Shown: positions 1 to 64,000 of the stretch, one piece after another | Position numbering within the stretch: the stretch's first letter is position 1 | Layout of the letters: each line of letters begins with the position of its first letter | Source: a virus | DNA: 64,000 nucleotides | Reading direction: 5' to 3' (one strand) | IMG/VR virus record: IMGVR_UViG_3300017971_000027 | Coordinates: 1 to 64,000 of that record | Notes under the pieces: generated by a model | Told to the model about the DNA's origin: nothing | The model's database searches: none | Seen by the model: only the letters and a program-made list of their open reading frames with translations | Position numbers and translations under genes: made by a program

Positions 1-298
1 ATGTACCGCCTGAATAGGTTTCCTGCCACGAGCCAGCGACGAACCTTACGCTATATGTTAGTCCGTCAGAATCATCCGCAAAATCGAACGCTGTCAATCC
101 ACCATTGTGAGCGTTCCAGAACGCGAGATGCGCAGCGTACTGAGTCGAAGTGAGCGGTGGTGACTTGTACTGCCATGTGATGACTTTCTTCTTGACCTTG
201 AGCCTGCGCTGCTCGGACTCGTTTTCAAAGGTCGAGGTGAGCGTAGGCCAGTCGACGTTACGTGTAATGGTTTCTGGATCATAAGCCCAAGTAGCCAT
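1..298 (-). CDS. distal tail protein (lambda gpM/DUF2460-like), runs off window edge
   Basis: Not in the ORF track. My translation from ATG at 298 (RBS GGAG): MATWAYDPETITRNVDWPTLTSTFENESEQRRLK...AFWNAHNGGLTAFDFAD. EQRR and F..H.G...F motifs; immediately downstream of the tape measure gene. Confidence 0.7.
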   Translation of the reverse strand, partial: MATWAYDPETITRNVDWPTLTSTFENESEQRRLKVKKKVITWQYKSPPLTSTQYAAHLAFWNAHNGGLTAFDFADDSDGLTYSVRFVAGSWQETYSGGT

Positions 299-308
299 AC
301 TTTATCTC

Positions 309-3300
309 CTACCCTCGTGCTGCCATTGCGATAACTTGTCGCGTCGGACCGTTCATTAGGACATCCTGCGTAAATGTATTGACGATTACTCGACGACCCT
401 CTTCGCTGCCCATGAGAGAAGCGACTGTTGCGGGGTCGAACGAGTTGATGATTGAAATGTTTCCATCTCCGCCTTGTTGTGCTTCCCGATCGACTTCACC
501 TTTGGTCAGAACTCGCTCTCCTTTGTGGAGCTGATATAATCCGTCAGATGGAAGTATCGGAGTTCCGACAGCAGCAGGCGTTGGCTTGAAGAAATTACCT
601 ATACCTGCAAAGAACCCGCCACCCGTCAACGCCGATATCGTACCGACTATCAGAAGTTGTGCCATCAGTTCAGCGAGTATATTAAGGACCATCTCTCCAA
701 AACTTGCGAACATATCTTCTGCTTTCATAACTTCGCCATGAAGCATACCGGAGAATATCTCCTTGAACGTAGACGTCATCGTCGAGCGGATGCTGTTGGC
801 TGTTTTCTTTGCGAACTTGTCGAGATTTTCAAGTTCACCGAACAGACCGCCCTTCTTGGCTTCAGGTGGATCTAGCAGCGCGTCCCTTCTCCGGTTCAGT
901 GTTTCGATCTCTTTTCGAACAGACGCTTCCAAAATCTTATCTCTCTTTGCTAAAGCTTCGCCGAGCGCGTAATTCAGCTTGTTGTATTCCTCGTTGAATT
1001 TAGCTGTCGAGAAGAGTCCGATATCCTCTTCCTCTTCATTCATGAACGAATCTCTAGTTTCCTGAATCAGTTTCCTGATATTTTCAGCGTCAACGGACTT
1101 GCCAACCTTTTCGAATGCGTCTGCAAGTTTCTCAAGTTTCTTGATCGCTTTCTCGTGCGCTCGTACCGTTGTGATACCAATTAGTTCAGCCTGCTCTTCA
1201 AGAGTCGGTTTGATCTCGCCAATAGATATACGAAGTTCGCGGATCTTTTTCTCCATGTCCTTGATAGTATCTTTGTACTGGTCGCCAGATATTCGCACCT
1301 CTTTCAGCTTCGTGATATACCCTTCGTAGTCGGATATCATCTTCTGGACGTCGTGGGTAAATGTGAAACCAGCGTCTCGGATTTGGTCGAAAACTGTTTT
1401 CTCTTTCGGCTTGAGAAAATCTTCGAGCATCTCTTCTGCCTGTTTCAGCGCAGCACTGTCACCGATGTCTCGCGCAGCCTGAATACCTTTCTGGATTTCG
1501 TCGTATGCTTTTTCCCATGCTTTCGTCGACTGGATTCCGAGATCTTCGAGAATCTCTTCGGCGGTACGCATGTCTTTGCCGGTTACGGTACCGAGCATTT
1601 CTTTGATAGCTTCGTTGACCGCGTTTAGTATCCTTGTAATTCTCGGGTCCGTGTCGCCGAGAGTCAGCATCGTTGCCAGTCTTTTCTGGATAGCATCGAG
1701 TGCTTGAAGTCTCTCTTGCGCGGATTCTGATATGCCTGTCTTGACGCCAATCTTGTTAAGGGCTTCACCGATAGCGAGCAGTTCGCCTTCGAGACCGGGG
1801 CCTGTTCTGGCTCCAAACTCGCCCATAATCACATCTGCTTCAGCCTTCAGGTTTCTCAACTCGGCAATCAACCCAATCAGTATATTCTGGTCTGCTTCGG
1901 CTGTCATACCGATTTCCTTGAACCATTTTACCAGCTCTTCAGCGTTATCGATGTTTTCTTCTGGGAAGATTTCGGTATGTGTTAAGAAACGTATCCACGA
2001 CAACTGATCTTCGAATTCTCTATTAACTCTCGCCATTTCGTTTTCAAGCCTGTCGAGAGACATGTCTTTCAACGAAGAGACCCAGTCCTCATGGGCTACT
2101 CTAGCTTCGTCAAGAGATTCGGTCATTTTTTCAAGAACACGCTGATGCTGTTCGACCTGTTCTATCGCAGCTTGTTTGACCTTGAACGTTGCGCCAAAGA
2201 CATCAGCTTCTGCCATAGCTTTAGAGGCTACAAGAGAAAATAGTGTACCAATCGTTCCAAGACCAACAACAATAAGAGCAAGTGGTCCTGATAATGCTGC
2301 AAGAGCAGTGATGCCAGCCCCGAGCAATCCGATTGAGCCAACCACCTTAAGCACAGATGATTCAAGAGCTACAAACGTTCCAACAAATTCGGCGGTCTGT
2401 TCATTTTTTTCCAGCATATCATTAAATGAACCAACAGCTTTACCTGTTTGTGTCGCAAACAGATCCATTATAGGAATCATGCTTTCGCCGATGGTGATCT
2501 TGAGTCTTTCGATCTGTTTGTCAAGTCTGCCAAACTCTTCGATTGTCGGTTTCAGAACCTTTTCCTGCATGTCGTTCAGGACTTCGCTTGAATTCTCAAC
2601 GTGGTCCGCGAAACGGCCAAGCTCGGTAGCACTCACGTCAATCAGTCGCACGGCACCTGACAATGTGCGTACTCCGAAGACGTTGGCAAGAACTGTGTTT
2701 CTCACTGCCTCGGATTGGCCTTGAAGGGCGACGGCAAGGTCTTTGATGATTTTGGTCAGCGGTCTCATCTTGCCACTTGCTTCATCGTATACGTCAACCC
2801 ATTCAGAGAGTATTTTGTAGTTCTTTTTGCTTGTGTCTGATATGTTGGCTAAAGCTCGACGCATTGCTACACCAGCTCGCGATCCGCGAATACCAACATC
2901 GGCCATTAGCGATATGATCGTAATGGTGTCGCCAAGCGTATTGTTCGCGAGCTTCGCCGAACCAGCAACGTAGCCCATAGCCTCGGCGATATCACTCATC
3001 TCCTGTTGAGATCTCGTGAAACCGGCTGTCATTTTGTTGACAACCTCTCCAACCTTACTGAACGGCAACTGGAAAGCGTTCATGATCGAGATGACGCCCT
3101 TTGTCGCTTCGGCGTAATCGACCATACCAACTTTGGCGAACCTTACGACAGGTTCAAGGGCTTGTAACTGTTGGGTCGCCGATTTACCAGCGAACGATAG
3201 CTGTCTTACAACCTTTGCAACATCACCCGTTGCAATGTTGAGTGCTACAGACAGATCCTTTGTTGTGCTGGTCAGTTGCTCGAATTGCTTGTCGGTAAAC

Positions 3301-3557
3301 TCGGTGGCTGCGCTTGCTCGCGCCATATCTCGTTCGAATTCGAGAGCCGTTTTCGCGATATCCTTAAACGCTCTCAAACCAGCATTTCCAAGCCGGTTGA
3401 ATGCAAGGCCAGTAATGGCAAGGCCAGCGGACAGACGCATAAGTTTCTGTCGAGTCCGTTCACTGCTCTTCTCAACTTGCGTCAAGCCAGCAACGGCCTG
3501 TGATGCATCTAGTGTTATTTTGATTTCTATCGCACCAACGTTAAGAGAGCCTGCCAT
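309..3557 (-). CDS. tail tape measure protein (TP901-type core)
   Basis: 1082 aa, Ala/Leu-rich helical; GIRGSRAGVAMR and FG..A motifs of the TP901 TMP core, central hydrophobic segment, C-terminal LHKGERVL motif; follows the chaperone genes. Confidence 0.95.
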   Translation of the reverse strand: MAGSLNVGAIEIKITLDASQAVAGLTQVEKSSERTRQKLMRLSAGLAITGLAFNRLGNAGLRAFKDIAKTALEFERDMARASAATEFTDKQFEQLTSTTKDLSVALNIATGDVAKVVRQLSFAGKSATQQLQALEPVVRFAKVGMVDYAEATKGVISIMNAFQLPFSKVGEVVNKMTAGFTRSQQEMSDIAEAMGYVAGSAKLANNTLGDTITIISLMADVGIRGSRAGVAMRRALANISDTSKKNYKILSEWVDVYDEASGKMRPLTKIIKDLAVALQGQSEAVRNTVLANVFGVRTLSGAVRLIDVSATELGRFADHVENSSEVLNDMQEKVLKPTIEEFGRLDKQIERLKITIGESMIPIMDLFATQTGKAVGSFNDMLEKNEQTAEFVGTFVALESSVLKVVGSIGLLGAGITALAALSGPLALIVVGLGTIGTLFSLVASKAMAEADVFGATFKVKQAAIEQVEQHQRVLEKMTESLDEARVAHEDWVSSLKDMSLDRLENEMARVNREFEDQLSWIRFLTHTEIFPEENIDNAEELVKWFKEIGMTAEADQNILIGLIAELRNLKAEADVIMGEFGARTGPGLEGELLAIGEALNKIGVKTGISESAQERLQALDAIQKRLATMLTLGDTDPRITRILNAVNEAIKEMLGTVTGKDMRTAEEILEDLGIQSTKAWEKAYDEIQKGIQAARDIGDSAALKQAEEMLEDFLKPKEKTVFDQIRDAGFTFTHDVQKMISDYEGYITKLKEVRISGDQYKDTIKDMEKKIRELRISIGEIKPTLEEQAELIGITTVRAHEKAIKKLEKLADAFEKVGKSVDAENIRKLIQETRDSFMNEEEEDIGLFSTAKFNEEYNKLNYALGEALAKRDKILEASVRKEIETLNRRRDALLDPPEAKKGGLFGELENLDKFAKKTANSIRSTMTSTFKEIFSGMLHGEVMKAEDMFASFGEMVLNILAELMAQLLIVGTISALTGGGFFAGIGNFFKPTPAAVGTPILPSDGLYQLHKGERVLTKGEVDREAQQGGDGNISIINSFDPATVASLMGSEEGRRVIVNTFTQDVLMNGPTRQVIAMAARG

Positions 3558-3563
3558 TACGGT

Positions 3564-3821
3564 TTATCCCTTCTTCATTTTCTTCAACCTGTTCCACATA
3601 TCATCATGCATATCTTCGTGAGTTTTGTTTGCGAGAATCCTATTCCGCTCTTGCTCTAATGGATATATAGCACGTTTGTAATCGCTTGTCTTGGCAATCT
3701 GAGATATCCGGTAATTCTGTATGTCACGCAGATTGTCGGTAATGACGGCGAGACTGGCCTCCCTTGTCCAGAAGGCCAAGTCCCGTTCGTCAAGATTATC
3801 CAGATACTCGAAACAGAACAA
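3564..3821 (-). CDS. tail assembly chaperone, C-terminal (gpT-like) frame reached by -1 frameshift
   Basis: Weak own start; the -1 frame from the upstream gene is open from GGGAAAA through RAFPGLFCFEY. Confidence 0.8.
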   Translation of the reverse strand: MFCFEYLDNLDERDLAFWTREASLAVITDNLRDIQNYRISQIAKTSDYKRAIYPLEQERNRILANKTHEDMHDDMWNRLKKMKKG

Positions 3822-3838
3822 GCCGGGGAACGCCCTAC

Positions 3839-4189
3839 TTATTCTTCCGATACGTCTGCATCGGAGTCTGATTCTTTTCCCTCGTCACCCTTGCCACCTA
3901 TCTGATCGTTCAAAGTATCGGTGATGAACCTCACGATGTCGCGCTTCCATCGAATATCGAGTCCTGAGAATTCAGATGGGTCGGCAGATAGGAATATGCC
4001 GAGCTGCCTGTCGAGAACTGAAGACGACTCTTTAATATCGCTATCCTCCATGTTCTCTTTATTGAGGCTCGTTGCTTCCGCGATCATTTCAGACGTAACC
4101 TTTGAAATCACATACTGCTTACCGTCCTCATCTTCGACAACGATATCTTCGTACTTCGATCTCAGGTCACTCATTTTGATTGTTGGCAT
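3839..4189 (-). CDS. tail assembly chaperone (gpG-like)
   Basis: Acidic 116-aa protein between the tail tube and tape measure genes; slippery site near the 3' end. Confidence 0.8.
   Translation of the reverse strand: MPTIKMSDLRSKYEDIVVEDEDGKQYVISKVTSEMIAEATSLNKENMEDSDIKESSSVLDRQLGIFLSADPSEFSGLDIRWKRDIVRFITDTLNDQIGGKGDEGKESDSDADVSEE
3846..3881 (-). promoter_or_regulatory. -1 programmed ribosomal frameshift signal
   Basis: G-GGA-AAA heptamer (3881-3875) in frame, followed by hairpin TCCGATGC-AGAC-GTATCGGA. Confidence 0.8.
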
Positions 4190-4257
4190 TTCTTCTCCTT
4201 TAGGAGGGGCTTCCCCGCACCTGTTTGTTACTCGTATCTAGTTGTTGTTAGTTAAAC

Positions 4258-4836
4258 CTATGACGGCGATCCGCCACCGTAACCGATTGCGAACAGTGCG
4301 CCAACACCCATGTCTTCGCCTGAAGGCTGAGTAGCCACAGGGAAGCCTATGAACGTAACTTCGGCAACACGCTGTTCTGACTCGTCGAACACCCAGTTGA
4401 TGTTTGGTTGCGGAGCTGCCACGAACACTGTCAAAGTTTCGTCAGAAGTAGACGACGCCTGAACGGTGCCACCTTTAACTCTGCGTACTTGAAGCAGTCC
4501 ATAGTTGTCCGTTACCATGCTGTTACCAACGGCGTTCGAGACAATAATCTCGTCACTGTCGGCCACGGCATTCGGGAACGCCAACTTCAACTGTGCGAAC
4601 GTTGGTTGTGTCATCGATACCACGACAGAAACAGACGATCCGGTATAGATCATGTCTTTTGGCGCGGTACCTGTTTTGGCAGTCTTGACCGGTGCTACGT
4701 CTTCACTGTACTGGAAGTTCACACTCAGGTTCTCGCCCAAGGTGTCCGTCGTTACAGAAAGCAACGTAGCGTCTGTTGTTGCAAGCTTGAACAACACTTC
4801 ACACGGTCCAAGATCACCCATTGCAAATTCAGCCAT
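4258..4836 (-). CDS. major tail (tube) protein
   Basis: 192 aa, beta-rich; N-terminal LGPCEVLF, 'LG...V.F.Y', 'G..P.D...TG' motifs; canonical position. Confidence 0.85.
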   Translation of the reverse strand: MAEFAMGDLGPCEVLFKLATTDATLLSVTTDTLGENLSVNFQYSEDVAPVKTAKTGTAPKDMIYTGSSVSVVVSMTQPTFAQLKLAFPNAVADSDEIIVSNAVGNSMVTDNYGLLQVRRVKGGTVQASSTSDETLTVFVAAPQPNINWVFDESEQRVAEVTFIGFPVATQPSGEDMGVGALFAIGYGGGSPS

Positions 4837-4858
4837 TATGATTTTCTCCTATGGCTTG

Positions 4859-5281
4859 TTATGGGTTTTTTTGACCCTCAATTAGGTAGTTTGCAGAGAA
4901 CTCGGAACGTTCACTCGCATCATCGGCGAGATAGGCTGGTCCGTCGCCGGTTGCGATGTTCATCTGATAGATGTCGCCCCCTGAATTCAACGGCCCGAGA
5001 GTTTCTCCTGCGTGATCCCTTCCGAATATAACGTCATGAACATCCTCAGCGATTGCTTTCGCAGAGAAATAGTCAGTCGACCGAACCAGAACTTGGACGG
5101 GTTTTAAGAATGAATCGCTAAGGAGTGGCATAGGTATGGACGGTACCCGCTCCATAATAGTGATACATTCGTCTGGTGCATCAAGAGGCCTTTTACCGGC
5201 AAATAGATTCGTTCCGATAACCGGCGTGATGTTTGTCGTCGACAGGTTCGTCTCGACGTATTCGGTAAGTTCCTTAATCAT
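4859..5281 (-). CDS. tail terminator / neck protein
   Basis: GTNLFAG..P..PD, VQVLVRS..Y and F.ANY motifs; directly upstream of the tail tube gene. Confidence 0.8.
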   Translation of the reverse strand: MIKELTEYVETNLSTTNITPVIGTNLFAGKRPLDAPDECITIMERVPSIPMPLLSDSFLKPVQVLVRSTDYFSAKAIAEDVHDVIFGRDHAGETLGPLNSGGDIYQMNIATGDGPAYLADDASERSEFSANYLIEGQKNP

Positions 5282-5290
5282 GGTTGGTTC

Positions 5291-5785
5291 CTAGAATAAC
5301 TGTTGGAGTTTGTGCGCAAACGAAGTCGCTAGGATATTGAGATATTTCTGACGGTTATGGAGAAACGGTCGCTCAAGATATTTAGGTCCCGTTCCCGGCT
5401 GTTTGTGAATCAGCGGGTTGCCCGACTTGGAGATGCCCTCATGTTGATATGCAGCGTAGTCCATAGTAAAGGCTACGTTACATATGGCAATCTTATTAAA
5501 GTCTCGGCGACGTGTAGGCTGCTGGCCACGATGGGCAGAGGTCTCGGCTGTCACGACGCCCCACGGCGAGTTAAACGTGTTTATGTTGTTTACCCACACC
5601 GTACCACTACCTCGAAGGAAACTATCCTGTAGAGGCGTTTTGGGGTTCTCATGGACCGCGTCAGTGAGTACCTGTTGGCCAACTGGCTTCAAACTCTCTT
5701 CCATCACTTTCGGGAAGATTTGTTTCAACCTTGACATCCCTCTACGGAACGTGGCGTCGTTTATCTGAACTCCATTGTTAGCCAT
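5291..5785 (-). CDS. HK97 gp10-like neck/tail completion protein
   Basis: TP....LRGS, YAAYQHE and GPKYLERP motifs. Confidence 0.85.
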   Translation of the reverse strand: MANNGVQINDATFRRGMSRLKQIFPKVMEESLKPVGQQVLTDAVHENPKTPLQDSFLRGSGTVWVNNINTFNSPWGVVTAETSAHRGQQPTRRRDFNKIAICNVAFTMDYAAYQHEGISKSGNPLIHKQPGTGPKYLERPFLHNRQKYLNILATSFAHKLQQLF

Positions 5786-5789
5786 TTCT

Positions 5790-6110
5790 CTACTCCACGA
5801 ACACCTCGATCATTCTATCCTGAAAATCCTTATGCTTATGCACCGCAATAACGCCCCAGTCAGTTCCATCAAATCGAATTCTATCATCATGGCCGATAGC
5901 AGACCTCGCGTCCTGCGAATATTTCTTTTCGAGAATGACACTGGCAGTTGAACGCAGAGTACGACCGCCTTCGTCTTGGACCTCGCGGATTTTGTAGTTG
6001 ACCCGACCGCGCACGGTCCTTGAAGTTGCAGGAGTCGTGATTGTACCCCATTTGTCTTTTACAGGGTCCTGTTTCAACGTAATGCTATCGACTAGATATG
6101 CTTCAATCAC
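5790..6110 (-). CDS. head closure / head-tail joining protein
   Basis: GTG start at 6110; DKWG, 'D..G....S.A.V' and DRI.FDG motifs; neck position. Confidence 0.7.
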   Translation of the reverse strand: MIEAYLVDSITLKQDPVKDKWGTITTPATSRTVRGRVNYKIREVQDEGGRTLRSTASVILEKKYSQDARSAIGHDDRIRFDGTDWGVIAVHKHKDFQDRMIEVFVE

Positions 6111-6483
6111 TTTCGGTCTCCGATTCTTCGTCAGACTCTTTACCGTCCACACGCTCTACAAGCGGTTCATCGAGGAACGGGATTATCTGGCCAACCATAA
6201 CGGTTTTCCCGTACTTGCCCACCATATCTCTAATAAGATCCCGCTGTTCTGATGTGATTTCGTGGACGCCACCTTCGTAAATCTTCTTGGCAAGCTCGTA
6301 CCGATCAATCTTGTCCTTGGCGTTAAGCCCCTGTTCGTCGGTTAGAAGACAGTCGGCACAAACAGAACCTACTGTAAGTTCGACCTGTTCGACTTGCTGA
6401 TCTTCACCGATACCCGTAACCCTGTTGGTCAGGAAAATCTGATTGTTCATATTGACCAGTGGTTGGCTGAAATTAAACTTCAT
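6103..6483 (-). CDS. hypothetical phage protein
   Basis: ATG at 6483 with RBS GGAG; LTVGSVCADCLL...K..RYELAKKI pattern typical of small phage structural-region proteins. Confidence 0.55.
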   Translation of the reverse strand: MKFNFSQPLVNMNNQIFLTNRVTGIGEDQQVEQVELTVGSVCADCLLTDEQGLNAKDKIDRYELAKKIYEGGVHEITSEQRDLIRDMVGKYGKTVMVGQIIPFLDEPLVERVDGKESDEESETESD

Positions 6484-7432
6484 CGTTCCGCTCCTTTGTT
6501 GTTTGTTGTCGTTTACACACCCATGTTCCGCGAAGATGTGGGTCCGTCGTTGGGGTATCGCCCACATATTTCGCGCTAAATCCGCAGTCGCCTAACACGC
6601 TCTCAACCCATACGTGCGTTGGTAGCGTCTGTCTGCCAACTTTTTTAAGTTCAATCTTGTCGCCCTCAACCATTCGCATTTCGATTAGCAATAAATCGTC
6701 TGCCATACTAGCAAGCGACGCTACGTTGTTCTTGTACTCATCAATTTGGAAATAATGTAACAGACCCATGCAAAAAACTATATCAAACGTGTCGTTAAGT
6801 TTGCGGAAATCCGTATTGACAAATACAACATCTTCACTGGCGAGTGCGCGACTCGCAATCTCGTTTGTAATATTAACCATATCTTGACGAATTTCGATTC
6901 CGGTACATTGACTAGCTCCGCGATACCATGATTCTAAGCATGTAAACCCGAGCTGTGATCCAACGTCAAGAACTGTTTTGCCGGTGAAGTCTATATTGTT
7001 AAAGTGTTTCCATTTATTCTTTCTACACGAACGTAGCCATTTCCGCTCTTTGTTGTCGTTAAACGTTTTGCCATTCCACTGCAAATTGTTGAACTCTGCG
7101 TGAACGCGAGCTGCTACGGCATCCTTATATGCACACACAGGGTCGACATAAATATCTATCAACCCGTCACGGTACCGCTCTGAATATTCCATTCGATGGG
7201 TTCCATCGTCAAGATCTTGACACGACAAACAATAATGGGCTGGCATGAATTTTGACGGGTCATAAGATTCTCGCATCCATTGTATCTTCTCCTCCCGTCT
7301 TGTAAGCCTATTGCCGTCGTGGCCAAGTATGTATTCGCGCACAGAGTCGAACACTTTATCGCTAGTTGGCACATCGCGAACTATTGTATGCGGGTCAACT
7401 TTTGATATTTCAAGACCTTCATACCAAGCCAT
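6473..7432 (-). CDS. class I SAM methyltransferase with N-terminal ParB-like domain
   Basis: GKTVLDVGSQLG motif I, GIE, FDIVFCMGLLHY; N-terminal DGTHR. Confidence 0.8.
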   Translation of the reverse strand: MAWYEGLEISKVDPHTIVRDVPTSDKVFDSVREYILGHDGNRLTRREEKIQWMRESYDPSKFMPAHYCLSCQDLDDGTHRMEYSERYRDGLIDIYVDPVCAYKDAVAARVHAEFNNLQWNGKTFNDNKERKWLRSCRKNKWKHFNNIDFTGKTVLDVGSQLGFTCLESWYRGASQCTGIEIRQDMVNITNEIASRALASEDVVFVNTDFRKLNDTFDIVFCMGLLHYFQIDEYKNNVASLASMADDLLLIEMRMVEGDKIELKKVGRQTLPTHVWVESVLGDCGFSAKYVGDTPTTDPHLRGTWVCKRQQTTKERNDEV

Positions 7433-7442
7433 CTCTTTTCTT

Positions 7443-8441
7443 TTAATCATTACCAGCAACCAGCTCCATAATTCTTTTTATGCGGTCTGAATATTTGTAG
7501 TTAGTGAGCGTCCGTTTTCTACCGGCATTCCCGATTGACTCGGCAACGTCTGGGTTGTTAAGAAGAAAGCTAATCTTCTCACAGGCATCTCTCGTATCGG
7601 TAAACGTAAGTATTTCTCTTCCAACCTCAAACTCATTCTCTATTCCGTCTACATAACCAACAACACACGGCCTGCCGGTAGCGGTAATAAGGTATAGCCT
7701 ATTGCTCCAATAGTTTTTAACGCCATCATATCCGAGTGGCATGAGGGCAGAACGTGCCGACCGGTAAAGATCGCAGAAATCTTGTCCATACTGCCTTGGA
7801 ACAAACTTGTCAACTCTCGGAAACTGTCTTAACTTAACCTCGCCACCTTCGCGGTAGAACCTGTTGCATATTATTGAAAACTGGTTCGACACACCCTGAA
7901 TGAGCTGAATCCTCGGACTATGCCTGCCATTCACCATGCCAGTAAACACGGTATCGTAAATCGGCTGGATGGATTCGTTGATTACAAACTCGTCCTCCTC
8001 GACACCTTGGAATAAATGCACAAAGTTTGCGCCATGTTGTGACCAGTCATAAGAACCGTCGGTCGCGAAAAAGAAATCGAATTTATGGCAGTTTCTTTTG
8101 ATGTCTTTATGTTTTCTTTCGCTGCCGGGATCATATGGGTTACACGAGTCAAAGGCCCAGCATATAAATTTTGATGATGGCGACCTTTGACTGTCTATCA
8201 TATCAATAAGATGTTCTCGCTCTTCGTGCATTAAATGTTGGTTTGTGTGTATGACATCATACGCAGAAAAGTCTGGCATTATCAGATCGCGTTTATTGTA
8301 TCTGCCGTGTTTGTATGCACCGTAGAAATCGACGTCGTATCCGAGCTTTCTGTATGCGTCAAAAATCCTTACGTTGTTGGATTTATCTCCGGTCAACGCA
8401 ACCCTACATGCGACTACAAGAACCCTAGGTCCATTTTTCAT
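7443..8441 (-). CDS. GT-B glycosyltransferase (CgeB/Glyco_trans_1_2-like)
   Basis: YWSNRLY..TATG, F..G.EI..F, I...GR...L..Y.Y..R motifs. Confidence 0.85.
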   Translation of the reverse strand: MKNGPRVLVVACRVALTGDKSNNVRIFDAYRKLGYDVDFYGAYKHGRYNKRDLIMPDFSAYDVIHTNQHLMHEEREHLIDMIDSQRSPSSKFICWAFDSCNPYDPGSERKHKDIKRNCHKFDFFFATDGSYDWSQHGANFVHLFQGVEEDEFVINESIQPIYDTVFTGMVNGRHSPRIQLIQGVSNQFSIICNRFYREGGEVKLRQFPRVDKFVPRQYGQDFCDLYRSARSALMPLGYDGVKNYWSNRLYLITATGRPCVVGYVDGIENEFEVGREILTFTDTRDACEKISFLLNNPDVAESIGNAGRKRTLTNYKYSDRIKRIMELVAGND

Positions 8442-9171
8442 TTTTAAAGAATTCTTTCACATAGTCGTCGCGGGTCTTCCAAAAATCAGGCATCTGCGAT
8501 ATGCTCGTCTCGTCGTTTGCGTTTTCTGCATTTTTCCACTCAGGTGTTGGAACGCAAAACATCTTTACACAGTATCGCGATATAAGCTCTCTGCTCCACG
8601 CTAAATCGTCAAGCCTCGTATCGTCTACACCTTTCATCGGTAACGAGAAAAATTCCTTTCTACCGAAATACATTCTGCCGAGAAAATCGACAGGTACAGG
8701 TTCGTCTATATTCCATCCACGTATAGTTTTTGCGTTCGAATACGACGGACCTGAAAACTTCCTACCCCAACAACCAACAACTATATCATACATGTTGTTT
8801 TTGCTGAGCTGAACATAGTTATTGACAAGCGACTCTACGACACCGTTAACTGTAATAATGTCATCGTCTGCTACGAGAATGTAATCGGTCGTAACGGAAT
8901 TGCCCATCATGAACTTTGACTGACCACCGTAGTTCCGATTCGACATTATGACGTCAACGTTTGGGTTGCACATAAACCAATTTACACACTCGTCGTAATC
9001 ATAAATACCACCACCGTTATCCCATACAAGGACACGCACCCCGTTATCGATCCACTGCTGGGCAACACGAACTATCGTATCGTATCGTTTCCACACCGGA
9101 ATAAGGACGGTGATATTCTTTTTGTTCAACAATATACCAACGCTCGGACCGCACACTGTTACCTCACCCAT
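8425..9171 (-). CDS. GT-A glycosyltransferase (GT2-like)
   Basis: VLIPVWKR, VLVWDN, ILVADDD (DxD) and DDL motifs. Confidence 0.8.
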   Translation of the reverse strand: MGEVTVCGPSVGILLNKKNITVLIPVWKRYDTIVRVAQQWIDNGVRVLVWDNGGGIYDYDECVNWFMCNPNVDVIMSNRNYGGQSKFMMGNSVTTDYILVADDDIITVNGVVESLVNNYVQLSKNNMYDIVVGCWGRKFSGPSYSNAKTIRGWNIDEPVPVDFLGRMYFGRKEFFSLPMKGVDDTRLDDLAWSRELISRYCVKMFCVPTPEWKNAENANDETSISQMPDFWKTRDDYVKEFFKNEKWT

Positions 9172-10099
9172 ATTGTAACTCCACTAGTTTTTCTAACCCT
9201 TCTTTCACACCTGTCGACGGCGTCCATATGACCTTGTTGCAAATATCGTTCTCTGCGACAAAAAATCTCTGGTCAGCAGGTCGCTCGTCTGCCTGTTTGA
9301 TTTTCTTGAACTTCTTGCCGGTGACTTTCGGTATCATATCGATAAGCTCGTTGACGGATACTTTGTTCTTCTCGCCACCGCCGACTACATAAATGCCTGT
9401 TAGTCCGTTGTCGATGCATTGTAGGTATAGAGCCACGAGATTGTCGATGTATAATATGTCTCGAACTTGTTCTCCGTCACCACATACCGTTATCGGTTGA
9501 CCGGTCATGTTCGCATGGACTAACCACGATACCCAGCCCTGATGAAACGAACCGCTTTGCGATGGACCGTAGATACAAGACTGTCGAAGCGTACACACGT
9601 TCATTCCGATCTCGGGTTTACCGTACTCTCGGACGTATAAATCGCCACAGAATTTACCGACACCGTATGGAGTCGCAGGATCGGGATACTCGTTATCGTC
9701 GCACCGTTCACCAGCGAAATCTTTGTTACCGTATACCTTGTTCGTGCTGGCGTATACGAAATATCCGACCTCATCTTTCCGCGCCCATTCAAGCGTGTTG
9801 AACAATCCGTCGACGTTGTCCTGAAAGTCCCGTCGGATGTCGTCGTAGCTTTTTGTTACCGCTGTTTGTCCTGCGAGGTGTACAACAACATCAGTGCTAC
9901 GAAAATCAAGGTCGTCAACCGAGATGTCACGAACCATTATGTTGCATTCTGGATAACCAGATTTGATGTCGTCTGCCCGTTCCTGCGACCCTTCCCGAGA
10001 CATATTGTCGATTATGGTCACGCTATCGCCACGTTCGAGCAATGCTTTGCATAAATGGTACCCAATAAACCCCGCACCGCCTACTGCTGCAATGTTCAT
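9164..10099 (-). CDS. NAD-dependent NDP-sugar epimerase, CDP-paratose 2-epimerase-like
   Basis: GGAGFIG, HLAGQTAVT.S, YASTNKVYG, PYG..K, RQSCIYG, QGWV.W, GDG.QVRDIL: the RfbE/Tyv subfamily signature. Confidence 0.9.
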   Translation of the reverse strand: MNIAAVGGAGFIGYHLCKALLERGDSVTIIDNMSREGSQERADDIKSGYPECNIMVRDISVDDLDFRSTDVVVHLAGQTAVTKSYDDIRRDFQDNVDGLFNTLEWARKDEVGYFVYASTNKVYGNKDFAGERCDDNEYPDPATPYGVGKFCGDLYVREYGKPEIGMNVCTLRQSCIYGPSQSGSFHQGWVSWLVHANMTGQPITVCGDGEQVRDILYIDNLVALYLQCIDNGLTGIYVVGGGEKNKVSVNELIDMIPKVTGKKFKKIKQADERPADQRFFVAENDICNKVIWTPSTGVKEGLEKLVELQYG

Positions 10100-10836
10100 T
10101 TTTTTTGCATCCTCGCAACGTATTCGGAATCTATACCAAACTCGCTAAACACTGATTCCGGTTTCTCGGGTATCTTATTGCGATGTTCTAGTAGGTTCAT
10201 GTCGTCACGATCACACCACACATATGACACATTTGAATCTCCCCTTACAGACAGTATCATTTTTTCCGGTAGCGAATAAATTTCTTTGGCGAGTCCTCTA
10301 AGCTTAAACCCATGCATCAGCCTTACAGCCGATATGAACTCTTCGTAATTGCTATAACATGACCGTGGGAATATTTTAGTCACAGTCTGAGGGTAGAAGT
10401 CTTGATAGTTCAACCGGTATAGCGTATCGGTTGGTTGATGCCAGCACAACCATCTGTGGAACGACAACGCAACAATATGATCGTTTTTTAATCGTTCAGT
10501 TTCCGATATAACATACTTAAACGCATCTTTATGGTATGCATCGTCGGAATCTATTCTGCTTACGGCGATATGGTCTGGATTATCTTGCACCAAGCTTTCC
10601 CACACAGCATACCCGTTATCGTATACCAGTGTGATGTTGTCGAGCGTAGCAAGCTCATCGGTGAGTACCTTATTCTTGTTCCCACAGAACAACCATATTT
10701 CAGGAGGTTCGTCCTGTTGCATGATACTGTTGTAACAGCTATGCACAAACATATGGATACGAGTTTTAACCCACGCTGCCGGTGGGCCATAGTCGCGATC
10801 AAGCGTAAACGGAATATAAACTACATGTTTAGTCAT
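10096..10836 (-). CDS. putative glycosyltransferase (rhamnosyltransferase-like)
   Basis: R..MF...C..SI..Q and SRIDSDDA motifs. Confidence 0.7.
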   Translation of the reverse strand: MTKHVVYIPFTLDRDYGPPAAWVKTRIHMFVHSCYNSIMQQDEPPEIWLFCGNKNKVLTDELATLDNITLVYDNGYAVWESLVQDNPDHIAVSRIDSDDAYHKDAFKYVISETERLKNDHIVALSFHRWLCWHQPTDTLYRLNYQDFYPQTVTKIFPRSCYSNYEEFISAVRLMHGFKLRGLAKEIYSLPEKMILSVRGDSNVSYVWCDRDDMNLLEHRNKIPEKPESVFSEFGIDSEYVARMQKK

Positions 10837-11945
10837 ATGAAATTGATGTGCTTCGGGTCGGAAGATATGCAGTAGTTAATGAAGTGGTTTTTGTTCTCGT
10901 ACATGCATGGAATTCTACATGCCCACATAGGAGAATGGTTTATGAACATACCGCGCTTCTCTCGACTCTCCCACAGCTCCTTGTAAGTTTGGTCCTTGAT
11001 AGAACCGACCAAGCCTTTCTTGTTATAGGCCAATGTGCAACAGGTGTACACGTTGTAATCCGCACCGACGTAGGATATGAGATCTTTGCTCGGACACCTG
11101 CCGTAATCCTGCGTCCCGTCGAACATGTCGTGGATACGGTCGTCGAAGAGGTTGAACACATGGAAATAGTCGTCGGACAGCTCTTGTGCAGCTTGTGCTA
11201 AATCGTGAGCCTCGTCAAAAAACGGCTTGAAGTACGCTGCACCTTGTGGTACGAACGCTGCTGAGATGCGGAGGTTGTCGACTCCAATATCTTTGAACAG
11301 GCGAGCTGCTTGGACTATTTCGCTGTAGTTCTCTTTGACAACAACGAACCCGATACCGATGATGTTCTTGTTCTTATACTCAACCAGTTTCTCGACGTTG
11401 CTGACTACTTTGTCAAACTCGTTCGGGCCGGTGTTACGAAGTGCCGAATAGGTTTCGCTGTTGCCTGAATCCACCGAGACGCGAACCCATGAACTGTCAG
11501 CGAGGATAGCGCACATGTCCGGTGTGAGTCTGGACCCATTTGTAACAAGTGCCAAATCGAGTTCGCTGTTGAGTATGTAGTCAAAGATATGCGTGATGTC
11601 TGGATGGACTAAAGGTTCACCACCACCGGTCACATGGATAGCTTTCCCGCCCATCTCAGCGAAACAATCGACTGTCTCATAAACCTTCAACGTGTCCAAC
11701 ATCTGGCGCGGATCGAATATCTGGCTAGACGGACTGCCCTTGATCCGGTACGCGCAAAAACTGCACCCTTGGTTACACACGTTCGATGGCACCAGTTGAA
11801 TCTGTATCGGCACCGTTTGTTCGCCCCGTTTTAATTGTTCAAGTCTATCGCAATGATGAACAATCTTGTAAGGGCTGTATTCATCTTTAATCAAGTGGCC
11901 ACACCTTTCCGTCTTTTTTCCGCTGCTCCAGCTTGCCGAAGTCAA
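10833..11945 (-). CDS. radical SAM protein with SPASM/twitch domain
   Basis: CNQGCSFC (Cx3Cx2C), GGGEP, TNG, RVSVD; C-terminal C...VY.CC...G.I...W...C...C. Start uncertain. Confidence 0.92.
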   Translation of the reverse strand: MTSASWSSGKKTERCGHLIKDEYSPYKIVHHCDRLEQLKRGEQTVPIQIQLVPSNVCNQGCSFCAYRIKGSPSSQIFDPRQMLDTLKVYETVDCFAEMGGKAIHVTGGGEPLVHPDITHIFDYILNSELDLALVTNGSRLTPDMCAILADSSWVRVSVDSGNSETYSALRNTGPNEFDKVVSNVEKLVEYKNKNIIGIGFVVVKENYSEIVQAARLFKDIGVDNLRISAAFVPQGAAYFKPFFDEAHDLAQAAQELSDDYFHVFNLFDDRIHDMFDGTQDYGRCPSKDLISYVGADYNVYTCCTLAYNKKGLVGSIKDQTYKELWESREKRGMFINHSPMWACRIPCMYENKNHFINYCISSDPKHINFI

Positions 11946-12561
11946 AGGGTTTTTTCATCCTCGCGTCCCAATGAGTCTGGTCAATATCGCCATCATCTTT
12001 GCGAGGCACCTTGTGATGTACTTCCGAGTCGGGACTCTGGAAGAATTTGTCATACTTTTCTGCCAGCCACAAAATCTCAGGGCAGGCGAAATGGAAATAG
12101 TCTGGATTGTACAACCATCTGTTCGGGTACCGGTCGAGGAACTTAGCTCCGACCAGACATACGCCGGTCTTGTGAAACTTGTTCGGCTCTTGCGTAAACC
12201 CGATCACGCCGTCACCGTCGGGGAACTTCTCGTTCATCCACCATCGCGCCATCTCGATACTGTTCATGTGAAACTCGACGTCGTCGGTCGCCATCAGTGC
12301 GCTATCGAGCACGAGATGTTGGGTCGCCCAGTTTCGGCAGTGGACAGAGCCGGAATGCTGCTGGATCAGTGCTGAGAATCTATTCGGTCTCTGGATGGTG
12401 CTGTAACCAAACTCAAGCATCAACCGTTCGTGGGTGATACCATCAGCATCACATACAACACAGACCTTAATCCAGTCATGCGCCGGTATACTGTCAAGAC
12501 ACCGCACCAGCTTGTCCCACCGGTTGCGGGTCGGAATCACTATAAGTACTTCGTTTACCAT
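11887..12561 (-). CDS. GT2 family glycosyltransferase
   Basis: Likely start MVNE at 12561; IVIPTRNR, VCD and TDD motifs. Confidence 0.8.
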   Translation of the reverse strand: MVNEVLIVIPTRNRWDKLVRCLDSIPAHDWIKVCVVCDADGITHERLMLEFGYSTIQRPNRFSALIQQHSGSVHCRNWATQHLVLDSALMATDDVEFHMNSIEMARWWMNEKFPDGDGVIGFTQEPNKFHKTGVCLVGAKFLDRYPNRWLYNPDYFHFACPEILWLAEKYDKFFQSPDSEVHHKVPRKDDGDIDQTHWDARMKKPFDFGKLEQRKKDGKVWPLD

Positions 12562-13235
12562 CCGTAGTCCACTCCGAGCAGATCGTACAGTTCTTGGTTT
12601 GGTTTTCTGTAGAAGTCTTCTGCGATTTCCCTGATATCTTCCGGCATTGGAAACTTCTCTCGACCAACGCCTGCACACGGGTCGACGACAGGGTAATGTT
12701 TATGTTCGATTGCGTAAAGATCCAGTTTCCAGAATATGTTTTTCATGACTTTGCCTGTGAGAATGTAGAACGCCTCGCTCGGGTAGATCATGAAATGGTC
12801 ACGTTTGAAATGCGTGAACCATAACTTGAGATGTTGCGCATAAAGACCTTGCTGGTATGGCTCAATACTTGTATCAGTCATATCGCCAAAATCAACATCC
12901 TTGCACATGCGACGACGACAGTAGTGGCTCCATACCCTCTCAACCGGATCGCGTAGCAGCACGATGAATTTTGGGTCGTCGATATCTGCTTTCAACCGTT
13001 CAGGCACCCAGTCTCTCACAAGATAATGTGGAGTTGCCTCGACAATGTATCTCTCGCCGTTCGCGTTAAATCGTGCCTTATAGTAATCGATACCATTGTC
13101 ATAATAGGAGTCGTAGTAGTGCGTCTCTTTCGGATTTGAACCTGATATTTCAGGATGCTCGCAAAGGTACTGGAACATCGAGCTGGTCCCGCCACGCTGG
13201 ACGCCAAGCACGAATAGGTTAGGTAAGCCGTTCAT
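12555..13235 (-). CDS. PAPS-dependent sulfotransferase (heparan-sulfate O-sulfotransferase-like)
   Basis: 5'-PSB loop GVQRGGTSS, HP, KETHY, EATP.Y; 3'-PB motif LRDPVERVWS.Y. Confidence 0.92.
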   Translation of the reverse strand: MNGLPNLFVLGVQRGGTSSMFQYLCEHPEISGSNPKETHYYDSYYDNGIDYYKARFNANGERYIVEATPHYLVRDWVPERLKADIDDPKFIVLLRDPVERVWSHYCRRRMCKDVDFGDMTDTSIEPYQQGLYAQHLKLWFTHFKRDHFMIYPSEAFYILTGKVMKNIFWKLDLYAIEHKHYPVVDPCAGVGREKFPMPEDIREIAEDFYRKPNQELYDLLGVDYGW

Positions 13236-13839
13236 ATATCTCTACACCGACACAGTTATTAGGTCGTCTGACCTTCTTTGTGAGTCGTTCCATCTTCGGC
13301 GGTCTGAACTCGAGATAGTCGTAGACCGGCATCATGGCGTCGAGCGGTTGTGTTACAAGATGCTCGAATTCTAATATAACGCCACCGTGTATGTTAACAA
13401 ACTTCGCCCACTTGCGATACATCGCCATTGTTATGTCGTAATGGGCTTTCGTTGAGACTACTCCGCGTTCGGTTTTATTATCCAGCTTAAACAACGATGA
13501 ATACACGTCAGACAAATGTCTCACGATAAACACATATCGAGCCTTTGGAAACCGCATCGGAATCTTGTGAATGTCGAACGCTTCTGTCGACGCATTGAAC
13601 GCGAACTTGGCCCCGCTGTTTCTGGGAAGCTCGTTGAACCGTTTTAGGATTGACTGAACTTCAGGAACCTTCTCGTACCGTCGAATCTCGGCCACGTATA
13701 TCGCGAACCAAAGTTCATGTGGCTCGAAGAGTATGGTCCCGCAGTCAGGAGACATCTGCACGAGTTCACGAAGGATGGTCGTTCCACCTCGCCGTGGCCC
13801 TATTATGAATATCGGGTTGTCGTTCATTTGTCCACTCAC
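13219..13839 (-). CDS. sulfotransferase (Sulfotransfer_3-like)
   Basis: PIFIIGPRRGGTT, FEP, FPKARYVFIVRH..DV.SS, FE.LV..P motifs. Confidence 0.88.
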   Translation of the reverse strand: MSGQMNDNPIFIIGPRRGGTTILRELVQMSPDCGTILFEPHELWFAIYVAEIRRYEKVPEVQSILKRFNELPRNSGAKFAFNASTEAFDIHKIPMRFPKARYVFIVRHLSDVYSSLFKLDNKTERGVVSTKAHYDITMAMYRKWAKFVNIHGGVILEFEHLVTQPLDAMMPVYDYLEFRPPKMERLTKKVRRPNNCVGVEIYERLT

Positions 13840-15212
13840 TGGTATCTCAGTTTTCGTGAAGCCTGTTTTTGCTGCACCACAGTCTTACCTTCGCCCATCT
13901 GATCGGTTCTGCAATATGGCTCTGGCAAAACCATCGTCCGTATAGTGTCAAATTTAGTTTCTAAGACACTTTCTAGGTTCTTCTGACCCCACGGTACGTC
14001 TTGGTTGTCTATGTTCTTAGCGTTCAATTCTGTCCACTCGTCAATCAGGTCGCGAACATGCGGTTCGTTGACTAATAACAGCGTTCCAGACATTAGTTCG
14101 CGGCCTCGACGATCAGGCCAATCGTGATAATGGACAGCCAGATCGTAGTCTGGATTATCAAACAGATCAGGATAAGCGAGAAGCTCAGAATCAGCGTCAA
14201 GCCATAGAATGTTCCTGCCAGAATGTTTTTTAAGCATCTCGGCCAGAAACGAGGCTTTGTGGTACGTGTTCGCTTTCCACGACCCACGCGATGGGATTTC
14301 CTGTACATCGGTCTCCAGTCCAAACTTGATAGCCGACTGTTCCATCACATCAGCAAACTTCTTATACTCATTGCTAGTGTAATATGACACTACAATCGGT
14401 CTCTCGGGTTTACTTGTGATTTCAGTATCCCAGTCTGACAGCCTGAAACATTTGAGCGATGATTCGGGGTTAAGGTTAACGATATCAGCTCGGGCCTTCG
14501 CAGATTCCGAATACTTATTGAAATTTGTTACGAACTGTTTATAGACAGCGGAATCCTGACGTTGTGGGTAACCGGAATGGAAATGTTCCTGTTTCTCGCC
14601 TTGTTTCGAGTGTAGGTCAAATCCCAACATATAGATTGGATTTGCACCAAGGTTCAGCGCGATGTTCAATGCGCCGAGACCTGAGTTGCCACCATGAAGG
14701 ATACCTTCGCTGAACTTCTCGGTCAGCTTTTCTTTGTTGGCTTGTAGAACTATTGTGTTACGTGGAATTCTTTCAGTGCCGTCACGCATGTAGACTATCG
14801 GACAACGAAGATCCATGTACTTTTGCTTGATAATCCTTGCCTGAATCTTGTCTTCCGCCGTCGGGAGCTTCGACCCTTCAGACCGATACATAAGCTCTTT
14901 GTCGATCCAATTAAAATACCTGCTGTCCATACCAAACATGATGCTTGGAGGAAACGTCTCGTAAGACCGGTTAATACCGATTACGAGTTCACCTTTCAAA
15001 AGTTCCCAGTCGAATCCTTCGAGGCTCTTACCGCCCCCGACAACGAAACACCGCCTCCCTTCCCACATTCCGTCCCATATCTTACCGACAGGGTTTTGCC
15101 GTGGTTTAAGTGGCGGTGGTGCTTTGAGGACAGAAACTTCAGGATTCACTCTGTGCTTTACTTTCGTTCTTGGCATAAGCTTGGAATACTGTCTTTTACG
15201 AGCGGGTATCAT
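13836..15212 (-). CDS. DUF115/Maf-like domain fused to a GT-A nucleotide-diphospho-sugar transferase
   Basis: CFVVGGG.SL, IGIN, NSG..A.N.A..LGA.PIY.LGFD; C-terminal K..FL...L...ILWLDAD. Confidence 0.75.
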   Translation of the reverse strand: MIPARKRQYSKLMPRTKVKHRVNPEVSVLKAPPPLKPRQNPVGKIWDGMWEGRRCFVVGGGKSLEGFDWELLKGELVIGINRSYETFPPSIMFGMDSRYFNWIDKELMYRSEGSKLPTAEDKIQARIIKQKYMDLRCPIVYMRDGTERIPRNTIVLQANKEKLTEKFSEGILHGGNSGLGALNIALNLGANPIYMLGFDLHSKQGEKQEHFHSGYPQRQDSAVYKQFVTNFNKYSESAKARADIVNLNPESSLKCFRLSDWDTEITSKPERPIVVSYYTSNEYKKFADVMEQSAIKFGLETDVQEIPSRGSWKANTYHKASFLAEMLKKHSGRNILWLDADSELLAYPDLFDNPDYDLAVHYHDWPDRRGRELMSGTLLLVNEPHVRDLIDEWTELNAKNIDNQDVPWGQKNLESVLETKFDTIRTMVLPEPYCRTDQMGEGKTVVQQKQASRKLRYQ

Positions 15213-15213
15213 A

Positions 15214-15888
15214 CTACTCCGAATCGAATTTGAAACCTTCTCCGAATTCTCGATAACTCTTGAGCGCGTTGGCAGCTTTCAGACTTATAGGTATATCGCC
15301 AGCCATCACGTAACGCTCTTTTACGATACCAGCCCACGAGACGCCCATAGCTTGTAGAGCGGGTCGCTGATCAATGCCCTGTTCGTGTTGCATACGCATC
15401 AATGCTTGTTCACAGACCGCTGTCTTGATCTGGTCAGGCACTGTTCCACCAGAAGCCGTATTCGGCAATATCCATTTGCCTGCATCGATAAGGTCGCGCT
15501 GGGCGGTAGTGAGAATCTTAGCATGGCTTGCCCCCGAAGTCCACCAATCGTCCGCGCCGTAACGTCTTTGCATATACGCATCGGCTACCGCGTCAGTAAC
15601 CCATTGAGTGTTGTGGGTCAGGGTGCCGGTCGTGAACGTAATTGTACCGCTGTTATCTGCCTCGATTGAATAAGCGTAGTTTAACCCTTCTTCAGGAACG
15701 GTAAACGTGTATTCATATATACCTGTCGCGACCCACGTCATACCCGCACCATCGGCAACTACGACAGCGTTTGTATCGGATCGTTTTACACCGTAGTCGC
15801 CACCTGAATCAGATAGCACTATCGAGTCAGCGTCAGTGTTGACAGCTGCAACTTGATTGGTATGTCGTATTGTCCATGTTGTAGGCAT
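15214..15888 (-). CDS. head-tail adaptor with N-terminal beta/Ig-like extension
   Basis: WVT...ADAY...R, VP.QIK.A.CEQAL (gp15/DnaT-like adaptor pattern). Confidence 0.7.
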   Translation of the reverse strand: MPTTWTIRHTNQVAAVNTDADSIVLSDSGGDYGVKRSDTNAVVVADGAGMTWVATGIYEYTFTVPEEGLNYAYSIEADNSGTITFTTGTLTHNTQWVTDAVADAYMQRRYGADDWWTSGASHAKILTTAQRDLIDAGKWILPNTASGGTVPDQIKTAVCEQALMRMQHEQGIDQRPALQAMGVSWAGIVKERYVMAGDIPISLKAANALKSYREFGEGFKFDSE

Positions 15889-15897
15889 CGTTCATTC

Positions 15898-16098
15898 CTA
15901 TTGCGGGTTGCCGTCTTTCTTGAATTCTTCACACACGTCGGGGTTGCTGCCGATAACTTTTGGGAAATGCGCGATCATCGGGCTTGTGACAACGCTCGGC
16001 GGTGGTAGTTCGCTGGGATGCGATGCTATACAGTAGCCCCACTTCTCAGTGCATCTAACGTAATAGTCGCAGTCACTGCACTTCCAAGGTGCAGCCAT
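15898..16098 (-). CDS. small Cys-rich hypothetical protein
   Basis: CxxC...C..HP...FP.V....C.EF; RBS GGGGGTGG. Confidence 0.6.
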   Translation of the reverse strand: MAAPWKCSDCDYYVRCTEKWGYCIASHPSELPPPSVVTSPMIAHFPKVIGSNPDVCEEFKKDGNPQ

Positions 16099-16128
16099 CT
16101 ACACCACCCCCTTAAAAGTTTGTTTCTG

Positions 16129-16536
16129 TTAGCTCAAAACTGTGTATATAATGTCGCACACCCAAGTCTTTGCTGCGTCAGCTGAAGGTGCGGTCCACGC
16201 TACCGTAACTGTCTCGCCAGATGGAATGACAATCGGTCGCGTCGGCTGGAACTGGTAACCGGATAGGCCTGTCATATCCTGAGCTGCAACGAGCGGGATC
16301 GTGTACGTTACAGATCCGACCGTTCTGCCAGCCGTGATAGTCAGGTTACCGGATGTCAATGCAGCACTCGCGCCAACCCAAATCTGGTCAATCGAAAAGC
16401 AGTTGTTGGCCTGCGGTGCCGAAAGGCTGACCGTCGCACTGATGTCGCCGGTACCGTTCGTTCTCTTGATCTTCGTAGGCGCAGCTTCTCTTGGAGTGCG
16501 TTGTTGCGGAATGTTATCCGTGATTGAAGCAGCCAT
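16129..16536 (-). CDS. virion structural/decoration protein
   Basis: Thr/Ala/Ser-rich beta protein downstream of the capsid gene; RBS AAGGA. Confidence 0.55.
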   Translation of the reverse strand: MAASITDNIPQQRTPREAAPTKIKRTNGTGDISATVSLSAPQANNCFSIDQIWVGASAALTSGNLTITAGRTVGSVTYTIPLVAAQDMTGLSGYQFQPTRPIVIPSGETVTVAWTAPSADAAKTWVCDIIYTVLS

Positions 16537-16558
16537 TTGTTTCCTTTCTTCTACGTTT

Positions 16559-16597
16559 GAGCCGAGGCAAGGCGGTGCGAGACCTCACCTCGGCTCT
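16559..16597 (-). terminator. intergenic hairpin
   Basis: GAGCCGAGG...CCTCGGCTC 9-bp stem; no strong U tract. Confidence 0.4.
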
Positions 16598-16627
16598 TCT
16601 CCACATCTTTCAGGCTAGTTGGTTAGG

Positions 16628-17248
16628 CTAACCCCTTGATGGAGCTGTGGAGCGGACGTAAAGGTTCAGCAATTTTGAACCATCCGGTGTACCAGCAATA
16701 GCGTATGTATTTTTGGTTACCGAGATTGTTCCCGCATCTGCTGCGCCGTTAAAGTTACTGATTAAGACGTCGCCAGAACGTGCAATCGACTGGCCAAGTC
16801 CGTAAGTTTTTGCGAATCCGAGGATGTATGTATCGGAACTGTCTGCTGCCGTGCCACCGGTCTTTGTGAACGTGATCGAGACGAGCGAACAGAACGCTTG
16901 CGTAAACGTGCATGTCCAAGTGTTTGAATCGACGCCAGCAACAGTTTCTGTAATTGTCTGGCCAAACTGGTCAACGCCAGTAAGCTCTGCCGAAACAGAG
17001 GTCCATGCAGTTTCACCTGTTGCCACATCGTTTGTGATAACGAGAACCGGACATACCGGATAATACGGAGCCACGGATTTCGTCATTGAAGCAGCTGCCA
17101 GCGTTGTCGTGTCAGCAGCCAACGCGGTCGACGTTTTGAAATAGTCGTCGTCCGCTGCTGGCGGTGCGAATTCAATCGCGTTTACGACACACTGTTTGAA
17201 CGCTTCGCGAATCTTCGGATTGCTGATGTAGGATTTACCTATACCCAT
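16628..17248 (-). CDS. capsid decoration/cement protein
   Basis: Thr/Ala-rich; 'TG.D.FG...TE' motif; immediately after the MCP. Confidence 0.6.
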   Translation of the reverse strand: MGIGKSYISNPKIREAFKQCVVNAIEFAPPAADDDYFKTSTALAADTTTLAAASMTKSVAPYYPVCPVLVITNDVATGETAWTSVSAELTGVDQFGQTITETVAGVDSNTWTCTFTQAFCSLVSITFTKTGGTAADSSDTYILGFAKTYGLGQSIARSGDVLISNFNGAADAGTISVTKNTYAIAGTPDGSKLLNLYVRSTAPSRG

Positions 17249-17349
17249 TGGTTTTACCTTCCTTATTTAGACTCTCATGATGGGAGTATGTGGGGTGAGC
17301 CAGATAGTGACCCACCCCTTGAGTGTTGCGTTAAAGGAGCCAGCTAGGC

Positions 17350-18315
17350 CTATAGAGACGTAGCCAAGTCCTTGATGTATCCGTGCAAGTCGGCATTCGT
17401 ATAGTCGACACCAAACTGGCAATACAACTGTTCGGATTCACCCGCGCCAGTCGTGCCAAGAGGTTCGAAGAATACCGTGCCTTTGCCCGGTACCGGCATG
17501 AACACGGGAGCGATCTTTGCGACGTCAAGCAACGCCAAATCGTCTGTCGCCATTACCGGATCGTAAACTACACCACACGGGCCGATTGTGGGTAGGTTGA
17601 TTGTGCGTAGAGTAACGCCACCAACGTTCCACGAATCAGGCGCATAGCCGTAGATGTCTACGAGCTGCTGGATCTGGAACGCGCCAGCAAAGATAACAGG
17701 AGTCTGCATCGAGCCGGTTTGTCCAAGGACCGCAACTTCGAGCTGGTTCATCAGGTCTTTCGACAAAACGCCACTTGCGCCGTCGATTTCGGTCGAACCA
17801 TCGTTGACCATCGCCGTGATGACACCAGTTGTTTTACCGTTTGTACCCGCTGTTGTCGGGTCGGTACCTGCGCCAAGCAACATCGAGTATTCAAGGTCAA
17901 TAGCGAGCTGCGCTAAGTGAATATCACGCTGCTTCTGCATGTCGCCCATGTTGACCACGCCTTCGCCCACGATAGCTTCCCCGCCAATCGCGTTCATCAT
18001 TGAACGTTTCTTATAGGAGAACGTGAAACGACGCTGGTGCAACTCAATGTAATTGGTTTTCTGTGCTGGTGCATAGATGTCGGACGCTGGGGCCGTCAAC
18101 GATCCAGTTTCAGTCACAGTGTAGGTCTGTGATGCTGCGTCCAACGTGATAAAGTTACCCATAACGAAGGTATCCGTTCCCGTTGTACGTCCACCAGTCA
18201 AACCACCCGTCATCGAAAGCAACGGGGTTTTGCGGTATTGATTACCGATTACAAATAGCTCTCCCGCGTAATTTGGAAGTGCTACAGTGTCGGCATTGCC
18301 GTCTGTGTGAGCCAT
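17350..18315 (-). CDS. major capsid protein (HK97 fold, SU10/DUF5309-like)
   Basis: TPLLSM.G, N..E, D.EY..L.G, T.GV, L..TG....Q and HG.I motifs; follows the scaffold gene. Confidence 0.9.
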   Translation of the reverse strand: MAHTDGNADTVALPNYAGELFVIGNQYRKTPLLSMTGGLTGGRTTGTDTFVMGNFITLDAASQTYTVTETGSLTAPASDIYAPAQKTNYIELHQRRFTFSYKKRSMMNAIGGEAIVGEGVVNMGDMQKQRDIHLAQLAIDLEYSMLLGAGTDPTTAGTNGKTTGVITAMVNDGSTEIDGASGVLSKDLMNQLEVAVLGQTGSMQTPVIFAGAFQIQQLVDIYGYAPDSWNVGGVTLRTINLPTIGPCGVVYDPVMATDDLALLDVAKIAPVFMPVPGKGTVFFEPLGTTGAGESEQLYCQFGVDYTNADLHGYIKDLATSL

Positions 18316-18344
18316 TTTGCTCTATCTCTCAGAACGCGATGACA

Positions 18345-19070
18345 CTAGCCACGCAGCATGGATGGGTTTTTCCGAATGAGTTCTTGCAACTCGTATTTCT
18401 TCATACGAATCTTATCTTGAAGAGTTTGTCTTTCGACCGGATCTGTAGTTGACCACATTTTCTTTTCAAGAGCAGCAATCTCAGCAGACGGATTACCCGC
18501 ACCAACTGCGGTCTCTTCATCGCGAACTTTGCCCTTCGGCGGTGGGTCAGACTTCATTTGTTCTTTGACTTGAGCCTGAACTCTTTCTGTTTCTGACTTC
18601 TTGAAGTCGTCGATCACACCCGAAAGCTCTTCGAGTTCCCCCGGCATCTTCAAGAATATCTTGCGCATTGCGGGGTCCGTAATCTCCTTGTTATCAAGAA
18701 GCTGGTTAATCTGATCTTTTCTGAGGTACTCTGCCAAAGCGTTTTGTGAAGTCTGTGCCTGTTCGCGAAGCTCTGCAATGAGTTCTTTCTCTTTGCCCTC
18801 TTCAAGAAGACGTTTTTCGCGAGCCTCTTTCTTGGCCTGCTCTTTCGCAGCCTTGATTCTCGCTTCCTCTTCTTTCTGGCGAGTTCTGACAGCTTCGTTA
18901 GCCCGTCTGTCGCCCTCGCGCTGTAGCATATCTTCAAGTTTGGCCTTAACATCGTCACGCTCGAAAAAAGCATCAATGTCAATTTCGCCTATTTCCCCGT
19001 TAGTTCCAGCATCCGGCTCGACAGTTTTTGGCGGGTCGTCTACATAGCCCTCTACGTTTGAATCTGGCAT
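18345..19070 (-). CDS. capsid scaffolding protein
   Basis: Charged coiled coil (Q.E.DRR..EA), between portal and MCP. Confidence 0.8.
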   Translation of the reverse strand: MPDSNVEGYVDDPPKTVEPDAGTNGEIGEIDIDAFFERDDVKAKLEDMLQREGDRRANEAVRTRQKEEEARIKAAKEQAKKEAREKRLLEEGKEKELIAELREQAQTSQNALAEYLRKDQINQLLDNKEITDPAMRKIFLKMPGELEELSGVIDDFKKSETERVQAQVKEQMKSDPPPKGKVRDEETAVGAGNPSAEIAALEKKMWSTTDPVERQTLQDKIRMKKYELQELIRKNPSMLRG

Positions 19071-19098
19071 TTTTTATTCCTTACTTCTTACAGCACCT

Positions 19099-20523
19099 TT
19101 AGTCGGTACTTTGTTGACCTTCACCGGAATCGTCATCATCCCCAGACTCTTCCTTCTGTTCGTTTGCCCGTCCTGCAAACTCGAGTTGGAGTTCCATCTG
19201 GTTAAGCTGCTCTTTCCGTTTAAGATCGGCTTCCTCGTTCGGATCTTTGATCGATGGGATATGTCTCAAGATTGATTCCAGCGACATGAACGGAGCGATA
19301 AGTGGAAGTGCTTTCCAGATCTCCATCTCGTCTACCGGGATGTTGAGATCGAATTTCACCTCGTAATCTTCAAGAACCGGCATCTGCAATACTGACCAGA
19401 CTCTGTTTATCAGGTTGATCCTAGAGCGCAGACCCATCTCGAAGTATTTGGTGAATATTCCTGCCTGCTCGATTTGTGGCTGGAGTTTCAACTTGAGGGC
19501 GATACCACTCGCTCGACCAGTTGATCCGACGATAGTATGGATATCTGCAACGCGAGCCATCATGTGAATGTCACTACGGGTGACCTTCATATCAAACTCT
19601 ACTTTTTGTGGCGCGTTGCCTCGATCCAAGAATTTTACGACAGCATCCTCGCGATTGGTGGTTATGATTTTGTCCTCCCGCATCTTCTGGATATACGATT
19701 TGCCATCGTTGTCCAGCTGATACAGCGCGTTAGGACTGTAACCGTTAATCCACAGTAGACTGTCGACGTTAAAAATAACATCGTCCGCATTAGAAGAACG
19801 TACTGAGTTCCAAATATCCTGCTGGCTGATTATGTCTTCGCCAATAAATGAACGGTCATCACTCGAGACAGAAAAAACCACTATTGGCATCTGGCCATAT
19901 TTATGTTCTGTTATTTCGATATTGGAAGGTTGCGCAAACCTGTGTTCTGGGCTTTCGATCATGAACGACACAATTTTACGGTCGTCGTATACGGTGTAAT
20001 GATCGATAGGCTCTTGGGTGATGCGACCTCGGAAAAGGGTCCCTTCTTCTATCTCAACTTTAAGTATCGCGCCTTGCATGACGCCGTCTTGGTCGTAGAC
20101 GAAAGCCCATCCTTGAGGGCCATAAATGTCAATGCCGATATTCTCGCCGTCAAATGAATGCACCTCGACCGAGAAACCTTCGAGCACACAGTTGAGATAA
20201 TGCTCCATGTCGAGCGCACTGATTCCTGAGTCTCGAACCATCTTCATGAACTCACGGAGGGCGGTTTGGTCTGCATCTACTTTCGAGAGGGTATACTTCA
20301 CGGGGTTGGTCATACAGAACCCGACATGAGAATCGACGATATACTTGATCCAGTTTGTTATTACCTTGTTTTTTGTCTCGCCGTCAGTTTTGCGGGTACC
20401 GGCTTCCTCAAGGATAGCTTGGATGCCGTTGTAGTAGTCCACGCGCCCTTTTTGCACGTTACGACGGTCCTGCTTACTATCCCAAAGCTTGATTACCTCG
20501 TCTACAGTTAAATCGATACCCAT
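19099..20523 (-). CDS. portal protein, SPP1 gp6-like
   Basis: YY.G...I, NK...NW.KYIVD..VG...NPV.Y, H.YG..P.V, SG.ALK.KL motifs. Confidence 0.95.
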   Translation of the reverse strand: MGIDLTVDEVIKLWDSKQDRRNVQKGRVDYYNGIQAILEEAGTRKTDGETKNKVITNWIKYIVDSHVGFCMTNPVKYTLSKVDADQTALREFMKMVRDSGISALDMEHYLNCVLEGFSVEVHSFDGENIGIDIYGPQGWAFVYDQDGVMQGAILKVEIEEGTLFRGRITQEPIDHYTVYDDRKIVSFMIESPEHRFAQPSNIEITEHKYGQMPIVVFSVSSDDRSFIGEDIISQQDIWNSVRSSNADDVIFNVDSLLWINGYSPNALYQLDNDGKSYIQKMREDKIITTNREDAVVKFLDRGNAPQKVEFDMKVTRSDIHMMARVADIHTIVGSTGRASGIALKLKLQPQIEQAGIFTKYFEMGLRSRINLINRVWSVLQMPVLEDYEVKFDLNIPVDEMEIWKALPLIAPFMSLESILRHIPSIKDPNEEADLKRKEQLNQMELQLEFAGRANEQKEESGDDDDSGEGQQSTD

Positions 20524-20526
20524 TCG

Positions 20527-20706
20527 TTAGCCTACCTTCTGACCTCTTTGTTTTTGCGATTCCTTGATGGCCGAACCTTGAAGGTGGGCCTTTTGTTTTG
20601 CACGTTTGCGTGAAGACTCGTTGCCGGGAGTGTAGGTGTAACAGAATCCACTATCACCGTACTTGTACCCCGGTCGACCATTTTTTCTGCACCGTTTGAC
20701 TGGCAT
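20527..20706 (-). CDS. small basic phage protein
   Basis: MPVKRCRKNGRPGYKYGDSGFCYTY...A..QG.AI; RBS GAGGTG. Confidence 0.7.
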   Translation of the reverse strand: MPVKRCRKNGRPGYKYGDSGFCYTYTPGNESSRKRAKQKAHLQGSAIKESQKQRGQKVG

Positions 20707-20707
20707 T

Positions 20708-21270
20708 TTAACACCTCGCAGCCGGAGACTGTCGCAATGAATTGCGATACAGTCTGCCATATTCGTCATATGGTCCGCGAAAACCATTGTTGATTTCGTT
20801 TTGGTACCGCCCCTTCATGCATAGATACACGTTTTTCATTCTCGGCGCGATTACCCATTGAGAACCGGCATCACGAGAAGCACGTTCCTCTTTTTCTATC
20901 TCACTTTCAATCCACTTGAACCGCTCTCTCCAGTTTAATGGTTTGAGCCATTTCCAGATTTCAGCGTCTGACATTTTATACGCTGGTTTGGTACCGGCGT
21001 CGATAGCTGCCTTGATCTTGCTCGTGTCGGCTTTGATTTCAACATTAATCTTCCCGACTATATATTCGCTCAAGTCTTTTTTGTCGAATATGACTTCGCA
21101 CGGGCCGAGATCTTTAACAGGACCCTCACATACCGCCTGCGCAACATTTTTTGTCGCGCCTTTCTTTGCCGGTGGCAGTTTGATTCTCGGTTCAGCTCCT
21201 GCTTTTTTCGAAGCCAGCCCGAGTATTGCACCTGCTCCGCCGAAATCTTCAGAAAATCTGCTCTGTTCAT
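20708..21270 (-). pseudogene. frameshifted gene: Tat-like signal plus tail-tube and tape-measure N-terminal motifs
   Basis: RBS AGGAG/AGGTG then MNRADFLKI; adding one T at 21243-21245 gives FGGAGAILGLASKKAGA...DLGPCEVIF...VGKINVEIKADTS, in frame with ORF 20708..21073. Confidence 0.55.
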
Positions 21271-21282
21271 TCGCACCTACTC

Positions 21283-22851
21283 CTACGCGCCGATATCAGT
21301 CCTGCTCATGAACCCCAGCCTCGGGTCCAGATCCCAGTCAGGGAAATACGTCAGTGCCAACGCATCGGCTTTGTCTGGTGAACGGCCTATCCGTTCTTTA
21401 ATATCTTTCTTTTTCTCCATCTGAATCTTGCCAGACGAATTCGTCTCATACGCCATCTCGCATAATTCTTCGAGCAGTTCATCGTCCGGCGGTAAACACA
21501 ACGTCGCGCCAAATGCAGGGTCTAAAGCATCCCGTAATTTCCAATAACATGCTGCGCGAACATTTAAGAATTGTCGCTGTCCAGTCTCGTCAGAAACGTG
21601 CCGTGCATGAGCGGAGAATTTAACTGGTATACAGTTCGTGATTCCTTGCTCTTCAATTCGCGCATAGACACCGGCACCTTCGCCGATAGCGTCAATAAAC
21701 CCTATCGCAGTCTTGTCACGGCCAAGAATGTTTTTCAGCTCCCCTGCATGTTTCATGTGGGGATTGCCAAGACCTCGACCGGGGATTTCGAATTCGGTCA
21801 CAATATCCCCGTATCGGTGGCAATATACCGAAGAGTCTGACCCCATACCAGCGATGTCCGCACCGAGTCGAAGCGAACCGTTTGTTTCCTTCTCATCATC
21901 TTCGTTCCAATTTGACCATCGTTTGAATGCCGCTTCGACCCAAGTGCGGGGAATGAGACAGTCTTCGGATTGGCGCGGAAATTGGCCAAGTACTTTGCCG
22001 AGCATAATATCTGAAGGTCGGTACCATTGGCCTTTATAACAGAAGTCGAATTCTGTGTCTGGTTTCGCGTCGATCTCTTTGATCTTCGTACACCACGACG
22101 GCATAAGAAGACGTTCTTCAATCCACGTCTTATCGACCTGACCCGGAATATTATTCTCGCCCGTCAGCACGTTCGGCGCGTTCAGACAGTTCAGAGTGAA
22201 TTTGGCGTAGAGGGGATCGAAGAATGATTTATAAAACCCGCCCGTTATCCGAACGGGGTTGCCTACGATCAATAGGCGGGAGTTACCGGTAAGAAGACCC
22301 TCTATCGCCCTAAATGTATCGTCCGTTATGCCGGAGGCCTCGGACATGACTACCAGAACATTTTCGCTGTGGTATCCTGTCCATGCCTCGGCTGATTTGT
22401 CAGCTGCTTTGAATCCTTCGAGATAATGGTTCGAACCTGAGATTTTGCCTTTTTCCGGCAATGTCAGACGTTGCGTCAGTAGCCGACCTTCCAACTCTAT
22501 GCCAAGGCTGGCCAACTTTTCGTTGGCGTTGTTCCACATGCCTGCAATCTCGGTCATCATGATCGACTTAACCTGACGCAGAGTTGGAGCGGTCGAGACT
22601 ACTTTAGAAGGAGAATTGAGGTACAAGAACGCCAGTGATATGGCAGCAGCAACGTAATCTTTACCTCGTGCGTGACCAGAACGGACAGTTGTGCGCCGAT
22701 GATCTTTGCAACACTGCACAGAATCGACGATTTCCTGTTGTTCAGGATCAAGATTTACGTGGAGAACGTCTCGAATCCATTCATTCCAGTGACCATCCTC
22801 GAAGTCGTTTTCGGGCGTTCCACGGTAGTATGTCTTAGATTTTATTTGCAT
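21283..22851 (-). CDS. terL: terminase large subunit
   Basis: Walker A SGHARGKD, VVMSEASG, GNP coupling motif, nuclease LGADIA, DAIGEGAGV, SPD.ADAL. Confidence 0.97.
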   Translation of the reverse strand: MQIKSKTYYRGTPENDFEDGHWNEWIRDVLHVNLDPEQQEIVDSVQCCKDHRRTTVRSGHARGKDYVAAAISLAFLYLNSPSKVVSTAPTLRQVKSIMMTEIAGMWNNANEKLASLGIELEGRLLTQRLTLPEKGKISGSNHYLEGFKAADKSAEAWTGYHSENVLVVMSEASGITDDTFRAIEGLLTGNSRLLIVGNPVRITGGFYKSFFDPLYAKFTLNCLNAPNVLTGENNIPGQVDKTWIEERLLMPSWCTKIKEIDAKPDTEFDFCYKGQWYRPSDIMLGKVLGQFPRQSEDCLIPRTWVEAAFKRWSNWNEDDEKETNGSLRLGADIAGMGSDSSVYCHRYGDIVTEFEIPGRGLGNPHMKHAGELKNILGRDKTAIGFIDAIGEGAGVYARIEEQGITNCIPVKFSAHARHVSDETGQRQFLNVRAACYWKLRDALDPAFGATLCLPPDDELLEELCEMAYETNSSGKIQMEKKKDIKERIGRSPDKADALALTYFPDWDLDPRLGFMSRTDIGA

Positions 22852-22865
22852 GTAGATTCTCTGGC

Positions 22866-23342
22866 CTACATGTCAATCAGTTTCTGCACGTCTTTTTCAG
22901 TAGCTTTAACGGGTGTCTCGTCATCGAGATCGAGCCAACCGACTGTCTTCTTCTCGGTCTTGTCGACCTTAATTGCGTGGGGTTCCTTTTTCCAGTCTTC
23001 ACGTTTGCGCTGAAGCAGTTCCCACCAATATTTCGCGTCTTTGCCACCCGCCTTAACCTTTCGCAGTGCTTCGAGTTCAAACTCGGCACCGGCTTTCTCG
23101 ACGTCGCCGTAGAAGTTGTAATGTTCTATTTCAGATGGCGACAGCTCGGCTACAAGACGTTCTCCAGACTGCACTGCTTCCCAAATCTTCTTGCCACGAT
23201 TCACGAAATGATTTATTCGTCTCGCATCTACACCTATAGCCTTTGCGCCAACAGAAGGAGTAACCCCTTGGCGAATATGGTCTATGATAAGCTTTCGCTG
23301 GTTAGGGCTAATTGACGTTCGCGGCTTTCGTGGCGTGGCCAT
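22866..23342 (-). CDS. terS: terminase small subunit
   Basis: N-terminal HTH, 'A..W.LQR....W'; directly upstream of terL. Confidence 0.75.
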   Translation of the reverse strand: MATPRKPRTSISPNQRKLIIDHIRQGVTPSVGAKAIGVDARRINHFVNRGKKIWEAVQSGERLVAELSPSEIEHYNFYGDVEKAGAEFELEALRKVKAGGKDAKYWWELLQRKREDWKKEPHAIKVDKTEKKTVGWLDLDDETPVKATEKDVQKLIDM

Positions 23343-23558
23343 GTATGAATCCTTACAGTGTATGTGATGATTGTTAGATGTCTAACAGTCTGGTTAAAAA
23401 AAAGATAGTCGAGAGAACAGGTTGACGCTTGACATCTGAACCCTGTTATTTCCATTATGTGGTCGGCAAACACGCACCTGTTCCCTCACTAGATGAGGTA
23501 TAGTCAACTATCGAGACTGTAAGGCGTTGGCTGGCGTGACTTTACGCAAAAAAGGTTG

Positions 23559-23885
23559 TCAACTTTTGTCAAGTTTTTGTCTCGCATCACGCAAGACACG
23601 GGATACCCAAGCCTTATCGACCCCAACATCTGCTGCTATCTCCTGCTGGGTCTTGCCATCGAAAAGGTACATCAGGATGATCTGCTCTTTCTTCTTCAGG
23701 AAGGTGTCGCCCCAATCCATCGGCGGGATTGGAAGCTCGTTCTCTTCAAACACATCGATGACGTCGCCGGTGCGGTATAATAGTTCGCGCTGCGGGACGT
23801 AGTCCTGACCGGCGTATTTCTCGGCCTCTGGACAGAGTTTCTCGCAGATATCGCGTTTTTCACACTTTTCACACAGATTTTTCAT
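23559..23885 (-). CDS. sigma70 region-4-like HTH regulator with N-terminal Cys cluster (candidate late activator)
   Basis: CEKCEKRDICEKLC plus KTQQEIAADVGVDKAWVSRVL. Confidence 0.7.
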   Translation of the reverse strand: MKNLCEKCEKRDICEKLCPEAEKYAGQDYVPQRELLYRTGDVIDVFEENELPIPPMDWGDTFLKKKEQIILMYLFDGKTQQEIAADVGVDKAWVSRVLRDARQKLDKS

Positions 23886-26673
23886 TACTTTATCATATCC
23901 TTGCTGCATTGCGGTTGAATCCGCTTGTTATACTCCTTGAGTTCACGTTCATATTGCATCCTTTCGGCTGGAGTGCGTAATCTGAGTGGCTTGGAAAGGT
24001 CTTTTGGCCGGTCTGGCTTTTCATTGAACCCAGCAAGCCACCCAGAGCTTATAACTACACATCTGCTCATGATATTACCCCTTCAAGCGTATTCTCAAGC
24101 ACTTTTTTCGCATAATCGGCACATCGTGCGCACATTTTGGCGTATTTTGACCATTTTGTGCCTTTGTACCGTTCGATTGGGCCAATTTTGATGTCTAAAA
24201 CCATCGTCTGCTCGTTGCCGGTGATTCTATTGCCACAAATGGCGCAATAATCGGAATAATGGTCAGAAAACTCCAAATCTGGCCGTCCAGTACGTGAAAT
24301 TGGACTATTTTCGTCTATTTTCAGCCTTTTTTCGGGCTTTGTTCCGTTTTCGCTCATCTTTGAACTTTCTCCATGTACCATTGCGATCTACCTCGTATGC
24401 GATTGACTCGTCGTGGTCTAAAAACTTCATCAAGGGCCGGTCAGTACGTTGATCGAGAGGTATTTTCGGGCTGTTTTTTGGCTTATTCCGGTGTTTTTTC
24501 GACATTATCAACCTCGCAACTCGATTTTTCATCAATCTTACCCTCCATTTGCTCGGCTAACTCGCCCATGACAAGGTCTGAGAGCATCTTCAGGGCCAGC
24601 GCATAGTGGACCGGTTCAGGCTCGATTTTACGTTTTTTGGCCTCTTCCATGACCTGCTCCAAAACCTCGCGATTCGCCGTGATCCCGATGCCCTGCTCGC
24701 TAATATCGAGGAAAAACTTCGAAATCGTGCAATATCCTTGGATCTGGTCGTCGGTACAGGCGTCCAGATTGTCGATTAGGTCTGTAAATTCACTCATTTT
24801 CTATCCTTTCAGTCGCACAGCATCACGTAAAGGCCGTAAGCAACCAGCCCAACCAGCAGGACTATATACAATACTTCTTCGCTCATTCGTCAATCCTCAA
24901 CTTTCGCCTGATTTGTCGTTGCTTGTTTTCCAGTTCAGATATTCTTTCCTCGAACATGGCGTCATTCGATTGCTGTTTTTCCCTTTCTTCAGGAGATTGC
25001 AGCAATACCTCGAACTTACCACCCTCAACCATCTCCGCCATTATCGCGGACTTGGAATTACACGAGCCACACATCCACATAGAACTTCGCCTATTATGAT
25101 ATGCGTATCCGTTAATTATTGACCCACAGTCGCAACATTTCTGATTCGTGGCGTAACTCATATCGCTACTCATCTACTTCTCCTGTTTCCTTACCACCAT
25201 CGCGCATTCCGTACACATCCATTCTTTCGTCGCGTGATCGTAATACGCATGTCCGTTCAGTTCAATACCACACTCGCAACATTCACGACGCACGGCGATG
25301 CTTAAACATTTCATTGGTTACATTTCTTTCGTTTTTTTATGAGCAGCTCATCAACCTCTTTCTTTGATAGATATTTTTTGCGCTGGCACTTTGACTTTTG
25401 TTTTTCTTCTTCAATCCACTCTTGAACACGCGCTCGACCTTCCTCTTTTTCTTCTGGCGTTGGCTCGCTCATACTCTCTATTCATCTCCAATCTTGTATG
25501 TCTGGAACACTCTCCATGAAGTCACTGCGAACGGCTTAAAACACTTCGCGCACATCACGTCAGGATCGTTCCACACATCGGTGTACCCCCACGAACTTTG
25601 ACCAATATTAAGTCTAGCCTCGTCGTCGCAGAACATATCATGTGGAGTGCCTTTTAGTTCTTGTGGAAGCGTTCTCTCCCCGCAATATGGACAGACGATA
25701 TATTTGCCACGAAGTCTCCAGCAGTTATTATAACTTTGTATGGCTGGACATTTATCACGAGTGGTTTCATAGCACTCGATACACAAATCATGCATCTGAT
25801 ATATTAAGTTGCCTTCGTCTGTGGCTTCTATTCTTGCTCCACATTTTTCACATTCGTTTCCCATATTCACATCCTCTGGCCCATACCATTCTACAGGTTC
25901 ACAAGTATCATTATCACAATACGGACATTCTTGATTGTCCTCTTCATCAATAGCAACCGGATAACAACTTATATGCCATTGACCACATATTCTACAAACT
26001 ACTTTTGCTACCAGCCACCCTTGACCGCCGTTAGGTATATCTTCACAGCTAAGGTCTTCCATTTCATTCAACCACATATTTTCTAGCAGACTTTTTGGCA
26101 ACAGCAATCAACCTGCACATCAAGGGCCACGCCTCCTCTGGACACTCTGCGGTTTCTTCAGTGTAGTCCTTTGCTATATCCGCATCAACCTCTTCGAGAA
26201 CGTCTAGCAAAACATTTTTCCAATCTATGTTTTCTACAGCTAACTCATTTCTCAATTTCGCGTTCACGGCTCTCTCCCTTTTTATCTGACCTCGCAACCT
26301 ATCTTCAATTGTTTCTTCCGACTTGTTCATACACATCGCTCTACACTCCATGTAGCACCAATAATAAACGGAATTGGATCTTCGAGAAACAAATTCATTG
26401 TTTCCTCGTCAGACGCGCCTTCACTACAACCCCATAGCTGGTAGTTTGGTTCGACTTCGATTATAATTTTCATTCATCGTCCTCGTCCGGCATCGCGATT
26501 TGTTGGCTCGTAGACCGTAGCCAATCCTTATACGCAGCATCGTCAGAGCCGTCGGATTTGTACACGCTGAGAATCCCATCTTTAATCCCGCAGTCGTACT
26601 CGCCAGTAAACTGGTCCGAGACCACTTGGTTTGCGTTTTTGTCGAAATAGAATACTTCGATATATCTGTGCAT
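23885..26673 (-). other. cluster of small hypothetical genes, several with CxxC zinc-binding pairs (24067..24381, 24483..24797, 24883..25173, 25478..26107, 26064..26351, 26470..26673)
   Basis: Tightly packed co-oriented ORFs with RBSs; no recognisable function. Confidence 0.55.
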
Positions 26674-27080
26674 TAGTATCTCCCTGCCAGACTGATCTGG
26701 CTTCCTGAATAACTCAGATACTCACGATGAATATCCATAGTTAGCGTGCTGTTTGTCGGTATCACGACTGCACCAATCTCGTCTCGCTTGAGTACAGGCA
26801 CATTCTCGATCTTGAAATGCCACTCTTCGATTGGGAACCGACATATCTCCATCCCGTTCGTCACATCGCGAAGGATACATTCTGTATACCTGCTCGGAGC
26901 AACCGGAATCTCTCTAACCGGTACTACTTTCGGCTCAGCCAGCACGACTTTCTTCTCGTCCGCATCAACTATCTTCGCCTCGACCTGTGGCATCTTCTCG
27001 ACCGGCCCGACACCTATTGTCTTGATCGTCGCACCGCCGATACCGAGCAGGCCGAGAAAGCCACGCCTATCAGTTTTCAT
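26673..27080 (-). CDS. twin-arginine signal-bearing hypothetical protein
   Basis: N-terminus DRRGFLGLLGIGG matches the Tat consensus RRxFL plus hydrophobic segment; start overlaps the tatA stop. Confidence 0.75.
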   Translation of the reverse strand: MKTDRRGFLGLLGIGGATIKTIGVGPVEKMPQVEAKIVDADEKKVVLAEPKVVPVREIPVAPSRYTECILRDVTNGMEICRFPIEEWHFKIENVPVLKRDEIGAVVIPTNSTLTMDIHREYLSYSGSQISLAGRY

Positions 27081-27246
27081 CGTTGTCCTTTTTTTCCTTG
27101 TCGCGACCAGTCAACCCTCGCCTGAACTCGGTCATGCCTTTACCTAAATCGCCCATCACTCGCGGAAGTTTACCGGCACCAAAAAGTACCAGTACAATAA
27201 ACGCGATTATGACCATTTCCCACGGTCCTACTCCACCACCAATCAT
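27070..27246 (-). CDS. tatA: twin-arginine translocase subunit TatA/E
   Basis: 58 aa, absent from the track: MIGGGVGPWEMVIIAFIVLVLFGAGKLPRVMGDLGKGMTEFRRGLTGRDKEKKDNDEN. TM helix, FG hinge, KLP and amphipathic helix; RBS AAGGAG. Confidence 0.92.
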   Translation of the reverse strand: MIGGGVGPWEMVIIAFIVLVLFGAGKLPRVMGDLGKGMTEFRRGLTGRDKEKKDNDEN

Positions 27247-27293
27247 ATCTTTCTCCTTTCGTAAATTGGTTGCCGTTCAATTACCATAATACC

Positions 27294-27382
27294 ATTATAC
27301 CACAAATGAGGAACCTTTGTCAAGAGGTTTTGAGAAAGTTTGTGAAAACCTCTTGACAAGCAGTGTGGAGCTATGGTATAAT
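27294..27382. promoter_or_regulatory. back-to-back sigma70 promoters inside a 15-bp inverted repeat
   Basis: Minus TTGACA(27323-18)-N18-TATAAT(27299-94); plus TTGACA(27353-58)-N18-TATAAT(27377-82); IR TTGTCAAGAGGTTTT/AAAACCTCTTGACAA. Confidence 0.88.
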
Positions 27383-27427
27383 GGAAGTGGTATGAACAAG
27401 CGGGTAAATACAGAAAGGAGATGCGAA

Positions 27428-30400
27428 ATGAATAATTACCCACCGGGAGTAACAGGTAGCGAGCCACAGATAGTAGGTGATGAAGAGTTTGAAGAACTGT
27501 GTGAATGGATCTACAAGACGATGGCGATGTATGGTATCACAATTTGTGATATCAAGTGTTCGATAGCTGATTCGATAGGTGATGATGAAATGAACATGGG
27601 GAAAGTGAGGTGGCAGGATGTATATTGAAAACCTCGACGAAAGGTACGAAGCCGTCCAACGTTTAGACGACGTCGAAAAGTTCATCTTCTACTTCATGGG
27701 TAAGTCGGAATGGACGTGGCAGGAAGAATGGACCCACGGACAGCTGGCCCGAGAGAAGGAAGAGCTGGAAGCTGTTATAGAAGAATGGGACAAGGTAAAC
27801 TCTTGACACCGGTGATCGGGTTCACCGCAAAAAAAATAAAAAAAGGAACGACGAATGAAACTGACACAAGAGCAAGTCGACAACATAAACGAATTCTTCT
27901 TCTTCGACATGGAGCCAACGTTGGTAACTGGGACAAGAAGCGTCAACGAATTGGGTATAAAACCACTGTGCGACGCCTGCGGACAACGCGCCGATGTCGT
28001 AGTAACTCTTGATGATAATCCAGCATGGTTTGAAGAAGAGGAAGAAGAAGCCGAAGCCACCCAAACATTCATCTGCGGCACCTGCCTGCAAAACATGATC
28101 GCGATGATCGAGAAAAAGCAAAAAGAGCCGTGCATATAAAACAGAAGCCGAAAGCAATTCCAAAACATCTGTGTAAATCATGCGCGATATGGATAGGTTG
28201 CAGGTGGGTCTCGACTCGAGATATGGAAACTGAACCTATTGCAACGAACCATCTGCTCTGCCAAGAATGTTATAGGAAACGGTTCCTAGTTTACGCGCAC
28301 ATGATGATGGACGACGGGTTCGGACGACCTACGATTAAACAGTGGCTCGACGGACAGGAACACGGAAACACCGATTGGCCGGTCGATTTCGATATGGACA
28401 GGCCGGTCGAACAGGAAAAAATGGAACAGCCGTATCAGGTCACGTTGGCCGGTGCGGAACTGGACACGCCGATAATGGAGATCGTGGACCGGTGGCGGTG
28501 TCTGGATGTATTTGTCGGGGAAGATAGTAAACGATATGAAAGGTGCAGAAAATGAACTACGCTGTACAGGCAATGCAGGAAAAACCTTCAGACAAGAATG
28601 CGGAACTTATAAACGAAGGTATTGTACAAATACTCTGTCCAGACATTGTGACTGCAACCACATACGGAAAACTGCTCTCTCTACCAATCGGGGAAGTACA
28701 CAACGTCGTGGATAAAATCAGGGTCATCGAGTTCAGAATTATCATGGAACTCGAAAAAAACGAAGAAGGCATATGGCATGAGCCGACACAGATCGACAGA
28801 ATGATCGAAGAGGTAGAATAATGGAAGCCGTGACAGCTGACAAGAAAAAAATAACAACAGTATATTACGAAACCACGGTATACTCGTCGGGTGAAGCGTT
28901 CGAGATATTAGAGGCGCAGAATTTCGAGGGCGACAACGTAACAACAGAAGTCGCGAGCTATGCCTATGGACTACACTTGATTGTCTACGACGGCAAACAG
29001 GTCGTGGGCCGGTTCCGTCGCTGGGTGGGAGTCGTGGTGACGCCGTGAAGATAGCCGACCACAAACACGCCTACTGCATCGAATGTCTCTCGCACACCGG
29101 CCCGTTCATCGAGTTTGGCGACGAGTTTAGCACACACGAAATGTTCTGCTGGGACTGTATCAAAAAGGCCAACCGGATGCTGGGCGAGGATGCAGCTGAT
29201 AAAGACGAGAAGCTGGCCCGAACCATCGAACAAGTCAAAAAGGCAGGCTGGGGCGAAGATCTTGAACAGGATATAATCGACATGCTGCTCGAAGGCAAAG
29301 AGCTTACAATGAAGTTCAGGGAGCTTGGGCGATGATTGAAATAGTAGGTGGCGGGTACGAATATGGCGAATGCGACTGCTGTAAGAAAAAAGTCGGCAAG
29401 GCTGTAAGGTATATGAAGTCGTTCAAAGCGTGGGCCACACCAATGTATTACATCTGCGAGGACTGTATCGTGGAACATATAATCAGCAGGATTCCAGCAA
29501 AGGAAGAGTCGTTCACAGGTGGGGAAGGTGGCCATATACAAGACTGGCACGGAAGGGAAGGTTGAGATGATCGAGATAGTCAAAGACGATACAATACAGC
29601 GATGCGATAGCTGTGCAGGATGGTTCCGCTTGATGGCGGTGATAACCAAGTACGACGAACACTATCCAGACAGCCATAGGGACCGCCCACAGATATGCGC
29701 CGACTGTCTGGCAGCTGGTAATAGGAAGATGCTGGCAGCGGAGATCGTGGCAAGACTGAAGGAGGGAAGCTGATGGAAGTCACAATGATACCGGACGCGA
29801 ACATGAAAACCTTCAAAGACGGCTCGCGATACCCGTACTGTGACAACTGCGAATCCAACGGGCCGGTGATAGTAATTGACCAAGAAACGGAAGACGATAG
29901 CACGACCACGCTGATGCTATGCGCCCACTGCCTAAAGAAAGCGATGTACGCAGTCGAGGCCGAAGAGATGCGGGTCAGGGCGATACGGAGAAAGGCGAGG
30001 AAAGGCAGATGAAGACCACAGTCGTCAACCGGCACAAGGAACAGTTCGACGTCTACATAGGCCGAGGCTCGAAGTGGGGCAACCCGTTCGTAATAGGCCG
30101 AGACGGTAACCGCGAACAGGTAATCGAAATATATCGTCAATGGATAAAAGGTCAACACAAGTTGCTGGCCGACCTGCACGAGCTGAAAGGCAAAAGACTC
30201 GGGTGTTACTGTAAGCCGAAAGCGTGTCATGGAGATGTGTTAGTGGAGTTGGTGGAGGCCGGTTTTTCTGAAAAATAGGAAAAAATAAAAATGGACAAGC
30301 TCAAAAAACTCGAAGCTGCCTTGGTGTGGATTCGCAAAAACGCCGAGTGGATCAAACTATACGACCGAACAGCTCAACTATGTAAACAGTGTGGCCGTAC

Positions 30401-30790
30401 ACGCAATATCCCAGACGATGAACCGTGCGGAATCGAGATGAAACGAAAAGGACGGTACGGGTGCGACTTAAGCTGGCACACGCTCCACGGTAAAGGCGAA
30501 ACATACATCGACGCAATACTCGACCTGTACAATAGGAAATGTCATAGCAAAAACAAGATCAAACTTCGCAGGCTGGTTAATGGCGAAGCTGAGGAGAAAG
30601 AATTGTGGCCGTAAGACACTGCTGTTGGAACTGCCATGAGTACTGGGTAATCCCGCCAGAAGGATGGAACGGCAAAACGGCTCTGGTCTGCTCCGAGGAA
30701 TGTGCGGAGGAGTATAGAAATCGGGCGTGGGCCAAGAAAGTATACGCTGCACTGGACGGAGATGGTAGGAGCGATTTTTCTGAAAAATAG
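27428..30790 (+). other. rightward operon of small acidic/CxxC hypothetical proteins (27428..27628, 27618..27806, 27855..28139, 28130..28555, 28543..28821, 28821..29048, 29045..29335, 29332..29565, ~29567..29773, 29773..30012, 30291..30614, 30605..30790)
   Basis: Overlapping start/stop codons with RBSs, downstream of the promoter at 27353. Confidence 0.65.
30009..30278 (+). CDS. DUF4326 family protein
   Basis: DVYIGRGSKWGNPF...L.GK.LGCYCKPKACHGDVL. Confidence 0.9.
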   Translation: MKTTVVNRHKEQFDVYIGRGSKWGNPFVIGRDGNREQVIEIYRQWIKGQHKLLADLHELKGKRLGCYCKPKACHGDVLVELVEAGFSEK

Positions 30791-30861
30791 GAAAAATTGT
30801 GTGACACCCAAACACCCAGAACTACACCCCCCTGTCAAGCATATACCCCGCCCTTTGCACA

Positions 30862-30976
30862 TGTTCACTTTTCTGAACACGCACGTTTAATTTTCTGAAC
30901 ATCGGCCTTTTTTATGTTCACTTTTCTCAACATCGGCATGTTTAATTTTGTGAACGTATGTTTAATAATGTGAACG
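30862..30976. repeat. five tandem imperfect palindromes YGTTYA-N6-TSAACR
   Basis: Copies start at 30862, 30884, 30915, 30939 and 30959. Confidence 0.8.
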
Positions 30977-31372
30977 TCAACCTAGTTGCATTGCCCCGGA
31001 TCCCGGCTCTCGATGCCCCGGAGAGAGCCCAAATAATGCCCCAAATAATGCCCCAAATCAGACCGGGAGAGAGCCGGGATCCGGGAGCCCCGGAGAGAGA
31101 GCCCCGGAGAGAGAGCCCAAATTTGCCCGGAGAGAGCCGATCCGATCCGGGGTATACCTTGCCCCAAATCCCGGATCGGATCGGATTATACCCCTAATTT
31201 GCCCCATTACGCCCGGGATGGAATACCCCGGAGAGAGCCGGGATCCGGATCGGGATTTGCCCCGGCTCCGGGGCTCCCTCATAATGCCCCAAATTTGCCC
31301 GGAGAGCCCCAAATAATAAGAGCCCCGATCCATGTTACCGGATCGGGGCTCGATGCCCGGGATGGGGCTCTA

Positions 31373-32161
31373 TTAGACGGATCGTGCTATACTCTCCCGG
31401 GCTCTATTGGATCGGCTCCCATGGACCGGAATTACCATACCCCGTAGCGCGCCTATAGTCCGGAGCCGGGGGGATTCCAAATCCGGGATCGATCCCATGA
31501 ACGGTTTCACAACTCCCCTGCACAACTGACAATCTGCACACTCTCTCCCGGAGAGAGCCGGACACACAGTCTCCCATGGGAGCAAATCTGATTTTATCAA
31601 TTCCAAATCAGACCGGGGATCCGTTCGGAAGGTATTCCATCCCATGGAATGAGCCCGGGCGCATTCGTCCAAATTGTCAACACTAGCACATACCAGATAC
31701 CGGAGCCGGGGATCGGCGCTCTCCCATGAATGAGTGTACCCCGTCCACCCGATCTTTGGTCTTGCTCTATACCGGAGCAAATCCATCAAGACATTGATCG
31801 GGAGAGCGGCGGGATCCCCATATGAGCCGATCCGGATCGGTTTGTTATTTGGAATGAGCCGGGGATCCGTGAAATCATATGAGCCCCGTTTATAAGCTCT
31901 ATAAACGGATCCGGGCGCTTGGTGGGGGAGCACATAACATCCGGATCCGGATCGGAATTTACACTCCCCACACACACTCCGATCCGCTCCGGTCTTGACG
32001 GCTTGGCATGGACTCATGTCAGACCGTATGATCCAACTCTGCACCATATCCCCGGTCTTGATATTTTGGGATTTGCTCTCTAATCCGGAGAGCACACACA
32101 GGATCTTGTTTCCATCTATTTGGGATTTGCCATTGTAAACTATCGTGCTATTCGCATTCAT
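31373..32161 (-). CDS. GP88/DUF7227-like Cys-rich phage protein
   Basis: N.KTG.M.Q, CG.C.....CY, RIGSYGDPAA, WTGYTH.W, ASVD, CP......C..C.LC. Confidence 0.7.
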   Translation of the reverse strand: MNANSTIVYNGKSQIDGNKILCVLSGLESKSQNIKTGDMVQSWIIRSDMSPCQAVKTGADRSVCGECKFRSGSGCYVLPHQAPGSVYRAYKRGSYDFTDPRLIPNNKPIRIGSYGDPAALPINVLMDLLRYRARPKIGWTGYTHSWESADPRLRYLVCASVDNLDECARAHSMGWNTFRTDPRSDLELIKSDLLPWETVCPALSGRECADCQLCRGVVKPFMGSIPDLESPRLRTIGALRGMVIPVHGSRSNRARESIARSV

Positions 32162-32367
32162 GATTTTATCCCCTTTACGTAATCCATCCCGTATACGGCG
32201 GGACGATGCCAATCCACCCGACACAACTCATCGATCGCCAAATCCAACTCATCAAGGGACCGTACCGCTCGAAACATCCGGACGATCCGATCCCGGTCTG
32301 ATACGCTCCGGACCCGCTCCCGGGCAAATCCGATCCATCTCATAGATTCCGCAAATACTGATATCAT
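32158..32367 (-). CDS. hypothetical protein
   Basis: Coupled to its neighbours by ATGA overlaps. Confidence 0.5.
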   Translation of the reverse strand: MISVFAESMRWIGFARERVRSVSDRDRIVRMFRAVRSLDELDLAIDELCRVDWHRPAVYGMDYVKGIKS

Positions 32368-32546
32368 GATACGGCCCCCTCATCAACTCCGATCCCGTAG
32401 TTGTCCAACAACTCATCGATCCACCCCATGAGCGCGACATATCCCGGATCGACGCTATCCCGGAGCCCTATAGACGGATCGTCCGGAGCGGATCCCTCAT
32501 CTATCAACTCATCCCATCTCTCTATCAACTCATAGACTGTCAACAT
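32364..32546 (-). CDS. small acidic hypothetical protein
   Basis: Start MLTVYEL at 32546 with RBS GGGAG, downstream of the promoter at 32639. Confidence 0.6.
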   Translation of the reverse strand: MLTVYELIERWDELIDEGSAPDDPSIGLRDSVDPGYVALMGWIDELLDNYGIGVDEGAVS

Positions 32547-32610
32547 GGTCTCAACTCCCGGGGCTCTGCCCCTTGACGGCTCCCACCATGGGAGCCCCAT
32601 TAACACCGTG

Positions 32611-32639
32611 ATCTTATCATATCCCCGGGCCCCTGTCAA
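32611..32639 (-). promoter_or_regulatory. sigma70 promoter
   Basis: TTGACA-N17-TAAGAT with extended TG. Confidence 0.7.
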
Positions 32640-32994
32640 GAACAAAAATAAGTAATAAATCCGGAGCCCGATCCGGAGCCCGGGATCCCGGGGCAAATCA
32701 GGGGCAAATCCGGGGCAAATTATGAGCCGGGGATCGGGGCTCCGGGAGAGCCGATCTGGGAGCCGGGATCCGGGAGCGGGATCGGGCTCATAATAAGACC
32801 ACGCGCCTACACGTACAATTCCCATGCCATGTAGCAAAAAGTAAACATGTCTCATTAAGCGTTTAAATTCTAAACGAGACAGTCCGATTACAATTCTGTA
32901 ATTTTAAACATCCGATCTGGCATGAATCTTGCGTGGGGGATATCACGCACTGAACATATGTTCAGTACCCCCTCTATATATGGGCAGATATCGC

Positions 32995-33044
<50 letters not shown>

Positions 33045-33939
33045 GCAAAATGAAACACTGGGTGAAATCACGCAGGCAAGAATCGTGCCAGACTGGCCAG
33101 AAATCGCGCAACGTCCGATAATGTACGTTATGTAACGTTATCTGGACACAAAGTGGGGTATATCACCCGATTTTGGGGCATTTCACCCAGCAAAATCAAC
33201 GCAAACGTTTGCGTGGCCTGAATTACAATTTCGAAAGTAAACGTTTGCGCCCCAACAGCCCGGCTTTGTGATGCAAAGTGCGAATAATGAGGTCGGCTCG
33301 GGTGTGTGTACATCCAGCGTACATGTGTGTGTGCGTGTGTGTCCGCGTGTGTGTCAGAAATCCTACCAAAATGTATGAATTACGAAATTGTAATCGGGAA
33401 AACTGGCCGAAAATTTGCAAAAACCCCTTATTTTCGCACTTTTTGTCAACAGAAAAATTTGCACGGAGCGCATATTCCCACCTTCCAGACCGTCTGTACA
33501 TTCGATGTACATACCCTGTACACTGAGTGTACGTCATTATTGTATACGACTGTATACATTTTGTATACACTTTGCCGTAACCTGTTGATTAGCAACAGTT
33601 AGCAGATATGTGGCAGATATAGGAACCATTGCTTTTTGAAACGACTGCTCAGATGTTTGTCTGAATCGTTCCGATCTTTTCCCTGTTCCGGTAGCTTGGA
33701 TTGTGGTTACCATTTCCCGTCAGGCTTTCGAGAATCGTTTCTAACGGACGGGATTACTCTGGACGACTCTCGGGTAGGGTACCACCTTGGTCGGGCCTTA
33801 GAAGCGAAATTTGGAGGCCTCTGGTTGGTTCTGGTTGACCTTGGACTGTTGGTGATGCTGATGCTGGCTCGAAAGGCGGTAAAATTGGCGTGTAACGGGC
33901 GAAGTGATCGTGGGGCAGGTCTTGGTATACCTTGGATAT

Positions 33940-33977
33940 AAAAAAGGCCCCCTGAACGTTGTACTGTCCAGAGGGCC
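33940..33977 (-). terminator. rho-independent terminator
   Basis: GGCCCTCTGGAC...GTTCAGGGGGCC followed by a T tract. Confidence 0.75.
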
Positions 33978-33991
33978 GAGCCTGATGCCGG

Positions 33992-34390
33992 TTACAGGGA
34001 CTGTTGCCTTTTGATGCTGCCCATCCACCGGTTGGCGAATGTTGCGAGGTCTTTCTGAAGTTTCGGGCGGACGAGCGTTTTGCCGTTGTCGAACTGGACT
34101 GCGACTTGATACATACCGAGGCTGTCCTGCCGGTACGTCATCGGGTAGACTTCGCCGTTGAGGTCTGCCAGCAGGAACGTCATATCAGGGTCGCTCATGA
34201 GGTCGCCGTTCTGTTCGAAGTAGTGGGTGACGCTGTAGACTTTGCCGAGGGGCGTTTGGGTCAGCAGGTGGACTGAGACCGGCATGTAGGTACCGTTGCT
34301 GTTGTCGACCTTCCGGCCTTCGCCGTACTCGGTGATACCTGCGATTAGTTTCTGGAAAGTCTTGGTTGCGGTCTTGCTCAAGCTTTTCAT
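33992..34390 (-). CDS. DUF6908-like protein
   Basis: YMPVSV, SVTHYFEQNGDLMSDPDM.F, P..YRQD, F...W..NI-type ending. Confidence 0.75.
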   Translation of the reverse strand: MKSLSKTATKTFQKLIAGITEYGEGRKVDNSNGTYMPVSVHLLTQTPLGKVYSVTHYFEQNGDLMSDPDMTFLLADLNGEVYPMTYRQDSLGMYQVAVQFDNGKTLVRPKLQKDLATFANRWMGSIKRQQSL

Positions 34391-34433
34391 TCTGTCTTCT
34401 CCTTGGCCGTTGTTGCGTTTGCCTGTTGATGGT

Positions 34434-34463
34434 AATATAGCATACTTGGCTATGATTTGTCAA
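34434..34463 (-). promoter_or_regulatory. sigma70 promoter
   Basis: TTGACA-N18-TATATT with extended TG. Confidence 0.75.
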
Positions 34464-34841
34464 CCCCCTTGTCGAAGGCAAAAGAATGGCCCCCGAGTCG
34501 ATGTTGAACCCGAGGGCCGAGGTTGTTCTTGATCGGCCTCGATCTGCACGTCCTCAACAGTCCATGAAAGATCGGCGTAGGTCTGCTCTTCCTGCTCGAG
34601 TTCGAGCATCTCTTTCCAGAGGTCGTTGCGGACTGCTCGGAGAGTGTTATCTTTTGTGGTGGGATCGACTTCGTTGTCGATAACCGTGTCGAGGGTTTCT
34701 GCCAGCTTGCCAATTCTTTCTGCGAGTGTCGTTGCGTCCATGATCGTGCCTCCTTAACTGCGGGTTTCGGTTACTGACTCTGACATACTATACCACAAGT
34801 CACTACCAAAAGCCAAGAACTTTTTCGATTGAATGCCACGG

Positions 34842-36536
34842 CTATCCCTCGGGCTGGTCGAGTTTTGGTAGTTCGTCGATGAGCCTGTCCACCAGCTTGT
34901 CGGACGGCATGACTTCGTCAACCTGAATTTCTTGCCGGTTAGCCTTCAGGTTGCTTTCAGTCCTGTGAATTTCCCATACCGTCATGATGTTATACATGAA
35001 CTCGCAGAGCTGGTCATCTGCCATAACGGTATCTGGACTAAGGTCGTCAATGCTGATGCCATTTTCGAAAACAACCATAATGTCGGCGTCTGCATAGACC
35101 ACCGCCTCGAGTATCCGGTTGTTTATTTGCTGCTTGAACGACCAGACCTGCAAAACGAGGTCGGCTACGGGAATGTTGTAATTGGTACGTTCGATTTTAG
35201 CTTCCATTGTGATTCTCCTTCGTTCGTTAGCAACTTCCTGCACAATCATACTTCAGGCCTTCGGATGAACTCGCGATTTTGCTGATTAAACTGAACAGCC
35301 TCTCGACACGCTCATAATCGCCGTCACGAGCGTTGTCGTCATCGATACGAGCCTGAATAGCGGTAGCCGTATTCCACATCCTGTCGACAATCGTACTGAG
35401 CTGGCTGAGTTGCTCTTGAGCATCATCCGCAGCTTTCCATAATTGGCTAATACGTTCACTTTGCGTTGCCATGATCTTACCCTCCATTAGCAGATGGCCT
35501 CGTCTCGGGTCTCTGCCCGTTTCCGATGCAGTGCATACTGCCAGACCGAATCCCAGTGCCTTTCGTTGTCCCTGAGTGCCATGTAGATTGCATCGCCCAG
35601 CTCGATGGTCTCGTTTTCCAGCATGTCGTTTATCACGTTCGTGTAGTGGGACGACTTGACAGATGCCTCTTCCATGAGCTGGTCCGGTGTCATGTGGCCC
35701 GTCTCGATGACCATGTCGAGCAGGTCGATTTCATGTTGGGTTAGTACCATCGTTCTTGTCTCCTATAGCACGTTCGAGAAACCAACTGCGACTACTTTGT
35801 ACTTGCAGATGACGGTGTCTGATTTGCCCCACTTGTTCCTGACGATGTTCTTGGCGTACCTGTCGGCCTTAGCTTCGGACAGGAACGTCTTGGTAACTTC
35901 ACCATCTCTCACATCCACGTATTCGATTTCCCATCTGACTCCTAGCTCGGCCATTACTTAGCCCTCCACTTCGGTATATGCGTTCTTGCGTTTGCCAGAG
36001 TATGCGTTCATGTCCATTTCGAGGTGGTCAGCCTTACACCATACGCCGGTCGCCCGTTCGAGGTTATACACATAAGGGCGTACCATAATGCCGACCAAAA
36101 AGTGGGCCTTCATCTTGCCATCTTTCCCCTCAAAAACATCACGGGCCAGAACGATAGCGCGTCTGCCACCAAACAGCCCGTCGAGGTCTTCCTTGATTAC
36201 TACCTGTTCTCCGATGTCGTACATTGTATAGTATCCTATGTTGCCTCGCTGTTAATCCGTTCGATGTTGACCTTGACTATCTCTGGCATGTCGTATCTCA
36301 TGAACCAATGCCCCCGAGCACATGCCCGAGGGCGACCAATGCCACCCTAGCTTATGCGGGTAGCATCGACCTGAGTGTCGCCCAACTCGATCAGAACGCT
36401 CTGACCGAGGGCTACGTCTTTGGGATTGCAGACGTAGCGGAACGCTTTAGGCAGCCGATCAATATCGACCACCTGCGGGTCGGCGACCAGTTCGCCACCG
36501 ACGAAGTAGGAAATGAGGAAAGTCTTTTTCATAATG
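34842..36536 (-). other. operon of small hypothetical early proteins (34842.., 35227.., 35487..35750, 35763..35954, 35958..36224, 36347..)
   Basis: Coupled ORFs with GGAG RBSs downstream of the promoter at 36616. Confidence 0.6.
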
Positions 36537-36587
36537 TCCTCCTTGCTTTCGGTCGGGAGCCAATCTCCCAACCACCTAACGATACAT

Positions 36588-36616
36588 ACTATACCACATC
36601 TCGGGCTGAAAGTCAA
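36588..36616 (-). promoter_or_regulatory. sigma70 promoter
   Basis: TTGACT-N17-TATAGT within TGTGGTATAGT. Confidence 0.8.
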
Positions 36617-36807
36617 GGAAAAAATGACAGCCATTTCGACCAATGTTTATAGGGGTTTTGTGAGGTGACGTCCATTTCGGCCTAATATAGCTGGCTAAAA
36701 TAGATCGCCACCTCGAAAAACCTGTTTCAACCTGTCCTGTCGGCCCTGTCGGAGCGGTTCTTTGTGGCAGGGGTTGGGGCGACTGCGTCGCATGGCCTCA
36801 TGCCGGC

Positions 36808-37548
36808 TTAGTCGTCGCCACGTCCCCTGTCACGCACTTCGATCATCAGGTCTCGGCAAACTATCCTCGGGTTGCAATATTGCCAGTCAGGCCGGTTGTC
36901 CAGAGCATCGAGAAGTTTGAAATAGACTTCCCGTGCCTCGTCGAGTGTCATATAGTATTTGGTTGCAAAGGGAGAATAGATACCGCCATTAGGCCCCAGT
37001 ATCTTATAGTCAAACTCGAGACTGCATACATCTGGACTCCTTTCGGTACAACCACGCCAGACATTAGCGTAATTCCCTATACCGTCAGTCATGACTAACC
37101 ACTCCTTGGCTTCAGCCGGTGCAGCGATGGCGTAGTAACCGACATCTAACAGGTAACGAGCCTTCTCTGTAGCTTCCTCTTTAGTGACCAGAACAGGCTT
37201 ATCACAAAAGGTTCCTGAGTCTGGTTTACTATATATAAGACTTCGTTTATGTGGCATTACGACAACCCATTTCTTCGCACTATCGGCCCACTCGAATATC
37301 GTCTTGCCGGTGATGTTGAAGACCAGATTGGCGACAGTTCCCCGTGCGTCCATAAGGTCTCTTTGCGATTCGCCGAACATGCCATATGCGCTCCGATCTA
37401 TGTCATTATAGACCTTGGCAAGATCGTGTAGGTCGAAAATTTTACACCCGACGATGATAAATGTTTCGTACAGCTCGATGGAATACTTGAGCCTGTCGCT
37501 CGAGTTGACTCGTGCAAGTAATCTCTGCATTGCTTTGCTCCTTATCAC
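36808..37548 (-). CDS. hypothetical protein
   Basis: 246-aa ORF co-oriented with its neighbours. Confidence 0.55.
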   Translation of the reverse strand: MIRSKAMQRLLARVNSSDRLKYSIELYETFIIVGCKIFDLHDLAKVYNDIDRSAYGMFGESQRDLMDARGTVANLVFNITGKTIFEWADSAKKWVVVMPHKRSLIYSKPDSGTFCDKPVLVTKEEATEKARYLLDVGYYAIAAPAEAKEWLVMTDGIGNYANVWRGCTERSPDVCSLEFDYKILGPNGGIYSPFATKYYMTLDEAREVYFKLLDALDNRPDWQYCNPRIVCRDLMIEVRDRGRGDD

Positions 37549-37559
37549 TTTCGTTCCTG

Positions 37560-38987
37560 TTACCTTACCCTCGTTACCCTGTTGACCTTCGTGGTCTCTT
37601 CACCGTTATACATGTCATGCGCCTTGATGGTCAGCTTGACTCGGATAAATTCTTCTCGAGCATCGCCATCTTCGTCTGTCCATGCCGGTGCGTTGCTGGC
37701 GAACCACGTCAGCTTCTGGCCCTCTGGCGTTACCATCTTAACGAGCGTGGGGTCGCCCCATTCGCTGAAAGACCTCACAGTCGCCGTGTAAACGACTTTT
37801 ACGTCGACCTCGACCCTCTTACCCACCTCTCCGAAGAACGTGGACGCTGGGGCCGGTGAGGCGAGTTCTGAGGCTTTTCTGTCTGCACGTTTGACCGCCA
37901 TAGGCACCGAGGCGATAATCCCGAGCGTCCGGTCGGTCACCATACCGGCATCGGCGCAGGTGCGGACGTTGTGCAGGTAATCGTTCGACGCATCTTTCGA
38001 TATATCCGAAACCCACGCCTTGACCTTCTCGACACGCCCGTTCAATCTCGTGCGAGTTGCCTCGTCCAGAGCGTTGAATTCTTTGCCGAAGTCGAGCCAC
38101 CGTTTGCCGTTCGTGACAATATCCCACGCCTCGTACTTTGTAGCCTCGATGTTCTGGAAGGCGTCACTGGCTTTGTGGTAACCTTTAGTCTCGACGAGTA
38201 TGGTCGCAACCATCAGGAACCGGTCGAAGTCAACGGCGTCGATGTTGCACCCGCTGAAGTTGTAGTCCTCGAATTCAGTGAAATATCTTTCCAGACGGAG
38301 CAGTCTGCTCGCCGAGAATACCAGCGTTTCAGGAGAATGTCCGAGGAAATCTTTAAGGCAGGTCTTGCCGACTTGCTTGTACTCGCCGGTCTGCTCGTTG
38401 AAAAGCACATAAGTGTTCGAGCGTCGACGATTATGGCCGCAGTGTTCGCAGGTGTTGTCGGCTGTCCGGTATTCGATGGGGCATTCCCTGTTGGGAACCG
38501 TGTTAACTATGTTGCCAGCACCGCCGCCGGAAACATGGTCGATACGTGCGACGATTTCCCAACCCGCCACGACGATTGGCTCGGGGGTCGTGATGGTTAC
38601 TTCACGGCATGCTATGTAGACGACTGGTATCTGATAGAACCCGCAGTCGGCTACTCTGGCCAGTTCGTCGACAACATAATCGCCAGAGGTCTGGTAGTAT
38701 TCTACTTTGGTGATTTCGTCCGATACCGTGACCTGAATTTCTGGCAGTCCAAGTCGACGTGCTTTGCGGTTCAGGGTCTCGATACGATTGGCGAGGTAGG
38801 CCATACGCTCGACCGGCACCATGATAGTACGGGGCTGGTTCTGTTCATCTTCGTGGCAGTACGTGCAGATGACATCGCCGTTCTCGCCGTATTCATAATC
38901 GAGATCGGAAATGTCTTCGTGGCACTTGCTGCATTCTACTTTTGGTTCGGCGTGGTTGCCGTTTAGGTACTGCGTGAAGTCCGTCAT
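37560..38987 (-). CDS. conserved phage early protein, zinc-binding domains and C-terminal OB-like fold
   Basis: CEHC...RRR..TY......G...QVG.TCL.DFLG; C-terminal FFGEVG.R...W..S...TIK.H..Y.G...T...R. Confidence 0.7.
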   Translation of the reverse strand: MTDFTQYLNGNHAEPKVECSKCHEDISDLDYEYGENGDVICTYCHEDEQNQPRTIMVPVERMAYLANRIETLNRKARRLGLPEIQVTVSDEITKVEYYQTSGDYVVDELARVADCGFYQIPVVYIACREVTITTPEPIVVAGWEIVARIDHVSGGGAGNIVNTVPNRECPIEYRTADNTCEHCGHNRRRSNTYVLFNEQTGEYKQVGKTCLKDFLGHSPETLVFSASRLLRLERYFTEFEDYNFSGCNIDAVDFDRFLMVATILVETKGYHKASDAFQNIEATKYEAWDIVTNGKRWLDFGKEFNALDEATRTRLNGRVEKVKAWVSDISKDASNDYLHNVRTCADAGMVTDRTLGIIASVPMAVKRADRKASELASPAPASTFFGEVGKRVEVDVKVVYTATVRSFSEWGDPTLVKMVTPEGQKLTWFASNAPAWTDEDGDAREEFIRVKLTIKAHDMYNGEETTKVNRVTRVR

Positions 38988-39028
38988 GGTCTGTCTCCGT
39001 GTTGCCTCTTCTCAACCTGTCTGTACTT

Positions 39029-39058
39029 AGTATACCACAAATCCACCCAGTTTGTCAA
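39029..39058 (-). promoter_or_regulatory. sigma70 promoter
   Basis: TTGACA-N18-TATACT within TGTGGTATACT. Confidence 0.85.
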
Positions 39059-39143
39059 GAGGTTTGTTAATACGTTTGACGGGCATCTCAAGGCCGACTC
39101 AAGAAGCCCCGAAATGCCCGTCGGGTTGTGGAGGTATATCATG

Positions 39144-40669
39144 TTAGCTTGGCGGAATATCGAGCTGATGCACTCCGTTCTGGTAACCGTCCGTAATGAC
39201 CAGTTTGCCGGTCGAGCAGTTGTACACGAGCAGACCAGCGTCACCGTCTGGGCCGTTGCCGTATGGCAGGACACCAAGTCCACGGTTACCATCGATCTGT
39301 TCATGACAGTGACCGATCAGTCGGGCCATGCTGTAGTCCTCATCGCCTTCGCGCATCCGAGGAATTGCACCTCTGACCAACTCTATTGACCGACTCCCTG
39401 CGCCGTGCAGGTACATCTCGCACGGGGCATGTCCATACTTGCTCTCGACTCTCACTACCGCTCTGTCGCCCATTGCATGTCTCCTTATGGTTTGCCGTAC
39501 ATCCTATATGCACGGAAGTTTCCAGTAACCTTTGCCAGCACCGCCCAGCACATCCATACATTTTATAGCTGCATCTCTGGCGTACTCGTTCCGACCGTCA
39601 ATGTTTGTGTTGGTCGCCATAGTGTCGAGCCAACATAGGCACAGTTGCGTGAACGCCTGTTGCAATGTCCGGTGCTTACCCTTCATTGCGAATGCGAAAT
39701 CATCCATGTCAGGTCTGCTCGACAGATTCACGAAGTCTGCCATAACATTCGCAACATCTTTCGGGTCGCTCAGGTCGACCGATACGTTCTCATACCATTT
39801 CTTGTCAGCCATTGTCAATTCTCCTTTCTTCAACAGACAGTTCATCTATGAACCGTTTCTGCCAGTGCGCAGATGCTTTGTTTGCCAGAAGCATAAACTC
39901 GTCATGTGGCAACATACCCTCATCCGATAGCGTCTCTAGGATGAAACGTACCTTTGCCCTGTATGCGTTCTTGGCTGCACGTTCGACCTGTTCTCCTGTC
40001 AGCGTTTCTATCATCACACACCTTCCTTCCTACCGGCGAACAACGCCAGTTCTTCTGCTCCGACCTCGAACCGTTTGCCGGTCAGAGTGTCACGAAATAC
40101 GACTGCCTTGACCTGCCGACCGAGCTTCACGTACCCGATACGCTCGAGGTACATGTACTCGGAAAGGATTCTGTCAACCGCTCGGGCTGCTTCAAAGATG
40201 TTCAACATAGTCTGTCTCCTTATGCTTCTTTGTAACCTGTTGCCAATGGCCCACGACGACCGCACATGATGCAGTAGCCGTCTGGGTCAGTATAAGCGTC
40301 ACAGTTCTTGTGCAGGTACCCTCGGATGGCCCTGTCGAAACTGAACTGGACGTATTCCCATCTGTCGGTACCGGAACCTGTGACCACGTCCGGTTCCCCG
40401 TCGACCGGTTCCAACATGCATTCAGGAACGGCCAGAAGATCCATACCGTACGAGTCGTGTCGGACAGCGATTGACCGTTCGACTGGGTACACCGGCAGAC
40501 CGTTCTCTTCGGCCATGTGGAAGTGTACCATCCACTTCTCGAAATGTATGCCACCTTTGTACGGGATGGCACCCAACCGTTCAACCAGAACTGCTTTGCC
40601 TTCGTGCTGAAGTTGCATCGGAATGTCTTTATATATGCTGACCGTCTGTCCTGTTTCGAGCACTGCCAT
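39144..40669 (-). other. operon of hypothetical early proteins (39144..39473, 39504.., 39805..40017, 40014.., 40220..40669)
   Basis: Coupled ORFs with RBSs downstream of the promoter at 40748. Confidence 0.6.
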
Positions 40670-40718
40670 TGTCTTGGCCTCCTTGTTGTTTCCGTTATTC
40701 CCAACCTGTCTGGCACCT

Positions 40719-40748
40719 AATATATCACAAACAGGTACCACTTGTCAA
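40719..40748 (-). promoter_or_regulatory. sigma70 promoter
   Basis: TTGACA-N18-TATATT with extended TG. Confidence 0.75.
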
Positions 40749-41012
40749 GGACTTTTTTCGCGCTTGTTTCAAGCAGGTTTTACAGTATGAACCAAACACT
40801 GCCTGATGCACGTCAAGTTCCAATGGATTACACGGTACGCTCACCCAGACATGAGCGTTATACCTCTGGACGTACCCGCCACGCTCATACTTCTTATTCT
40901 TCTCACAACCACACAGTGTAACTGTCTTGCCTGCTTCGTTCCGATAACATATGTGAGTCTTCGTGGACTCTTCGCCAATCCAGCATATGCGATATTCTGT
41001 AGCCATTGTCAT
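40725..41012 (-). CDS. Cys/His-rich hypothetical protein
   Basis: KTH...TLCG...CKTC; RBS AAGGAG; has its own promoter. Confidence 0.6.
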   Translation of the reverse strand: MTMATEYRICWIGEESTKTHICYRNEAGKTVTLCGCEKNKKYERGGYVQRYNAHVWVSVPCNPLELDVHQAVFGSYCKTCLKQARKKSLTSGTCL

Positions 41013-41044
41013 TCTCCTTCTGTTGATTGCCTCACTGTGATCCT

Positions 41045-41073
41045 AGTATACCACATCCAGACGGAAAAGTCAA
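41045..41073 (-). promoter_or_regulatory. sigma70 promoter
   Basis: TTGACT-N17-TATACT within TGTGGTATACT. Confidence 0.8.
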
Positions 41074-41159
41074 GAACTTTTTTCACTTTCATTCTACTGG
41101 CCATTTTCAACCGTGGTTGAAAGCGTTGAAACCTAGGTTGAAACTTGCTTGTCCAGCAC

Positions 41160-41257
41160 CTATCTTATATACTATCTTATATACTATCTAATATACTATA
41201 GTTATGTGCCAGCTAGGTGGGCCACCTGTCACACTGTCACACTGTCACACTGTCACA
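41160..41257. repeat. tandem repeats: 3x CTATCTWATATA and 4x CTGTCACA
   Basis: 41160-41195 and 41226-41257, in the noncoding switch between divergent early arms. Confidence 0.85.
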
Positions 41258-41696
41258 TAACTCTGAACCACCCTTAAGACTATGGCGTTGCACGACTTAC
41301 AGACGAAATTCAAAATGGTTAATTATTTACATGCAGATTTTTCATTATTCGCATTAGCTGTCAGACTTGCCTTTATCCATTGGACTTACGACTTCTGTGC
41401 CATATAGCCTAGGTCGTGGTAGGCCACCTTGTGAATAGTGAGACCAAGCTGGACTTTGTCAACTCCATACCTTAGCACCTATAGCATTATCAGCATTATT
41501 AGTCAACCGACTTCGAAAATTTAAATAAATCCTAGCAAACTCGAACATTTCTGTTGGAACGTGCTGGGCTGGCTGGGTTTCTGACTGGCCAAAAAGCGAA
41601 GTAATAATAATGCTAACGGCCCGTTTGGCCCGTTTCTGACACCTTGGCACGGGTCTTGCTTATACATATGCATCTGATTTGAAAGGAGGTGATTCG

Positions 41697-41927
41697 ATGA
41701 AGCTGAAAGCAAAACTGGACAGGGAAGTTGGCAACCTCGGAGACGTTCAATATTACGTCCTGAAAGTCGAGACTGACAAAGGCGTAGAGTTCACCTTCCG
41801 TCTGTCTTGCAACGATTACAGGCCGATTGCCGAACTGGAAAACGGTTCTCTTGCACGTCTGTCACACTATGAGGCCCGTGACGCTATGGATTTGATGGCA
41901 CGTCTCATCAATAAAGAGATAGCGTGA
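41697..41927 (+). CDS. hypothetical protein
   Basis: RBS AAGGAGGTG, ATG at 41697; followed by a hairpin at ~41949-41994. Confidence 0.7.
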   Translation: MKLKAKLDREVGNLGDVQYYVLKVETDKGVEFTFRLSCNDYRPIAELENGSLARLSHYEARDAMDLMARLINKEIA

Positions 41928-42018
41928 TCGGCATTTCTCGGCAAAACTGGGGTAGAATTTGAGGTCGGTCTACACGCCGATCTCATTTTACCCCTATAAA
42001 CATTGGCTAAAAAAGTTC

Positions 42019-42047
42019 TTGACTTTTGTCTCGAATTAGTGTATAGT
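42019..42047 (+). promoter_or_regulatory. sigma70 promoter for the noncoding locus
   Basis: TTGACT-N17-TATAGT; no RBS-led ORF follows for ~880 nt. Confidence 0.75.
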
Positions 42048-42053
42048 ATGTAT

Positions 42054-42630
42054 GCAAGGTTGGGACAGTAAGTACAGCCAAGCAGAACGGCAGTCTGGAG
42101 ATTGAGGCTCCGATAAATGCGAACGGCAGGACTGCCAAGCTCATTGACAGTTGAATAAATACGAAACATGCGACAAGATTCAGATGCCATACCACTGAGT
42201 GGATTCGAGCTGAGATAGGCAATGTTTCGTTGCGCCGGTGCTGGTGTAGCCCCGTGGAGAACCATTTGGGAGATAAGCCGACATGAACGTGTCGCAAAGG
42301 CACCAGCACCGGCAGGTCGGCGCACACATAGTAAGTCGCCAGAGTAAAGCGAAAGGAGCGGGTTGATCGCCGTGTACTGGGACTGGGTGCTGGCGCAGGC
42401 GCGATGCGAAAGTCCGCGAGTAGGTCGCATATGTGTGTGTCGACCATATAAAGTTTTCGAGTGGCCGCACGAGCTGGCAGTTTCACCCCAATCTGGAAGG
42501 TCTGCGAAACAGGCCATATAGGGGAGTATCGGGAATTGATCAGTCCGACTGAGACGCTGACGAAACTAATCGGGAATTAACTCGTAGATGGCGTATGGCG
42601 CGAGGGGTTGAGTCCTCGGGCTGTCAGTAC
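42054..42630 (+). ncRNA. unknown multi-domain structured RNA
   Basis: Stems GGCAGTC/GACTGCC, GCCGGTGCTGGTG/CACCAGCACCGGC (13 bp), GGTCGGCGCACACATA/TATGTGTGTGTCGACC (16 bp with G-U), GGTCTG-CGAAA-CAGGCC. Confidence 0.65.
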
Positions 42631-42632
42631 TC

Positions 42633-42807
42633 GTCGAGCCACTTTTAAGCACTGGATGTCGACGTTGGTTCGAATCCAACCGTAGCGGCCGCTGGCATAA
42701 CATTAAGCCCTGTCCTACTGAAAAGGTAGTAAGGCTGTCAGCATATGAGATCACTCGGCGTAGCTCAGAGGTCAGAGCGGTTCAGTGCTTATAGAATTTG
42801 GCTGGAC
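42633..42807 (+). ncRNA. YrlA-like Y RNA (circularly permuted tRNA mimic)
   Basis: T arm GTTGG-TTCGAAT-CCAAC (42664-80) precedes D arm TA-GCTC-AGAGGTCA-GAGC (42761-78); closed by TAAGCACTGGAT/GTTCAGTGCTTA and GTCGAGCCA/TGGCTGGAC. Confidence 0.7.
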
Positions 42808-42888
42808 GTTACCGTCTGTTGCCGAGACCCCGCTGGTAACGGCGGGAGCGGTGAAATTCCGTGGTAACGTCCGAACGAAATTTTCTTC

Positions 42889-42918
42889 TTGACAAACGAT
42901 ATTGACTTGTGGTATACT
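42889..42918 (+). promoter_or_regulatory. sigma70 promoter
   Basis: TTGACA-N18-TATACT within TGTGGTATACT. Confidence 0.85.
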
Positions 42919-42944
42919 AGGTTCAGAAGATAAGGAGATTGAAC

Positions 42945-44169
42945 ATGGCACTTCAAATTGAACAAGAAAGAGTCAACCGGATAGCTCGGCGGGTACGGAA
43001 GTCTAATCTGGACTTTGTCGAGGGCCAGCTCGAAGCGATACAGCTTCTGGCTGAAAGCATCGTGCGAAATGACCCTGACCGGCAGGGTCTCGTTGCCCAG
43101 CACATTGTCAATCGGGTTGGTCGTGCGCTGAGGAATTTGGACGCAGCACGTAACGCATAAGGAGACAGATTATGTTTATGACCAAGGCTGAAGCATGGAA
43201 ATATGAAAACACGGTCACCTGCGGGTTCTGTAAAGATTGGATCGACCCGAACGAATGCGACGAGAATTCCGAGTTGCTCGATTGGATCGGCGACGAGAAG
43301 GATGCCGACTACGAACTGTGTGATCGGACTGACGAATTGCATGTGTGCTACGATTGCGCAAAAGAGTTGAAGGTCGAGATGGAAGCACGGAAGTCCAACT
43401 GGGACGAGGTGGCAGAAGGAATGGCGTGGCCCTACAAGTAAGGGTCGCGCTGTTTCTATGTGTGTGTGTGGAGGTGAACATGAACAGCGTTGTTGCTAAA
43501 TGTCCATATGATGGATGTCAGAGAAAGATGGAACTGTTCTTCGATATATTCGAAGGCCAGTACGCAACGTGCGAGCATTGTGGCAAACTTTTCTGGCTCG
43601 AGTTGGAAGTCGCCATAATCAGCACATCAACACATAAGCTGAAAGGATATGAATAGCATGTACCATAAAGAACTTATCGAACAGTTGGAAGATTACTCGT
43701 TCAGGTCGGGTTACCTGAAGTCGAGTCTGGTACTGTTGGTCAAGGCTATTGAGTCGCATCTCGATTGCAACGACACAGAACCTGATAGCTGGCTCAGACG
43801 GCAGCTCGAAAGAGAACGCAAGACCCTTGAGCTTATCGCCGAGGCTGACAAAAGGAGAATGGCATGTATTGGAAGATAATGTTACCTGCAATCGTGATCG
43901 CGGTGTTCGTCTGCTGTATGGCATGTGTTGTGCAGTACGAGCGGAATGACATAGAACGTATCGAGAAGGCCGACAGGCTGCATATGATAGAGCCACCTGT
44001 ATTCGAACCGGCCAACACGACAGAAGTGGCCCATATGGCGAATTCGGGCGACGAGCCGGTGTACATGGTAGTACGGTATGAGGTGGCTGAGTCGGAGACG
44101 GGCTGGGAGACGGCTGCGGTCTTCGAAGTCGGCACGGGCCAGAAACTGAAGATAGAGGTTAGTGAATAG
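42945..44169 (+). other. operon of small hypothetical proteins (42945..43160, 43172..43441, 43480..43656, 43649..43879, 43864..44169 with N-terminal TM)
   Basis: AGGAG/GGAGG RBSs, coupled ORFs. Confidence 0.65.
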
Positions 44170-44184
44170 GAGAGGACAAGTGAT

Positions 44185-44406
44185 ATGCTACTCAACCAAT
44201 CACACGTCAAACAGTATGCGAAGTCGCTCAGGCCGAACCTTCGAGTCAGCTCGTCGTACATGGCTGCACTCAACGCCAAAGTTGCAGAGTTGATCGAAGC
44301 GCATGTCGGTGTTAACGGGTCGAGGAAAACTATGACCGATGCCGTGATAGATTATTGTTCGCAGGCGAAGGCATTGTCGAACGTGGACAGAAAGAAAGTC
44401 AGATAA
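44185..44406 (+). CDS. putative histone-fold protein
   Basis: LLN.S.VK.YAK...RVS..Y..AL..KV..LI......GSRKTM resembles prokaryotic histone alpha1-L1-alpha2-L2(RKT). Confidence 0.6.
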   Translation: MLLNQSHVKQYAKSLRPNLRVSSSYMAALNAKVAELIEAHVGVNGSRKTMTDAVIDYCSQAKALSNVDRKKVR

Positions 44407-44411
44407 ACCTC

Positions 44412-44441
44412 TTGACAAACACCACCTGTTTGTGGTATAAT
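44412..44441 (+). promoter_or_regulatory. sigma70 promoter
   Basis: TTGACA-N18-TATAAT within TGTGGTATAAT. Confidence 0.88.
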
Positions 44442-44518
44442 AAATCAGAAGGTTAGAAAAGGTTGACATAGGGTCGACCTAAAATGCTCGGCAGAGTCCG
44501 AGGGTAAAGGAGCCAATC

Positions 44519-45448
44519 ATGGCCAGAAAAATCAGCGCAGCAACGAGAGCAAAGAGAGCTAAAGAATCGAAAGAAAGAGTCCGAGGCGTGATGGACACTA
44601 TCATCTACGCTTTCGAGAACGGGACAGTAGCACCGGCATTAGCCCAGCGATGGCTCGTTCCTGCGGACGTACCGCAACGCAAATGGTCAATCCGAAACCA
44701 GATGCTCTGTGCGCTGGCTGGTGCGACTGATGCCCGTGGCTACAAGCTATGGCGTGATATGGGCCGTGAAGTGGTTAAAGGTAAATCTATCCGACTGCTT
44801 CGTCCGAACATGGTTCCTGTCGAGGAAGTCAATCCCAATACCGGCGAACTCGAAAAGAATTATGTCATGCGTGGGTTCAGATGCTTCGCAGCGTGGGACG
44901 TTTCCAATACGACCGGTCCTGAAGAAACTCTTCCAGCATACCTTGCCGAACATAAGAAATTCGTCGAGTCCCTACCTCTGGTCGAAGTGGCACAGAAGTG
45001 GGGCATCAACGTCATTGTCGGTGGCGGGAACGATAACAGCTCGACTATGGGATGGTTCCAGCCACGTACGCAGACTATCAAGCTGAACGTGGAGAATCTT
45101 TCGACGTGGACGCACGAGCTGATACATGCTGCCGACTACCGGCTTGGAAATCTAATCCACGACGACGAAACATGGCTGACCGAAGCAGTAGCTGAACTGG
45201 GCGGTGCGGTTCTTCTGAGCCTGATAGGCTACAAAGATGACGCCGACCTCGGTGGGGCTATGGAGTATATCAAAAAGTACGCTACGAGCGCAGATAAAAG
45301 GTTAGGGAACGCATGCGACCTCGCCATGAAACGTGTCGAAGCTGCTATCGACCTTATTATGGACGCTGCGGGATTGAGTGTTGACCTGTCCGGTGAATTG
45401 GAGGCTGAAGCTGCAGATGGCTCTGAGGACGAGCTGGTGGCTGCGTAA
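44519..45448 (+). CDS. ArdC-like antirestriction protein (ssDNA-binding domain + zincin-like domain)
   Basis: WS..NQ.L, RGY..W...GR.V.KG...I.L..P, F....WDVS.T.G, HELIH, E.VAE. Confidence 0.85.
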   Translation: MARKISAATRAKRAKESKERVRGVMDTIIYAFENGTVAPALAQRWLVPADVPQRKWSIRNQMLCALAGATDARGYKLWRDMGREVVKGKSIRLLRPNMVPVEEVNPNTGELEKNYVMRGFRCFAAWDVSNTTGPEETLPAYLAEHKKFVESLPLVEVAQKWGINVIVGGGNDNSSTMGWFQPRTQTIKLNVENLSTWTHELIHAADYRLGNLIHDDETWLTEAVAELGGAVLLSLIGYKDDADLGGAMEYIKKYATSADKRLGNACDLAMKRVEAAIDLIMDAAGLSVDLSGELEAEAADGSEDELVAA

Positions 45449-45460
45449 GCCACTTTTATG

Positions 45461-45501
45461 GGCGGGGTAAGGTATTCTTCTCTCCGGTACCTTACCTCGC
45501 C
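45461..45501 (+). terminator. long hairpin after the ardC-like gene
   Basis: GGCGGGGTAAGGTA/TACCTTACCTCGCC. Confidence 0.55.
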
Positions 45502-46215
45502 TTAGACGGGAAATTTGGAAGTCGAATAGCGAAGGAGTACCGTGTATGTCAAAGTTCTTCTGTGAGATTGACACCGAGACAATGCCGACTTCGCCGAAAG
45601 GTCAAGCTAAAGAGATTGCCAACACGCTCAGACGAACGTCTAGGCGCATCGAAGCAATGGCTAAGGCCGTCGAAGAAAACGGCAACTGGGAAAGCAAAGA
45701 GATACCACTGTACGATAACCTAGGGAATGTAGTTGGACGAGGCGCGTTCGACTTCGCAAACATGATTCGGATATCATGGGAGAAAAGGATGAGAATATGA
45801 TGCAAATTTTATTTACGTGCGAAATATGCAACCACACATGGGATGCCGGTGATAGGTACCTTATGTACGAAGACCTGAAGGACGACGATCGTCAGTTGTG
45901 TCCAGAGTGTGGCGGTCATGGCGACAGGAGCACGGGCGATTCTGGCGAAATGCTGAAGTATGAGTGTGACGTGTGTGGTTGTCGGTGGACTGCGCAGGAA
46001 TATCAAGCCGACTGTGCTATATGTCCGACATGCGAAGAGGAAGGAAATGTGGTAGATGCTGATGTAGCTGGAGAGGATAAACACTGGGAACGTGAAGGAT
46101 GGCAAGATGGATGTTGAGATTGTATTCTGGTTAAAGTCCATATCATGGTGGCTGTGTGTCTTAGCCATGTGCGACTTACATGAAACTCTGGCAAAGATAC
46201 TGAAAGGAATGAAGA

Positions 46216-46902
46216 ATGGCGAAAAAACAGAAAGAAGCAAGACATATACACGGGTGCCGGTTGACTGCTCGGGTACAGAATGTAAAGGCTCGGATATTCC
46301 CCGATACAGAATGCGCTGATGGACAAGCGATTATCGCCGAGCTGCAAGATATACTGGACCTAGTGGCCAAAGGCGAAAAAGAGAGACCGGCTGGATTGGC
46401 CGACAGCAACACGATCAACTATCACGGTATCAGTGTTCGTGGCGGTCTGGCGGTCGTGAGTATACTCGACGGGAAACAACCACACTATATTCGGCGAATA
46501 CCAAGAAACATCATCGATGCGAATGTAACATACCGATGCGAGTGGTGTCGTGAAAGTTGGGTGGCTTCATTTGCAGACGGCAGCGATACGTGTCCTGCGT
46601 GTGGTCGCCTGAATGCCGGTCAGGTCAAAGAAGTCGCAGACATAGGGTCAGACATAGGGACGCCGGTAGAAAAGCCGGTAGAAGCGAAAACTGATATCCC
46701 TGAACCTGTATCTGAACCGGTACCAGCCACGGAAGTCACACTGGAAGTCACACCGGAAGCTAACACGGAAGTCGAGATGACCGTGTCGAAACCGGAAGAT
46801 AAACCGAAACCGAAACGTAGAAAGCGTGGGAAAAAGCTCAAGCGTGTCCCGAGGAAAAAGGCTAACGTAGACAAACTAAAGAAGGATAAGAAAGATGCGT
46901 AA
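46216..46902 (+). CDS. hypothetical protein, zinc ribbon + P/E/T linker + basic tail
   Basis: CEWC...CPACG, then KPKPKRRKRGKKLKR. Confidence 0.6.
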   Translation: MAKKQKEARHIHGCRLTARVQNVKARIFPDTECADGQAIIAELQDILDLVAKGEKERPAGLADSNTINYHGISVRGGLAVVSILDGKQPHYIRRIPRNIIDANVTYRCEWCRESWVASFADGSDTCPACGRLNAGQVKEVADIGSDIGTPVEKPVEAKTDIPEPVSEPVPATEVTLEVTPEANTEVEMTVSKPEDKPKPKRRKRGKKLKRVPRKKANVDKLKKDKKDA

Positions 46903-47404
46903 ATACAAAGTAACTGACTGGCTGTTCGCTATTGCGTTCATTGGCACTATATTAGCTGCGTGTTGTGGCGGGTGCCTTGAACATGTCCATGCTCAGGAGA
47001 CGGTTTTGAAAACGAACGACTGGTTCGACATCACGATCACGCTTCCGAGCGAACCAGATGTCGCTGGCGTATATCTCATGTACCGACTCGAGAGTGCAGC
47101 CGACGACGACCCGTGGACGCTGGCTGGTAAAGTAGATGCTGGCCCTAACGAGTTCGTGACTGTCCGCGTGTCTGATGCAGTGTCTGGAGTGTTCCGATGT
47201 TCATCGATTATATATGATAACGCCGGTTCCGGTAACCTGTCAGACCGAGGGCTAAGTTTGAAGCTGGTCGAGGTCGACAAGGTACCGCCGTCTGGTGCTG
47301 TGCCTGATATTAGTGTGCCGTTAAAGGGCGACGTGAATGGTGACGGTCTGGTTAATTCGTCTGATATACAGGCTGTCGTTAATGCTGTGCTGGGAATTGC
47401 GTAA
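46895..47404 (+). CDS. secreted protein with Fn3-like domain and C-terminal dockerin-type repeat
   Basis: Signal-like N-terminus (VHA-Q), DVAGV, D.AG..N.S, GDVNGDGLVNSSDIQAVVNAVLG. Confidence 0.75.
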   Translation: MRKYKVTDWLFAIAFIGTILAACCGGCLEHVHAQETVLKTNDWFDITITLPSEPDVAGVYLMYRLESAADDDPWTLAGKVDAGPNEFVTVRVSDAVSGVFRCSSIIYDNAGSGNLSDRGLSLKLVEVDKVPPSGAVPDISVPLKGDVNGDGLVNSSDIQAVVNAVLGIA

Positions 47405-48045
47405 GACAGCATGGCAAGAGCATGACTGAGCGTGGAGCAAGGCGTGGAAGGAGGCGAGTGATGGGAAATTGGCATATAGAAAAAGCGATACGCTATCTTG
47501 CTGAAGAAACAAAGTGCCTCACCGCCGCTGTGGAAGCGCAGACGGCGATGCAGAGAAAAGGGCTGGCGTTGGTGTCCGCGTCCATATTGACGGACACCAA
47601 TCACGATGGGTGTAGAACCGAAGCGTGGGAAGATATTATCGCCTTCCGCGCAGACAGCGCACCGGCGCAGGACGAACAGGAGGTGGATGATGAGTGAAAA
47701 ACCACTGGAGGTAAGATGTGACGACTGTGACGCGCTAATCGAAATGGTACATGAGCACGAATCAACTTGTTGCGTCAATAAGCAAATGTGGGTTCGCCCA
47801 TGTCCGGCGTGTGTCAAAAAGAGGGCGTTGGCTATGTTTATGAAGGACAAATTCAAGACTGACGAACAGGAGGCCGACGATGGCGCAGAGTGAGCGGAAG
47901 ACGGAGAATACAACGCGACCAATTTGTCCACATTGTTATTCAGCGATAGAAGGAACGCTATGGCTATATGGAGCATTCAACATAGAACATTTAACGTGTG
48001 ATAAGTGTGGCGAGGAGTGTTACTACACACACTCATTACCATCTG

Positions 48046-48687
48046 GCTACACGACGCGCAAGCTGACCGAACAGGAGGGCGGGTAGATGGCGAAGAGTGA
48101 AATAGACGTTACTGGAAAAGGAAAGAAGTGTAACGCGCTTGTCAGAACGCCACCCAAAAAGGAAGGTAGCCCACACGGGTTAGCGAAATGTGGGAAACCG
48201 GCGACGAGACAGTATGGCGAATATTATATGCGCTGTGACGAACATAGAATTATAGGATGGGCAAGCTAATGGCGCAGAGTGAACAGAAAAGCGGGCCGCG
48301 ATGGACTGACGTATGTGCGATATGCGGCGAACCTGCAACGCACTGGTGCGCCGGTTGCGATACAGAGTTCTGTTGCGAATGCGGGCAAGAACACGAAACA
48401 AAGAATCCATGTGACCATGCGAAGACCCATTCTGTTGATTCCAAAGAGGCTATCGAGGATTGGATGGACGGATGGCGACGGATGGCGGGTAGATGAGTGA
48501 GAACACAACGAACACTGAATGGCCTGTCTGCCCGTTGTGCGGGCATACTAATGATAGTTATGGATTTATTGGCCGAACCATAAACCCGGTAACGTGGCAT
48601 TGTGAACGGTGTGGCAAACAATACATGGTTGAGTGTAGATATTGCTACACGACGCGCAAGCTGACCGAACAGGAGGGCGGGTAGATG
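48046..48687 (+). repeat. 44-bp exact direct repeat (48046-48089, 48644-48687)
   Basis: GCTACACGACGCGCAAGCTGACCGAACAGGAGGGCGGGTAGATG. Confidence 0.95.
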
Positions 48688-49491
48688 AGTGATGGATGGG
48701 CAGATTGTGAGCGATGGTGTTCCTTGCGGATAGCGCACATGAAGAAACACGAAGCATCCGACCAGCGCGACGGCGTGGTGTGTGGAGAATATATGTATAC
48801 GTGCTGTGGTGGGAACATAGTTCCGAAATGTTGTGGCGATGAAGGTGTTGGCATTTGTCATTCTTGCGCGTCGAAGCTGGAATCTGAGCGGGACGAGTTG
48901 CGAGGTCGGTTAGTTCTGGCGGTCGATAGATTTAAGAAAGCAGAGGCCGAGCGGGACGCGCTAAAATGGGTTGCGTGTAACCGTTACAAGGTCCAGCGAG
49001 ACATAAGACACCCAAACGGCTACGTGGTTATAGGTGACGGGCTGACACTTGGCGTTGGTGATACGTGGAATGATGCGGTCTTGAACGGATACGGGCGGAT
49101 GAAACGTGAGTCAGACCCACTCCCGATAGACGATTACGAAGAAGATCCCGGTGCATGTGGATTTGATGGGAAACACGTAGACATAACATAGGAGTGCGCA
49201 ATGTATCAAGTATCACAAAAGACATACCCGCTCCCGTCGGAGGTGGATGAATGAGTGAGATTTGGTTGTGTGGCAAGGCGATAAAATGCGACCTGTGCAG
49301 AACGGACGGTAAGTGTGTTGGATGTAGAGAACTCCGCGCCGAGTTTGCCGAGTTGCGGGCGGCTAATGACGCGAGCGTGATTGGCGAATGGTATATAGAT
49401 GCCGGTTCATATGGGAATGAACCAGTATGCGTGGTAAGAGATATTGAGGGCAACGAGCTTGGGCGCAGTGATAACGTGTCAGACGCGCTTG

Positions 49492-49844
49492 TCGCCGCGT
49501 TCAGGGCGAAGAAAGCGCAGGAGGTGGATGAATGAAGATAATAGATAATGACGATGATTATATCGCCCATCTTGAAGAGCAAGATAAAAGACGGCGCGAC
49601 CGAGTCCAAGAGCTACTCAAGGAAACACGCGAACTCCGCGCCGAGAACGAACGGTTACGCGCCGAGCGCGATGAACTCAAAGAGGCGGTGGAGTGGTGGA
49701 ATACCCGTCCAGACTATCGTGTCCCCGAAATCGTGTGGAATGATGCGCCGGGCGCACAGAACTATCGCGTTGAAAACGGCGGCGATTTCGATACGTTCAC
49801 AGAAGCGCTACTCGCCGCGTTCAGGGCGAAGAAAGCGCAGGAGG
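49492..49844 (+). repeat. 33-bp exact direct repeat (49492-49524, 49812-49844)
   Basis: TCGCCGCGTTCAGGGCGAAGAAAGCGCAGGAGG. Confidence 0.95.
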
Positions 49845-49853
49845 AAACAACCG

Positions 49854-50333
49854 ATGGATGACGTTCTGTTCAGCAGCAAGTCAGGAGAATGGGAAACGCC
49901 ACAAGAGTTGTTCGACATACTGGACGAAGAGTTCCACTTCACACTCGATGTATGTGCTTCAGCAGACAATGCCAAATGCAAGACATTCTATAACGAGAAG
50001 ATAAATGGCCTCGACAAACCATACGGTGACTTCGTCTGCTGGATGAACCCGCCTTACGGTCGTGGCATAGGGGCGTGGATCGAGAAAGCCTACAAAGAAG
50101 CACAGGCCGGTGCTACGGTCGTATGTCTCGTACCAGCCAGAACAGACACACGCTGGTGGTGGGACTGGGCGACCAAGGCTCATGAGATTCGGTTTCTCAA
50201 AGGCCGGTTGAAGTTTGGTGGAGCACCGGCGTCGGCCCCATTCCCATCCGCTGTACTTGTATTCGAAAGTTGTAAATGTAGTTTTGGTCCACATACATCG
50301 TGGTGGAATTGGAAGGAGGATGAGTATGTATGA
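49854..50333 (+). CDS. phage DNA N6-adenine methyltransferase (phage Dam family)
   Basis: WETPQ, FTLDVCA, WMNPPY, LVPARTDT.WW, RFLKGRLKF, APFPS; true start MDDVLFSS at 49854. Confidence 0.93.
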   Translation: MDDVLFSSKSGEWETPQELFDILDEEFHFTLDVCASADNAKCKTFYNEKINGLDKPYGDFVCWMNPPYGRGIGAWIEKAYKEAQAGATVVCLVPARTDTRWWWDWATKAHEIRFLKGRLKFGGAPASAPFPSAVLVFESCKCSFGPHTSWWNWKEDEYV

Positions 50334-50766
50334 ATGCCCGTCATGTGAACGACAGTACGAAAGACCAGAACCAACAAAATCCAGACCACGGCCTCGGCTG
50401 TGCCTAGAATGCTACGAGAAGCGATATCTCGCGTACGTTGACATGTGTATCGAGGCCGGTGATAAAATCCCGTCTGAGTTAAAATGGGAACGGTTTGGCG
50501 CAAGAAACTCGACTACAACAACAAAGACTATAGAACGTGAAGAGGCAGAACTGGTAGGCGGTCTCTCGAAACGTCATGTTGTGGCGGCGTTGAAAGCTAT
50601 GTTCTTGGAGAAACCGTCATTCGACACAATGGCACCATACAGGATCGCGTTGCCACAGTCATCTTGTGTGTCGAACGATTCTGCATCAGAGATGGTTGCT
50701 GTGCTGGACGTCTGGCCGACAGAAAGCGATCTCGGGCCGTTGGAGGACGCGCTCGAACCTGCGTAA
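50326..50766 (+). CDS. hypothetical protein with N-terminal CxxC pairs
   Basis: MYECPSC...CLEC. Confidence 0.5.
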   Translation: MYECPSCERQYERPEPTKSRPRPRLCLECYEKRYLAYVDMCIEAGDKIPSELKWERFGARNSTTTTKTIEREEAELVGGLSKRHVVAALKAMFLEKPSFDTMAPYRIALPQSSCVSNDSASEMVAVLDVWPTESDLGPLEDALEPA

Positions 50767-50771
50767 GGCAT

Positions 50772-50839
50772 AAGAATAGCCCTGTTACAATACCTAGGTT
50801 TTTGCAATCTTCCCCTAGGTTGCGTAACAGGGCTTTCTT
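50772..50839. terminator. bidirectional terminator at the convergence point
   Basis: AGCCCTGTTAC...GTAACAGGGCT with inner ACCTAGG/CCTAGGT and T-rich flanks. Confidence 0.75.
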
Positions 50840-51415
50840 TATCTCGCGTTTCCTTCGTGTCGCTGTTCCGGGGTCTGAATACATCCAAATTCATGGAGCA
50901 TGTCGGCTATGTCCATCTGTCCGGGGTGCTTTTTCTTTGCCCTATACCGGTCATGCCGTGGTACCGACTGGCTCTTTTTAATAGCTGCCAGCCGTTGTTT
51001 CTGGACCCATTCCTGACACTCGCCGTGAGCTAGACCGGAATGCTCTTTATACCACGTCTTAAGTACCCAGTCGACTTCGGACTCAGGTACTCGCACGCCT
51101 TCTGGACCACCTAGAGCAGCACCACATCGGCAAAATCGTTTTAACCATACCATCTTTTCGCCGTTCATTCGTTCAACCGTCCTTCATTTCTTATCTTGGA
51201 GTCGTATACATTTTGTTCAGCACCACCGCCAAACACAGTCTTTCTTATATGTCCACAACACATACATACCCATTCACCATACCCATCTTTAACTCGCCAT
51301 ACTTTTTGCGTGTCGCATTTAGGGCATTTCGGCCAGCTGACGATAACTTTAATCTCTGTTATCTTAGACTCTATTTCAGACAACAGCATCATAACTTTTG
51401 TCATATCGTTCATGG

Positions 51416-53383
51416 TCATATCGCACACGTATCCCCATCACAGAACTTCTCTTCGACCTCATGAGTGTTCAACATTGACCAGTCTATTGGCTTGAGCTTG
51501 GCTATACACTTCTCGTACTCGTTCTGGCTAATTGCTTGGAACGGTGCCTGCTCAAAAAGATGGTCTTCAAGCGGTAGAAATGAGAGGGATTTAAGATCGG
51601 CCTCGAACATTGAAATAGCTCGGGCAATATCTTTTTTTTCTTCTGGCCTGAAGGTGATAGTGACAGACACCTGATTATCACTCCACCATCTCTGGACTTG
51701 TGAAACAAGAGCGAGCTGTTCCCACATCGACACATCTTCTCTCGAGCGCGAGAAATACGCATCTTCTTTGATTGGGAAATAGACGACATGCGTCGAGTCT
51801 TTTGCTTTACTCTTCTCAATTCTGTACCCTGCCTTTCGTAATGGCTTAAGGAGCGGAGAATGTTTCGAAAACCGCACCGTCCTATAGTAATACTCCGCGT
51901 ATGGATAGTGGATACCGAAGTTCGCGCCGGGAAGCATCGACACTGTTCCTGACGGTTTGACCGTAGTAGTCTTAATCGACCTCGGTATACACAACCAATC
52001 CGAATACATCTTATCGAGCTGTTGGATATAGTTGTACCCCTTGTCGCACCATGTCAGATACTCCCGCAGACCGAGCCTATTCACCGCCTGCACAATTCCA
52101 GACTGCGACAGACCTATTCGCCTGTTCCGCAACATAAGAGCATTTGTTCTCTCATAGTGCGTTGGTATGAGCGTAACTGTCTTTGCGTAGAGATATGCAA
52201 ACTTTAGTGTTCGCCGGTATTCGTCAATGCTTTCGTGCCGTGCAGGAAAAGACTCGACGACGTTACACATCTCGTAAGACTCAAGGGTCTGTTCACCGCA
52301 TGGATTCGTTCCTCTTGCCTTTTCATCTCGCCAATCAGCTTCGTCAACGGTACGACCGTATTTCTGTGCGTTCTCAAGCCAGAACAATCCCGGCTCACCG
52401 TTCTTTGACAGCATACCGACAACGCGCTCGTAGTCCATGCCAACCTCAGCCATAACCGAGTTGTTAGACGCCCACCTGTGATGCTGTAGTTCGTCGCCGT
52501 GTTTCTCAGGGTCCTTTAACGAGAGATACGCTTCATCGTCTGGAGACCCAAGAGCCAGTCCCGCCGACCGTCTAACCCCTCCGCTTACCACACACTTTCC
52601 TATCATGTTCATTATGTCGACGATATCGACAGATCTGATAGACGTGTCGATCCTGTCGCATAATATTGACTCGATATCTTCGAGTGCTTGTTTAAGTGGC
52701 CCCGGCCCCGGCGCAATCCCGCCAAACGTCTTGATCGGAGCGCCTGCCGGTCGAATCGCACTGAAGTCGAACGACTCTGGCAACCCGCCATCCCCAGCAT
52801 ATGCGTCCAGAAGGGTCTTAACGGCTTCTACCCAGCCTTCTTTCGAGTCTGCTATGGTCATACTACCCTTAAGCTCGATTGGACGTTGTATGGCGATTTT
52901 GCCAGCACCTTTGGTATCAAACGCAACGCCAACACCCAGCAGAGACATGTCCATCGCGAAACAGAATGGCTCAGAGAAACCAACCTTGTCGAAATCTTCA
53001 GTAGACACGAACGCACAGTTGTTCAAAGCTGCTGAACCCCTCATATAAATATAGTCCGTTCCCATCATCCAGAGGCCACGACCGGGGGGCAGGAACTTGA
53101 ACTCGAACATAAGGTCGAACATCTCCTGTGCCGACCTTTGTGCTTTGAGCGGGTTCCACGGCAGATGGTATGTCAGACAATGGTTCCATTGAATAGTATA
53201 ACATCCTTCTACTACCCTTCTTAATGTCTCATACCATTCCTCGGTCCTGTTCTCGTTCTGGATCTCGCGAGCGTAGGTGCGTTTGTATGTCACGTACCCG
53301 AGCGGACCCCAATCTGGTTCCCGTTCTTTGTACTGTTCGATAAACGAATCGTCGAGCTGGAATTTCTGTTGTATGTTTAACAA
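51416..53383 (-). CDS. nrdJ: adenosylcobalamin-dependent ribonucleoside-triphosphate reductase (class II, monomeric type)
   Basis: FLPPGRGLW, LNNC, VVSGGVRRSA, TNPCGEQ.L, TTVKPSGT, C-terminal CDGDTC. Confidence 0.97.
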   Translation of the reverse strand: MLNIQQKFQLDDSFIEQYKEREPDWGPLGYVTYKRTYAREIQNENRTEEWYETLRRVVEGCYTIQWNHCLTYHLPWNPLKAQRSAQEMFDLMFEFKFLPPGRGLWMMGTDYIYMRGSAALNNCAFVSTEDFDKVGFSEPFCFAMDMSLLGVGVAFDTKGAGKIAIQRPIELKGSMTIADSKEGWVEAVKTLLDAYAGDGGLPESFDFSAIRPAGAPIKTFGGIAPGPGPLKQALEDIESILCDRIDTSIRSVDIVDIMNMIGKCVVSGGVRRSAGLALGSPDDEAYLSLKDPEKHGDELQHHRWASNNSVMAEVGMDYERVVGMLSKNGEPGLFWLENAQKYGRTVDEADWRDEKARGTNPCGEQTLESYEMCNVVESFPARHESIDEYRRTLKFAYLYAKTVTLIPTHYERTNALMLRNRRIGLSQSGIVQAVNRLGLREYLTWCDKGYNYIQQLDKMYSDWLCIPRSIKTTTVKPSGTVSMLPGANFGIHYPYAEYYYRTVRFSKHSPLLKPLRKAGYRIEKSKAKDSTHVVYFPIKEDAYFSRSREDVSMWEQLALVSQVQRWWSDNQVSVTITFRPEEKKDIARAISMFEADLKSLSFLPLEDHLFEQAPFQAISQNEYEKCIAKLKPIDWSMLNTHEVEEKFCDGDTCAI

Positions 53384-53641
53384 CCGGCATCTCCTTCAAC
53401 ACACGCATCGTAAATTTCTTCTGGTTTGACATCTTCGTGCAACACATGTCGGCACCATTCGCGAACCTGCTTAACCGCTGCCATGTTCATTTTGATTTTG
53501 ACAGTCGGGTCGTCCACGACCGGCAATACCACCTCGACACATCTGGTCGGTATCTCGACATTACAGTCACCTCGAATCTCAGGCGACAAGACCACCTTGT
53601 ACTTGCATTCATCTGTTATCGGCACACCGCATTCAACCATC

Positions 53642-54439
53642 TTATCCAAACTCCATCATGTTAGCGCAGTCTGTTTCTACGCCATTGTCCCAGTTATATG
53701 TTTTCGCTTTGTCGGGTTTCTGCCTTTCGATTGTAGCAAAGTATTCGCGCAGACAGTTCCCACAATGTTTACACGCATGTGTATTGGCGTCTTTTCCGCA
53801 AGTATAGACGAGCGGATGGTTGCCAACAGCGTCAAGAACTACAGACCACCCGAGGTTGGTGATTGCCCAGTATTCGTTTGTTGTCCGTTTCTTTCTTTCG
53901 TAGTACGCGAGCCTCGGTATCTCTGGAATATCCTCGGCCTTGTGATACGCCATGAATGTCAGGACAACCGGTACGCCAAGACCATTGGCATAGTAGTTGA
54001 CCGCTGCACTTGCTAAACTTAAGTTCCATGTGTTAACCCTGAACCGGACAAACATCAGGTTCGGAGGCACACCGTCGACCTTGTAAAAATCTTCGTTGGT
54101 CATATCGCTCGGATTGACTGTCAACACGACAGGGTCTTCGAACTCGCTCAAGTCTGGTATCGAGGTATTGTAGAACTTCCTCGGGTACCGTTTGGTCGCT
54201 TTGATCACGTCGACCTTATCGTTGTTGCTATCATTACCGTCGTTCACCCTGACCACGTATTGGTTCGCGTGGCGGCAGTTGTAAAACATCGGCATGTTTG
54301 GCAAGTTCTCATCGAGTGGTTCCAAATACGAACGGCCCGATGTAAAAAAGCAATCTGCGCACCCTATGGGACACGTACTGTCTTGCGGGATACAACATAG
54401 TATACCGCTGCCCTTTGTTTTTGGATTCTCGATGTACAC
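53642..54439 (-). CDS. radical SAM-like protein
   Basis: CPIGCADC (Cx3Cx2C); C-terminal C...C..CGNC. Confidence 0.6.
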   Translation of the reverse strand: MYIENPKTKGSGILCCIPQDSTCPIGCADCFFTSGRSYLEPLDENLPNMPMFYNCRHANQYVVRVNDGNDSNNDKVDVIKATKRYPRKFYNTSIPDLSEFEDPVVLTVNPSDMTNEDFYKVDGVPPNLMFVRFRVNTWNLSLASAAVNYYANGLGVPVVLTFMAYHKAEDIPEIPRLAYYERKKRTTNEYWAITNLGWSVVLDAVGNHPLVYTCGKDANTHACKHCGNCLREYFATIERQKPDKAKTYNWDNGVETDCANMMEFG

Positions 54440-54444
54440 TTTCC

Positions 54445-54735
54445 TTACACCTCTCGCAATTTAACACCTGTCATTTCTTTGACTCTTTGTATGCGAATCC
54501 ACCCGGTCATCGCATAGTTTATGATATCCAAATACTCCTCGGATATCTCATCGAGGTTCTCGGCGACAGTTCTCTTGAGATATGCTCCGCTGCCGTATTC
54601 ATGTTCGCCCTTCTTCAGCCTTGCCATAGACTCGGCCAGACAGTTGATCACATCGTCTGCCTGTATGTCGCTCGGCATAGACTCCATCAGTTTTTCTATC
54701 GCGTTTTTCATATCGTTATAGCCTCTTTGAACCAC
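54445..54735 (-). CDS. all-alpha NTP pyrophosphohydrolase-like protein
   Basis: R..KG..EYG...L.E..EE.LD..NYA. Confidence 0.45.
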   Translation of the reverse strand: MVQRGYNDMKNAIEKLMESMPSDIQADDVINCLAESMARLKKGEHEYGSGAYLKRTVAENLDEISEEYLDIINYAMTGWIRIQRVKEMTGVKLREV

Positions 54736-56285
54736 GCTGGGATGTCAGATGCACTGGACCCCATCGCCTTTATGATCTGCTTATCGAGAATATAGGTAAC
54801 GCACCTGTCCTCAGCAGATCGCATTCCACGTCCTACTCCCTGTATTACGGTCTGTATCATGTTCGACCGATACCACAACTCTCCAATCTTACCACCCCCA
54901 TATAGCCGGTTACTGGTTAACTTGTCGCCCAAATTTAAGAACGGTGCCTTGGCCCATATTATGAACCGGCACTTGTCTTCCTCGAGACTGACTCCGCGCT
55001 CGGTACTCGGGCTTACCAGAACGAGCGGTTGGCTTGATTCCATGAACATCTCGACTTGTGCAATCCGGTTTTGCGCATCGTGCGTTATCAGTCGGTCGCT
55101 GTGTATCCGGTCCATAATATCGTTTGCGACTCGATAACTGGTTGTGTGAATCAGTCCCTTCTCGTTCGGGTGCTTATCCATAACCTGTCGAATACCAGCA
55201 ACCAGTTTGTCGATCTCTTCATCGTGCGTCTTCTTTGTCATATTCGCGCATGGCTTAAATATAACCGGTCGACGTTTCGGATCAAAATTCGACGGCACGT
55301 ACATGTAATCTATGTCGCCAACATTCAGTCCGTTCAGCTTTGCCAGAGATGGCATCGGTTCCATAGTCGCGGACATTAGCACAAACTTCAGCCCGTGTCG
55401 AAAGAAATATTGATAAGCCAACTCTTCACTGACCCACGTTGGCCTGAATAGGTAGCCACCCATTCTTTCGCGGTCGAATATCCATGTACCGTCTACATGT
55501 TTCTCGAACATTTCCAGCTTACCCATCAGACCATCGAGCCGTTTCTTCATCTTATTCTCGGCAGCGACTTTTTTCTGCGGGTCTTTATACCGTCTTCCGA
55601 CCTCGGAGATGATGCTCGGACCTCTCTGAATAACTGCAACGCCAACTTCTTCGGCCCATTCTTTCCAACAAGCCAGCCCGTTCTTCTCGGTCGGGGTCAC
55701 ATATTTCGGCTCCTCGATACCGAGCGACTTGATCAGCTTGAACGGAAGCTGGAGCGAGATGAACCCGCTTAAAATCCGTTCCAGCGTATCGGATTCGTCA
55801 CAGATGATAACATCTCGACCGGACATACGACCGACGTAATTACACTCAAACAGAAAGTAGTCGTAATTCAGTATACCGAGCGAGTTACCCAGCACTTTCT
55901 GTTTCGCAGTTTCATATGGACAGTAACTGAACCTGAATTCGCACGGTGTAGCTTTCGAGTGCATACACTCAGCAGCTGTTCCGAGAGGGTTCTGAAGACA
56001 AGCATAATTCGACCGGCCCCACAACTTGTCGGCTTCGGGAAAATCGTCGATGATCTGCTGTTGTAGATGTCTTGTATGGCATAGATAGAACATGTTGCCA
56101 GACATCTGACCGGTCACCATTCCTATGAGAGATTTACCGGCACCGGTAGGGGCTTCGATACAGACTATAGGCTTGTCGGACTCGAATGCGAACTCGACTG
56201 CTTCTTGTTGGTATGGTCTGAAATCTCTGTTCCGAAACTTCGCAAATACGTTCTTATGATGTATCGGGCTTGTACTCGGATTCAT
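54708..56285 (-). CDS. DinG/YoaA (Rad3-like) SF2 helicase
   Basis: FRPYQ, APTGAGKS, GRSNY.C with Fe-S Cys, DES, MSAT, QGVGRGMRS..D. Confidence 0.92.
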   Translation of the reverse strand: MNPSTSPIHHKNVFAKFRNRDFRPYQQEAVEFAFESDKPIVCIEAPTGAGKSLIGMVTGQMSGNMFYLCHTRHLQQQIIDDFPEADKLWGRSNYACLQNPLGTAAECMHSKATPCEFRFSYCPYETAKQKVLGNSLGILNYDYFLFECNYVGRMSGRDVIICDESDTLERILSGFISLQLPFKLIKSLGIEEPKYVTPTEKNGLACWKEWAEEVGVAVIQRGPSIISEVGRRYKDPQKKVAAENKMKKRLDGLMGKLEMFEKHVDGTWIFDRERMGGYLFRPTWVSEELAYQYFFRHGLKFVLMSATMEPMPSLAKLNGLNVGDIDYMYVPSNFDPKRRPVIFKPCANMTKKTHDEEIDKLVAGIRQVMDKHPNEKGLIHTTSYRVANDIMDRIHSDRLITHDAQNRIAQVEMFMESSQPLVLVSPSTERGVSLEEDKCRFIIWAKAPFLNLGDKLTSNRLYGGGKIGELWYRSNMIQTVIQGVGRGMRSAEDRCVTYILDKQIIKAMGSSASDIPAWFKEAITI

Positions 56286-56702
56286 GCACCTTTTTCCCTT
56301 TGCTATGCTCGTCGTTCCACACACTACAATCATGTTGCTCGCACACGTATAACCAGTCCGTGTACTTGCTCCGACCTTTCGGCCAGCGGTACCGAGCTAC
56401 TGCCGGTTCGTCACAATCATCGGTATCCACGTTACCATCAACATGAGAGCCATAATCACATCGATGTGTTATCAGGTCCTGTCTCTCTATCTTCCTCAGT
56501 TTCTTCACGTTTCTTGCGTTCCCTCTCTTCCATCCATTGTATCCAATACGGCTCAAGACTGGCAAGCATAAACGATACAAACAACACGCCCCATGTCGGA
56601 GCCACAACCCATATCCAGTGCCAGCCTATATTGCCCGTAAGTTTCAGTATCAGAAACGCCATCTGTAACATTAAAAAGTAGGACGGCGCATTGCTATTCG
56701 CT

Positions 56703-57227
56703 TCATTCATCTTCCACTCCTGTTTGCAGGTTATGGATAGACTCGTTCATCCTGTCGATAGTCTCCGATAAACGGTCCATCTTTTTCGATGGGTCGCCCT
56801 TGGTCTGTGCCATCTTTTTCTGTAGCTCGGCAGCATACTGGGCCAACTCCAACCTGCGTTCCGTCTCGCCAAGGACGGAAAGATCCCGACACGCCTTGTC
56901 AAGTTCTTTAACATCTACATTGTAATCTGATAACAGTTTCAAGAACATCCGCATACCGCATTTCAGGGCTGAGTTCCAGAACGCATTGATCGTGTGGTTG
57001 TTCCTGTTCTTCGGCGTGAACCAATCGTGCGGTGCTAGTTCAAGAACCTGATTCGCCATATCGATTGTCGTCGGGTGAATTCTTATTCGTATCTGTGAAC
57101 TGTGACCGTGCTGATCGGACGTGCCGATACCCCACAGCAAATCTTTCATTAACTCTTCTCTGGTAAAATGAACATCGAATGCCGGTGGTGTTTTGCTTGT
57201 GTTTGTTTTACCCTTTTCGAGTGGCAT
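56703..57227 (-). CDS. hypothetical protein (possible ribbon-helix-helix)
   Basis: QIRIRIHP strand followed by helices. Confidence 0.4.
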   Translation of the reverse strand: MPLEKGKTNTSKTPPAFDVHFTREELMKDLLWGIGTSDQHGHSSQIRIRIHPTTIDMANQVLELAPHDWFTPKNRNNHTINAFWNSALKCGMRMFLKLLSDYNVDVKELDKACRDLSVLGETERRLELAQYAAELQKKMAQTKGDPSKKMDRLSETIDRMNESIHNLQTGVEDE

Positions 57228-57239
57228 GGACTTCTCCTT

Positions 57240-57881
57240 CTAACTCATTTCAATTTCTTCTGGACGCATATTAACCTCGTCCAGTGCTTCAAGAATTTCC
57301 TCCATCACGTCCTTCATAACCGGCTCAACATCTTCTGTGTACCGTTGCGGTAAAATCCTTTCGAATTTCTCGAGCGCATTGTTTGCCAATGTTGAATACC
57401 GGTAATATTTCTCCAGCGACGTCATCGACCGGATCAATGCCTCGCACCGAGTGAGGTCTTGATCAAAGACATTAAACTCCATCATTCGAAAGAGAACAAT
57501 CAGGCCCATGATATAAACGGTGCCATGAAACTCTTCAAAGTTATCGAAGTACCCGTCAGGAAGTTTTCTGTAAGCGTCCTTGATGGTTGCGTCGAGTTGT
57601 TTTGTGAGATGCATTCTCACATGAACGGGCCAGTCAGCGTTCCTTCTATTGTATTTTGTCTTTCGTGCTGACGGTTGCGCGAGCATCCATACCTCTTGCA
57701 GGAAATCAAAGAACCCGTCATAAGTATATGTATCTTCTTCGCTGGTCCGCAACGGTAGCGGTTTTAGCTTTTGGCCTTGTGTTCTTTTCTTAGTTTTTCG
57801 ACCTCGCTTTTTACTTTTGACCCCACGTTGTCGCCCAGCGTCCACAGGCTTTTCACCCCCTGATTGTTTCCTTTCTGGCAT
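57240..57881 (-). CDS. hypothetical protein (possible ribbon-helix-helix, basic N-terminus)
   Basis: VHVRMHL strand followed by helices; similar layout to the downstream gene. Confidence 0.4.
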   Translation of the reverse strand: MPERKQSGGEKPVDAGRQRGVKSKKRGRKTKKRTQGQKLKPLPLRTSEEDTYTYDGFFDFLQEVWMLAQPSARKTKYNRRNADWPVHVRMHLTKQLDATIKDAYRKLPDGYFDNFEEFHGTVYIMGLIVLFRMMEFNVFDQDLTRCEALIRSMTSLEKYYRYSTLANNALEKFERILPQRYTEDVEPVMKDVMEEILEALDEVNMRPEEIEMS

Positions 57882-58257
57882 TTCAACACACCTCTTGATA
57901 TTAGCGATTTTGTTAGCGACTGCGACGAGAATGATTGTGAATCGAACATCCTATTAAAGTCAGCTCGTCCAAACGGTATCCAATCAGAGCCGGTACCAAT
58001 CATGCATTCAATGATAAACCTGACGAAAGTCTCAGCTCGAGTGATAAGTCTCCAGTCGCGACCTGTCTTCTCACTGACTGATCTCGATATCTCGATACTG
58101 AGCGGTTTCCATTGCGAGTGCGCGAACGCAAACGAGTTGAACCTTTTTATCTCGTCGGCAGATAGACTTCTGTTCTGGACAAGAGCAACGATAGCATCTT
58201 TGCTCGGCAGATCGCATTTCACCTCAATCGGCTCGTCGGCTATATCAACATGCATTC

Positions 58258-59046
58258 TCATAGGTTAATCGCCTCTTGTTTCTGTATCGCGAGAGGAGCC
58301 AATACCGGACCCCAATCCTCCAATTTTCCATCGTAAACGTCGAACCAGACAAACCCGAAGTGTACCGTGCCAGAACAGAGACGTGAGCCGAAACGCGAAC
58401 CTTGACCCTGTAGGGCTGGCGTTGTCATACCGAGCCATATCTTTTCACCAGCACCGTCAGGACCGCCACAGAATTGATGGTAGTGGACGTGTGACCTGAT
58501 GATCACATCGGCTTTTGGAGACGCACCATGCTTCGACCATTCGTCGTTCCATATTTTCTCTCGAGCCGTGGCCGTATGTCGACCGTATGGTACCGAGCTG
58601 GACGATATTGCGTGTTTAGCGTCAAAGCAGACACCTTCGATATTGAACCATGCGTGGTCTTTACAGGCTTTTGCATTGACGTTTTGTGCTATGACGTTTT
58701 CAAAGTCTTCTTTCGTGCCGGTGTGGTATGGTGTTCCTTTGATAATACCGACATTCTTACACTCGGCGACTTCGATTGCCTCGACTGCCATCTCGCACTG
58801 GACAAGCCGGTCAGTTGTAATCAGCTCGACACTACCGGAACGATCTCCTCGCCCGTCGATACAGTCACCGTTAACGAGCAGCGCGTTCACCGGTCGCATA
58901 GCTTTCATCTTGCGGACATAGAAGTCGTACAGCTCCGCTTGAGTATCGTTCTGTTGCCATGCCGGTGGAGTGAGACCTACTACATGACCGCAGTGAAGGT
59001 CCGAAATAACTACTACCCGTTTGTGTCTACCATTTCGCTTGTGCAT
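58258..59046 (-). CDS. calcineurin-like metallophosphoesterase
   Basis: SDLHCG, NGDCIDG, GTPYH, RSHVH. Confidence 0.9.
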   Translation of the reverse strand: MHKRNGRHKRVVVISDLHCGHVVGLTPPAWQQNDTQAELYDFYVRKMKAMRPVNALLVNGDCIDGRGDRSGSVELITTDRLVQCEMAVEAIEVAECKNVGIIKGTPYHTGTKEDFENVIAQNVNAKACKDHAWFNIEGVCFDAKHAISSSSVPYGRHTATAREKIWNDEWSKHGASPKADVIIRSHVHYHQFCGGPDGAGEKIWLGMTTPALQGQGSRFGSRLCSGTVHFGFVWFDVYDGKLEDWGPVLAPLAIQKQEAINL

Positions 59047-59597
59047 TTATCACCTTTCAACACGTTGTATGCTTTGACCAGTCTGTCCAATGCCCATCGT
59101 TCACACGCTTGCCGGTTCCGGTTCGCGTAGACGTGAATCCCGTTTCGAACGTTGCAGCTTACCAGAAACCCGCGTACATGTTCAGGTGTAATCCTACCTC
59201 CGTACACCTGTGGCGCAACCAAGTCACTTTCGTTAGCTTCAATCAAAAGACCGGCAAAAAACATGGATTGTAAAATCTCTCGTTTCCTGTCGGTCTTCTT
59301 TCTCTCCTTGCCCACATAGCTTAGAAAGTCGCTTACTCTTTTTCTCTCGATACCTATCTGATTCTCGTACCCCTCGACCGTGTAATCGATAGCGGTCGGA
59401 CATGTGACACACTTGATTTCGAGACCTTTGTAGAGGCCTTTCTTGAGTATAATATGATCGCCTTTCTGGAGACGATGGTCTACAAACAATGGCAACTGCT
59501 CTCTGGAATCTATCAACAAGACAAACCCCTCTGGCAGCTTGGTGGGTTTATACTTGATTCTCGATGTTTTGATTCGTTGGTTCGATCTGGTTAACAT
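59013..59597 (-). CDS. ERCC4-domain nuclease (putative resolvase)
   Basis: IDSREQ.P, DY, IERK...DF, LLIE. Confidence 0.88.
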   Translation of the reverse strand: MLTRSNQRIKTSRIKYKPTKLPEGFVLLIDSREQLPLFVDHRLQKGDHIILKKGLYKGLEIKCVTCPTAIDYTVEGYENQIGIERKRVSDFLSYVGKERKKTDRKREILQSMFFAGLLIEANESDLVAPQVYGGRITPEHVRGFLVSCNVRNGIHVYANRNRQACERWALDRLVKAYNVLKGDKCTSEMVDTNG

Positions 59598-59684
59598 GCA
59601 TCCTTCTTACTCACACCTTATAATGACTTGCTGGGGGCCGAACTGGCTAAGTAGTCCGACCCCCAGCATATTAGAAGCTAACGG

Positions 59685-60248
59685 TTACCCCCAATCTTCT
59701 CCGTCACCTTCACCTTCACCGGTATCGTCGTCGGCAGTATCGAACATGCCATCGACATACGGTTTGACCGTTGACGACATTGCAGGGAACACCCCGTTGT
59801 CGTTCTCGTCCTCTTTAAGGTATGTTGCAACCTTATTGTCAGGGACGCGAATTGTCAACAGACTCGCGATGCCTTCGTCAAACCAGCTATCGGCATCGTC
59901 GTGTTCTGCAATAATCAGGTCATGCAGAGAGTTTCCATCAGCGTCTTTGATGTTAGCGACGATATTCGCGACCGCTGTTTCGTTGTTTTTTGCCCACGCT
60001 TCGTCAGCCAGTTCATCTTTGGCGTGGTTGATGTTCCCGATAACCTTGCGACCGATGTACTGTTCGTTTTCTTCCAACTCACAGTCGCATATCTCGGCTT
60101 CGAAGTGGAACCGTCCCTGACATGCTTTCGTGTCAGCTTCGACGTATTCGAACTTCTTAAACAGGATACCGTAGTTGCCTGCGCCACCCTCGAAGCTCGC
60201 ACCACCGCCACCATACTGCGCGTTCTCTTGTCCTCTTGGTAGAGCCAT
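59685..60248 (-). CDS. single-stranded DNA-binding protein (putative)
   Basis: Acidic C-terminal tail ending EDWG; lies in the Cas4-Sak4-SSB module. Confidence 0.65.
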   Translation of the reverse strand: MALPRGQENAQYGGGGASFEGGAGNYGILFKKFEYVEADTKACQGRFHFEAEICDCELEENEQYIGRKVIGNINHAKDELADEAWAKNNETAVANIVANIKDADGNSLHDLIIAEHDDADSWFDEGIASLLTIRVPDNKVATYLKEDENDNGVFPAMSSTVKPYVDGMFDTADDDTGEGEGDGEDWG

Positions 60249-60696
60249 TTCAGATTCTCCTTCTGTGTATTCTACCTGTTACCTGTTGACCACTTGAGTT
60301 GTGACTGTCCGAGCCACTTACCCACGTCATGACTACCAAGTCACAACGATTTGCCGTGCGGACCATGACCGATGACCCGCACTTATAACATTCTTCACGC
60401 CATATATCACCCCTTTCTGAAAAACAATGCGAACACGAGACATGGGTAAGACTATGAGGTTGATTGCTCTTCCGCTTTGTCCTTGGAGTAGCGAGACAGG
60501 AACACGTTGATGTGTTCTACCATGCTGTCGTAACACTTTCTGCACATGTCGGGGAAGTTCTTGCTGACGTCAGCTCGGCCACCAATTCCACCCGCGAATT
60601 GAACACTGATACTCGCGTTCTGGAAGTAGTCGCCTGTACACTCTTTCCCGCACCTGTCACACCGTACTATTTCTTCTCTACTCATTCGTCCGCTCC

Positions 60697-60915
60697 TTAG
60701 TCTAACGCTTTGTAAATAGCCAAGCACACTAATGCAAACACGCCTAATCCCAGCACTACCAACCAAGGTATCCATATCGGCGACATCACACGCCACCACG
60801 ACCAATTCGCAACTCGACCGACTTCGCCAAGCTTCATGCCTATGAACATGATGTTCAACGCACCGAGATACCCTAACCCAGCAAAGTTGATGTTAGGTTT
60901 ATTCTTCATCATCAC
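60697..60915 (-). CDS. small membrane protein (W.W.WV..P.W family)
   Basis: FIGMKL...NWSWWRVMSPIWIP; a second family member lies at 56456..56710. Confidence 0.7.
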   Translation of the reverse strand: MMMKNKPNINFAGLGYLGALNIMFIGMKLGEVGRVANWSWWRVMSPIWIPWLVVLGLGVFALVCLAIYKALD

Positions 60916-61775
60916 GCTCCTTTCAACTCTCCGCTCGACATCTTCAACACCGCGCTGATATCCAGCGGACCGCCCACCGGCTTCACATTACCATCTTCAT
61001 CGCGCTGATGAACTCCAGCCCACTTACACGTAAACCGACCTTTGACTTTCGGGTGTTCCGAGAAGTATACCATAGGAGGAAACTTCTGGACCCTGCGTTT
61101 AATACCTTTCGCATCTTCGATCATCGTGAAGCTCTTACGAACCAGACCGATCAGGTCATACGCCTGTGGCATGTTCCGAGGATACTCCTGACCTTTAAGT
61201 AACGGTCCTGCGAAGACCTCGTCGTCCCATTTGGGATTCTCCTGCAAACCAGCCATACAGATTACAACCTTGCCGTGTTTACGAGCCAGAATCCCAAGGT
61301 TGTGGTCGAGTCGTCGCATCCAGCCGGAAAGTGCGCCGTACCCTTCGAGAGAAGTCTTCACGCGAGTTGTGATAGGTTTCTTCGAGTTAGGACTGGCTTC
61401 CGCACCTTCGTCTTCAATCTCGCGACCAAGCAGCTCGTTCATGATATAGCTGTGTGAGTCGATTATTATGCTGTTGAACCCCTCGAACTTTTCTGGCCGA
61501 GAGATACTGTGGAAGAAATCGAGCCACGTTTCCGGTTCCATGAACGCAACCTTGGTTGTATCCACACCGGACGCTATCACGTTATCGCGTACAGGCCGTT
61601 TCTCAAGACCTACATAGAGGCACGGTTTTGGGGCGGTCGCGATTGACGATGTCGTCTTGCCACCACCGGTCTCGCCGTACAGGAAGATCATCTTCCCGCC
61701 AGATTCCAAATCCTCGAATTTCTTGATCGGGACATCTTTCGCACCGTGGGCTTGTTTCTTTTTTGCTTTAGCCAT
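60912..61775 (-). CDS. AAA_24/Sak4-like recombination ATPase
   Basis: LYGETGGGKTT, IIIDS, YG.L, P.L.G, YDLIG. Confidence 0.85.
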   Translation of the reverse strand: MAKAKKKQAHGAKDVPIKKFEDLESGGKMIFLYGETGGGKTTSSIATAPKPCLYVGLEKRPVRDNVIASGVDTTKVAFMEPETWLDFFHSISRPEKFEGFNSIIIDSHSYIMNELLGREIEDEGAEASPNSKKPITTRVKTSLEGYGALSGWMRRLDHNLGILARKHGKVVICMAGLQENPKWDDEVFAGPLLKGQEYPRNMPQAYDLIGLVRKSFTMIEDAKGIKRRVQKFPPMVYFSEHPKVKGRFTCKWAGVHQRDEDGNVKPVGGPLDISAVLKMSSGELKGA

Positions 61776-62098
61776 TTCGCACCTTCCATTCTTGTTCCCA
61801 TATGTCTCTGAGAATTCGCCTCGCCCCACCATCAACAACTTCGTGTGGACACATGTAGTTGTCAGCCATACCCGAGTCTGCTATATTATCGTACTTGACG
61901 GGTATATCACCAAGCACCTCAGATAGGAATTCCGCAACCGCTTCAGACTTCGGCCCACCACTATCATGATAATCGTCACCATACACAGCGATACATTCGC
62001 CGTTGAGATGCACTGACACGCATAATAGGTCACACATGCATTCAGGATCTTCGTCTCTATCGTGATGATGAATTACTTTGATAGTTGGTCTTTCCATC

Positions 62099-63103
62099 TC
62101 ACACCTTCTTCCTGTATTCGTACAGCTCCTCGTTCACACCATCTCCATCACAGATTTCTAAATAGTCGCACGGGTAGTTGACGCCGTATAGTTGACACCC
62201 ACTCCTGTTACGCACCCATTCTCCACGTCTAGCACAACCTCGTATATCTCCTGCCAGCGCAGTGTATCGGGCAACCTCAGCTTCAAGGTCAAACTCGTGC
62301 CGGTAAAACATTCGACCAAACTCAGAGCCACCTCGGTAACCGGGGAAGTAGTGTTTCGGTTTCGCGAGAATATCAGCCCTGACACGAGCCATAAACTCTT
62401 CATGTTCTTCGTCCTTGCGTTTCCGCATCCGTGCCGGTGAACGTACAACCTGCATCGTACAGGTCTCGGCTTCTGGCCAGAGCAGGAAGTATGTCCCGAT
62501 CTGGTTGTTCAGGTAGTGAACGTTGAAGAACCGGTCTGGCGACATGCTGAACTTCCGTTCGACGAAATCGCTATAGTATATTGACCGGCCATCATAGACC
62601 GCCTTTATAAACGGGCCTTCCGGTACGATTTGTTTTTCGACTTCGCATTGAGATTGATAATCACCAACACCGACATCGAGTCCGAGATGGTTCGCTGCGT
62701 CAACGACCGCCTCTACCATTGCAACAAACTTATCTGGCAGGTGCAGTTCAGCGCAGTATACCCTGTCAACTTGAAGTACGGCGTTTTCAGTCCCATCACA
62801 GTAATCGTTACACGCTTTGTCCCATACAAGTCCCATACGCATAGCTGAAGATTTGTACTGAATCTTCTTTTTAATCCCGCAGATGTATCGCAGGTAGTAT
62901 GCGTATCGGCACCGCTGCCAGACCATAGCCTGACTGTGCGACATGCGAGGGTACCGAGTTCGAGCAGCTTCGATGCATAGAAAATGAGACGGTTTCGTGC
63001 ATGTGCCGATACTGCCATTCTCGTCCTTGATATAATACTTGCATGGAGTGTTTTTGCCCTTAATCCTGTCAGGGCATGTTGCCTTGTAGATGTCTGTCAG
63101 CAT
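62099..63103 (-). CDS. PD-(D/E)XK Cas4/RecB-like exonuclease
   Basis: SHS......CR..YY, D......E.K, Q...Y, C......C.Y..IC. Confidence 0.8.
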   Translation of the reverse strand: MLTDIYKATCPDRIKGKNTPCKYYIKDENGSIGTCTKPSHFLCIEAARTRYPRMSHSQAMVWQRCRYAYYLRYICGIKKKIQYKSSAMRMGLVWDKACNDYCDGTENAVLQVDRVYCAELHLPDKFVAMVEAVVDAANHLGLDVGVGDYQSQCEVEKQIVPEGPFIKAVYDGRSIYYSDFVERKFSMSPDRFFNVHYLNNQIGTYFLLWPEAETCTMQVVRSPARMRKRKDEEHEEFMARVRADILAKPKHYFPGYRGGSEFGRMFYRHEFDLEAEVARYTALAGDIRGCARRGEWVRNRSGCQLYGVNYPCDYLEICDGDGVNEELYEYRKKV

Positions 63104-63334
63104 GCGCTCATAAGCCTATTGGCAAGTCTTTGCAGCAATCCAGCTCGCTTAAACATTGGACAACCGTTTGGGTTCGTGTTCACCTCGTCACAGAATTCAT
63201 TATGGTCGACCCAGTAACCATGTTCTGGATTCCAAATCGATTTCACGACGACCTCTTTACACTGTGGGCCGCAATAGTTGCTATAAAGAACGTGGTCGCA
63301 TTCTATACAAGCGGACATATTAGGCATCCTCTAA

Positions 63335-63420
63335 GAAACGCAGGAAACGGCAGAACGATAGGTTTGAATTATACGTCCCACCGCTTCCTCGCGCTCCGTG
63401 GGGGCAACTTCGACCGAGTC
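63335..63420 (-). ncRNA. candidate short Y RNA downstream of the Ro60 gene
   Basis: GTCGAAG motif at 63414-63408, CCCAC/GTGGG stem, pyrimidine-rich 3' tail. Confidence 0.3.
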
Positions 63421-63423
63421 GGC

Positions 63424-64000
63424 CTATAGTTCGACCGCTTCGATCTTCCTGACCATCTCAGCACGTTTACCTTCGGTCATGTTAGACATGAACTCGAAGA
63501 TCTTTTCCGAGAAGCCAGCGATGCAGTAAGCTTTCCGTTCAGGGAACATCAGCTGACCATAACCCTGCAAGTCGAAACTATAGATTTCAGGGTCCGCATC
63601 GTATTTCTTGCAGTACTTGGCAAACGAGCTACGCGGGTTGCCACGCTCGTTGCCTATCCAGCCCTGCATGTCAGACAGGATAATCACCCTGTCGTACTTC
63701 TTGTTCGCAACTTCGAAAATTGCGTGGAAGTTTGTGCCACCAGCTTTGAATTGCATATTTTCAGCCAAGGTCAACACGTTTGCACTCGGGTCCAGATTAC
63801 GGTATTGCGCGTAACTCTGGAACGTCATGAAATCAGCGTTGTTCGACTTGAATAGCACGGCTGCGAACATCGCACCAATCTCTGCCGGTGTAGGTGCTGG
63901 CTTGCCGTTAGGCTGCGTTCCACCACCCCACTGCATTGAACCGGACACGTCCAGCACGACAAGTGTGTCACCGTCGAATACCGGCACGTTCTCAAGTGCA
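63424..64000 (-). CDS. TROVE-domain Ro60/Rsr protein, C-terminal vWA part (5' end beyond window)
   Basis: ALENVP.F.G.TLVVLDVSGSM (MIDAS), GGTNF, DRVIILSDMQ.W, FDL.GYG, AGFSEKIF. Confidence 0.9.
   Translation of the reverse strand, partial: ALENVPVFDGDTLVVLDVSGSMQWGGGTQPNGKPAPTPAEIGAMFAAVLFKSNNADFMTFQSYAQYRNLDPSANVLTLAENMQFKAGGTNFHAIFEVANKKYDRVIILSDMQGWIGNERGNPRSSFAKYCKKYDADPEIYSFDLQGYGQLMFPERKAYCIAGFSEKIFEFMSNMTEGKRAEMVRKIEAVEL

Follow-up and report, generated by a model that had tools for sequence, protein, structure and literature searches.

Glycosylation of the virion has reportedly been described for the mycobacteriophages Che8, Corndog and Myrna by Freeman et al. in 2023 (Cell Host Microbe 31:1216). 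By that description, with which our locus was compared, soluble phage glycosyltransferases (GTs), sometimes together with methyltransferases, O-glycosylate the phage's own capsid and tail-tube subunits. In chlorovirus PBCV-1, a eukaryotic virus with an atypical N-linked glycan, the virus-encoded soluble GT-A enzyme A64R, which carries a DxD motif, serves the glycosylation of the major capsid protein and acts on a virion protein glycan. Maf enzymes (PF01973) are flagellin nonulosonic-acid O-glycosyltransferases; they include GkMaf and CbMaf and can use host-made CMP-Kdo or CMP-Neu5Ac (bioRxiv 10.1101/2020.06.03.131540).

The locus analysed here is a ten-gene cassette in a stretch of 64,000 nucleotides (the window) from an uncultured marine phage, whose complete genome is 83.8 kb with terminal repeats. 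Unlike the mycobacteriophage systems it has a Maf/A64R-type lead enzyme, six GT domains in all, two sulfotransferases, a radical SAM enzyme and an SDR, and it lies in uncultured marine siphophage-type genomes. The initial annotation had taken it for machinery building a virion glycan, which is still the reading best supported by operon position, solubility, protein-directed folds and same-site cassettes: with a probability of roughly 0.65, the ten genes serve to O-glycosylate one or more virion proteins in the cytoplasm, attaching a variable glycan that is sulfated, methylated and made from host donors. What the analysis shows is the set of genes, their folds and catalytic motifs, the solubility of the products, the place in the operon and, in relatives, a conserved site that holds a variable cassette; from these we infer the pathway with its expression timing, donors, order of steps, acceptor and product. 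Were it correct, the virus particle would be coated with a sulfated sugar layer. To our knowledge, sulfated phage glycans have not been reported, and a sulfated sugar coat is undescribed for bacterial viruses.

Gene order and setting

All ten ORFs of the annotated glycosylation and sulfation cluster were present on the minus strand at 6473-15212 of the window, between a head-tail adaptor-like gene and a head-completion gene (table 1). They comprise the Maf-like/A64R-like GT fusion, two sulfotransferases, four further GTs, a radical SAM/SPASM enzyme, an SDR and a SAM methyltransferase. Neighbouring genes abut or overlap by a few bases (most plausible start codons assumed) and share one strand with the late genes, in agreement with the tight coupling and co-orientation noted earlier; promoter-like and terminator-like sites showed no excess in the cassette. 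The single intervening ORF on the head-completion side had no family match and no homologue in the related phage G001. The adaptor-like protein has an additional N-terminal domain of about 95 aa and is widely conserved only in its C-terminal part (residues approximately 96-221). Its gene stands immediately upstream of the Maf gene in close relatives and on either side of the cassette elsewhere.

Table 1. Cassette genes, flanking genes and candidate acceptors, with coordinates in the window.
Feature	Position	Strand	Evidence
Candidate acceptor, tail tube protein, 192 aa, 19% Ser+Thr, C-terminus GYGGGSPS	4258..4836	-	PHROG 2175; composition
Head-completion/head-tail adaptor protein, downstream flank, 120 aa	5790..6152	-	PHROG 793 2e-6; weak Phage_HCP match
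126-aa ORF, acidic C-terminus, between cassette and head-completion gene	6103..6483	-	single intervening ORF
SAM-dependent class-I methyltransferase, 325 aa	6473..7450	-	Methyltransf_25/11/23 7e-9 and weaker
GT-B-type (Glyco_trans_1_2, CgeB-like) GT, 332 aa	7443..8441	-	PF13524 1.4e-18
GT2-like GT, 248 aa	8425..9171	-	PF00535 4e-5
NAD-dependent SDR nucleotide-sugar epimerase/dehydratase, 311 aa	9164..10099	-	Pfam Epimerase 3e-44
Rhamno_transf (PF11316)-like GT-A GT, 246 aa	10096..10836	-	G001 homologue and fold comparison
Radical SAM/SPASM enzyme, 353 aa, cluster motif CNQGCSFC	10833..11894	-	PF04055 7e-24; SPASM 1.5e-4
GT-A-type GT, 224 aa from ATG at 12561, ORF open to 12678	11887..12561	-	weak GT2/EpsD matches
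Sulfotransferase 2, heparan-sulfate 3-O-sulfotransferase-like, 226 aa	12555..13235	-	Pfam 1e-9; phmmer to 1t8t
Sulfotransferase 1, Sulfotransfer_3 type, 206 aa	13219..13839	-	PF13469 2e-13; PF00685 2e-6
Bifunctional GT (Maf-like/A64R-like fusion), 458 aa	13836..15212	-	PHROG 4603 'sialyltransferase' 4e-24; AF2 fold matches
Head-tail adaptor-like protein, upstream flank, 224 aa	15214..15888	-	G001 orthologue matches Gp77 fiber-tail adaptor family
Candidate acceptor, 206 aa, 23% Ser+Thr, directly after capsid gene	16628..17248	-	composition

With this layout the cassette would be transcribed and translated together with the neck genes. The sequence was found in no RNA data set, and late expression is predicted from position; no integrase or resolvase was found in the phage genome, and expression confined to lysogeny is therefore unlikely. 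Four cassette genes have a lower G+C content than the genome (42.6-44.0% versus 48.9%) and form a block of their own in other phages, a sign of mosaic acquisition. Such mosaicism would also suit passenger cargo, a moron-like insertion at a recombination hotspot that plays no part in the particle and makes, for example, a soluble sulfated oligosaccharide or metabolite. That account is highly improbable: a cassette occupies the same site in four of four close relatives, the lead enzyme is conserved in hundreds of phages, and translational coupling to essential neck genes makes neutral cargo unlikely.

No membrane segment was found in any of the ten products, and hydrophobicity in a 19-residue window never exceeded 1.43, so that no component of lipid-carrier, flippase or polymerase type is encoded. 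The cassette resembles bacterial O-antigen and capsule clusters in combining hypervariable GTs with sugar-modifying and tailoring enzymes at a fixed site, with modules shuffled between relatives. Unlike them, it has no initiating phosphoglycosyltransferase, flippase, polymerase or transporter, and since all its products are soluble the glycan could be neither built on a lipid carrier nor exported.

These properties bear on a rival reading in which the target during infection is part of the host (envelope glycans, flagellin, pilin or S-layer) and not the virion, with receptor masking, exclusion of other phages or prevention of progeny sticking to debris as the purpose. Maf enzymes naturally act on flagellin, a host protein (bioRxiv 10.1101/2020.06.03.131540), temperate phages alter host serotypes by means of GTs, as a passage of PMC12619734 has it, and no acceptor was identified among the virion proteins examined. 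Modification of the host is nevertheless unlikely, given the missing lipid-carrier machinery, the position within the morphogenesis operon and not in an early or lysogeny module, the absence of integrase and resolvase, and the recurrence of the arrangement in phage-type contigs from bins labelled as many different phyla, which would not share one type of surface. The annotated genes of the phage included no flagellin gene.

The fusion glycosyltransferase

The lead enzyme was confirmed as a Maf-like domain fused to a GT; its MptE-like/DUF115 match was weak (E 0.002). Residues 1-42 form a basic disordered tail, residues ~45-270 a Maf/GT42-like domain with motifs GGGKSL and NSG...GFD, and residues 270-458 an A64R-like GT-A domain with the DxD sequence LDADS at 339-343, in which D339 and D341 are invariant across the family. 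In the AF2 model (pLDDT 85), residues 31-297 matched Maf of M. magneticum (5mu5; VIA Z 14.4 over 204 aa) and residues 270-458 matched A64R (2p6w; VIA Z 18.6, rmsd 2.8, 180 aa; Foldseek 2e-7).

The likeness to Maf thus lies in the fold of the central domain and in the GT42-like donor-site motifs, which include the conserved Ser of NSG and were located by profile alignment to CstII. Unlike Maf, the phage enzyme lacks the flanking Maf domains (of the 632 aa of Maf, the match covers residues 249-522 only), has a second GT attached and scores below the Pfam cut-off (18.3 against 34.6 bits). Structurally, the C-terminal domain comes closest to A64R; sequence identity is 11%, however, the phage domain is joined to a Maf-like one, and A64R comes from a eukaryotic virus and serves an N-linked glycan. 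As modelled, the enzyme would join two folds, each with an enzyme that acts on a protein (flagellin and a viral capsid protein) as its best solved match, which supports the virion-protein reading.

By analogy with Maf, the enzyme may act in the cytoplasm on Ser/Thr of a polymer-forming protein that is later extracellular, and host CMP-sugars may be usable. The enzyme's Maf/sialyltransferase-like domain would attach the first sugar to Ser/Thr of a virion protein, the donor probably being a CMP-activated acidic sugar of the host, and its A64R-like domain would add the second sugar.

Sulfotransferases

Both sulfotransferases of the initial annotation were recovered. Sulfotransferase 1 carries the PAPS 5'-phosphosulfate loop GPRRGGTT, and its orthologues lie directly after the Maf gene in three other phages (L023, L035 and G002). 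Sulfotransferase 2 aligned over its full length with human 3-OST-3A1 (1t8t; phmmer 5e-23), a heparan-sulfate glucosamine 3-O-sulfotransferase; the aligned motifs GVQRGGTSS, E-T-H-Y-Y-D and RDPVERVWS retain the 5'-PSB, E-x-H-x-x-D and RDPxxRxxS patterns. It differs from the human enzyme in having neither signal nor membrane anchor and in carrying Arg for Lys before GGT in the 5'-PSB loop. The two PAPS-type enzymes are unrelated, and sulfotransferase 2 is not a recent paralogue of sulfotransferase 1.

The sulfate would come from host PAPS. PAPS synthesis genes, reported earlier as missing from the window, were sought across the whole 83.8-kb genome, and no APS kinase, ATP sulfurylase or CysD-type gene was found; nor were NeuB or CMP-sugar synthetase genes found in the phage genome. 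The use of host CMP-sugars by Maf enzymes fits the absence of all these genes.

Putative sugar-modifying and chain-extending enzymes

The radical SAM/SPASM assignment stood. The nearest solved chains were 8vpo and the cytosylglucuronate decarboxylase BlsE (2e-8); the gene is present in four of four close relatives and in three of them adjoins a sugar-type GFO/IDH/MocA oxidoreductase. It was considered whether the virion is glycosylated while the sulfotransferases, radical SAM enzyme and methyltransferase act directly on protein side chains, for example by Tyr sulfation, cross-linking or Lys/Arg methylation. Most SPASM radical SAM enzymes mature peptides (NCBIfam matches), and sulfotransferase 1 has no close carbohydrate-specific relative. 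Set against this are the carbohydrate 3-O-sulfotransferase match of sulfotransferase 2, catalytic motif included, the sugar-nucleoside decarboxylase among the nearest radical SAM relatives and the neighbouring oxidoreductase, so that we regard side-chain modification as distinctly unlikely.

In the proposed pathway, the SDR and the radical SAM enzyme would remodel a sugar or nucleotide sugar. The SDR is of nucleotide-sugar type, as annotated, and its closest solved relatives are CDP-tyvelose 2-epimerases (9rl0, 1e-41; 1orr, 1.5e-38). The suggested dideoxy sugar is a weak lead: its basis is this similarity, and no 3,6-dideoxy pathway gene was found among the ten products.

The four further GTs would lengthen the chain. 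The CgeB-like assignment held, as did that of the rhamnosyltransferase-like GT, which had no direct Pfam match; its G001 homologue (29% identity) matched PF11316 at 2.5e-6, and comparison with PF11316 clusters gave an Atlas feature score of 0.97 and TM 0.76-0.80. Two enzymes had been called GT2-like: this was upheld for the one at 8425-9171, whereas the direct match of that at 11887-12561 was weak and its G001 orthologue (42% identical) matched GT64/GT2.

The methyltransferase, which would add methyl groups from SAM, is of class I and has full-length homologues in other Maf cassettes. The ParB part of its earlier name is reduced to weak ParB_N fold leads (TM 0.42-0.52) over the N-terminal ~145 aa, possibly ParB/Srx-like and without a Pfam match. 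A ParB-like domain would suit an alternative in which a glycan bearing sulfate or methyl groups hypermodifies the phage DNA as protection from restriction, as would the weak PHROG match (2e-4) of one cassette GT to the beta-glucosyl-HMC alpha-glucosyltransferase family; virus-encoded GTs are reported to attach a variety of glycans to DNA (Pyle et al. 2024, cited by PMC12619734). We nevertheless hold DNA modification to be very unlikely: no thymidylate-synthase/hydroxymethylase homologue was found in the genome, the methyltransferase is of the small-molecule type and not of a DNA methylase family, the cassette lies among neck and not replication genes, and the lead enzyme is closest in fold to transferases that act on proteins.

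Candidate acceptors

The Ser/Thr-rich decoration and tube proteins had been put forward as acceptors, a proposal that fared poorly. Ser/Thr-rich tube or capsid C-termini were not seen in the cassette-bearing phages examined. The 206-aa candidate belongs to a small family (49 representatives), and its AF2 model (pLDDT 93) bore a weak resemblance in fold to neck proteins and to CBM-like sandwiches, with Z < 8 throughout.

Relatives and spread

Synteny was seen in related phages: G001, G002 and L023 carry cassettes of 10-11 genes at the same adaptor/head-completion site, capsid identity to the source phage being 68% for G001 and 70% for L023. The Maf fusion, GT-A enzyme, Rhamno_transf-like GT and radical SAM enzyme form the common core; sulfotransferases, oxidoreductases, deacetylases and methyltransferases vary.

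We found neither a paper on such a cassette nor a cultured phage with one. The view of the cassette as unusual needs qualifying, as it is a member of a very large uncultured-phage gene class, with the Maf fusion encoded in at least 489 IMG/VR stretches. Among the best 80 Maf loci, which were chosen through the Maf gene itself, the GT at 11887-12561 was the cassette gene most often shared after Maf (24 of 80), homologues of the adaptor-like gene were present in 25 and those of the GT at 8425-9171 in 11. Structural-protein homologues of the source phage occurred in 44 of these loci, all co-oriented with the Maf gene, and a structural gene lay downstream of Maf in 34 of the 48 loci having at least 6 kb downstream; most of the structural-context evidence comes from loci selected in this way. 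Where contigs from genome bins, labelled as many different phyla, were long enough to reveal the neighbourhood, the Maf fusion again mostly lay in a phage morphogenesis module.

Other phages have the Maf-GT joined to GT2 and radical SAM domains (the radical SAM fusion in L027), to a methyltransferase and GT29, or to GT9, which links these activities to a single pathway.

Organization of the late genes and the putative glycosylation cassette

The complete viral record comprised 83,796 bp with direct terminal repeats, of which the window is the first 64 kb, and the metagenome runs containing the sequence were labelled as sediment and seawater. Every late gene was found on the minus strand, and ten putative glycosylation and sulfation genes were located between the adaptor-like and head-completion genes (see table). 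All genes listed in the initial annotation were present. Searches of Pfam, PHROGs and NCBIfam assigned two sulfotransferases, a radical SAM/SPASM protein, an SDR epimerase/dehydratase, GT2, Glyco_trans_1_2 (CgeB-type) and a class-I methyltransferase. The tight coupling with the late genes described earlier was also seen: using the most plausible start codons, each of the ten genes directly adjoins its neighbour or shares a few bases with it, and promoter-like and terminator-like sites did not exceed their frequency in shuffled sequence.

Positions of the late genes, selected cassette genes and features of other loci
Feature	Coordinates	Strand	Remark
Large terminase	21283-22851	-	
Portal	19099-20523	-	
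Scaffold	18345-19070	-	
SU10-type major capsid protein	17350-18315	-	
Small proteins (206, 135, 66 aa)		-	between capsid and adaptor-like genes
Capsid-adjacent 206-aa protein	16628-17248	-	after capsid gene
Adaptor-like protein	15214-15888	-	224 aa
Ten-gene cassette	15212 down to 6473	-	
Maf fusion (lead enzyme)	13836-15212	-	458 aa
206-aa sulfotransferase	13219-13839	-	
226-aa sulfotransferase	12555-13235	-	
126-aa ORF	6103-6483	-	after cassette; no family assigned
Head-completion protein	5790-6152	-	
Neck1-like protein, then tail terminator		-	after head-completion gene
Tube	4258-4836	-	
Chaperones, then tape measure protein		-	after tube gene; tape measure 1082 aa
Locus L023, Phage_min_cap2 protein	18967-20814	+	615 aa
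Locus L027, four-enzyme fusion	9959-12949	+	996 aa

No transmembrane segment was predicted in the ten products, since hydropathy calculated in a 19-residue window reached a maximum of no more than 1.43 across all of them. The late operon encodes six glycosyltransferase (GT) domains, all lacking a membrane segment, and these predicted soluble GTs encoded among structural genes share that feature with mycobacteriophage-type virion glycosylation. Polysaccharide synthesis on a lipid carrier, of the O-antigen or capsule type, lacks its defining parts here: the products include no membrane component, and Pfam matched no membrane-embedded initiating transferase, flippase/polymerase or ABC exporter family. 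The same holds for glycosylation or hypermodification of DNA by the cassette, as a ThyA-like hydroxymethylase (PF00303) was absent from the whole genome, the cassette methyltransferase does not belong to a DNA-methylase family, and the position between neck genes gives no linkage to DNA-metabolism genes. 4-base palindromes were not strongly avoided, and their counts were uninformative on DNA modification. Expression in lysogeny only, a possibility raised in the initial annotation, is unlikely because no integrase or resolvase was found. The most economical reading is that virion proteins are glycosylated in the cytoplasm and that the glycan is then tailored, sulfation being one of the tailoring steps; the acceptors are candidates only.

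The 126-aa ORF between the cassette and the head-completion gene has an acidic C-terminus rich in Ser/Glu/Asp, and gave no family match and no homologue in the related genome G001. The adaptor-like protein carries an additional N-terminal beta domain of about 95 aa with a weak Ig V-like signal, confined to the present phage and its closest relatives; in most other Maf-bearing phages the adaptor consists of the C-terminal part alone (about 140-160 aa). Sequence comparison of the adaptor with the PDB returned spurious matches only (designed-repeat, antibody).

Assignment of the tailoring enzymes

The best solved relatives of the SDR were CDP-tyvelose 2-epimerases (1e-41 and 1.5e-38). The dideoxy sugar proposed initially was not sustained: it goes back to this one SDR similarity, and the ten cassette products include no other enzyme of a 3,6-dideoxyhexose pathway. 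The 246-aa protein had no direct Pfam match; its G001 homologue matched Rhamno_transf, and a protein atlas placed the 246-aa protein with PF11316 clusters (score 0.97, TM 0.76-0.80). The 224-aa GT-A enzyme itself gave a weak match, and an orthologue 42% identical to it matched GT64/GT2. For the GT-B-like enzyme, a sequence search of the PDB gave nothing useful. In the predicted ParB-methyltransferase, the class-I methyltransferase part stood, while ParB is a lead rather than a finding, because the N-terminal 145 residues had no Pfam match even at E 5 and gave weak ParB_N-type structural leads. A sugar-nucleoside decarboxylase was among the nearest solved relatives of the radical SAM enzyme, and the radical SAM gene adjoins a sugar-type oxidoreductase in three of four close relatives; on these grounds the enzyme probably acts on a sugar.

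Structure prediction of the lead enzyme

In the protein database, the family of the Maf fusion, the lead enzyme of the cassette, comprises about 30 clusters, and its aligned members are 28-43% identical to the phage protein. In the AF2 model (pLDDT 85, pTM 0.85), a disordered basic tail (residues 1-42) was followed by two domains. Residues 31-297 matched Maf of Magnetospirillum magneticum (5mu5; VIA Z 14.4, 204 aa) and, more weakly, MptE and the sialyltransferases ST8SiaIII and CstI (2p56, Z 9.8). Residues 270-458 matched PBCV-1 A64R well above the next matches (Z 18.6, rmsd 2.8, 180 aa; Foldseek 2e-7); A64R is a chlorovirus glycosyltransferase involved in capsid glycosylation. The fusion of a Maf-like domain with a glycosyltransferase, as first annotated, was borne out at the level of the fold.

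The Maf_flag10/MptE-like model (PF01973) scored 18.3 bits against the Maf fusion (E 0.002; cut-off 34.6), other family members pass or carry precomputed PF01973 matches (L087, one of the IMG/VR loci found through the Maf fusion, at 40 bits), and PHROG 4603 matched at 4e-24. The family profile aligned with CstII at E 0.003, with GGGPSL and NSG...GFD placed on the CMP-sugar site motifs (GxGPSL, [TN]SG...GxD), and the modelled central domain has the characters of a modified GT-A fold related to GT42 sialyltransferases. In the family alignment, read for possible equivalents of the catalytic acidic residues (E324/D415) and the conserved Ser of M. magneticum Maf, S177, the Ser of NSG, was nearly invariant and D96 and D199 were invariant. 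The DxD aspartates D339 and D341 were likewise invariant in the family.

In contrast to the Maf flagellin glycosyltransferases, the phage protein matches their central part alone (residues 249-522 of 632), the remainder being an A64R-like GT, and the late genes that were annotated include no flagellin gene. With both the flanking Maf domains and the flagellin acceptor missing, the modelled lead enzyme would work like Maf but is not strictly a Maf. In the cytoplasm, Maf enzymes attach O-linked sugars to Ser/Thr of flagellin, for which host CMP-Kdo or CMP-Neu5Ac can serve as donors (bioRxiv 10.1101/2020.06.03.131540); such use of host CMP-sugars is consistent with the phage having no NeuB or CMP-sugar synthetase gene. 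The strongly basic, disordered residues 1-42 are rich in Lys, Arg and Pro, and could dock onto the particle or nucleic acid.

Sulfotransferases

The 226-aa sulfotransferase aligned along its entire length with human heparan-sulfate 3-O-sulfotransferase 3A1 (3-OST-3A1) at 5e-23. The 5'-phosphosulfate (PSB) loop reads GVQRGGTSS in the phage enzyme and GVKKGGTRA in 3-OST-3A1, the 3'-phosphate motif RDPVERVWS and RDPVTRAIS, respectively, and the catalytic E-x-H-[FY]-[FY]-D motif is kept as E37-x-H39-x-x-D42; the enzyme is therefore predicted, by its motifs, to be a PAPS-dependent carbohydrate sulfotransferase. The 206-aa sulfotransferase is a Sulfotransfer_3 member (Pfam 2e-13) with the PSB loop present, for which neither a catalytic base nor a close solved relative was found. 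As only the PSB loop is common to the two enzymes, they are not a recent duplication. The need for host PAPS, deduced earlier from the window, now extends to the whole genome, which has neither APS kinase nor ATP sulfurylase nor CysD-type genes.

Candidate acceptors

Ser/Thr tails of tube and capsid proteins are glycosylated in mycobacteriophages. In a composition search for acceptors, the C-termini of tube, capsid and adaptor proteins encoded at Maf-bearing loci showed no Ser/Thr-rich tails. The highest Ser+Thr content, 23% each, was found in the 206-aa and 135-aa proteins encoded after the capsid gene. The 206-aa and 135-aa proteins, the capsid, the tube and the adaptor are the candidate acceptors.

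The capsid-adjacent 206-aa protein was modelled at pLDDT 93 as a small beta domain with an inserted CBM-like beta-sandwich. It matched neck or portal-tail proteins and CBM-like sandwiches, all at Z < 8, and its matches in BFVD were all unnamed; from the model, it may serve as a carbohydrate-binding collar or decoration protein. Its family is small (49 representatives). A scan with a narrower alignment recovered the known close relatives and four distant loci without a Maf gene only, so co-occurrence with Maf was uninformative.

Cassettes of close relatives

Synteny in related phages was confirmed in the three close relatives G001, G002 and L023, in which a cassette occupies exactly the same place, from the adaptor to the head-completion gene. 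In G001, a genome of 70,279 bp with terminal repeats and a capsid 68% identical, the cassette comprises ten genes and encodes the Maf fusion, GT-A, polysaccharide deacetylase, two Rhamno_transf-like GTs, two GT2s, radical SAM and GFO/IDH/MocA oxidoreductase, and no sulfotransferase. The eleven-gene cassette of G002 (84,323 bp, terminal repeats) includes an FkbM/RfbT-type methyltransferase, radical SAM, GFO/IDH/MocA oxidoreductase and one sulfotransferase. In L023 (capsid 70% identical), the Maf fusion is followed by a sulfotransferase, GT-A, a GT1-like GT and a deacetylase, with a Rhamno_transf-like GT, GT2, methyltransferase, radical SAM and oxidoreductase making up the remainder. Comparison of the four cassettes gave a common core of Maf fusion, GT-A, Rhamno_transf-like GT and radical SAM with a variable periphery, the pattern of an O-antigen-like diversifying locus. 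A GT2-GT1-methyltransferase block directly follows the Maf gene in loci L038, L039 and L046; in the present cassette this block has a G+C content of 43.5-44.0%, against 48.9% for the genome, and the cassette looks composite from its sequence. Between the cassette and the head-completion gene, L023 encodes a Phage_min_cap2 protein with an Intein_splicing match (E 3e-4), which may hold an intein inside a minor capsid protein.

Distribution and significance

Relatives of the Maf fusion were encoded on at least 489 IMG/VR stretches in an alignment-based scan; an alignment query was needed, as the single protein gave nothing. BLAST-detectable homologues of the structural proteins of the present phage were found in 44 of the best 80 loci, all sharing the orientation of the Maf gene, and a structural gene lay downstream in 34 of the 48 loci, among the best 80, that have at least 6 kb downstream. 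The cassette stood after the adaptor gene in six and before it in 19 of the best 80. Pfam families counted in 150 ORFs of the cassettes at 33 loci were GT2 (14), methyltransferases (8 and 7), Glyco_trans_1_2 (7), Sulfotransfer_3 (6), Sulfotransfer_1 (2), and epimerases, radical SAM and deacetylases (4 each). Sulfotransferase homologues occurred in eight of the best 80 loci, never both types together. In bacterial and archaeal genome bins, the fusion lay in a phage morphogenesis module on most contigs long enough for context, among them two large Aminicenantes contigs resembling prophages.

Long versions of the Maf gene were enzyme fusions, and never fusions to structural domains. Locus L027 encodes Maf-GT-A-GT2-radical SAM as one ORF within a phage structural module, L033 a Maf-GT-methyltransferase-GT29 fusion, and L064 and L087 Maf plus GT9; fusion with Maf-GT ties radical SAM and methyltransferase to the same pathway.

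To our knowledge, virion glycosylation has been established for only a few actinobacteriophages, in which it shields particles from antibodies. Mycobacteriophages are a documented case (Freeman et al. 2023, as cited in PMC12619734). A literature search found no paper on Maf/DUF115 enzymes or sulfotransferases in phage structural modules. Megablast of the cassette region gave no match among deposited phages, and in a tblastn search of 50,697 deposited phage records neither the Maf fusion nor the 226-aa sulfotransferase turned up in a cultured phage, which probably explains the gap in the literature; the Maf fusion gave a single partial match, in an uncultured 462-kb phage, and the 226-aa sulfotransferase none. 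The analysis contributes a structural identification of the two-domain lead enzyme, synteny across four genomes, the mosaic of modules and the fusions between enzymes. The cassette is well supported as an observation, and its biochemistry is predicted.

With a probability that we put at about 0.4, particles of the present phage and several relatives may be coated with a sulfated, methylated O-glycan that varies between strains; a dedicated protein glycosyltransferase of the Maf/A64R type would initiate the coat, and a hypervariable, O-antigen-like locus within the neck module would encode it. This would be the first sulfated glycoprotein coat of any bacterial virus, with an unsulfated version spread over hundreds of uncultured phages. 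If these cassettes do for their phages what virion glycosylation does for actinobacteriophages, environmental phages would commonly bear sugar coats, and these would evolve fast. Coats of the present type would be negatively charged, sulfated and methylated, and could affect how virions adsorb to particles or mucus, how stable they are, how hosts and grazers recognize them, and what surface chemistry marine viral particles have. In the Maf/A64R-type fusion there would also be a new class of protein O-glycosyltransferase, simple, soluble and two-domain, which could serve glyco-engineering. The locus offers ten defined genes and four or five candidate acceptors, testable by co-expression.

Two contigs of jumbo-phage size, L040 (169 kb) and L044 (223 kb), carried Maf-type cassettes that also encode GT2, GT1 and a 3-OST-like sulfotransferase, L040 but not L044 with a radical SAM gene, and the match in the 462-kb phage (LR756500.1) was a homologue of the Maf N-domain.

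What the first reader, a model, noticed from the sequence alone, without database searches (positions are those of the whole stretch)
30990..32790. 1.8-kb island crowded with restriction-site hexamers that seem absent from the other 62 kb
Seen: I count at least ten GGATCC here, plus many CCCGGG, TCCGGA, CCATGG and GRGCYC (GAGCCC/GGGCTC). By eye I found none of these outside the island, where e.g. CCATG and TCCGG take other following bases. Conversely CAGC/GCTG and GTCGAC, common elsewhere, are scarce inside. The bias runs through three intact genes and their promoter, so it shapes codon choice and is not a simple repeat. The island is bounded by an operator-like array on the left and a (TG)23 tract on the right. 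Inference: a segment under an opposite restriction/methylation regime. Options are first-injected DNA with a restricted vocabulary, a decoy/sink for restriction enzymes, a display of host-methylated 'self' marks, or import from a phage of another host.
Basis: partly seen in the sequence, partly recalled or inferred. Interest (0 to 1): 0.8.

Follow-up and report, generated by a model that had tools for sequence, protein, structure and literature searches.

The report
Phage gene cassette in private DNA words
A 1.8-kb, three-gene cassette in an 84-kb marine phage is written, in genes and spacers alike, in a handful of short DNA words, so five restriction sites that the rest of the genome has purged completely occur 55 times there; it is most likely an imported accessory unit, and what maintains its vocabulary is unknown.

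Summary
In the complete 83,796-bp virus record, GGATCC (11), TCCGGA (11), CCCGGG (9), CCATGG (4) and GRGCYC (20) occur only in 30992-32800. CAGC/GCTG occurs 756 times outside and never inside.

The island is the genome's only strong compositional outlier. Its edges are sharp, and it is contiguous in contigs from two sequencing runs.

It is a self-contained unit on the minus strand: a sigma-70 promoter unlike the phage's own promoter family, three overlapping genes (the last a widespread Fe-S protein of unknown function) and a terminator. Inverted arms of word arrays bracket it.

The hexamers are not selected as sites. They occur at the rate expected from their half-sites and are by-products of abundant SGATCS, YCCGGR, GAGCC, C4/G4, GAGAG and CAAAT words. 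These words cover about 75% of the arms, about 35% of the genes and 3.5% of the bulk.

The bulk genome avoids about 25 restriction-type sites. The island escapes the purge for five of them.

Best reading (0.45): a moron-like cassette imported with a vocabulary acquired elsewhere. The decoy and first-injected readings have little support.

No relatives of this phage were found, so import and in-place selection cannot be separated. This scan has noted at least eight similar "private vocabulary" cassettes in other phages.

The parts
30863..30990 (.). Iteron or operator-like array (five copies of about 17-31 nt, GTTTAAT..GTGAAC / TGTTCAC..CTGAACA) just left of the island. It is written in bulk vocabulary and is not part of the island.
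30992..31319 (+). Left arm: a non-coding word array that is C-rich on the + strand. The words are strand-polar: CCGGAGAG x6 of the island's 8, GCCCCAAAT x5, ATTTGCCC x4. It has four G-quadruplex-type motifs on the - strand and long perfect inverted repeats (30995-31011/31069-31085; 31137-31151/31170-31184). 77% of it is covered by six word families.
   Evidence: it folds far better than shuffles on both strands (z -5.4 and -6.2)
31320..31351 (-). Intrinsic-terminator-like hairpin (13-bp stem, 9 GC pairs, then TTATTATTTG) 22 nt after the stop codon of the last gene.
31373..32161 (-). GP88-like gene (262 aa, P0001). It matches phrog_2554 at E 9e-55 and has 2,928 homologues at up to 47% identity. 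There are no Pfam, NCBIfam or PADLOC hits. Invariant Cys64/67/75 and Cys200/208/211/214 suggest Fe-S clusters. The fold is confident (pLDDT 90), and its weak best structural matches are radical-SAM enzymes (QueE, Z 5.0).
32158..32367 (-). orf69 (69 aa). Its stop overlaps the GP88-like start (ATGA). No homologues were found.
32364..32546 (-). orf60 (60 aa, very acidic: about 16 D/E against 2 R). It is the first gene after the promoter, and its stop overlaps the orf69 start (ATGA). No homologues were found.
32611..32639 (-). Sigma-70-type promoter TTGACA-17-TGaTAAGAT. It lacks the flanking signature of the phage's own promoter family (aaacctcTTGACA-18-tgtggTATAAT, about 14 copies).
32641..32800 (+). 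Right arm: a non-coding word array that is G-rich on the + strand, so it is inverted relative to the left arm. It has GGGGCAAAT x3 at 11-bp phasing (32690-32720) about 50-85 nt upstream of the -35 hexamer, GGATCC/CCGGAG palindromes, and three G-quadruplex-type motifs on the + strand. A 15-nt perfect inverted repeat pairs it with the left end (30995-31009 / 32760-32774).
32997..33043 (.). (TG)23.5 microsatellite, 197 nt right of the island in a 1.2-kb non-coding stretch. That stretch also holds an imperfect (TG)n at 33324-33354 and several palindromes. It is the only place where the run contigs break.

Best explanation
The island is a self-contained accessory transcription unit of the moron type. 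Its parts, on the minus strand, are a host-type promoter, three translationally coupled genes and a terminator, bracketed by two inverted arms of short-word arrays. It sits in the non-coding zone where the phage's two gene blocks converge, next to an iteron array.

Its DNA, genes and spacers alike, is written in a private and restricted word set: SGATCS, YCCGGR, GAGCC, C4/G4, GAGAG and CAAAT. This vocabulary was most likely fixed while the cassette lived in another phage lineage under a different restriction regime. The cassette then moved here by horizontal transfer.

The five 'restriction' hexamers are passive by-products of these words. They pile up only because the cassette has not been through the purge that removed about 25 restriction-type sites from the other 82 kb.

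Shown: the anatomy, the sharp boundaries, the composition, the neutrality of the palindromes, and physical continuity in contigs.

Inferred: the horizontal origin; that the left-arm hairpins act as a two-way transcription barrier between the convergent units; and that the phased GGGGCAAAT array upstream of the promoter and the other words are protein-binding sites.
For: The boundaries are sharp (30992 and 32800) and there is only one such segment in 83.8 kb.

The unit has its own promoter, which differs from the phage's family of about 14 promoters, its own terminator, and ATGA-coupled genes.

Codon usage departs from the bulk (z = 3.0) while GC3 is the same, and the coding strand lacks the bulk's A-richness.

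The palindromes are at neutral half-site frequency inside the island and absent outside it.

In 63 other phage loci, GP88-like genes tend to be compositional outliers: the rank is 0.25 or lower in 52% of loci. They sit within 1 kb of word arrays 7 times more often than control positions do (19% against 2.6%, P = 0.007), and each array uses different words. This fits a mobile cassette that travels with its own cis-acting arrays.

The phage has no DNA methyltransferase, Mom or DpdA, so it must rely on site avoidance, and the 55 sites have no phage-encoded protection.

Contigs from two runs bridge both junctions with no differences.
Against: No donor was found and no relative of this phage was found, so an empty site or a differently worded allele could not be shown.

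The codon preferences are contradictory: CGG, GGA/GGG and CCC alongside GAT, TTG and ATA, with GC3 unchanged. This is not an ordinary genome-wide signature, so import only moves the question of what made the vocabulary to the donor.

The other sites that the bulk avoids are still under-represented in the island (3 against 8.3, P = 0.02; CGATCG 1 against 5.5). This could mean the island has long shared a host with the bulk.

No target-site duplication or recombinase was found.

In other phages the array words are shared with the GP88 gene only weakly (z of 3.9 or less, against 12.8 and 21.2 here).
Confidence: 0.45

Rival explanations
1. The island is a functional DNA element maintained in place. 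The words are recognition units for something that reads double-stranded DNA across the whole 1.8 kb. Candidates are a cassette-specific DNA-binding protein (orf69, orf60 or a host factor), or host orphan methyltransferases acting at GATC and CCGG, as with the HIP words of cyanobacteria. Selection keeps the words dense even inside genes. The restriction sites are tolerated because the region is shielded or because the present host lacks those enzymes.
For: The words occur in all three codon frames and on both strands.

In the coding sequences, site and word counts exceed a synonymous shuffle that keeps the island's own codon usage: five-site set 24 against 8.6 +/- 2.5, GATC 27 against 18.4, CCGG 27 against 13.5.

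Arm words are 5 to 7 times enriched in the GP88-like gene (z = 12.8 and 21.2).

6-mer recurrence is island-wide (3-4 times the bulk at 200-770 nt) rather than only local.

GGGGCAAAT is phased at 11 bp upstream of the promoter. The same tandem word occurs in 28 other viral stretches in iteron-like or arm-site-like positions.

The other avoided sites stay rare in the island, as expected if it shares the bulk's host history.

HIP-type words (GGGATCCC, rCCGGy) are a precedent for iterated GATC/CCGG palindromes in genes and spacers (PMC4390886).
Against: No reader of the words has been identified. The phage has no DNA methyltransferase, and the small ORFs have no recognisable DNA-binding family.

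The palindromes themselves show no excess over half-site expectation.

With no relatives, conservation of the words cannot be shown. Known HIPs are genome-wide, not confined to 1.8 kb.
Confidence: 0.3
2. The vocabulary has a mutational origin and no function. The island lies in a slippage- and template-switch-prone zone ('cryptic simplicity'), where short motifs are duplicated, inverted and spread by repair. These processes have gradually overwritten synonymous positions.
For: The neighbourhood is rich in simple sequence, which is unusual for a phage: (TG)23.5, a second imperfect (TG)n, GAGAGAG tracts and short tandem units of 5 to 14 nt in both arms.

Direct 6-mer recurrence peaks at 12-24 nt and declines with distance.

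The vocabulary is closed under reverse complement, as expected from inverted duplication.
Against: In the coding block the decline with distance is mild (1.95 falling to 1.0 per 1000 pairs, against 0.3 in the bulk), so most of the effect is island-wide rather than local.

The edges are sharp to within tens of bases.

The GP88-like protein is intact and aligns along its length with homologues, with all 37 invariant residues kept and only serine clearly raised.

Slippage does not explain the complete absence of CAGC/GCTG.
Confidence: 0.12
3. The island is an anti-restriction device: first-entering DNA, or a decoy or sink that titrates restriction enzymes or displays host methylation.
For: The first gene after a host-type promoter encodes a very acidic 60-aa protein, as DNA-mimic anti-restriction proteins are. 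This is a resemblance only.

The island is the only place in the genome with these five sites.

The true DNA termini are unknown.
Against: Leading regions known from T5-like and T7-like phages are depleted of sites, not enriched (PMC12455610, from its abstract; T5 from my own knowledge).

The island lies 31 kb from the record's terminal repeat.

The sites are not enriched beyond their half-site frequencies.

A double-strand cut inside an 84-kb genome is not harmless, and nothing marks the island as excisable.
Confidence: 0.06
4. The island is an assembly artefact, that is, foreign DNA joined in by the assembler.
For: Its composition is utterly unlike that of the flanks.
Against: Contigs from two runs, built by a different assembler from the IMG/VR record, bridge both junctions as one 50.6-kb piece with no differences. 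The same protein is on record on 3 contigs, the longest 83,819 bp. An insertion flanked on both sides by phage DNA would need two chimeric joins.
Confidence: 0.02

Closest known systems
Morons: independent transcription units inserted between phage genes (Hendrix/Juhala concept; reviewed in PMC3594210)
   Same: The island has its own promoter and terminator, sits between gene blocks, differs in nucleotide composition from its flanks, and carries accessory genes of unknown benefit.
   Different: Classical morons differ mainly in GC content. Here GC3 is unchanged, and the difference is a restricted word set that also fills the flanking arms. Insertion could not be shown, because no relatives are available. 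The phage shows no integrase, so there is no lysogenic-conversion context.
Restriction-site (palindrome) avoidance in phage genomes (Rusinov et al. 2018, PMC6286503)
   Same: The other 82 kb is a textbook case. CCWGG, GGATCC, CCATGG, GAGCTC, CACGTG, ACGCGT, GGCGCC and others occur 0-1 times against 8-46 expected.
   Different: The island breaks the avoidance for five specificities at 55 sites. A localised exemption of this kind is not part of the described phenomenon.
Highly iterated palindromes (HIP1 GCGATCGC; derivatives GGGATCCC and rCCGGy) of cyanobacteria (Elhai 2015, PMC4390886)
   Same: They are GC-rich palindromic words with GATC or CCGG cores, present in genes and spacers alike at high density, maintained by an unknown process and linked to DNA methylation.
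   Different: HIPs are genome-wide at 1-2 per kb and come with orphan methyltransferases. Here the words are confined to 1.8 kb at 6-20 per kb, the palindromes are not over-represented relative to their half-sites, and no methyltransferase was found in the phage.
First-step-transfer or leading regions of T5-like and T7-like phages (early-injected region and Type I restriction: PMC12455610)
   Same: Both are small blocks of early genes under host-type promoters, with repeat and hairpin tracts and their own oligonucleotide constraints.
   Different: Those regions lie at a genome end and are depleted of restriction sites. This island is internal in the record and site-rich.
'Private vocabulary' cassettes noted earlier in this scan in other uncultivated phages (unchecked AI notes)
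   Same: They are sharply bounded blocks of 2-6.5 kb containing a few genes, with genes and spacers built from a few short words, in genomes that otherwise avoid restriction sites. Classical avoidance does not explain them.
   Different: The words and genes differ. Here no relatives exist to show the 'same cassette, different dialect' pattern. I did find a weaker version around GP88-like genes in other phages.

Membership tests
Moron (independent accessory transcription unit in a phage genome) | Own promoter and own terminator flanking the gene(s) | tested here: met
   TTGACA-17-TAAGAT promoter at 32639-32611 and a 13-bp-stem terminator at 31351-31320. These are consensus matches only; expression was not measured.
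Moron (independent accessory transcription unit in a phage genome) | Nucleotide composition distinct from the surrounding genes | tested here: met
   Strongest 4-mer outlier in the genome, with sharp edges. Codon usage z = 3.0.
Moron (independent accessory transcription unit in a phage genome) | Inserted between genes that are adjacent in related phages | not testable with these tools
T5/T7-type leading (first-injected) region | Lies at the genome end that enters first | tested here: inconclusive
   The island is 31 kb from the record's 123-bp terminal repeat. That repeat may be an assembly overlap. Only contigs were available, not raw reads.
T5/T7-type leading (first-injected) region | Depleted of restriction sites relative to the rest of the genome | tested here: not met
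   55 sites of five specificities inside, none outside.
Highly iterated palindrome (HIP) system | GC-rich palindromic 6-8-mers with a GATC or CCGG core, frequent in genes and spacers | tested here: met
   SGGATCCS 11 times and YCCGGR 39 times in 1.8 kb; GATC and CCGG occur in all three codon frames.
Highly iterated palindrome (HIP) system | Genome-wide distribution | tested here: not met
   Confined to 30992-32800 and absent from the other 82 kb.
Highly iterated palindrome (HIP) system | Cognate (orphan) DNA methyltransferase | tested here: not met
   No PF01555, PF02086 or PF00145 in the phage. The host is unknown, so a host enzyme cannot be tested.
Transposon or insertion sequence | Terminal inverted repeats | tested here: inconclusive
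   There is a 15-nt perfect inverted repeat at 30995-31009 / 32760-32774, and the arms are inverted overall. The same words recur inside the island, so this may be chance.
Transposon or insertion sequence | Transposase or recombinase, and a target-site duplication | tested here: not met
   No tyrosine or serine recombinase in the genome. No duplication was seen by eye at the edges. The GP88-like protein matches no transposase family.
Radical-SAM superfamily (for the GP88-like protein) | CxxxCxxC cluster motif in a partial TIM barrel | tested here: inconclusive
   The invariant cysteines are CxxCx7C and Cx7CxxCxxC, not the canonical motif. The best structural matches are radical-SAM enzymes, but only at Z 5.0 or below. 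Foldseek gave nothing at E 0.001 or lower.

The most novel reading that the evidence does not exclude
The island is one instance of an undescribed class: small phage gene cassettes whose whole DNA, coding and non-coding, is kept in a lineage-private set of short words. The words are read by an unknown sequence-reading system, such as a cassette-specific DNA-binding or DNA-modifying protein, or host methylation in the manner of HIP words. In this view the GATC/CCGG/G-run words and the inverted arms are the working part. The exemption from restriction-site purging follows because the words cannot be given up.
Probability: 0.3. Interest if true: 0.85.

Novelty: new variant of a known kind. Interest (0 to 1): 0.6.

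Why it matters
Restriction-site avoidance is treated as a property of the whole phage genome. Here one sharply bounded cassette carries 55 copies of five sites that the other 82 kb has eliminated completely. Either selection by those enzymes is not acting now, which dates the purge relative to the acquisition, or this DNA is shielded or constrained in some unknown way.

The pressure acts on the DNA words themselves. It is strong enough to recode a conserved enzyme gene in all three frames. This scan has now seen similar private-vocabulary cassettes in several unrelated phages. If the words are read by a protein or a modification system, this would be a new kind of cis-acting code in phage genomes. 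It would also be a practical marker for mobile accessory cassettes.

Tried and rejected
Relatives and donor. I found none.
- blastn of 30000-34000 against 50,697 phage records gave no hit in the island.
- Exact island words in IMG/VR gave nothing.
- Protein-anchored scans with DUF6908, a left-flank gene and the portal in IMG/VR found no close relatives.
- The same held for a 475-aa neighbour and TerL in the metagenome contigs.
- No fetched locus resembles the island's 4-mer signature (maximum r = 0.46).

Expression. No RNA holder was listed, so this gives no evidence either way.

Function of the genes.
- Pfam, NCBIfam, PADLOC and the PDB sequence search gave nothing for any of the three proteins.
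- The ESM Atlas gave no usable hit for orf69 or orf60.
- No longer, fused forms of the GP88-like protein were found.
- Foldseek gave nothing against PDB at E 0.001 or lower.
- The small ORFs are not conserved upstream of GP88 homologues.

RNA. Rfam gave only sub-threshold noise. The coding mRNA is not markedly more structured than bulk genes, so RNA structure does not explain the vocabulary inside the genes.

Readings considered and dropped.
- PAM depletion: GAA, AAG and AGG are the rarest trinucleotides, but 15-21 copies of each remain.
- A simple difference in GC content: GC3 is the same as in the bulk.
- Phage-encoded methylation, Mom or 7-deazaguanine modification: none is encoded.
- An integrated element with an integrase: none is encoded.
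- GTCGAC scarcity inside the island: not significant, because only about 1 is expected.

Packaging type could not be inferred. The best TerL matches are 33% identical or less.
Full report
CONTEXT

The window is bases 1-64000 of a complete 83,796-bp IMG/VR virus record with a 123-bp terminal repeat. The phage is siphovirus-like. It has an SPP1-type portal, an SU10-type capsid protein, a tape-measure protein, a class II ribonucleotide reductase and a helicase.

Nearly all genes lie on the minus strand. A block of small plus-strand genes at 24.6-30.8 kb is the exception. The island lies in the 3.2-kb gap (30.8-34.0 kb) where the plus-strand block and the long minus-strand block converge.

Two runs hold the stretch, one from sediment (2018) and one from seawater (2021).

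1. THE OBSERVATION

It is confirmed for the whole genome.

- GGATCC 11, CCCGGG 9, TCCGGA 11, CCATGG 4 and GRGCYC 20 all lie inside 30990-32790. None lies outside.
- Order-3 Markov expectations for the other 82 kb are 8-25 per site.
- These are exactly the hexamers with at least 4 copies inside and at most 1 outside. 17% of island bases lie in a 6-mer that never occurs elsewhere, against a maximum of 0.7% in control windows.
- CAGC/GCTG is 0 inside against 756 outside, with about 16 expected inside. The absence of GTCGAC is not significant.
- A likelihood-ratio segmentation gives 30992-32800, with edges sharp to tens of bases and no second such segment.
- The island is the top 4-mer outlier and has the lowest k-mer complexity.
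- Logan contigs of both runs cover 29500-32987 as one 50.6-kb piece with no differences. They break only at the TG microsatellite.

2. ANATOMY

The parts are read on the minus strand.

- Promoter: a sigma-70 promoter, TTGACA-17-(TG)aTAAGAT, at 32639-32611.
- orf60 (32546-32364): very acidic.
- orf69 (32367-32158).
- A 262-aa GP88-like gene (32161-31373). The three genes are joined by ATGA stop/start overlaps.
- Terminator: a 13-bp-stem hairpin at 31351-31320.

The promoter does not belong to the phage's own promoter family. That family has about 14 copies of aaacctcTTGACA-18-tgtggTATAAT.

Two non-coding arms flank the unit.

- Left arm (30992-31319): it carries strand-polar words (CCGGAGAG x6 of the island's 8, GCCCCAAAT x5, ATTTGCCC x4) and long perfect inverted repeats.
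- Right arm (32641-32800): it carries GGGGCAAAT x3 at 11-bp phasing and GGATCC/CCGGAG palindromes, inverted relative to the left arm.

Eight of the genome's nine G-quadruplex-type motifs lie in the island. Those in the left arm are on the minus strand, and those in the right arm are on the plus strand. The left arm folds far better than shuffles on both strands (z = -5.4 and -6.2). This fits a two-way transcription barrier between the convergent units, which is an inference.

3. WHAT THE BIAS REALLY IS

The enrichment sits at the level of 3- and 4-mers.

- GATC occurs 44 times (about 5 expected), CCGG 58, CCCC/GGGG 47, and GGA/TCC is 3-fold up.
- GAA, AAG, CAG and AGG are 3-4-fold down.
- The hexamer counts equal the order-3 Markov expectation for the island.
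- They also equal the half-site expectation: GGATCC 11 against 14.2, TCCGGA 11 against 9.5, CCCGGG 9 against 10.8, CCATGG 4 against 3.8.

So the palindromes are neither selected for nor selected against here. In the bulk the same test gives 0 against 5.5, 7.8, 1.0 and 15.2.

Six word families cover 77% and 71% of the arms, 29-39% of the genes and 3.5% of the bulk.

In the genes the words occur in all three frames. They exceed a synonymous shuffle that keeps the island's own codon usage: 24 against 8.6 +/- 2.5 for the five sites. Arm words are enriched in the GP88-like gene at z = 12.8 and 21.2.

GC3 is the same as in the bulk: 0.56-0.62 against 0.54. This is therefore not a GC-content island.

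The vocabulary is symmetric under reverse complement, which points to double-stranded DNA rather than RNA as the level that matters. In line with this, the coding mRNA is only mildly structured.

4. RELATION TO RESTRICTION AVOIDANCE

The bulk avoids about 25 restriction-type words, including every CCWGG. It encodes no DNA methyltransferase of the three main families, no Mom and no DpdA.

The island violates the avoidance for five of these words. The others remain rare there: 3 against 8.3 +/- 2.7 in the coding sequences (P = 0.02), and CGATCG 1 against 5.5.

This is compatible with a donor that avoided a partly overlapping set of sites. It is equally compatible with long residence here and an unexplained exemption.

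5. COMPARATIVE EVIDENCE

The phage itself has no detectable relatives. The GP88-like family is large: 2,928 homologues, the nearest 47% identical.

In 63 other viral loci:

- The GP88 gene window ranks in the top quarter for compositional deviance in 52% of loci.
- Dense word arrays lie within about 1 kb of the gene in 19% of loci, against 2.6% of control positions (P = 0.007).
- Each array uses different words.
- Sharing of array words with the gene is weak there (z of 3.9 or less).

The cassette type 'array, then small ORFs, then GP88-like gene' therefore recurs. The wholesale recoding seen here is an extreme.

The right-arm word GGGGCAAAT-NN-GGGGCAAAT occurs in 28 other viral stretches. It is often about 100 bp from prophage ends next to tRNA genes, or in iteron-like runs. 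This suggests that such tandem words are protein-binding sites. That is a lead, not a test.

6. THE GENES

The GP88-like protein gives a confident model (pLDDT 90). It has invariant CxxCx7C and Cx7CxxCxxC cysteines. Its best structural matches are weak (Z 5.0 or below) and are almost all radical-SAM enzymes.

In one other phage (L004) a homologue sits beside a Mom-family gene and a DUF4942 methyltransferase-like gene. A role in DNA or nucleotide modification is possible but not shown. orf60 and orf69 have no recognisable relatives.

7. INTERPRETATION

The best-supported reading (0.45) is a moron-like accessory cassette that acquired its vocabulary elsewhere and was imported. The five hexamers are passive by-products that have not been purged.

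The main rival (0.30) is that the words are functional here and are kept by selection.

A purely mutational origin, 'cryptic simplicity', gets 0.12. The neighbourhood is unusually rich in simple repeats, but the recurrence of words is mostly island-wide rather than local.

The decoy and first-injected readings get 0.06, and an assembly artefact 0.02.

Import and in-place selection are not exclusive. Import only moves the question of what made the vocabulary to the donor.

This scan has recorded at least eight similar private-vocabulary cassettes in other phages (unchecked AI notes). If those notes hold, the phenomenon itself is the more interesting object.

8. VERDICT

Novelty: a new variant of a known kind, namely a compositionally foreign moron with an extreme, word-level signature. 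Interest: 0.6.

Noticed in passing
window 30863-30990 and 32950-32965: There is a five-copy iteron or operator-like array (GTTTAAT..GTGAAC / TGTTCAC..CTGAACA) just left of the island, and a perfect palindrome CTGAACATATGTTCAG 150 nt to its right. 4 of the genome's 13 CTGAACA/TGTTCAG words lie in these two places. This may be an origin or operator region that the island splits.
   Followed up: partly
whole genome, e.g. window 27323(-), 27353(+), 39058(-), 42889(+), 44412(+); beyond the window 65636-74944: The phage has about 14 near-identical promoters, aaacctcTTGACA-18-tgtggTATAAT. The island promoter is not one of them.
   Followed up: partly
whole genome outside 30992-32800: Restriction-type avoidance is extreme. 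CCWGG, CCATGG, GAGCTC, CACGTG, ACGCGT, GGCGCC, TACGTA, CGCGCG, GGGCAC and others occur 0 times against 8-46 expected, while GAATTC, GGTACC and GTATAC are over-represented. No DNA methyltransferase, Mom or DpdA is encoded.
   Followed up: partly
window 32997-33043 and 33324-33354: A pure (TG)23.5 microsatellite and a second imperfect (TG)n lie in a 1.2-kb non-coding stretch with TGTACA/TGTATAC palindromes. This is unusual for a phage. 31-mers at 33324-33354 reach depth 1750 in run X2, so other DNA in the sample shares this simple repeat.
   Followed up: no
L027, L033-L035, L040, L041 (IMG/VR contigs): Tandem GGGGCAAAT-NN-GGGGCAAAT lies about 100-150 nt from both ends of prophage-like contigs of about 36-38 kb, next to tRNA 3' ends. 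These look like integrase arm-type sites. Iteron-like runs of the same word occur in L022, L026 and L043.
   Followed up: no
L057, L060, L089, L099, L100, L118 (about 250-900 nt upstream of GP88-like genes): These loci carry non-coding arrays of lineage-specific short words. L057 has TTATCACA-type (DnaA-box-like) repeats. L089 and L118 have CTGTATA...TACAG palindromes that resemble LexA boxes.
   Followed up: partly
L004 1432-4743: A GP88-like homologue lies next to a DUF4942/methyltransferase-like 734-aa protein and a Mom-family protein. This hints that the family may belong to DNA-modification neighbourhoods.
   Followed up: no
window 21283-22851: The best match of the large terminase in the phage collection (33% identity) is a virus assigned to Methanosarcinales, followed by Streptomyces and Arthrobacter phages. 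The phage's promoters are nevertheless of the bacterial sigma-70 type.
   Followed up: no

What the first reader, a model, noticed from the sequence alone, without database searches (positions are those of the whole stretch)
42019..42885. ~830-nt promoter-driven, multi-domain noncoding RNA locus
Seen: a TTGACT-17-TATAGT promoter is followed by no RBS-led ORF until the next promoter at 42889. The interval is tiled by long stems with G-U pairs that favour the plus strand (42234-46/42301-13; 42315-30/42430-45), nested hairpins, GAAA loops, a possible GGACT/AGTCC pseudoknot (~42380/42411), and a terminal GGACGTTACC/GGTAACGTCC hairpin overlapping the 3' strand of the Y-like domain. Known: large phage RNAs such as GOLLD and ROOL are of this size, and GOLLD can embed tRNAs. 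Inference: either one new large ornate RNA or a polycistronic precursor of several small RNAs.
Basis: partly seen in the sequence, partly recalled or inferred. Interest (0 to 1): 0.78.

Follow-up and report, generated by a model that had tools for sequence, protein, structure and literature searches.

The report
Phage early non-coding RNA array with tRNA mimic
An 84-kb marine phage carries, behind one of its standard strong promoters, about 830 bases with no sign of protein coding that fold into a chain of separate stem-closed RNA modules; one module is a rearranged tRNA look-alike of the kind that partners the RNA-surveillance protein Ro60, which this phage also encodes.

Summary
The interval is real and most likely non-coding. 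Its promoter belongs to a family of 17 near-identical sigma-70 promoters in this 83.8-kb phage. Codon usage in every frame looks non-coding, and no Rfam family or tRNA/tmRNA gene is called.

It is not uniformly ornate. Five or six discrete modules fold far better than shuffled controls: A1 z -3.0, B -5.8, C -3.7, F -5.5. The stretch 42446-42631 does not (z +0.3). The whole interval scores z -2.5 on both strands.

One module can be named. 42632-42808 is a circularly permuted tRNA (T arm, acceptor-like arm, D arm) on a long closing stem, which is the YrlA-type Y-RNA layout. ARAGORN calls it a tRNA once it is re-permuted in silico.

The phage encodes a Ro60/TROVE protein 21 kb away, with five "handle"-tagged Y-like RNAs and 26 tRNAs. 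This module lacks that handle and fails the Rfam YrlA model.

No relative of the locus was found in any collection, so covariation and expression stay untested. Best reading: a polycistronic early ncRNA array, not one GOLLD/ROOL-like RNA. The scan has reported Ro60 arrays in other phages, but not this distal locus.

The parts
41949..41994 (+). Strong hairpin after the upstream 76-82-aa gene (41679-41927). It has no U tract. It marks the 5' border of the locus.
   Evidence: -28.4 kcal/mol, z -5.65
42019..42047 (+). Promoter: -35 TTGACT, 17-nt spacer, -10 TATAGT, preceded by aaaaaagttc. Transcription start inferred near 42054.
   Evidence: (member of a 17-copy promoter family; nearest twins at 41073(-) and 36616(-))
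42058..42136 (+). Module A1: a small hairpin (42058-42079) followed by a three-way junction closed by GGCAGUC/GGACUGCC (42089-42136).
   Evidence: z -2.97; 1 of 200 shuffles folds as well
42161..42230 (+). Module A2, closed by the 9-bp helix ACGAAACAU/AUGUUUCGU.
   Evidence: I6. z is only -1.04, so support is weak.
42234..42313 (+). Module B: a 13-14-bp perfect closing stem around a three-way junction.
   Evidence: z -5.78; I2; one of only 14 perfect local inverted repeats of 11 nt or more in the 84-kb genome
42315..42445 (+). Module C: a 16-bp closing stem with two G-U pairs around a multi-branch interior with two C-GAAA-G loops. It starts 1 nt after module B.
   Evidence: -56.1 kcal/mol on + against -42.8 on -; z -3.65; (I1)
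42446..42631 (+). Stretch D: not significantly structured. It holds the hairpin GGUCUG-CGAAA-CAGGCC (42499-42515) and a 10-nt direct repeat AUCGGGAAUU (42528-37 and 42569-78).
   Evidence: z +0.32; (D4)
42632..42808 (+). Module E: a circularly permuted tRNA mimic on a long closing stem (YrlA-type layout). A possible lower stem reaches 42604-42831.
   Evidence: fold; ARAGORN calls a 76-nt tRNA after in-silico re-permutation; the only hit of the unit model in the 64-kb window, at exactly 42631-42809
42646..42657 (+). E: 5' strand of the 12-bp closing helix. It pairs with 42780-42791 and takes the place of the anticodon stem.
   Evidence: (I8)
42664..42680 (+). E: T arm GUUGG-UUCGAAU-CCAAC, carrying every invariant T-loop base. 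C48 lies just before it.
   Evidence: (12.5 bits); 15 nt identical to the T arm of unit U4
42681..42760 (+). E: acceptor-like arm. CGUAGCG (42681-87) pairs with CUCGGCG (42754-60) in 5 of 7 positions. It is extended by a 65-nt insert (42689-42753) that holds the 7-bp helix GCUGGCA/UGUCAGC.
   Evidence: The cloverleaf costs +7.7 kcal/mol over the unconstrained fold.
42761..42779 (+). E: U8-A9, then D arm GCUC-AGAGGUCA-GAGC (A14, G18, G19 and A21 present), then N26.
42804..42872 (+). Module F: a cloverleaf-shaped four-way junction closed by the 10-bp helix GGACGUUACC/GGUAACGUCC. It includes a CCCGCUG-GUAA-CGGCGGG hairpin. Its 5' strand overlaps E's 3' strand (42804-08), so the two folds compete.
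   Evidence: z -5.45, -38.9 kcal/mol on + against -32.3 on -; (I4)
42889..42918 (+). Next promoter (TTGACA, 18 nt, TATACT), which drives the first RBS-led gene at 42945-43160. No intrinsic terminator was found between the two promoters.

Best explanation
This is an early non-coding RNA operon.

Host RNA polymerase starts at the family-type promoter at 42019. It transcribes about 830 nt with no usable reading frame and no terminator, and probably runs on into the next promoter and gene.

The transcript folds co-transcriptionally into a chain of independently closed modules: A1, A2, B, C, E and F. I infer that it is cut into several small stable RNAs. Candidate enzymes are RNase III, or another double-strand nuclease, in the 13-16-bp closing stems, and RNase P/Z-type enzymes at the tRNA-like module.

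Module E is a circularly permuted tRNA body (T arm, then acceptor-like arm, then D arm) mounted on a long irregular stem that replaces the anticodon arm. That is the architecture of bacterial YrlA Y RNAs.

Its most likely role is as a further partner or regulator RNA of the phage's own Ro60 ring protein. Failing that, it could be a tRNA decoy for enzymes that recognise the tRNA elbow.

Shown here: the promoter class, the lack of coding signal, the stability of the modules, the permuted tRNA geometry, and the Ro60 gene in the same genome. Inferred only: transcription, processing, Ro60 binding, and any role for modules A-C and F.
For: - Promoter: 10 of 12 consensus positions, and a member of a 17-copy family. 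Family members also drive the Ro60 Y-RNA array and the tRNA clusters.
- No Rfam family, tRNA or tmRNA is called.
- Every frame in the interval has non-coding codon usage, while the flanking small genes score +0.11 to +0.27.
- Module stability against 200 dinucleotide shuffles: A1 -2.97, B -5.78, C -3.65, F -5.45. None of the 200 shuffles fold as well as B, C or F.
- The 13-bp perfect stem of B is one of only 14 such repeats in 84 kb.
- Plus-strand folds are 4-13 kcal/mol better than minus-strand folds of the same modules.
- E folded alone forms the T arm, the D arm and a 12-bp closure.
- Re-permuted E is called a tRNA by ARAGORN at default settings, as is the control unit U3.
- The phage encodes a TROVE protein (PF05731, 2.7e-17), five Y-like units and 26 tRNAs.
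- The model of handle-tagged tRNA-mimic units gives a single hit in the 64-kb window, spanning exactly E.
- Published background: YrlA layout (PMC4201824); phage Ro60 binds phage Y-like RNAs (PMC12135203).
Against: - There is no homologue anywhere, so no covariation supports any helix of this locus.
- Whole-interval stability is modest and equal on both strands (z -2.5 and -2.4).
- Stretch D (186 nt) and module A2 are no better, or hardly better, than shuffles.
- I chose the module borders after seeing the stems, which inflates their z-scores.
- E fails the Rfam YrlA model (no hit at E <= 10).
- E carries no recognisable Ro60 handle. The 16 bits it scores against the unit model come from the T and D arms alone.
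- E's acceptor-like stem has 2 mismatches in 7, and the cloverleaf is 7.7 kcal/mol worse than an alternative extended T hairpin.
- E lies 21 kb from Ro60 on the opposite strand. Published YrlA genes lie within 4 kb on the same strand (PMC4201824).
Confidence: 0.55

Rival explanations
1. The interval is one large ornate RNA, GOLLD/ROOL-like in scale. All ~830 nt would act as a single folded particle, with the tRNA mimic as an embedded domain.
For: - Modules A2, B and C are packed 1-3 nt apart, as coaxially stacked domains of one RNA could be.
- The motifs CGAAA (6 copies) and AGUAAG (3 copies against 0.07 expected) recur across the interval.
- The full-length minimum-energy fold contains long-range helices.
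- A 10-nt 5'/3' complementarity exists between 42072-81 and 42798-807 (I5).
Against: - There is no Rfam match to GOLLD, ROOL or any large RNA.
- The centroid fold keeps only local modules.
- About 11 inverted repeats of 10 nt with one mismatch are expected by chance in 872 nt, so I5 carries no weight.
- The 186-nt stretch D is unstructured.
- This phage's other ncRNAs (Y-like units and tRNAs) are all small units made in arrays.
Confidence: 0.12
2. The interval is a leader or a relic. It would be an untranslated leader or regulatory spacer of the rightward early operon, or a DNA-level control or origin region. Its stems would serve as nuclease barriers, attenuators or protein sites, and module E would be a decaying copy of a Y-like unit or tRNA with no role of its own.
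For: - There is no terminator before the next promoter.
- E has lost the handle consensus and two acceptor pairs.
- The locus sits beside a divergent-promoter region with tandem repeats at 41160-41257.
- Alternative, mutually exclusive pairings exist around 42798-42813 and between B and C (I3, I4 and I5), as attenuators have.
- The locus has no relatives, so nothing shows purifying selection.
Against: - A second full-strength promoter directly follows, so the downstream genes do not need this leader.
- E keeps every invariant T-loop and D-loop base and a perfect 12-bp closure, which a decaying relic would be expected to lose.
- B, C and F are multi-branch junctions rather than simple barrier hairpins.
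Confidence: 0.2
3. The interval hides one or more small protein genes. The leading candidate is the 52-codon frame 42363-42521, which has an AAGGAG box 5 nt before a TTG start.
For: - The AAGGAG motif matches the ribosome-binding sites of the neighbouring genes.
- The phage's confirmed neighbours are also tiny orphan proteins with no database relatives.
Against: - Codon usage is -0.03 per codon, against +0.11 to +0.27 for real neighbours.
- The start is TTG, and the frame lies wholly inside the 16-bp-closed module C.
- No other frame has a ribosome-binding site.
- The 216-codon minus-strand frame (41867-42517) scores -0.05, has no Pfam hit, and runs against the promoters.
Confidence: 0.06

Closest known systems
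YrlA-type bacterial and mycobacteriophage Y RNAs (Rfam RF02553; Chen et al. 2014, PMC4201824)
   Same: - Module E has the same permuted order: closing stem, V region, T arm, stem-loop in the acceptor position, UA, D arm, closing stem.
- The T-loop and D-loop invariants and the G15:C48 pair are present.
- The genome encodes a Ro60/TROVE protein.
   Different: - It does not reach the Rfam model at all.
- The acceptor-position arm carries a 65-nt insert and two mismatches.
- There is no strict GNCGAAN0-1G motif near the 5' end.
- It lies 21 kb from Ro60 on the other strand.
- It is embedded at the 3' end of a ~830-nt non-coding transcript.
Handle-tagged Y-like RNA arrays next to phage Ro60 genes (this genome's units U1-U5 at 64937-65565; Thermus phage phiLo Yrl1/Yrl2, PMC12135203)
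   Same: - Same module order as the tRNA-mimic units, such as U3 here.
- The T arm is identical over 15-17 nt to those of U4 and of a unit in an unrelated viral contig.
- It is driven by the same promoter family.
- Partial resemblance of motifs: CAGUAC to YAGUGA, and CACUUU to UACUUC.
   Different: - The conserved handle (P1, bulged Y, AGUGA paired with UUUCU, P2, UACUUC) is not recognisable.
- The covariance model of the family gives E only 16 bits (E 0.15), all from the T and D arms.
- It is not adjacent to Ro60.
GOLLD and ROOL large phage-associated RNAs
   Same: Comparable length, a phage setting, and (for GOLLD) association with tRNA sequences.
   Different: No match to either Rfam model even at E <= 10. 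The architecture looks like a chain of separate modules rather than one fold.
Circularly permuted tRNA genes and two-piece (permuted) tmRNA
   Same: The T arm and 3' acceptor strand lie upstream of the 5' acceptor strand and D arm, joined by an intervening segment.
   Different: - ARAGORN finds no tmRNA or tRNA in place, and no permuted-tmRNA Rfam model matches.
- Pair 3:70 is C-G, not G-U, and there is no CCA (the sequence reads GCCG).
- There is no anticodon loop: a 12-bp or longer helix stands in its place.
- The frame downstream does not end like a degradation tag.

Membership tests
YrlA (RF02553) | Score at or above the Rfam gathering threshold (69 bits) | tested here: not met
   No hit for 41900-43000 even at E <= 10. 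For comparison, the Ro60-proximal unit U3 reaches only 17.1 bits.
YrlA (RF02553) | Permuted tRNA-like domain: T arm, then a stem-loop in the acceptor position, then a D arm, all closed by a helix | tested here: met
   Folds. ARAGORN calls a 76-nt tRNA after in-silico re-permutation.
YrlA (RF02553) | tRNA tertiary-contact bases present (U8, A14, G18, G19, A21, G53, T54, U55, C56, A58, C61, and the 15:48 pair) | tested here: met
   Read directly from the sequence at 42664-42680 and 42761-42778, with C at 42663.
YrlA (RF02553) | GNCGAAN0-1G motif near the 5' end (the proposed Ro60 contact) | tested here: not met
   Only GUCGAG lies in E's 5' strand (42633-38). The single GACGAA (42559-64) is followed by AC.
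YrlA (RF02553) | Encoded within about 4 kb of the Ro60 gene on the same strand | tested here: not met
   Ro60 lies at 63427-64911 on the minus strand, 21 kb away.
YrlA (RF02553) | Bound by Ro60; modified by TruB and DusA | not testable with these tools
   Needs pull-down and modification mapping.
   R1 finds U1-U4 at 35-94 bits. E scores 16.1 bits (E 0.15). With filters off, only the T arm (12.5 bits) and D arm (3.5 bits) match.
GOLLD / ROOL | Match to the Rfam covariance model | tested here: not met
tmRNA (standard or permuted) | ARAGORN or Rfam detection; G3:U70; CCA end; tag reading frame | tested here: not met
   Pair 3:70 is C-G, and GCCG stands where NCCA would be (drawing).
Structured non-coding RNA in general | Covariation that supports the helices across homologues | not testable with these tools
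   No homologue found in INPHARED, IMG/VR, JGI metagenomes or 5.8 billion proteins.

The most novel reading that the evidence does not exclude
The locus could be a new kind of phage early ncRNA operon. It would deliver, at the very start of infection, a set of stem-closed junction RNAs together with a handle-less permuted tRNA, acting jointly with the phage Ro60 particle. They might serve as decoys or guides that redirect host RNA decay or tRNA-targeting defences. The three-way competition for 42798-42813 could be a switch between a 'Y-RNA' fold and a 'cloverleaf F' fold.
Probability: 0.12. Interest if true: 0.75.

Novelty: new variant of a known kind. Interest (0 to 1): 0.5.

Why it matters
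Ro60 and its Y RNAs are an RNA-surveillance system shared by animals, bacteria and phages, and what it does for a phage is unknown.

Here a phage that already carries Ro60, five handle-tagged Y-like RNAs and 26 tRNAs devotes a further strong early promoter to about 830 nt of structured RNA. That RNA ends in a second, differently built tRNA mimic.

If module E binds Ro60 without the usual handle, it would widen the rules for Ro60 recognition. If it does not bind, it is a free-standing tRNA decoy made early in infection, which bears on the current question of how phages deal with tRNA-directed defences.

The other modules are orphan RNAs with no known family. They are worth a transcript map, but they cannot yet be interpreted.

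Tried and rejected
**Family and gene searches**
- Rfam at gathering thresholds on the whole window, and at E <= 10 on 41900-43000. The only result was a chance SAM-II hit (E 4.2) in the upstream hairpin.
- ARAGORN on the window: 0 genes.

**Searches for relatives**
- blastn in 'distant' mode against 50,697 phage records: no match.
- Pattern-based searches for kin in IMG/VR with four neighbouring proteins: none found.
- The 5.8-billion-protein search with both flanking small proteins returned only the phage itself.
- The T-arm...D-arm pattern gave one hit in IMG/VR and eleven in JGI metagenomes. All were ordinary tandem tRNA genes.
- BLAST of the locus against 17 Ro60-array phage records matched only the T arm. 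L093 and L112 were not held and so were not searched.
- tblastn of the nearest large gene against cultured phages gave at most 29% identity, so synteny could not be used.

**Sequencing runs**
- No RNA holder was listed.
- The two DNA holders carry identical contigs with no variant in 39000-47000.

**Ideas tested and dropped**
- tmRNA or a functional permuted tRNA gene.
- Group I intron or another ribozyme.
- The GGACU/AGUCC pseudoknot, which is a nested helix.
- A Ro60 handle at any of the three AGUAAG sites: the matching partner motifs are absent.
- A9-nt 'anti-T-loop' at 42200-08, and the 5'/3' pairing 42072-81 with 42798-807. Both are at chance level for 872 nt.
- The minus-strand 216-codon frame: non-coding codon usage, no Pfam hit.

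**Weak result**
- The sliding 150-nt z-score scan showed signal only where the long stems lie.

Full report
**Setting.** The window is bases 1-64000 of an 83,796-bp viral record with direct terminal repeats. Two DNA runs labelled sediment and seawater metagenome hold the stretch. The genome is an orphan:
- The locus has no blastn match among 50,697 phage records.
- Four neighbouring proteins have no kin in IMG/VR.
- The two flanking small proteins have no relative among 5.8 billion proteins other than themselves.
- The nearest large gene is at most 29% identical to anything in cultured phages.

The locus lies where leftward genes (up to 41012) give way to a rightward block of small early-type genes. 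That block includes an anti-restriction-like protein and a DNA methyltransferase.

**The observation.** The promoter TTGACT-17-TATAGT at 42019-42047 is real by consensus. A genome-wide scan finds 17 promoters of one family, with consensus ...cctcTTGACAaa...tgTGGTATAATgg. P42019 is one of them, with close twins at 41073(-) and 36616(-). Other members drive the Ro60 Y-RNA array (65636) and the tRNA clusters (66287, 69841, 71577, 74080). So this phage routinely puts this promoter in front of RNA genes. No intrinsic terminator is predicted anywhere in 40500-44500. The next family promoter follows at 42889, then the first gene with a proper AGGAG-ATG start at 42945.

CGAAA is enriched: 6 copies against 1.3 expected, and only 0.8% of genome windows reach that count. 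Two details do not hold. The 'pseudoknot' is a nested helix. And one frame does have a Shine-Dalgarno-like box: AAGGAG, 5 nt, then TTG, at 42363-42521.

**Coding or not.** I built a codon-usage log-odds model from 39 long ORFs of this genome. It scores the flanking small genes at +0.25, +0.11 and +0.27 per codon. The frames inside the interval score between -0.07 and +0.11. The TTG frame scores -0.03 and the 216-codon minus-strand frame -0.05. The latter has no Pfam hit. Nothing here looks translated, but with no relatives, conservation cannot settle it.

**How structured is it?**
- The whole 841 nt folds at -315 kcal/mol (z -2.5). The reverse complement also gives z -2.4.
- A sliding 150-nt scan over 39000-43450 shows strong signal only where the long stems lie and at the hairpin 41949-41994.
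- Folded with their own borders, discrete modules stand out: A1 z -2.97, B -5.78, C -3.65, F -5.45. A2 reaches only -1.04.
- The 186-nt stretch 42446-42631 gives z +0.32.
- B's 13-bp perfect stem is one of only 14 perfect local inverted repeats of 11 nt or more in the entire genome.

I chose the borders after seeing the stems, so these z-scores are optimistic. The centroid of the full fold retains only local modules. The picture is a chain of separately closed junction RNAs, 1-3 nt apart, with one poorly structured linker. It is not an evenly ornate 830-nt fold.

**The module that can be named.** In 42632-42808 a perfect T arm lies upstream of a perfect D arm:
- T arm: GUUGG-UUCGAAU-CCAAC, 42664-80.
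- D arm: UA-GCUC-AGAGGUCA-GAGC, 42761-78.
- Between them, CGUAGCG (42681-87) faces CUCGGCG (42754-60) and pairs in 5 of 7 positions. This acceptor-like stem is extended by a 65-nt insert.
- UAAGCACUGGAU (42646-57) pairs over 12 bp with GUUCAGUGCUUA (42780-91), where a tRNA would have its anticodon stem.

I rejoined the two halves in standard order with a neutral 7-nt loop. ARAGORN then calls a 76-nt tRNA at default settings, as it does for the control unit U3. All invariant elbow bases and a G15:C48 pair are present.

This is the topology of YrlA Y RNAs: T, then a stem-loop in the acceptor position, then D, closed by the RNA's own ends (PMC4201824).

Two caveats apply. The cloverleaf is 7.7 kcal/mol worse than an alternative in which the T hairpin is extended. 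And the lower closing stem competes with local hairpins on both sides, including module F, which shares 42804-08.

**The Ro60 connection.**
- The frame 63427-64911(-) carries a TROVE domain (PF05731, 2.7e-17) and a weak Ro60 vWA match.
- Upstream of it lie five units with the layout P1-YAGUGA-P2-UACUUC-cargo-P2'-UUUCU-P1'.
- One of these units (U3) is a clean permuted tRNA. It aligns end to end with Rfam YrlA, but at only 17 bits.
- 26 tRNA genes follow.

A pattern scan for this handle in IMG/VR returned many contigs. Seventeen of them encode a Ro60 homologue (27-53% identical) beside arrays of such units.

Seven tRNA-mimic units from six viral contigs align well, and 25 of 36 consensus pairs show compensatory changes. 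The covariance model built from them (R1) recovers U1-U4 at 35-94 bits. In the 64-kb window it hits one place only, 42631-42809, which is exactly module E, but at 16.1 bits and E 0.15. With filters off, the match breaks into the T arm (12.5 bits) and the D arm (3.5 bits).

So E shares the cargo and the module order of the family. It has faint echoes of the handle (CAGUAC for YAGUGA, CACUUU for UACUUC) but not the handle itself. It also fails the YrlA model, lacks a strict GNCGAAN0-1G motif, and lies 21 kb from Ro60 on the other strand. I therefore describe it as YrlA-like in architecture, not as a member of either family.

**What it most likely does.** The best-supported model is an early polycistronic ncRNA array, made from a strong host-type promoter and processed into small RNAs. 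Module E would serve as a Ro60 partner or a tRNA-elbow decoy. The phage's other RNA genes are arranged in the same way (promoter, then RNA array, with no predicted terminator in the one stretch scanned). In the published systems, Ro60 and Y RNA recruit PNPase (PMC4201824, PMC12135203). Transcription, processing and binding are all inferred.

Rival readings are set out separately: a single large RNA, a leader or relic with attenuator-like alternative pairings, and a hidden small gene.

Modules A1, A2, B, C and F have no recognisable relatives or shared motif, and their role is unexplained.

**What could not be done.**
- No RNA run was listed among the holders.
- The two DNA holders are identical over 8 kb.
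- No homologue of the locus exists in the collections I could scan.

The shuffle test gave a mixed answer: strong for four modules, null for the linker, and modest for the whole.

**Verdict.** This is a real, probably transcribed, non-coding multi-module locus. Its 3' module is a new variant of the Y-RNA tRNA mimic, in a phage with its own Ro60 system. It is interesting as a second, handle-less and Ro60-distal member of that theme, and as a set of orphan structured RNAs. It is unsupported by comparative or expression data.

Noticed in passing
window 63427-64000, continuing to genome 64911 (L002:428-1912, minus strand): Phage Ro60/TROVE gene of 495 aa (PF05731, 2.7e-17). The closest GenBank phage homologue is 47% identical, in a 635-kb uncultured phage.
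   Followed up: yes
genome 64937-65565, minus strand (L002:1938-2566), just beyond the window: Five Y-like units share a handle (P1, bulged Y, AGUGA paired with UUUCU, P2, UACUUC) and sit behind the promoter at 65636. U3 carries a clean permuted tRNA and U4 carries a T arm. The same handle sits beside Ro60 homologues in at least 17 IMG/VR contigs, and 25 of 36 consensus pairs covary.
   Followed up: partly
genome 66011-74035, minus strand (L002:3012-11035): 26 tRNA genes covering most amino acids, interspersed with minus-strand ORFs and driven by the same promoter family.
   Followed up: partly
whole genome; in the window at 27323(-), 27353(+), 30155(-), 34463(-), 36616(-), 39058(-), 40748(-), 41073(-), 42019(+), 42889(+), 44412(+): A family of 17 near-identical sigma-70 promoters with an extended -10 box (cctcTTGACAaa...tgTGGTATAAT). 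This suggests heavy reliance on host RNA polymerase.
   Followed up: partly
window 41160-41199 and 41226-41257: Tandem repeats in the AT-rich divergent-promoter region: a 12-nt unit x3.3 and an 8-nt unit CTGTCACA x4. Public contigs break at the second array, and one shows an insertion there. This may be a regulatory or origin region.
   Followed up: no
window 32860-33990: An ORF-poor stretch with three perfect inverted repeats of 11 nt or more (33058/33180, 33200/33239, 33222/33383). There is no meaningful Rfam hit. It may be another structured RNA or a control region.
   Followed up: partly
window 30995-32789: A dense cluster of GGATCC- and CCGATCC-type perfect inverted repeats (7 of the genome's 14), matching the 'restriction-site island' noted by the scan earlier.
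   Followed up: no
window 42363-42521: A 52-codon frame with AAGGAG 5 nt before a TTG start, inside module C. Its codon usage is non-coding-like.
   Followed up: partly
L135 (G011:130-3148), about 1670-1700: A unit in another phage's Ro60 array uses UAGUAA in place of UAGUGA in the handle. So YAGURA is the natural range of that motif.
   Followed up: no

What the first reader, a model, noticed from the sequence alone, without database searches (positions are those of the whole stretch)
42633..42807. Circularly permuted tRNA mimic (YrlA-type Y RNA) in a phage that also encodes Ro60
Seen: a perfect T arm (42664-80) comes BEFORE a perfect D arm (42761-78). The anticodon stem is replaced by a long terminal helix (42646-57/42780-91, continued by 42633-41/42799-807), with a 6-nt variable region and a single G26-equivalent in tRNA geometry. 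The acceptor-like stem is closed by an unusually large insert with its own stems (GCTGGCA/TGTCAGC). Known: this permuted order is the architecture of bacterial YrlA Y RNAs, which bind Ro60/Rsr through a GNCGA(A)-type motif in the terminal stem; GTCGAG is at 42633, one A short of consensus. A TROVE/Ro60 gene lies at the right edge of this window. Inference: a phage Ro60-Y RNA ribonucleoprotein whose RNA is ~21 kb from the protein gene, expressed from an early promoter and carrying an extra domain. It could act as a tRNA decoy against anticodon nucleases or steer host RNA decay.
Basis: partly seen in the sequence, partly recalled or inferred. Interest (0 to 1): 0.88.

Follow-up and report, generated by a model that had tools for sequence, protein, structure and literature searches.

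The report
Inside-out tRNA in long phage RNA
A marine phage carries a real back-to-front tRNA look-alike, but it is one domain of an ~840-base folded non-coding RNA and lacks the signature shared by the five Y RNAs next to the phage's Ro60 gene, so it probably belongs to a separate, undescribed RNA.

Summary
At 42633-42807 (+) a canonical T arm precedes a canonical D arm. A 12-bp helix in exact tRNA register joins them (about 1 in 10,000 by chance). Re-joining the two halves in silico gives a sequence that ARAGORN calls a tRNA.

- The element is the middle domain of an ~840-nt non-coding transcript (about 42054-42892). It lies behind one of the phage's sigma70-type promoters. Its fold is strong and specific to the + strand.
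- The Ro60 gene exists (63424-64965, minus strand). It has its own promoter-driven array of five Y RNAs directly upstream, outside the window.
- Those units, and the units beside related Ro60 genes in four other phages, share a covarying scaffold and an invariant UACUUC.
- A covariance model of that scaffold finds every Ro60-adjacent unit (30-127 bits). On the candidate it matches only the T arm (12 bits).
- Rfam YrlA gives no hit. GNCGAA is not met. The locus is 20.6 kb from Ro60, on the other strand.

No homologue was found in any collection, so covariation could not be tested, and no RNA-seq run holds it. Earlier scan notes describe Ro60-independent permuted-tRNA RNAs beside DUF7873 genes in other phages; this phage has no DUF7873.

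Verdict: real tRNA mimic, new context, partner unknown.

The parts
42019..42047 (+). Promoter P1 (TTGACT-17-TATAGT) of the long non-coding RNA; predicted start about 42054
   Evidence: 10 of 12 consensus positions. It belongs to a family of about 17 phage promoters. It shares an identical 19-mer with the promoter at 41083(-) and a ~60-nt cassette with the promoter at 36616(-), which drives a protein gene.
42054..42892 (+). Inferred ~840-nt non-coding transcript with three domains; the 3' end is not defined (no intrinsic terminator; the next promoter begins at 42889)
   Evidence: Fold z = -3.8. The + strand folds at -315 kcal/mol against -268 for the minus strand, with 24 G.U among 257 pairs. 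No credible ORF. The minus-strand 216-aa ORF 41867-42517 has no homologue and a negative codon score.
42064..42635 (+). Domain I: a long branched rod with perfect 14-bp (42234-47/42300-13) and 16-bp (42315-30/42430-45) stems and several GAAA-type loops
   Evidence: MEA structure. Sub-hairpin z-scores are -6.3, -3.7 and -2.4.
42632..42641 (+). 5' strand of the basal helix of the tRNA-like domain (contains GTCGAG)
   Evidence: Pairs with 42799-42808, 9 of 10 pairs. Pair probability is about 0.6-0.7 for AGCCA/UGGCU only. The outer part competes with domains I and III.
42646..42657 (+). 5' strand of the 12-bp helix that replaces the anticodon arm
   Evidence: Pairs with 42780-91 without interruption. 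Probability 0.6-0.8. Chance about 1e-4.
42658..42663 (+). Variable-region equivalent GTCGAC (C42663 = position 48, Levitt partner of G15)
   Evidence: cloverleaf drawn by ARAGORN after re-permutation.
42664..42680 (+). T arm, GTTGG / TTCGAAT / CCAAC
   Evidence: It is the only part matched by the Y-RNA model R1 (12.3 bits).
42681..42690 (+). Acceptor 3' strand CGTAGCG, discriminator G, then CC (followed by G, not A)
   Evidence: 5 of 7 pairs with 42754-60. All 26 tRNA genes of the phage encode CCA.
42689..42753 (+). 65-nt insert capping the acceptor end; hairpin 42691-97/42736-42 with inner stems 42706-09/42733-36 and 42715-19/42725-29
   Evidence: z only -1.0 on its own.
42754..42760 (+). Acceptor 5' strand CTCGGCG
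42761..42779 (+). U8-A9, D arm GCTC/AGAGGTCA/GAGC, and G26
   Evidence: U8-A14, G18-U55, G19-C56, U54-A58 and A9-(U12-A23) are all possible.
42780..42791 (+). 3' strand of the 12-bp helix
42799..42808 (+). 3' strand of the basal helix
   Evidence: It overlaps the 5' strand of domain III (42804-13), so the two folds compete.
42804..42872 (+). Domain III: a three-way-junction hairpin with a 10-bp stem and a GUAA tetraloop
   Evidence: z = -5.0; the MFE structure makes up 53% of the ensemble.
42889..42918 (+). Next promoter (TTGACA-18-TATACT), driving the ORF at 42945
   Evidence: 11 of 12 consensus positions.
63424..64000 (-). C-terminal part of the Ro60/TROVE gene. The gene runs to 64965, and the five-unit Y RNA array and its promoter lie at about 64970-65640. 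Both are beyond the window.

Best explanation
Shown: 42632-42808 is a genuine circularly permuted tRNA-like domain. It has an intact T-loop/D-loop elbow. The anticodon arm is replaced by a rod of about 22 bp (12 bp, an internal loop, then 9-10 bp). The acceptor end is capped by a 65-nt insert.

Inferred: it is the middle of three domains of an ~840-nt structured non-coding RNA made from a host-type (sigma70) phage promoter.

Origin (inferred): its layout is what a fragment running from anticodon loop to anticodon loop across two tandem copies of one tRNA gene would give. That includes a G-CC remnant after the acceptor 3' strand. The closing helix would then have been lengthened by seven extra pairs. 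The arms are perfect while the acceptor stem carries two mismatches, which suggests selection acts on the elbow and the rod.

Function (inferred, not shown): it works like the tRNA-like module of YrlA. It would present a tRNA elbow to proteins or ribozymes that recognise tRNA shape, such as RNase P, 3'-end processing enzymes, the CCA-adding enzyme and TruB/Dus-type modifiers. These would either cut the long precursor at the acceptor junction (42753/54 and after 42688), as happens to M. smegmatis YrlA, or be recruited or titrated by it.

It is not a member of the phage's Ro60-linked Y RNA family, so its partner is more likely something other than Ro60.
For: Structure of the domain:
- Arms, register and tertiary-pair potential.
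- ARAGORN calls the re-permuted sequence a tRNA, against 8% of chimeric controls.
- A closing helix of this kind arises by chance about 1e-4 of the time.
- Pair probabilities of 0.6-0.8 in the full transcript.

The long RNA:
- Promoter and promoter family.
- Strand-specific stability, G.U pairs and sub-domain z-scores down to -6.3.
- No coding signal.

Not a Y RNA of this phage:
- Model R1, built from 9 Ro60-adjacent YrlA-type units, has 17 covarying pairs.
- R1 finds all adjacent units, including units not used to build it, at 30-127 bits. On the candidate it matches only the T arm.
- There is no UACUUC on the + strand of 42054-42892.

Precedent and context:
- The phage encodes the RNA-binding and HD parts of a CCA-adding enzyme.
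Against: - No homologue was found, so there is no covariation support for any helix.
- There are no expression or end-mapping data.
- The acceptor stem is weak (5 of 7 pairs). The energy model prefers an extended T hairpin, which would make RNase P recognition doubtful.
- The 3' end of the transcript is undefined, so the RNA could be a long leader of the downstream operon.
- Ro60 binding cannot be excluded. Helix 1 starts with GUCGA, and the RNA's termini can form a basal stem like that of the Y units.
Confidence: 0.5

Rival explanations
1. One reading: it is a sixth, remote Y RNA of YrlA type, or the whole 840-nt RNA is a giant Y RNA. It would bind the phage Ro60 through its basal helix and tether Ro60 to a tRNA-recognising factor or to PNPase.
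For: - YrlA topology, with Ro60 in the same genome.
- GUCGA followed by CUU in the 5' strand loosely resembles the Rfam consensus GNCGAAUGCUU.
- The 5' context CAGTAC-N10-ACTTT resembles YAGTGA-N8-9-TACTTC of the Y units.
- The transcript termini 42060-71/42881-92 can form the outer-stem/AG-U-RA/UU-U-CU module of the Y units with 6 of 6 outer pairs.
- A Y unit with a ~225-nt insert exists in a related Ro60 phage.
Against: - The clade model R1 scores only the T arm.
- The invariant UACUUC is absent.
- No Rfam YrlA hit.
- Opposite strand and 20.6 kb from Ro60.
- The relaxed 5' motif is expected about 4 times by chance in this genome (my own estimate). The basal-stem match is expected 0.55 times genome-wide, and its two halves coincide with a reused leader and with the next promoter's -35 region.
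- Three relatives with 49-50% identical Ro60 (G001-G003) have permuted tRNA units only beside Ro60.
Confidence: 0.2
2. It is a member or analogue of a Ro60-independent class of phage RNAs built on permuted tRNA mimics, which works with a dedicated protein partner. Earlier notes of this scan describe such RNAs of 300-650 nt next to DUF7873 genes.
For: - Earlier scan notes (unchecked leads) describe long phage RNAs with one or two back-to-front tRNA look-alikes. At least one of those phages also has a Ro60-like gene with its own RNA.
- The size and the embedded-mimic layout are similar.
Against: - No DUF7873 match among 83 ORFs of this phage, including every neighbour.
- Only one mimic is present here.
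- No sequence comparison with those RNAs was possible.
- The flanking ORFs have no recognisable family.
Confidence: 0.1
3. It is a GOLLD/ROOL-like ornate phage RNA that acts as an RNA-only assembly. The tRNA-like domain would be a passenger or a structural module, as tRNAs sometimes sit in the GOLLD linker.
For: - About 840 nt, phage-encoded, highly branched, with several GAAA/GUAA loops.
- Self-complementary GCGGCCGC and GUCGAC could mediate intermolecular contacts.
- GOLLD exceeds 800 nt and sometimes carries tRNAs in its linker (10.1101/2024.12.08.627333).
Against: - No Rfam GOLLD, ROOL, OLE or raiA match even at E<=10.
- It is 23 kb from the tRNA island.
- No homologues, so no evidence of a conserved family.
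Confidence: 0.1
4. It is a non-functional relic of two adjacent or duplicated tRNA genes inside a spacer.
For: - The acceptor stem has two mismatches, and CCG stands where CCA would be.
- No homologues and no expression data.
Against: - Both arms are flawless, while drift should hit them too.
- Seven extra pairs beyond the 5-bp anticodon stem make a 12-bp helix (chance about 1e-4).
- The halves form one coherent cloverleaf.
- It is embedded in sequence with very strong + strand folding behind a promoter.
- It resembles none of the phage's 26 tRNAs closely.
Confidence: 0.07

Closest known systems
YrlA (Y RNA-like A; Rfam RF02553; Chen et al. 2014, PMC4201824; Wang et al. 2018, 10.1101/312249)
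   Same: - The order 5' stem, (V), T arm, acceptor-like arm, D arm, 3' stem.
- Near-invariant tRNA-type T and D loops with a possible Levitt pair.
- The anticodon arm is replaced by a stem that leads to the RNA's base.
- It occurs in a genome that encodes Ro60.
[quoted passage not shown]
   Different: - No GNCGAAN0-1G motif.
- No Rfam match.
- 20.6 kb from Ro60, on the other strand.
- The acceptor arm carries a 65-nt insert and is mismatched.
- The closing rod is about 22 bp.
- It is embedded in an ~840-nt RNA rather than being an 80-130-nt RNA.
The phage's own Ro60-adjacent Y RNA array and its relatives (five units at about 64,970-65,600 on the minus strand; units in IMG/VR contigs L041-L043 and in LR745206)
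   Same: - Two of the five units (U3, U4) also contain a permuted T arm, hairpin and D-like arm.
- They are driven by the same kind of sigma70 promoter.
- The scaffold is modular and tolerates large inserts.
   Different: Every one of those units has an outer stem, YAGYGA, an inner stem, WUACUUC(G), then UUUCU and the returning outer stem, with 17 covarying pairs. The candidate has none of this at model level (12.3 bits, T arm only).
GOLLD and ROOL large ornate phage RNAs (Rfam; Kretsch et al., 10.1101/2024.12.08.627333)
   Same: Phage-encoded, 580 to more than 800 nt, very branched. GOLLD sometimes carries tRNAs in its linker.
   Different: No model match. Here the tRNA is permuted and has no anticodon. 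The locus is not next to the tRNA island.
DUF7873-associated permuted-tRNA-mimic RNAs
   Same: Long (300-650 nt) phage RNAs built around anticodon-less, back-to-front tRNA look-alikes, independent of Ro60.
   Different: No DUF7873 gene was detected in this phage. There is one mimic, not two. The sequences could not be compared.
Permuted tRNA genes of Cyanidioschyzon merolae and two-piece (permuted) tmRNA genes
   Same: In the gene, the 3' half (T arm, acceptor 3' strand) precedes the 5' half (acceptor 5' strand, D arm). An origin from tandem duplication is plausible.
   Different: No anticodon loop, no tag reading frame, and ARAGORN finds neither a tRNA nor a tmRNA. The closing helix is a continuous duplex, so it cannot decode.

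Membership tests
YrlA (RF02553) | Near-invariant T and D stem-loops in the order T then D, with tRNA tertiary-pair potential | tested here: met
   ARAGORN accepts the re-permuted sequence.
YrlA (RF02553) | An acceptor-like stem-loop (AS) between the T and D arms | tested here: inconclusive
   5 of 7 pairs plus a 65-nt insert. Pair probability is 0 in the ensemble, which prefers GUCG/CGGC. Longer AS arms are reported for some cyanobacterial YrlAs.
YrlA (RF02553) | A GNCGAAN0-1G motif near the 5' end | tested here: not met
   GTCGAGCC at 42633: GNCGA matches, the sixth base is G rather than A, and no G follows. The motif lies at the base of a 9-10-bp helix.
YrlA (RF02553) | Within about 4 kb of the Ro60 gene and on the same strand | tested here: not met
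   Ro60 is at 63424-64965 on the minus strand. The candidate is on the + strand, 20.6 kb away.
YrlA (RF02553) | Rfam covariance model at the gathering score (69 bits) | tested here: not met
   No match at E<=10. The Ro60-adjacent unit U3 itself gets only 17.1 bits.
YrlA (RF02553) | Bound by Ro60/Rsr | not testable with these tools
   Needs a pull-down or a gel shift.
Y-RNA scaffold of this Ro60 clade (model R1) | Outer stem, YAGYGA, inner stem, invariant WUACUUC, then UUUCU and the returning outer stem | tested here: not met
   Filters-off cmsearch gives 12.3 bits for the T arm only. No TACTTC on the + strand of 42054-42892. All adjacent units score 30-127 bits.
tRNA gene | A contiguous cloverleaf with an anticodon loop | tested here: not met
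   ARAGORN finds none in the window. The Rfam tRNA model gives no hit.
Two-piece tmRNA | A permuted acceptor/T domain plus a tag reading frame | tested here: not met
   ARAGORN -m finds none. There is no tag ORF.
GOLLD / ROOL / OLE | A match to the Rfam models | tested here: not met
DUF7873-associated tRNA-mimic RNA (scan notes) | An adjacent DUF7873 protein gene | tested here: not met
   Not among the Pfam families found for 83 ORFs. Caveats: the ORF calling was crude, and only the 25 best of 31 families were listed.

The most novel reading that the evidence does not exclude
The ~840-nt transcript is the founding example of a new class of large, ornate phage non-coding RNA. It has domesticated a circularly permuted tRNA as one of its domains. 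It may act as a giant Y-like RNA whose ends form the same basal stem as the phage's Y RNAs, linking Ro60 or another ring or tRNA-binding protein to the host's tRNA-processing machinery early in infection.
Probability: 0.2. Interest if true: 0.8.

Novelty: new variant of a known kind. Interest (0 to 1): 0.6.

Why it matters
Permuted tRNA mimics are so far known in print only as small Y RNAs next to Ro60, and the job of their tRNA-like domain is still unknown. Here the same phage has the classical Ro60/Y-RNA module and, elsewhere, a better-preserved tRNA mimic built into a much larger folded RNA that lacks the Ro60-associated signature. If this RNA is expressed, two things would follow. First, the inside-out tRNA would be a portable RNA module used outside Ro60 particles. 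Second, one genome would offer a natural side-by-side comparison: which mimic binds Ro60, and which is cut by RNase P or receives CCA. That comparison would address what tRNA mimicry is for in phage infection. It would also add a candidate to the short list of very large structured phage RNAs.

Tried and rejected
Searches for homologues, all negative:
- blastn of 42400-43000 and of 41990-42660 against 50,697 phage records.
- The pattern 'T loop, N68-98, D arm' in IMG/VR gave 38 hits. Nearly all are adjacent tRNA pairs, and none of the contigs is related to this phage.
- The same pattern in JGI metagenomes gave 2 hits: a tRNA pair, and a tRNA with a duplicated 3' end.
- The same pattern in GTDB genomes gave 0 hits.
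- blastn against three phages with related Ro60.
- The scan's own index of look-alike stretches.

Synteny route:
- The neighbouring proteins are ORFans, or an ArdC with at most 45% identity elsewhere.
- The terminase has no close relative in IMG/VR, and at most 33% identity in GenBank phages.

Expression: no RNA holder is listed. Two DNA runs hold the stretch, and their contigs are identical to the window with no variants.

Other points:
- The Atlas look-up of the two flanking small ORFs gave nothing usable.
- Rejected: an attP-like tRNA fragment. The upstream sequence has no U33-type anticodon loop, and the 12-bp helix would be unexplained.
- Rejected: an anticodon-nuclease decoy, because there is no anticodon loop.
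- Rejected: a DNA-level palindrome or origin, because of the strand-asymmetric folding and the G.U pairs.
- The 'giant Y RNA' basal stem is kept only as a hint.
- MAFFT alignment of all five Y units was poor. It was replaced by an alignment of nine YrlA-type units.

Full report
**1. What is in the sequence**

The window is bases 1-64000 of an 83,796-bp IMG/VR phage record with terminal repeats and 48.9% G+C. It is held by a sediment and a seawater metagenome run.
- a T arm, GTTGG/TTCGAAT/CCAAC (42664-80);
- 83 nt later, U8-A9 and a D arm, GCTC/AGAGGTCA/GAGC (42761-78);
- one G (42779);
- a 12-pair uninterrupted helix between 42646-57 and 42780-91;
- a further helix, 42632-41/42799-808, with one G.G mismatch.

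The six bases between the helix and the T stem (GTCGAC) end in a C that can pair with G15. The partners for U8-A14, G18-U55, G19-C56, U54-A58 and the A9 triple are all present.

ARAGORN and Rfam find nothing here, as expected for a permuted order.

I then joined 42754-42791 to 42653-42691 in silico. ARAGORN called the product a 76-nt tRNA at default stringency. Chimeras of unrelated halves of the phage's own tRNAs passed in only 31 of 380 cases. A helix of 12 or more pairs in that exact register arose in 19-48 of 200,000 random trials. The element closely resembles none of the phage's 26 tRNAs. 'Two unrelated degraded tRNA halves' is therefore unlikely.

The weak point is the acceptor stem. 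It has five of seven pairs, and the energy model never forms it. The model instead extends the T hairpin with GUCG/CGGC.

**2. The surroundings change the picture: a long non-coding RNA**

There is no promoter next to the element. A sigma70-type promoter lies at 42019-47 and the next one at 42889-918. The first belongs to a family of about 17 near-identical phage promoters. It shares a 19-mer and a ~60-nt cassette with promoters that drive protein genes.

Between the two promoters there is no credible ORF. The 216-aa minus-strand ORF that a gene caller would place there has no homologue among 5.8 billion proteins. Its codon score is negative, -0.08 against 0.10 +/- 0.10 for real genes.

The 851 nt fold with z = -3.8. 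Sub-hairpins reach z = -6.3 and -5.0. The + strand is 47 kcal/mol more stable than the minus strand, with 24 G.U pairs. This points to RNA on the + strand, not to a DNA palindrome.

The maximum-expected-accuracy fold has three domains: domain I (42064-42635), the tRNA-like domain II, and a three-way hairpin, domain III (42804-72). Earlier notes of this scan on the same stretch had flagged an ~800-nt structured non-coding locus. That prompted me to look upstream, and I verified the promoter, the lack of coding signal and the fold myself.

**3. Ro60 and its own Y RNAs**

The TROVE gene is real (63424-64965, minus strand). Just upstream, outside the window, a consensus promoter is followed by five tandem units. 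Each has an outer stem, YAGTGA, an 8-9-nt inner stem, WTACTTC, a variable insert, the returning inner stem, TTTCT and the returning outer stem. Two units (U3, U4) contain a T arm, a hairpin and a D-like arm. Rfam YrlA aligns weakly to U3 (17 bits).

Three IMG/VR phages with 49-50% identical Ro60, and the huge phage LR745206 (47%), carry the same kind of array directly upstream of Ro60. All have the invariant (G)WTACTTCG.

An alignment of nine YrlA-type units shows 17 pairs with compensatory changes in the scaffold. A covariance model built from it (R1) recovers every Ro60-adjacent unit, including units not used to build it, at 30-127 bits. On the candidate, with filters off, it matches only the T arm at 12.3 bits. 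No TACTTC occurs on the + strand anywhere in 42054-42892. In the three relatives, permuted tRNA units occur only beside Ro60.

**4. Membership**

Against the published definition of YrlA (PMC4201824):
- The T and D loops and their order are met.
- The acceptor-like arm is doubtful.
- GNCGAAN0-1G is not met.
- Proximity to Ro60 and same strand are not met.
- The Rfam threshold is not met.

The element works like, and probably descends from, the same kind of tRNA permutation. It should not be filed as a YrlA, nor as one of this phage's Y RNAs.

Two hints keep a Ro60 link alive.
- The 5' context CAGTAC-N10-ACTTT loosely echoes the Y-unit motif. By my own estimate, that relaxed motif is expected about four times by chance in this genome.
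- The transcript's ends (42060-71/42881-92) can form the Y units' basal module with six of six outer pairs. However, such matches are expected 0.55 times genome-wide. The two halves also coincide with a reused leader and with the next promoter's -35 region.

**5. Other candidates**

- No GOLLD, ROOL or OLE match. The size, the phage origin and the occasional tRNA in the GOLLD linker make that class the nearest large-RNA analogue.
- Earlier scan notes describe many phage RNAs of 300-650 nt with back-to-front tRNA mimics next to DUF7873 genes, independent of Ro60. I found no DUF7873 among 83 ORFs of this phage, and I could not compare the RNAs.
- The flanking small ORFs are uninformative.

**6. 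Mechanism**

Shown: the sequence, the register, and the strand-specific folding potential.

Inferred: transcription from P1.

Proposed: the domain offers a tRNA elbow on a ~22-bp rod to tRNA-shape readers. The acceptor junction (A42753/C42754; G42688 followed by CC) is where RNase P and 3' processing would act, as documented for M. smegmatis YrlA. The phage encodes part of a CCA-adding enzyme. Perfect arms next to a mismatched acceptor stem suggest that the elbow, not an aminoacylatable end, is under selection.

**7. Limits**

- No RNA run holds the locus, and the two DNA runs show no variants.

The locus is a singleton, and all functional statements are inference.

Noticed in passing
G000 64,970-65,640 (minus strand; L002:2110-2830, L059:970-1640), beyond the window: Five tandem Y-like RNA units behind one consensus promoter, directly upstream of Ro60. 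The same scaffold, with an invariant UACUUC and 17 covarying pairs, stands upstream of related Ro60 genes in L041, L042, L043 and LR745206. Rfam YrlA barely detects it (17 bits).
   Followed up: partly
L056:2570-2860 (LR745206.1, a 635-kb uncultured phage): A Y unit with the full scaffold and GATACTTCG, carrying a ~225-nt insert without a T loop. The scaffold therefore tolerates very large cargo.
   Followed up: no
Whole genome, e.g. window 27353, 42019, 42889, 44412 (+) and 41073, 40748, 39058, 36616, 27323 (-): About 17 very similar sigma70-type promoters (AAAACCTC-TTGACA-N12-TGTGG-TATAAT). Seven lie in the tRNA/Ro60 region. Promoter cassettes, including about 15 nt of leader, are reused.
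   Followed up: partly
G000 69848-70762 (minus strand; L059:5848-6762): A 304-aa ORF with PolyA_pol_RNAbd and HD domains, the C-terminal parts of a CCA-adding enzyme. It lies inside the 26-tRNA array and abuts tRNA-Pro. No nucleotidyltransferase head domain was seen in this ORF.
   Followed up: no
G000 65655-66080 (minus strand; L059:1655-2080): An ORF with a type IV pilin-like N-terminal methylation motif, lying between the tRNA array and the Y RNA promoter.
   Followed up: no
window 41949-41998: The hairpin after the 76-aa ORF, just upstream of promoter P1, weakly resembles the Y scaffold (R1 6.1 bits, E 0.24). It is probably only a terminator-like hairpin.
   Followed up: no
window 42658-63, 42685-92: The palindromes GTCGAC and GCGGCCGC sit at the variable region and at the acceptor 3' end of the tRNA-like domain. 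GGCCGC...GCTGGCA recurs at 42463-78, and GGCTGTCAG at 42619-27 and 42733-41. These offer alternative or intermolecular pairings.
   Followed up: no
window 44519-45448: An ArdC-family anti-restriction-like protein. Its best homologues (at most 45% identity) include Planctomycetota (Thermoguttaceae, Symmachiella), a weak hint about the host.
   Followed up: no
L058:4638-4830 (OGVN01000025.1): A tRNA-like gene with an abnormal, long anticodon region. It is preceded by a duplicate of its own T arm and acceptor 3' strand, which looks like an integration-site duplication.
   Followed up: no
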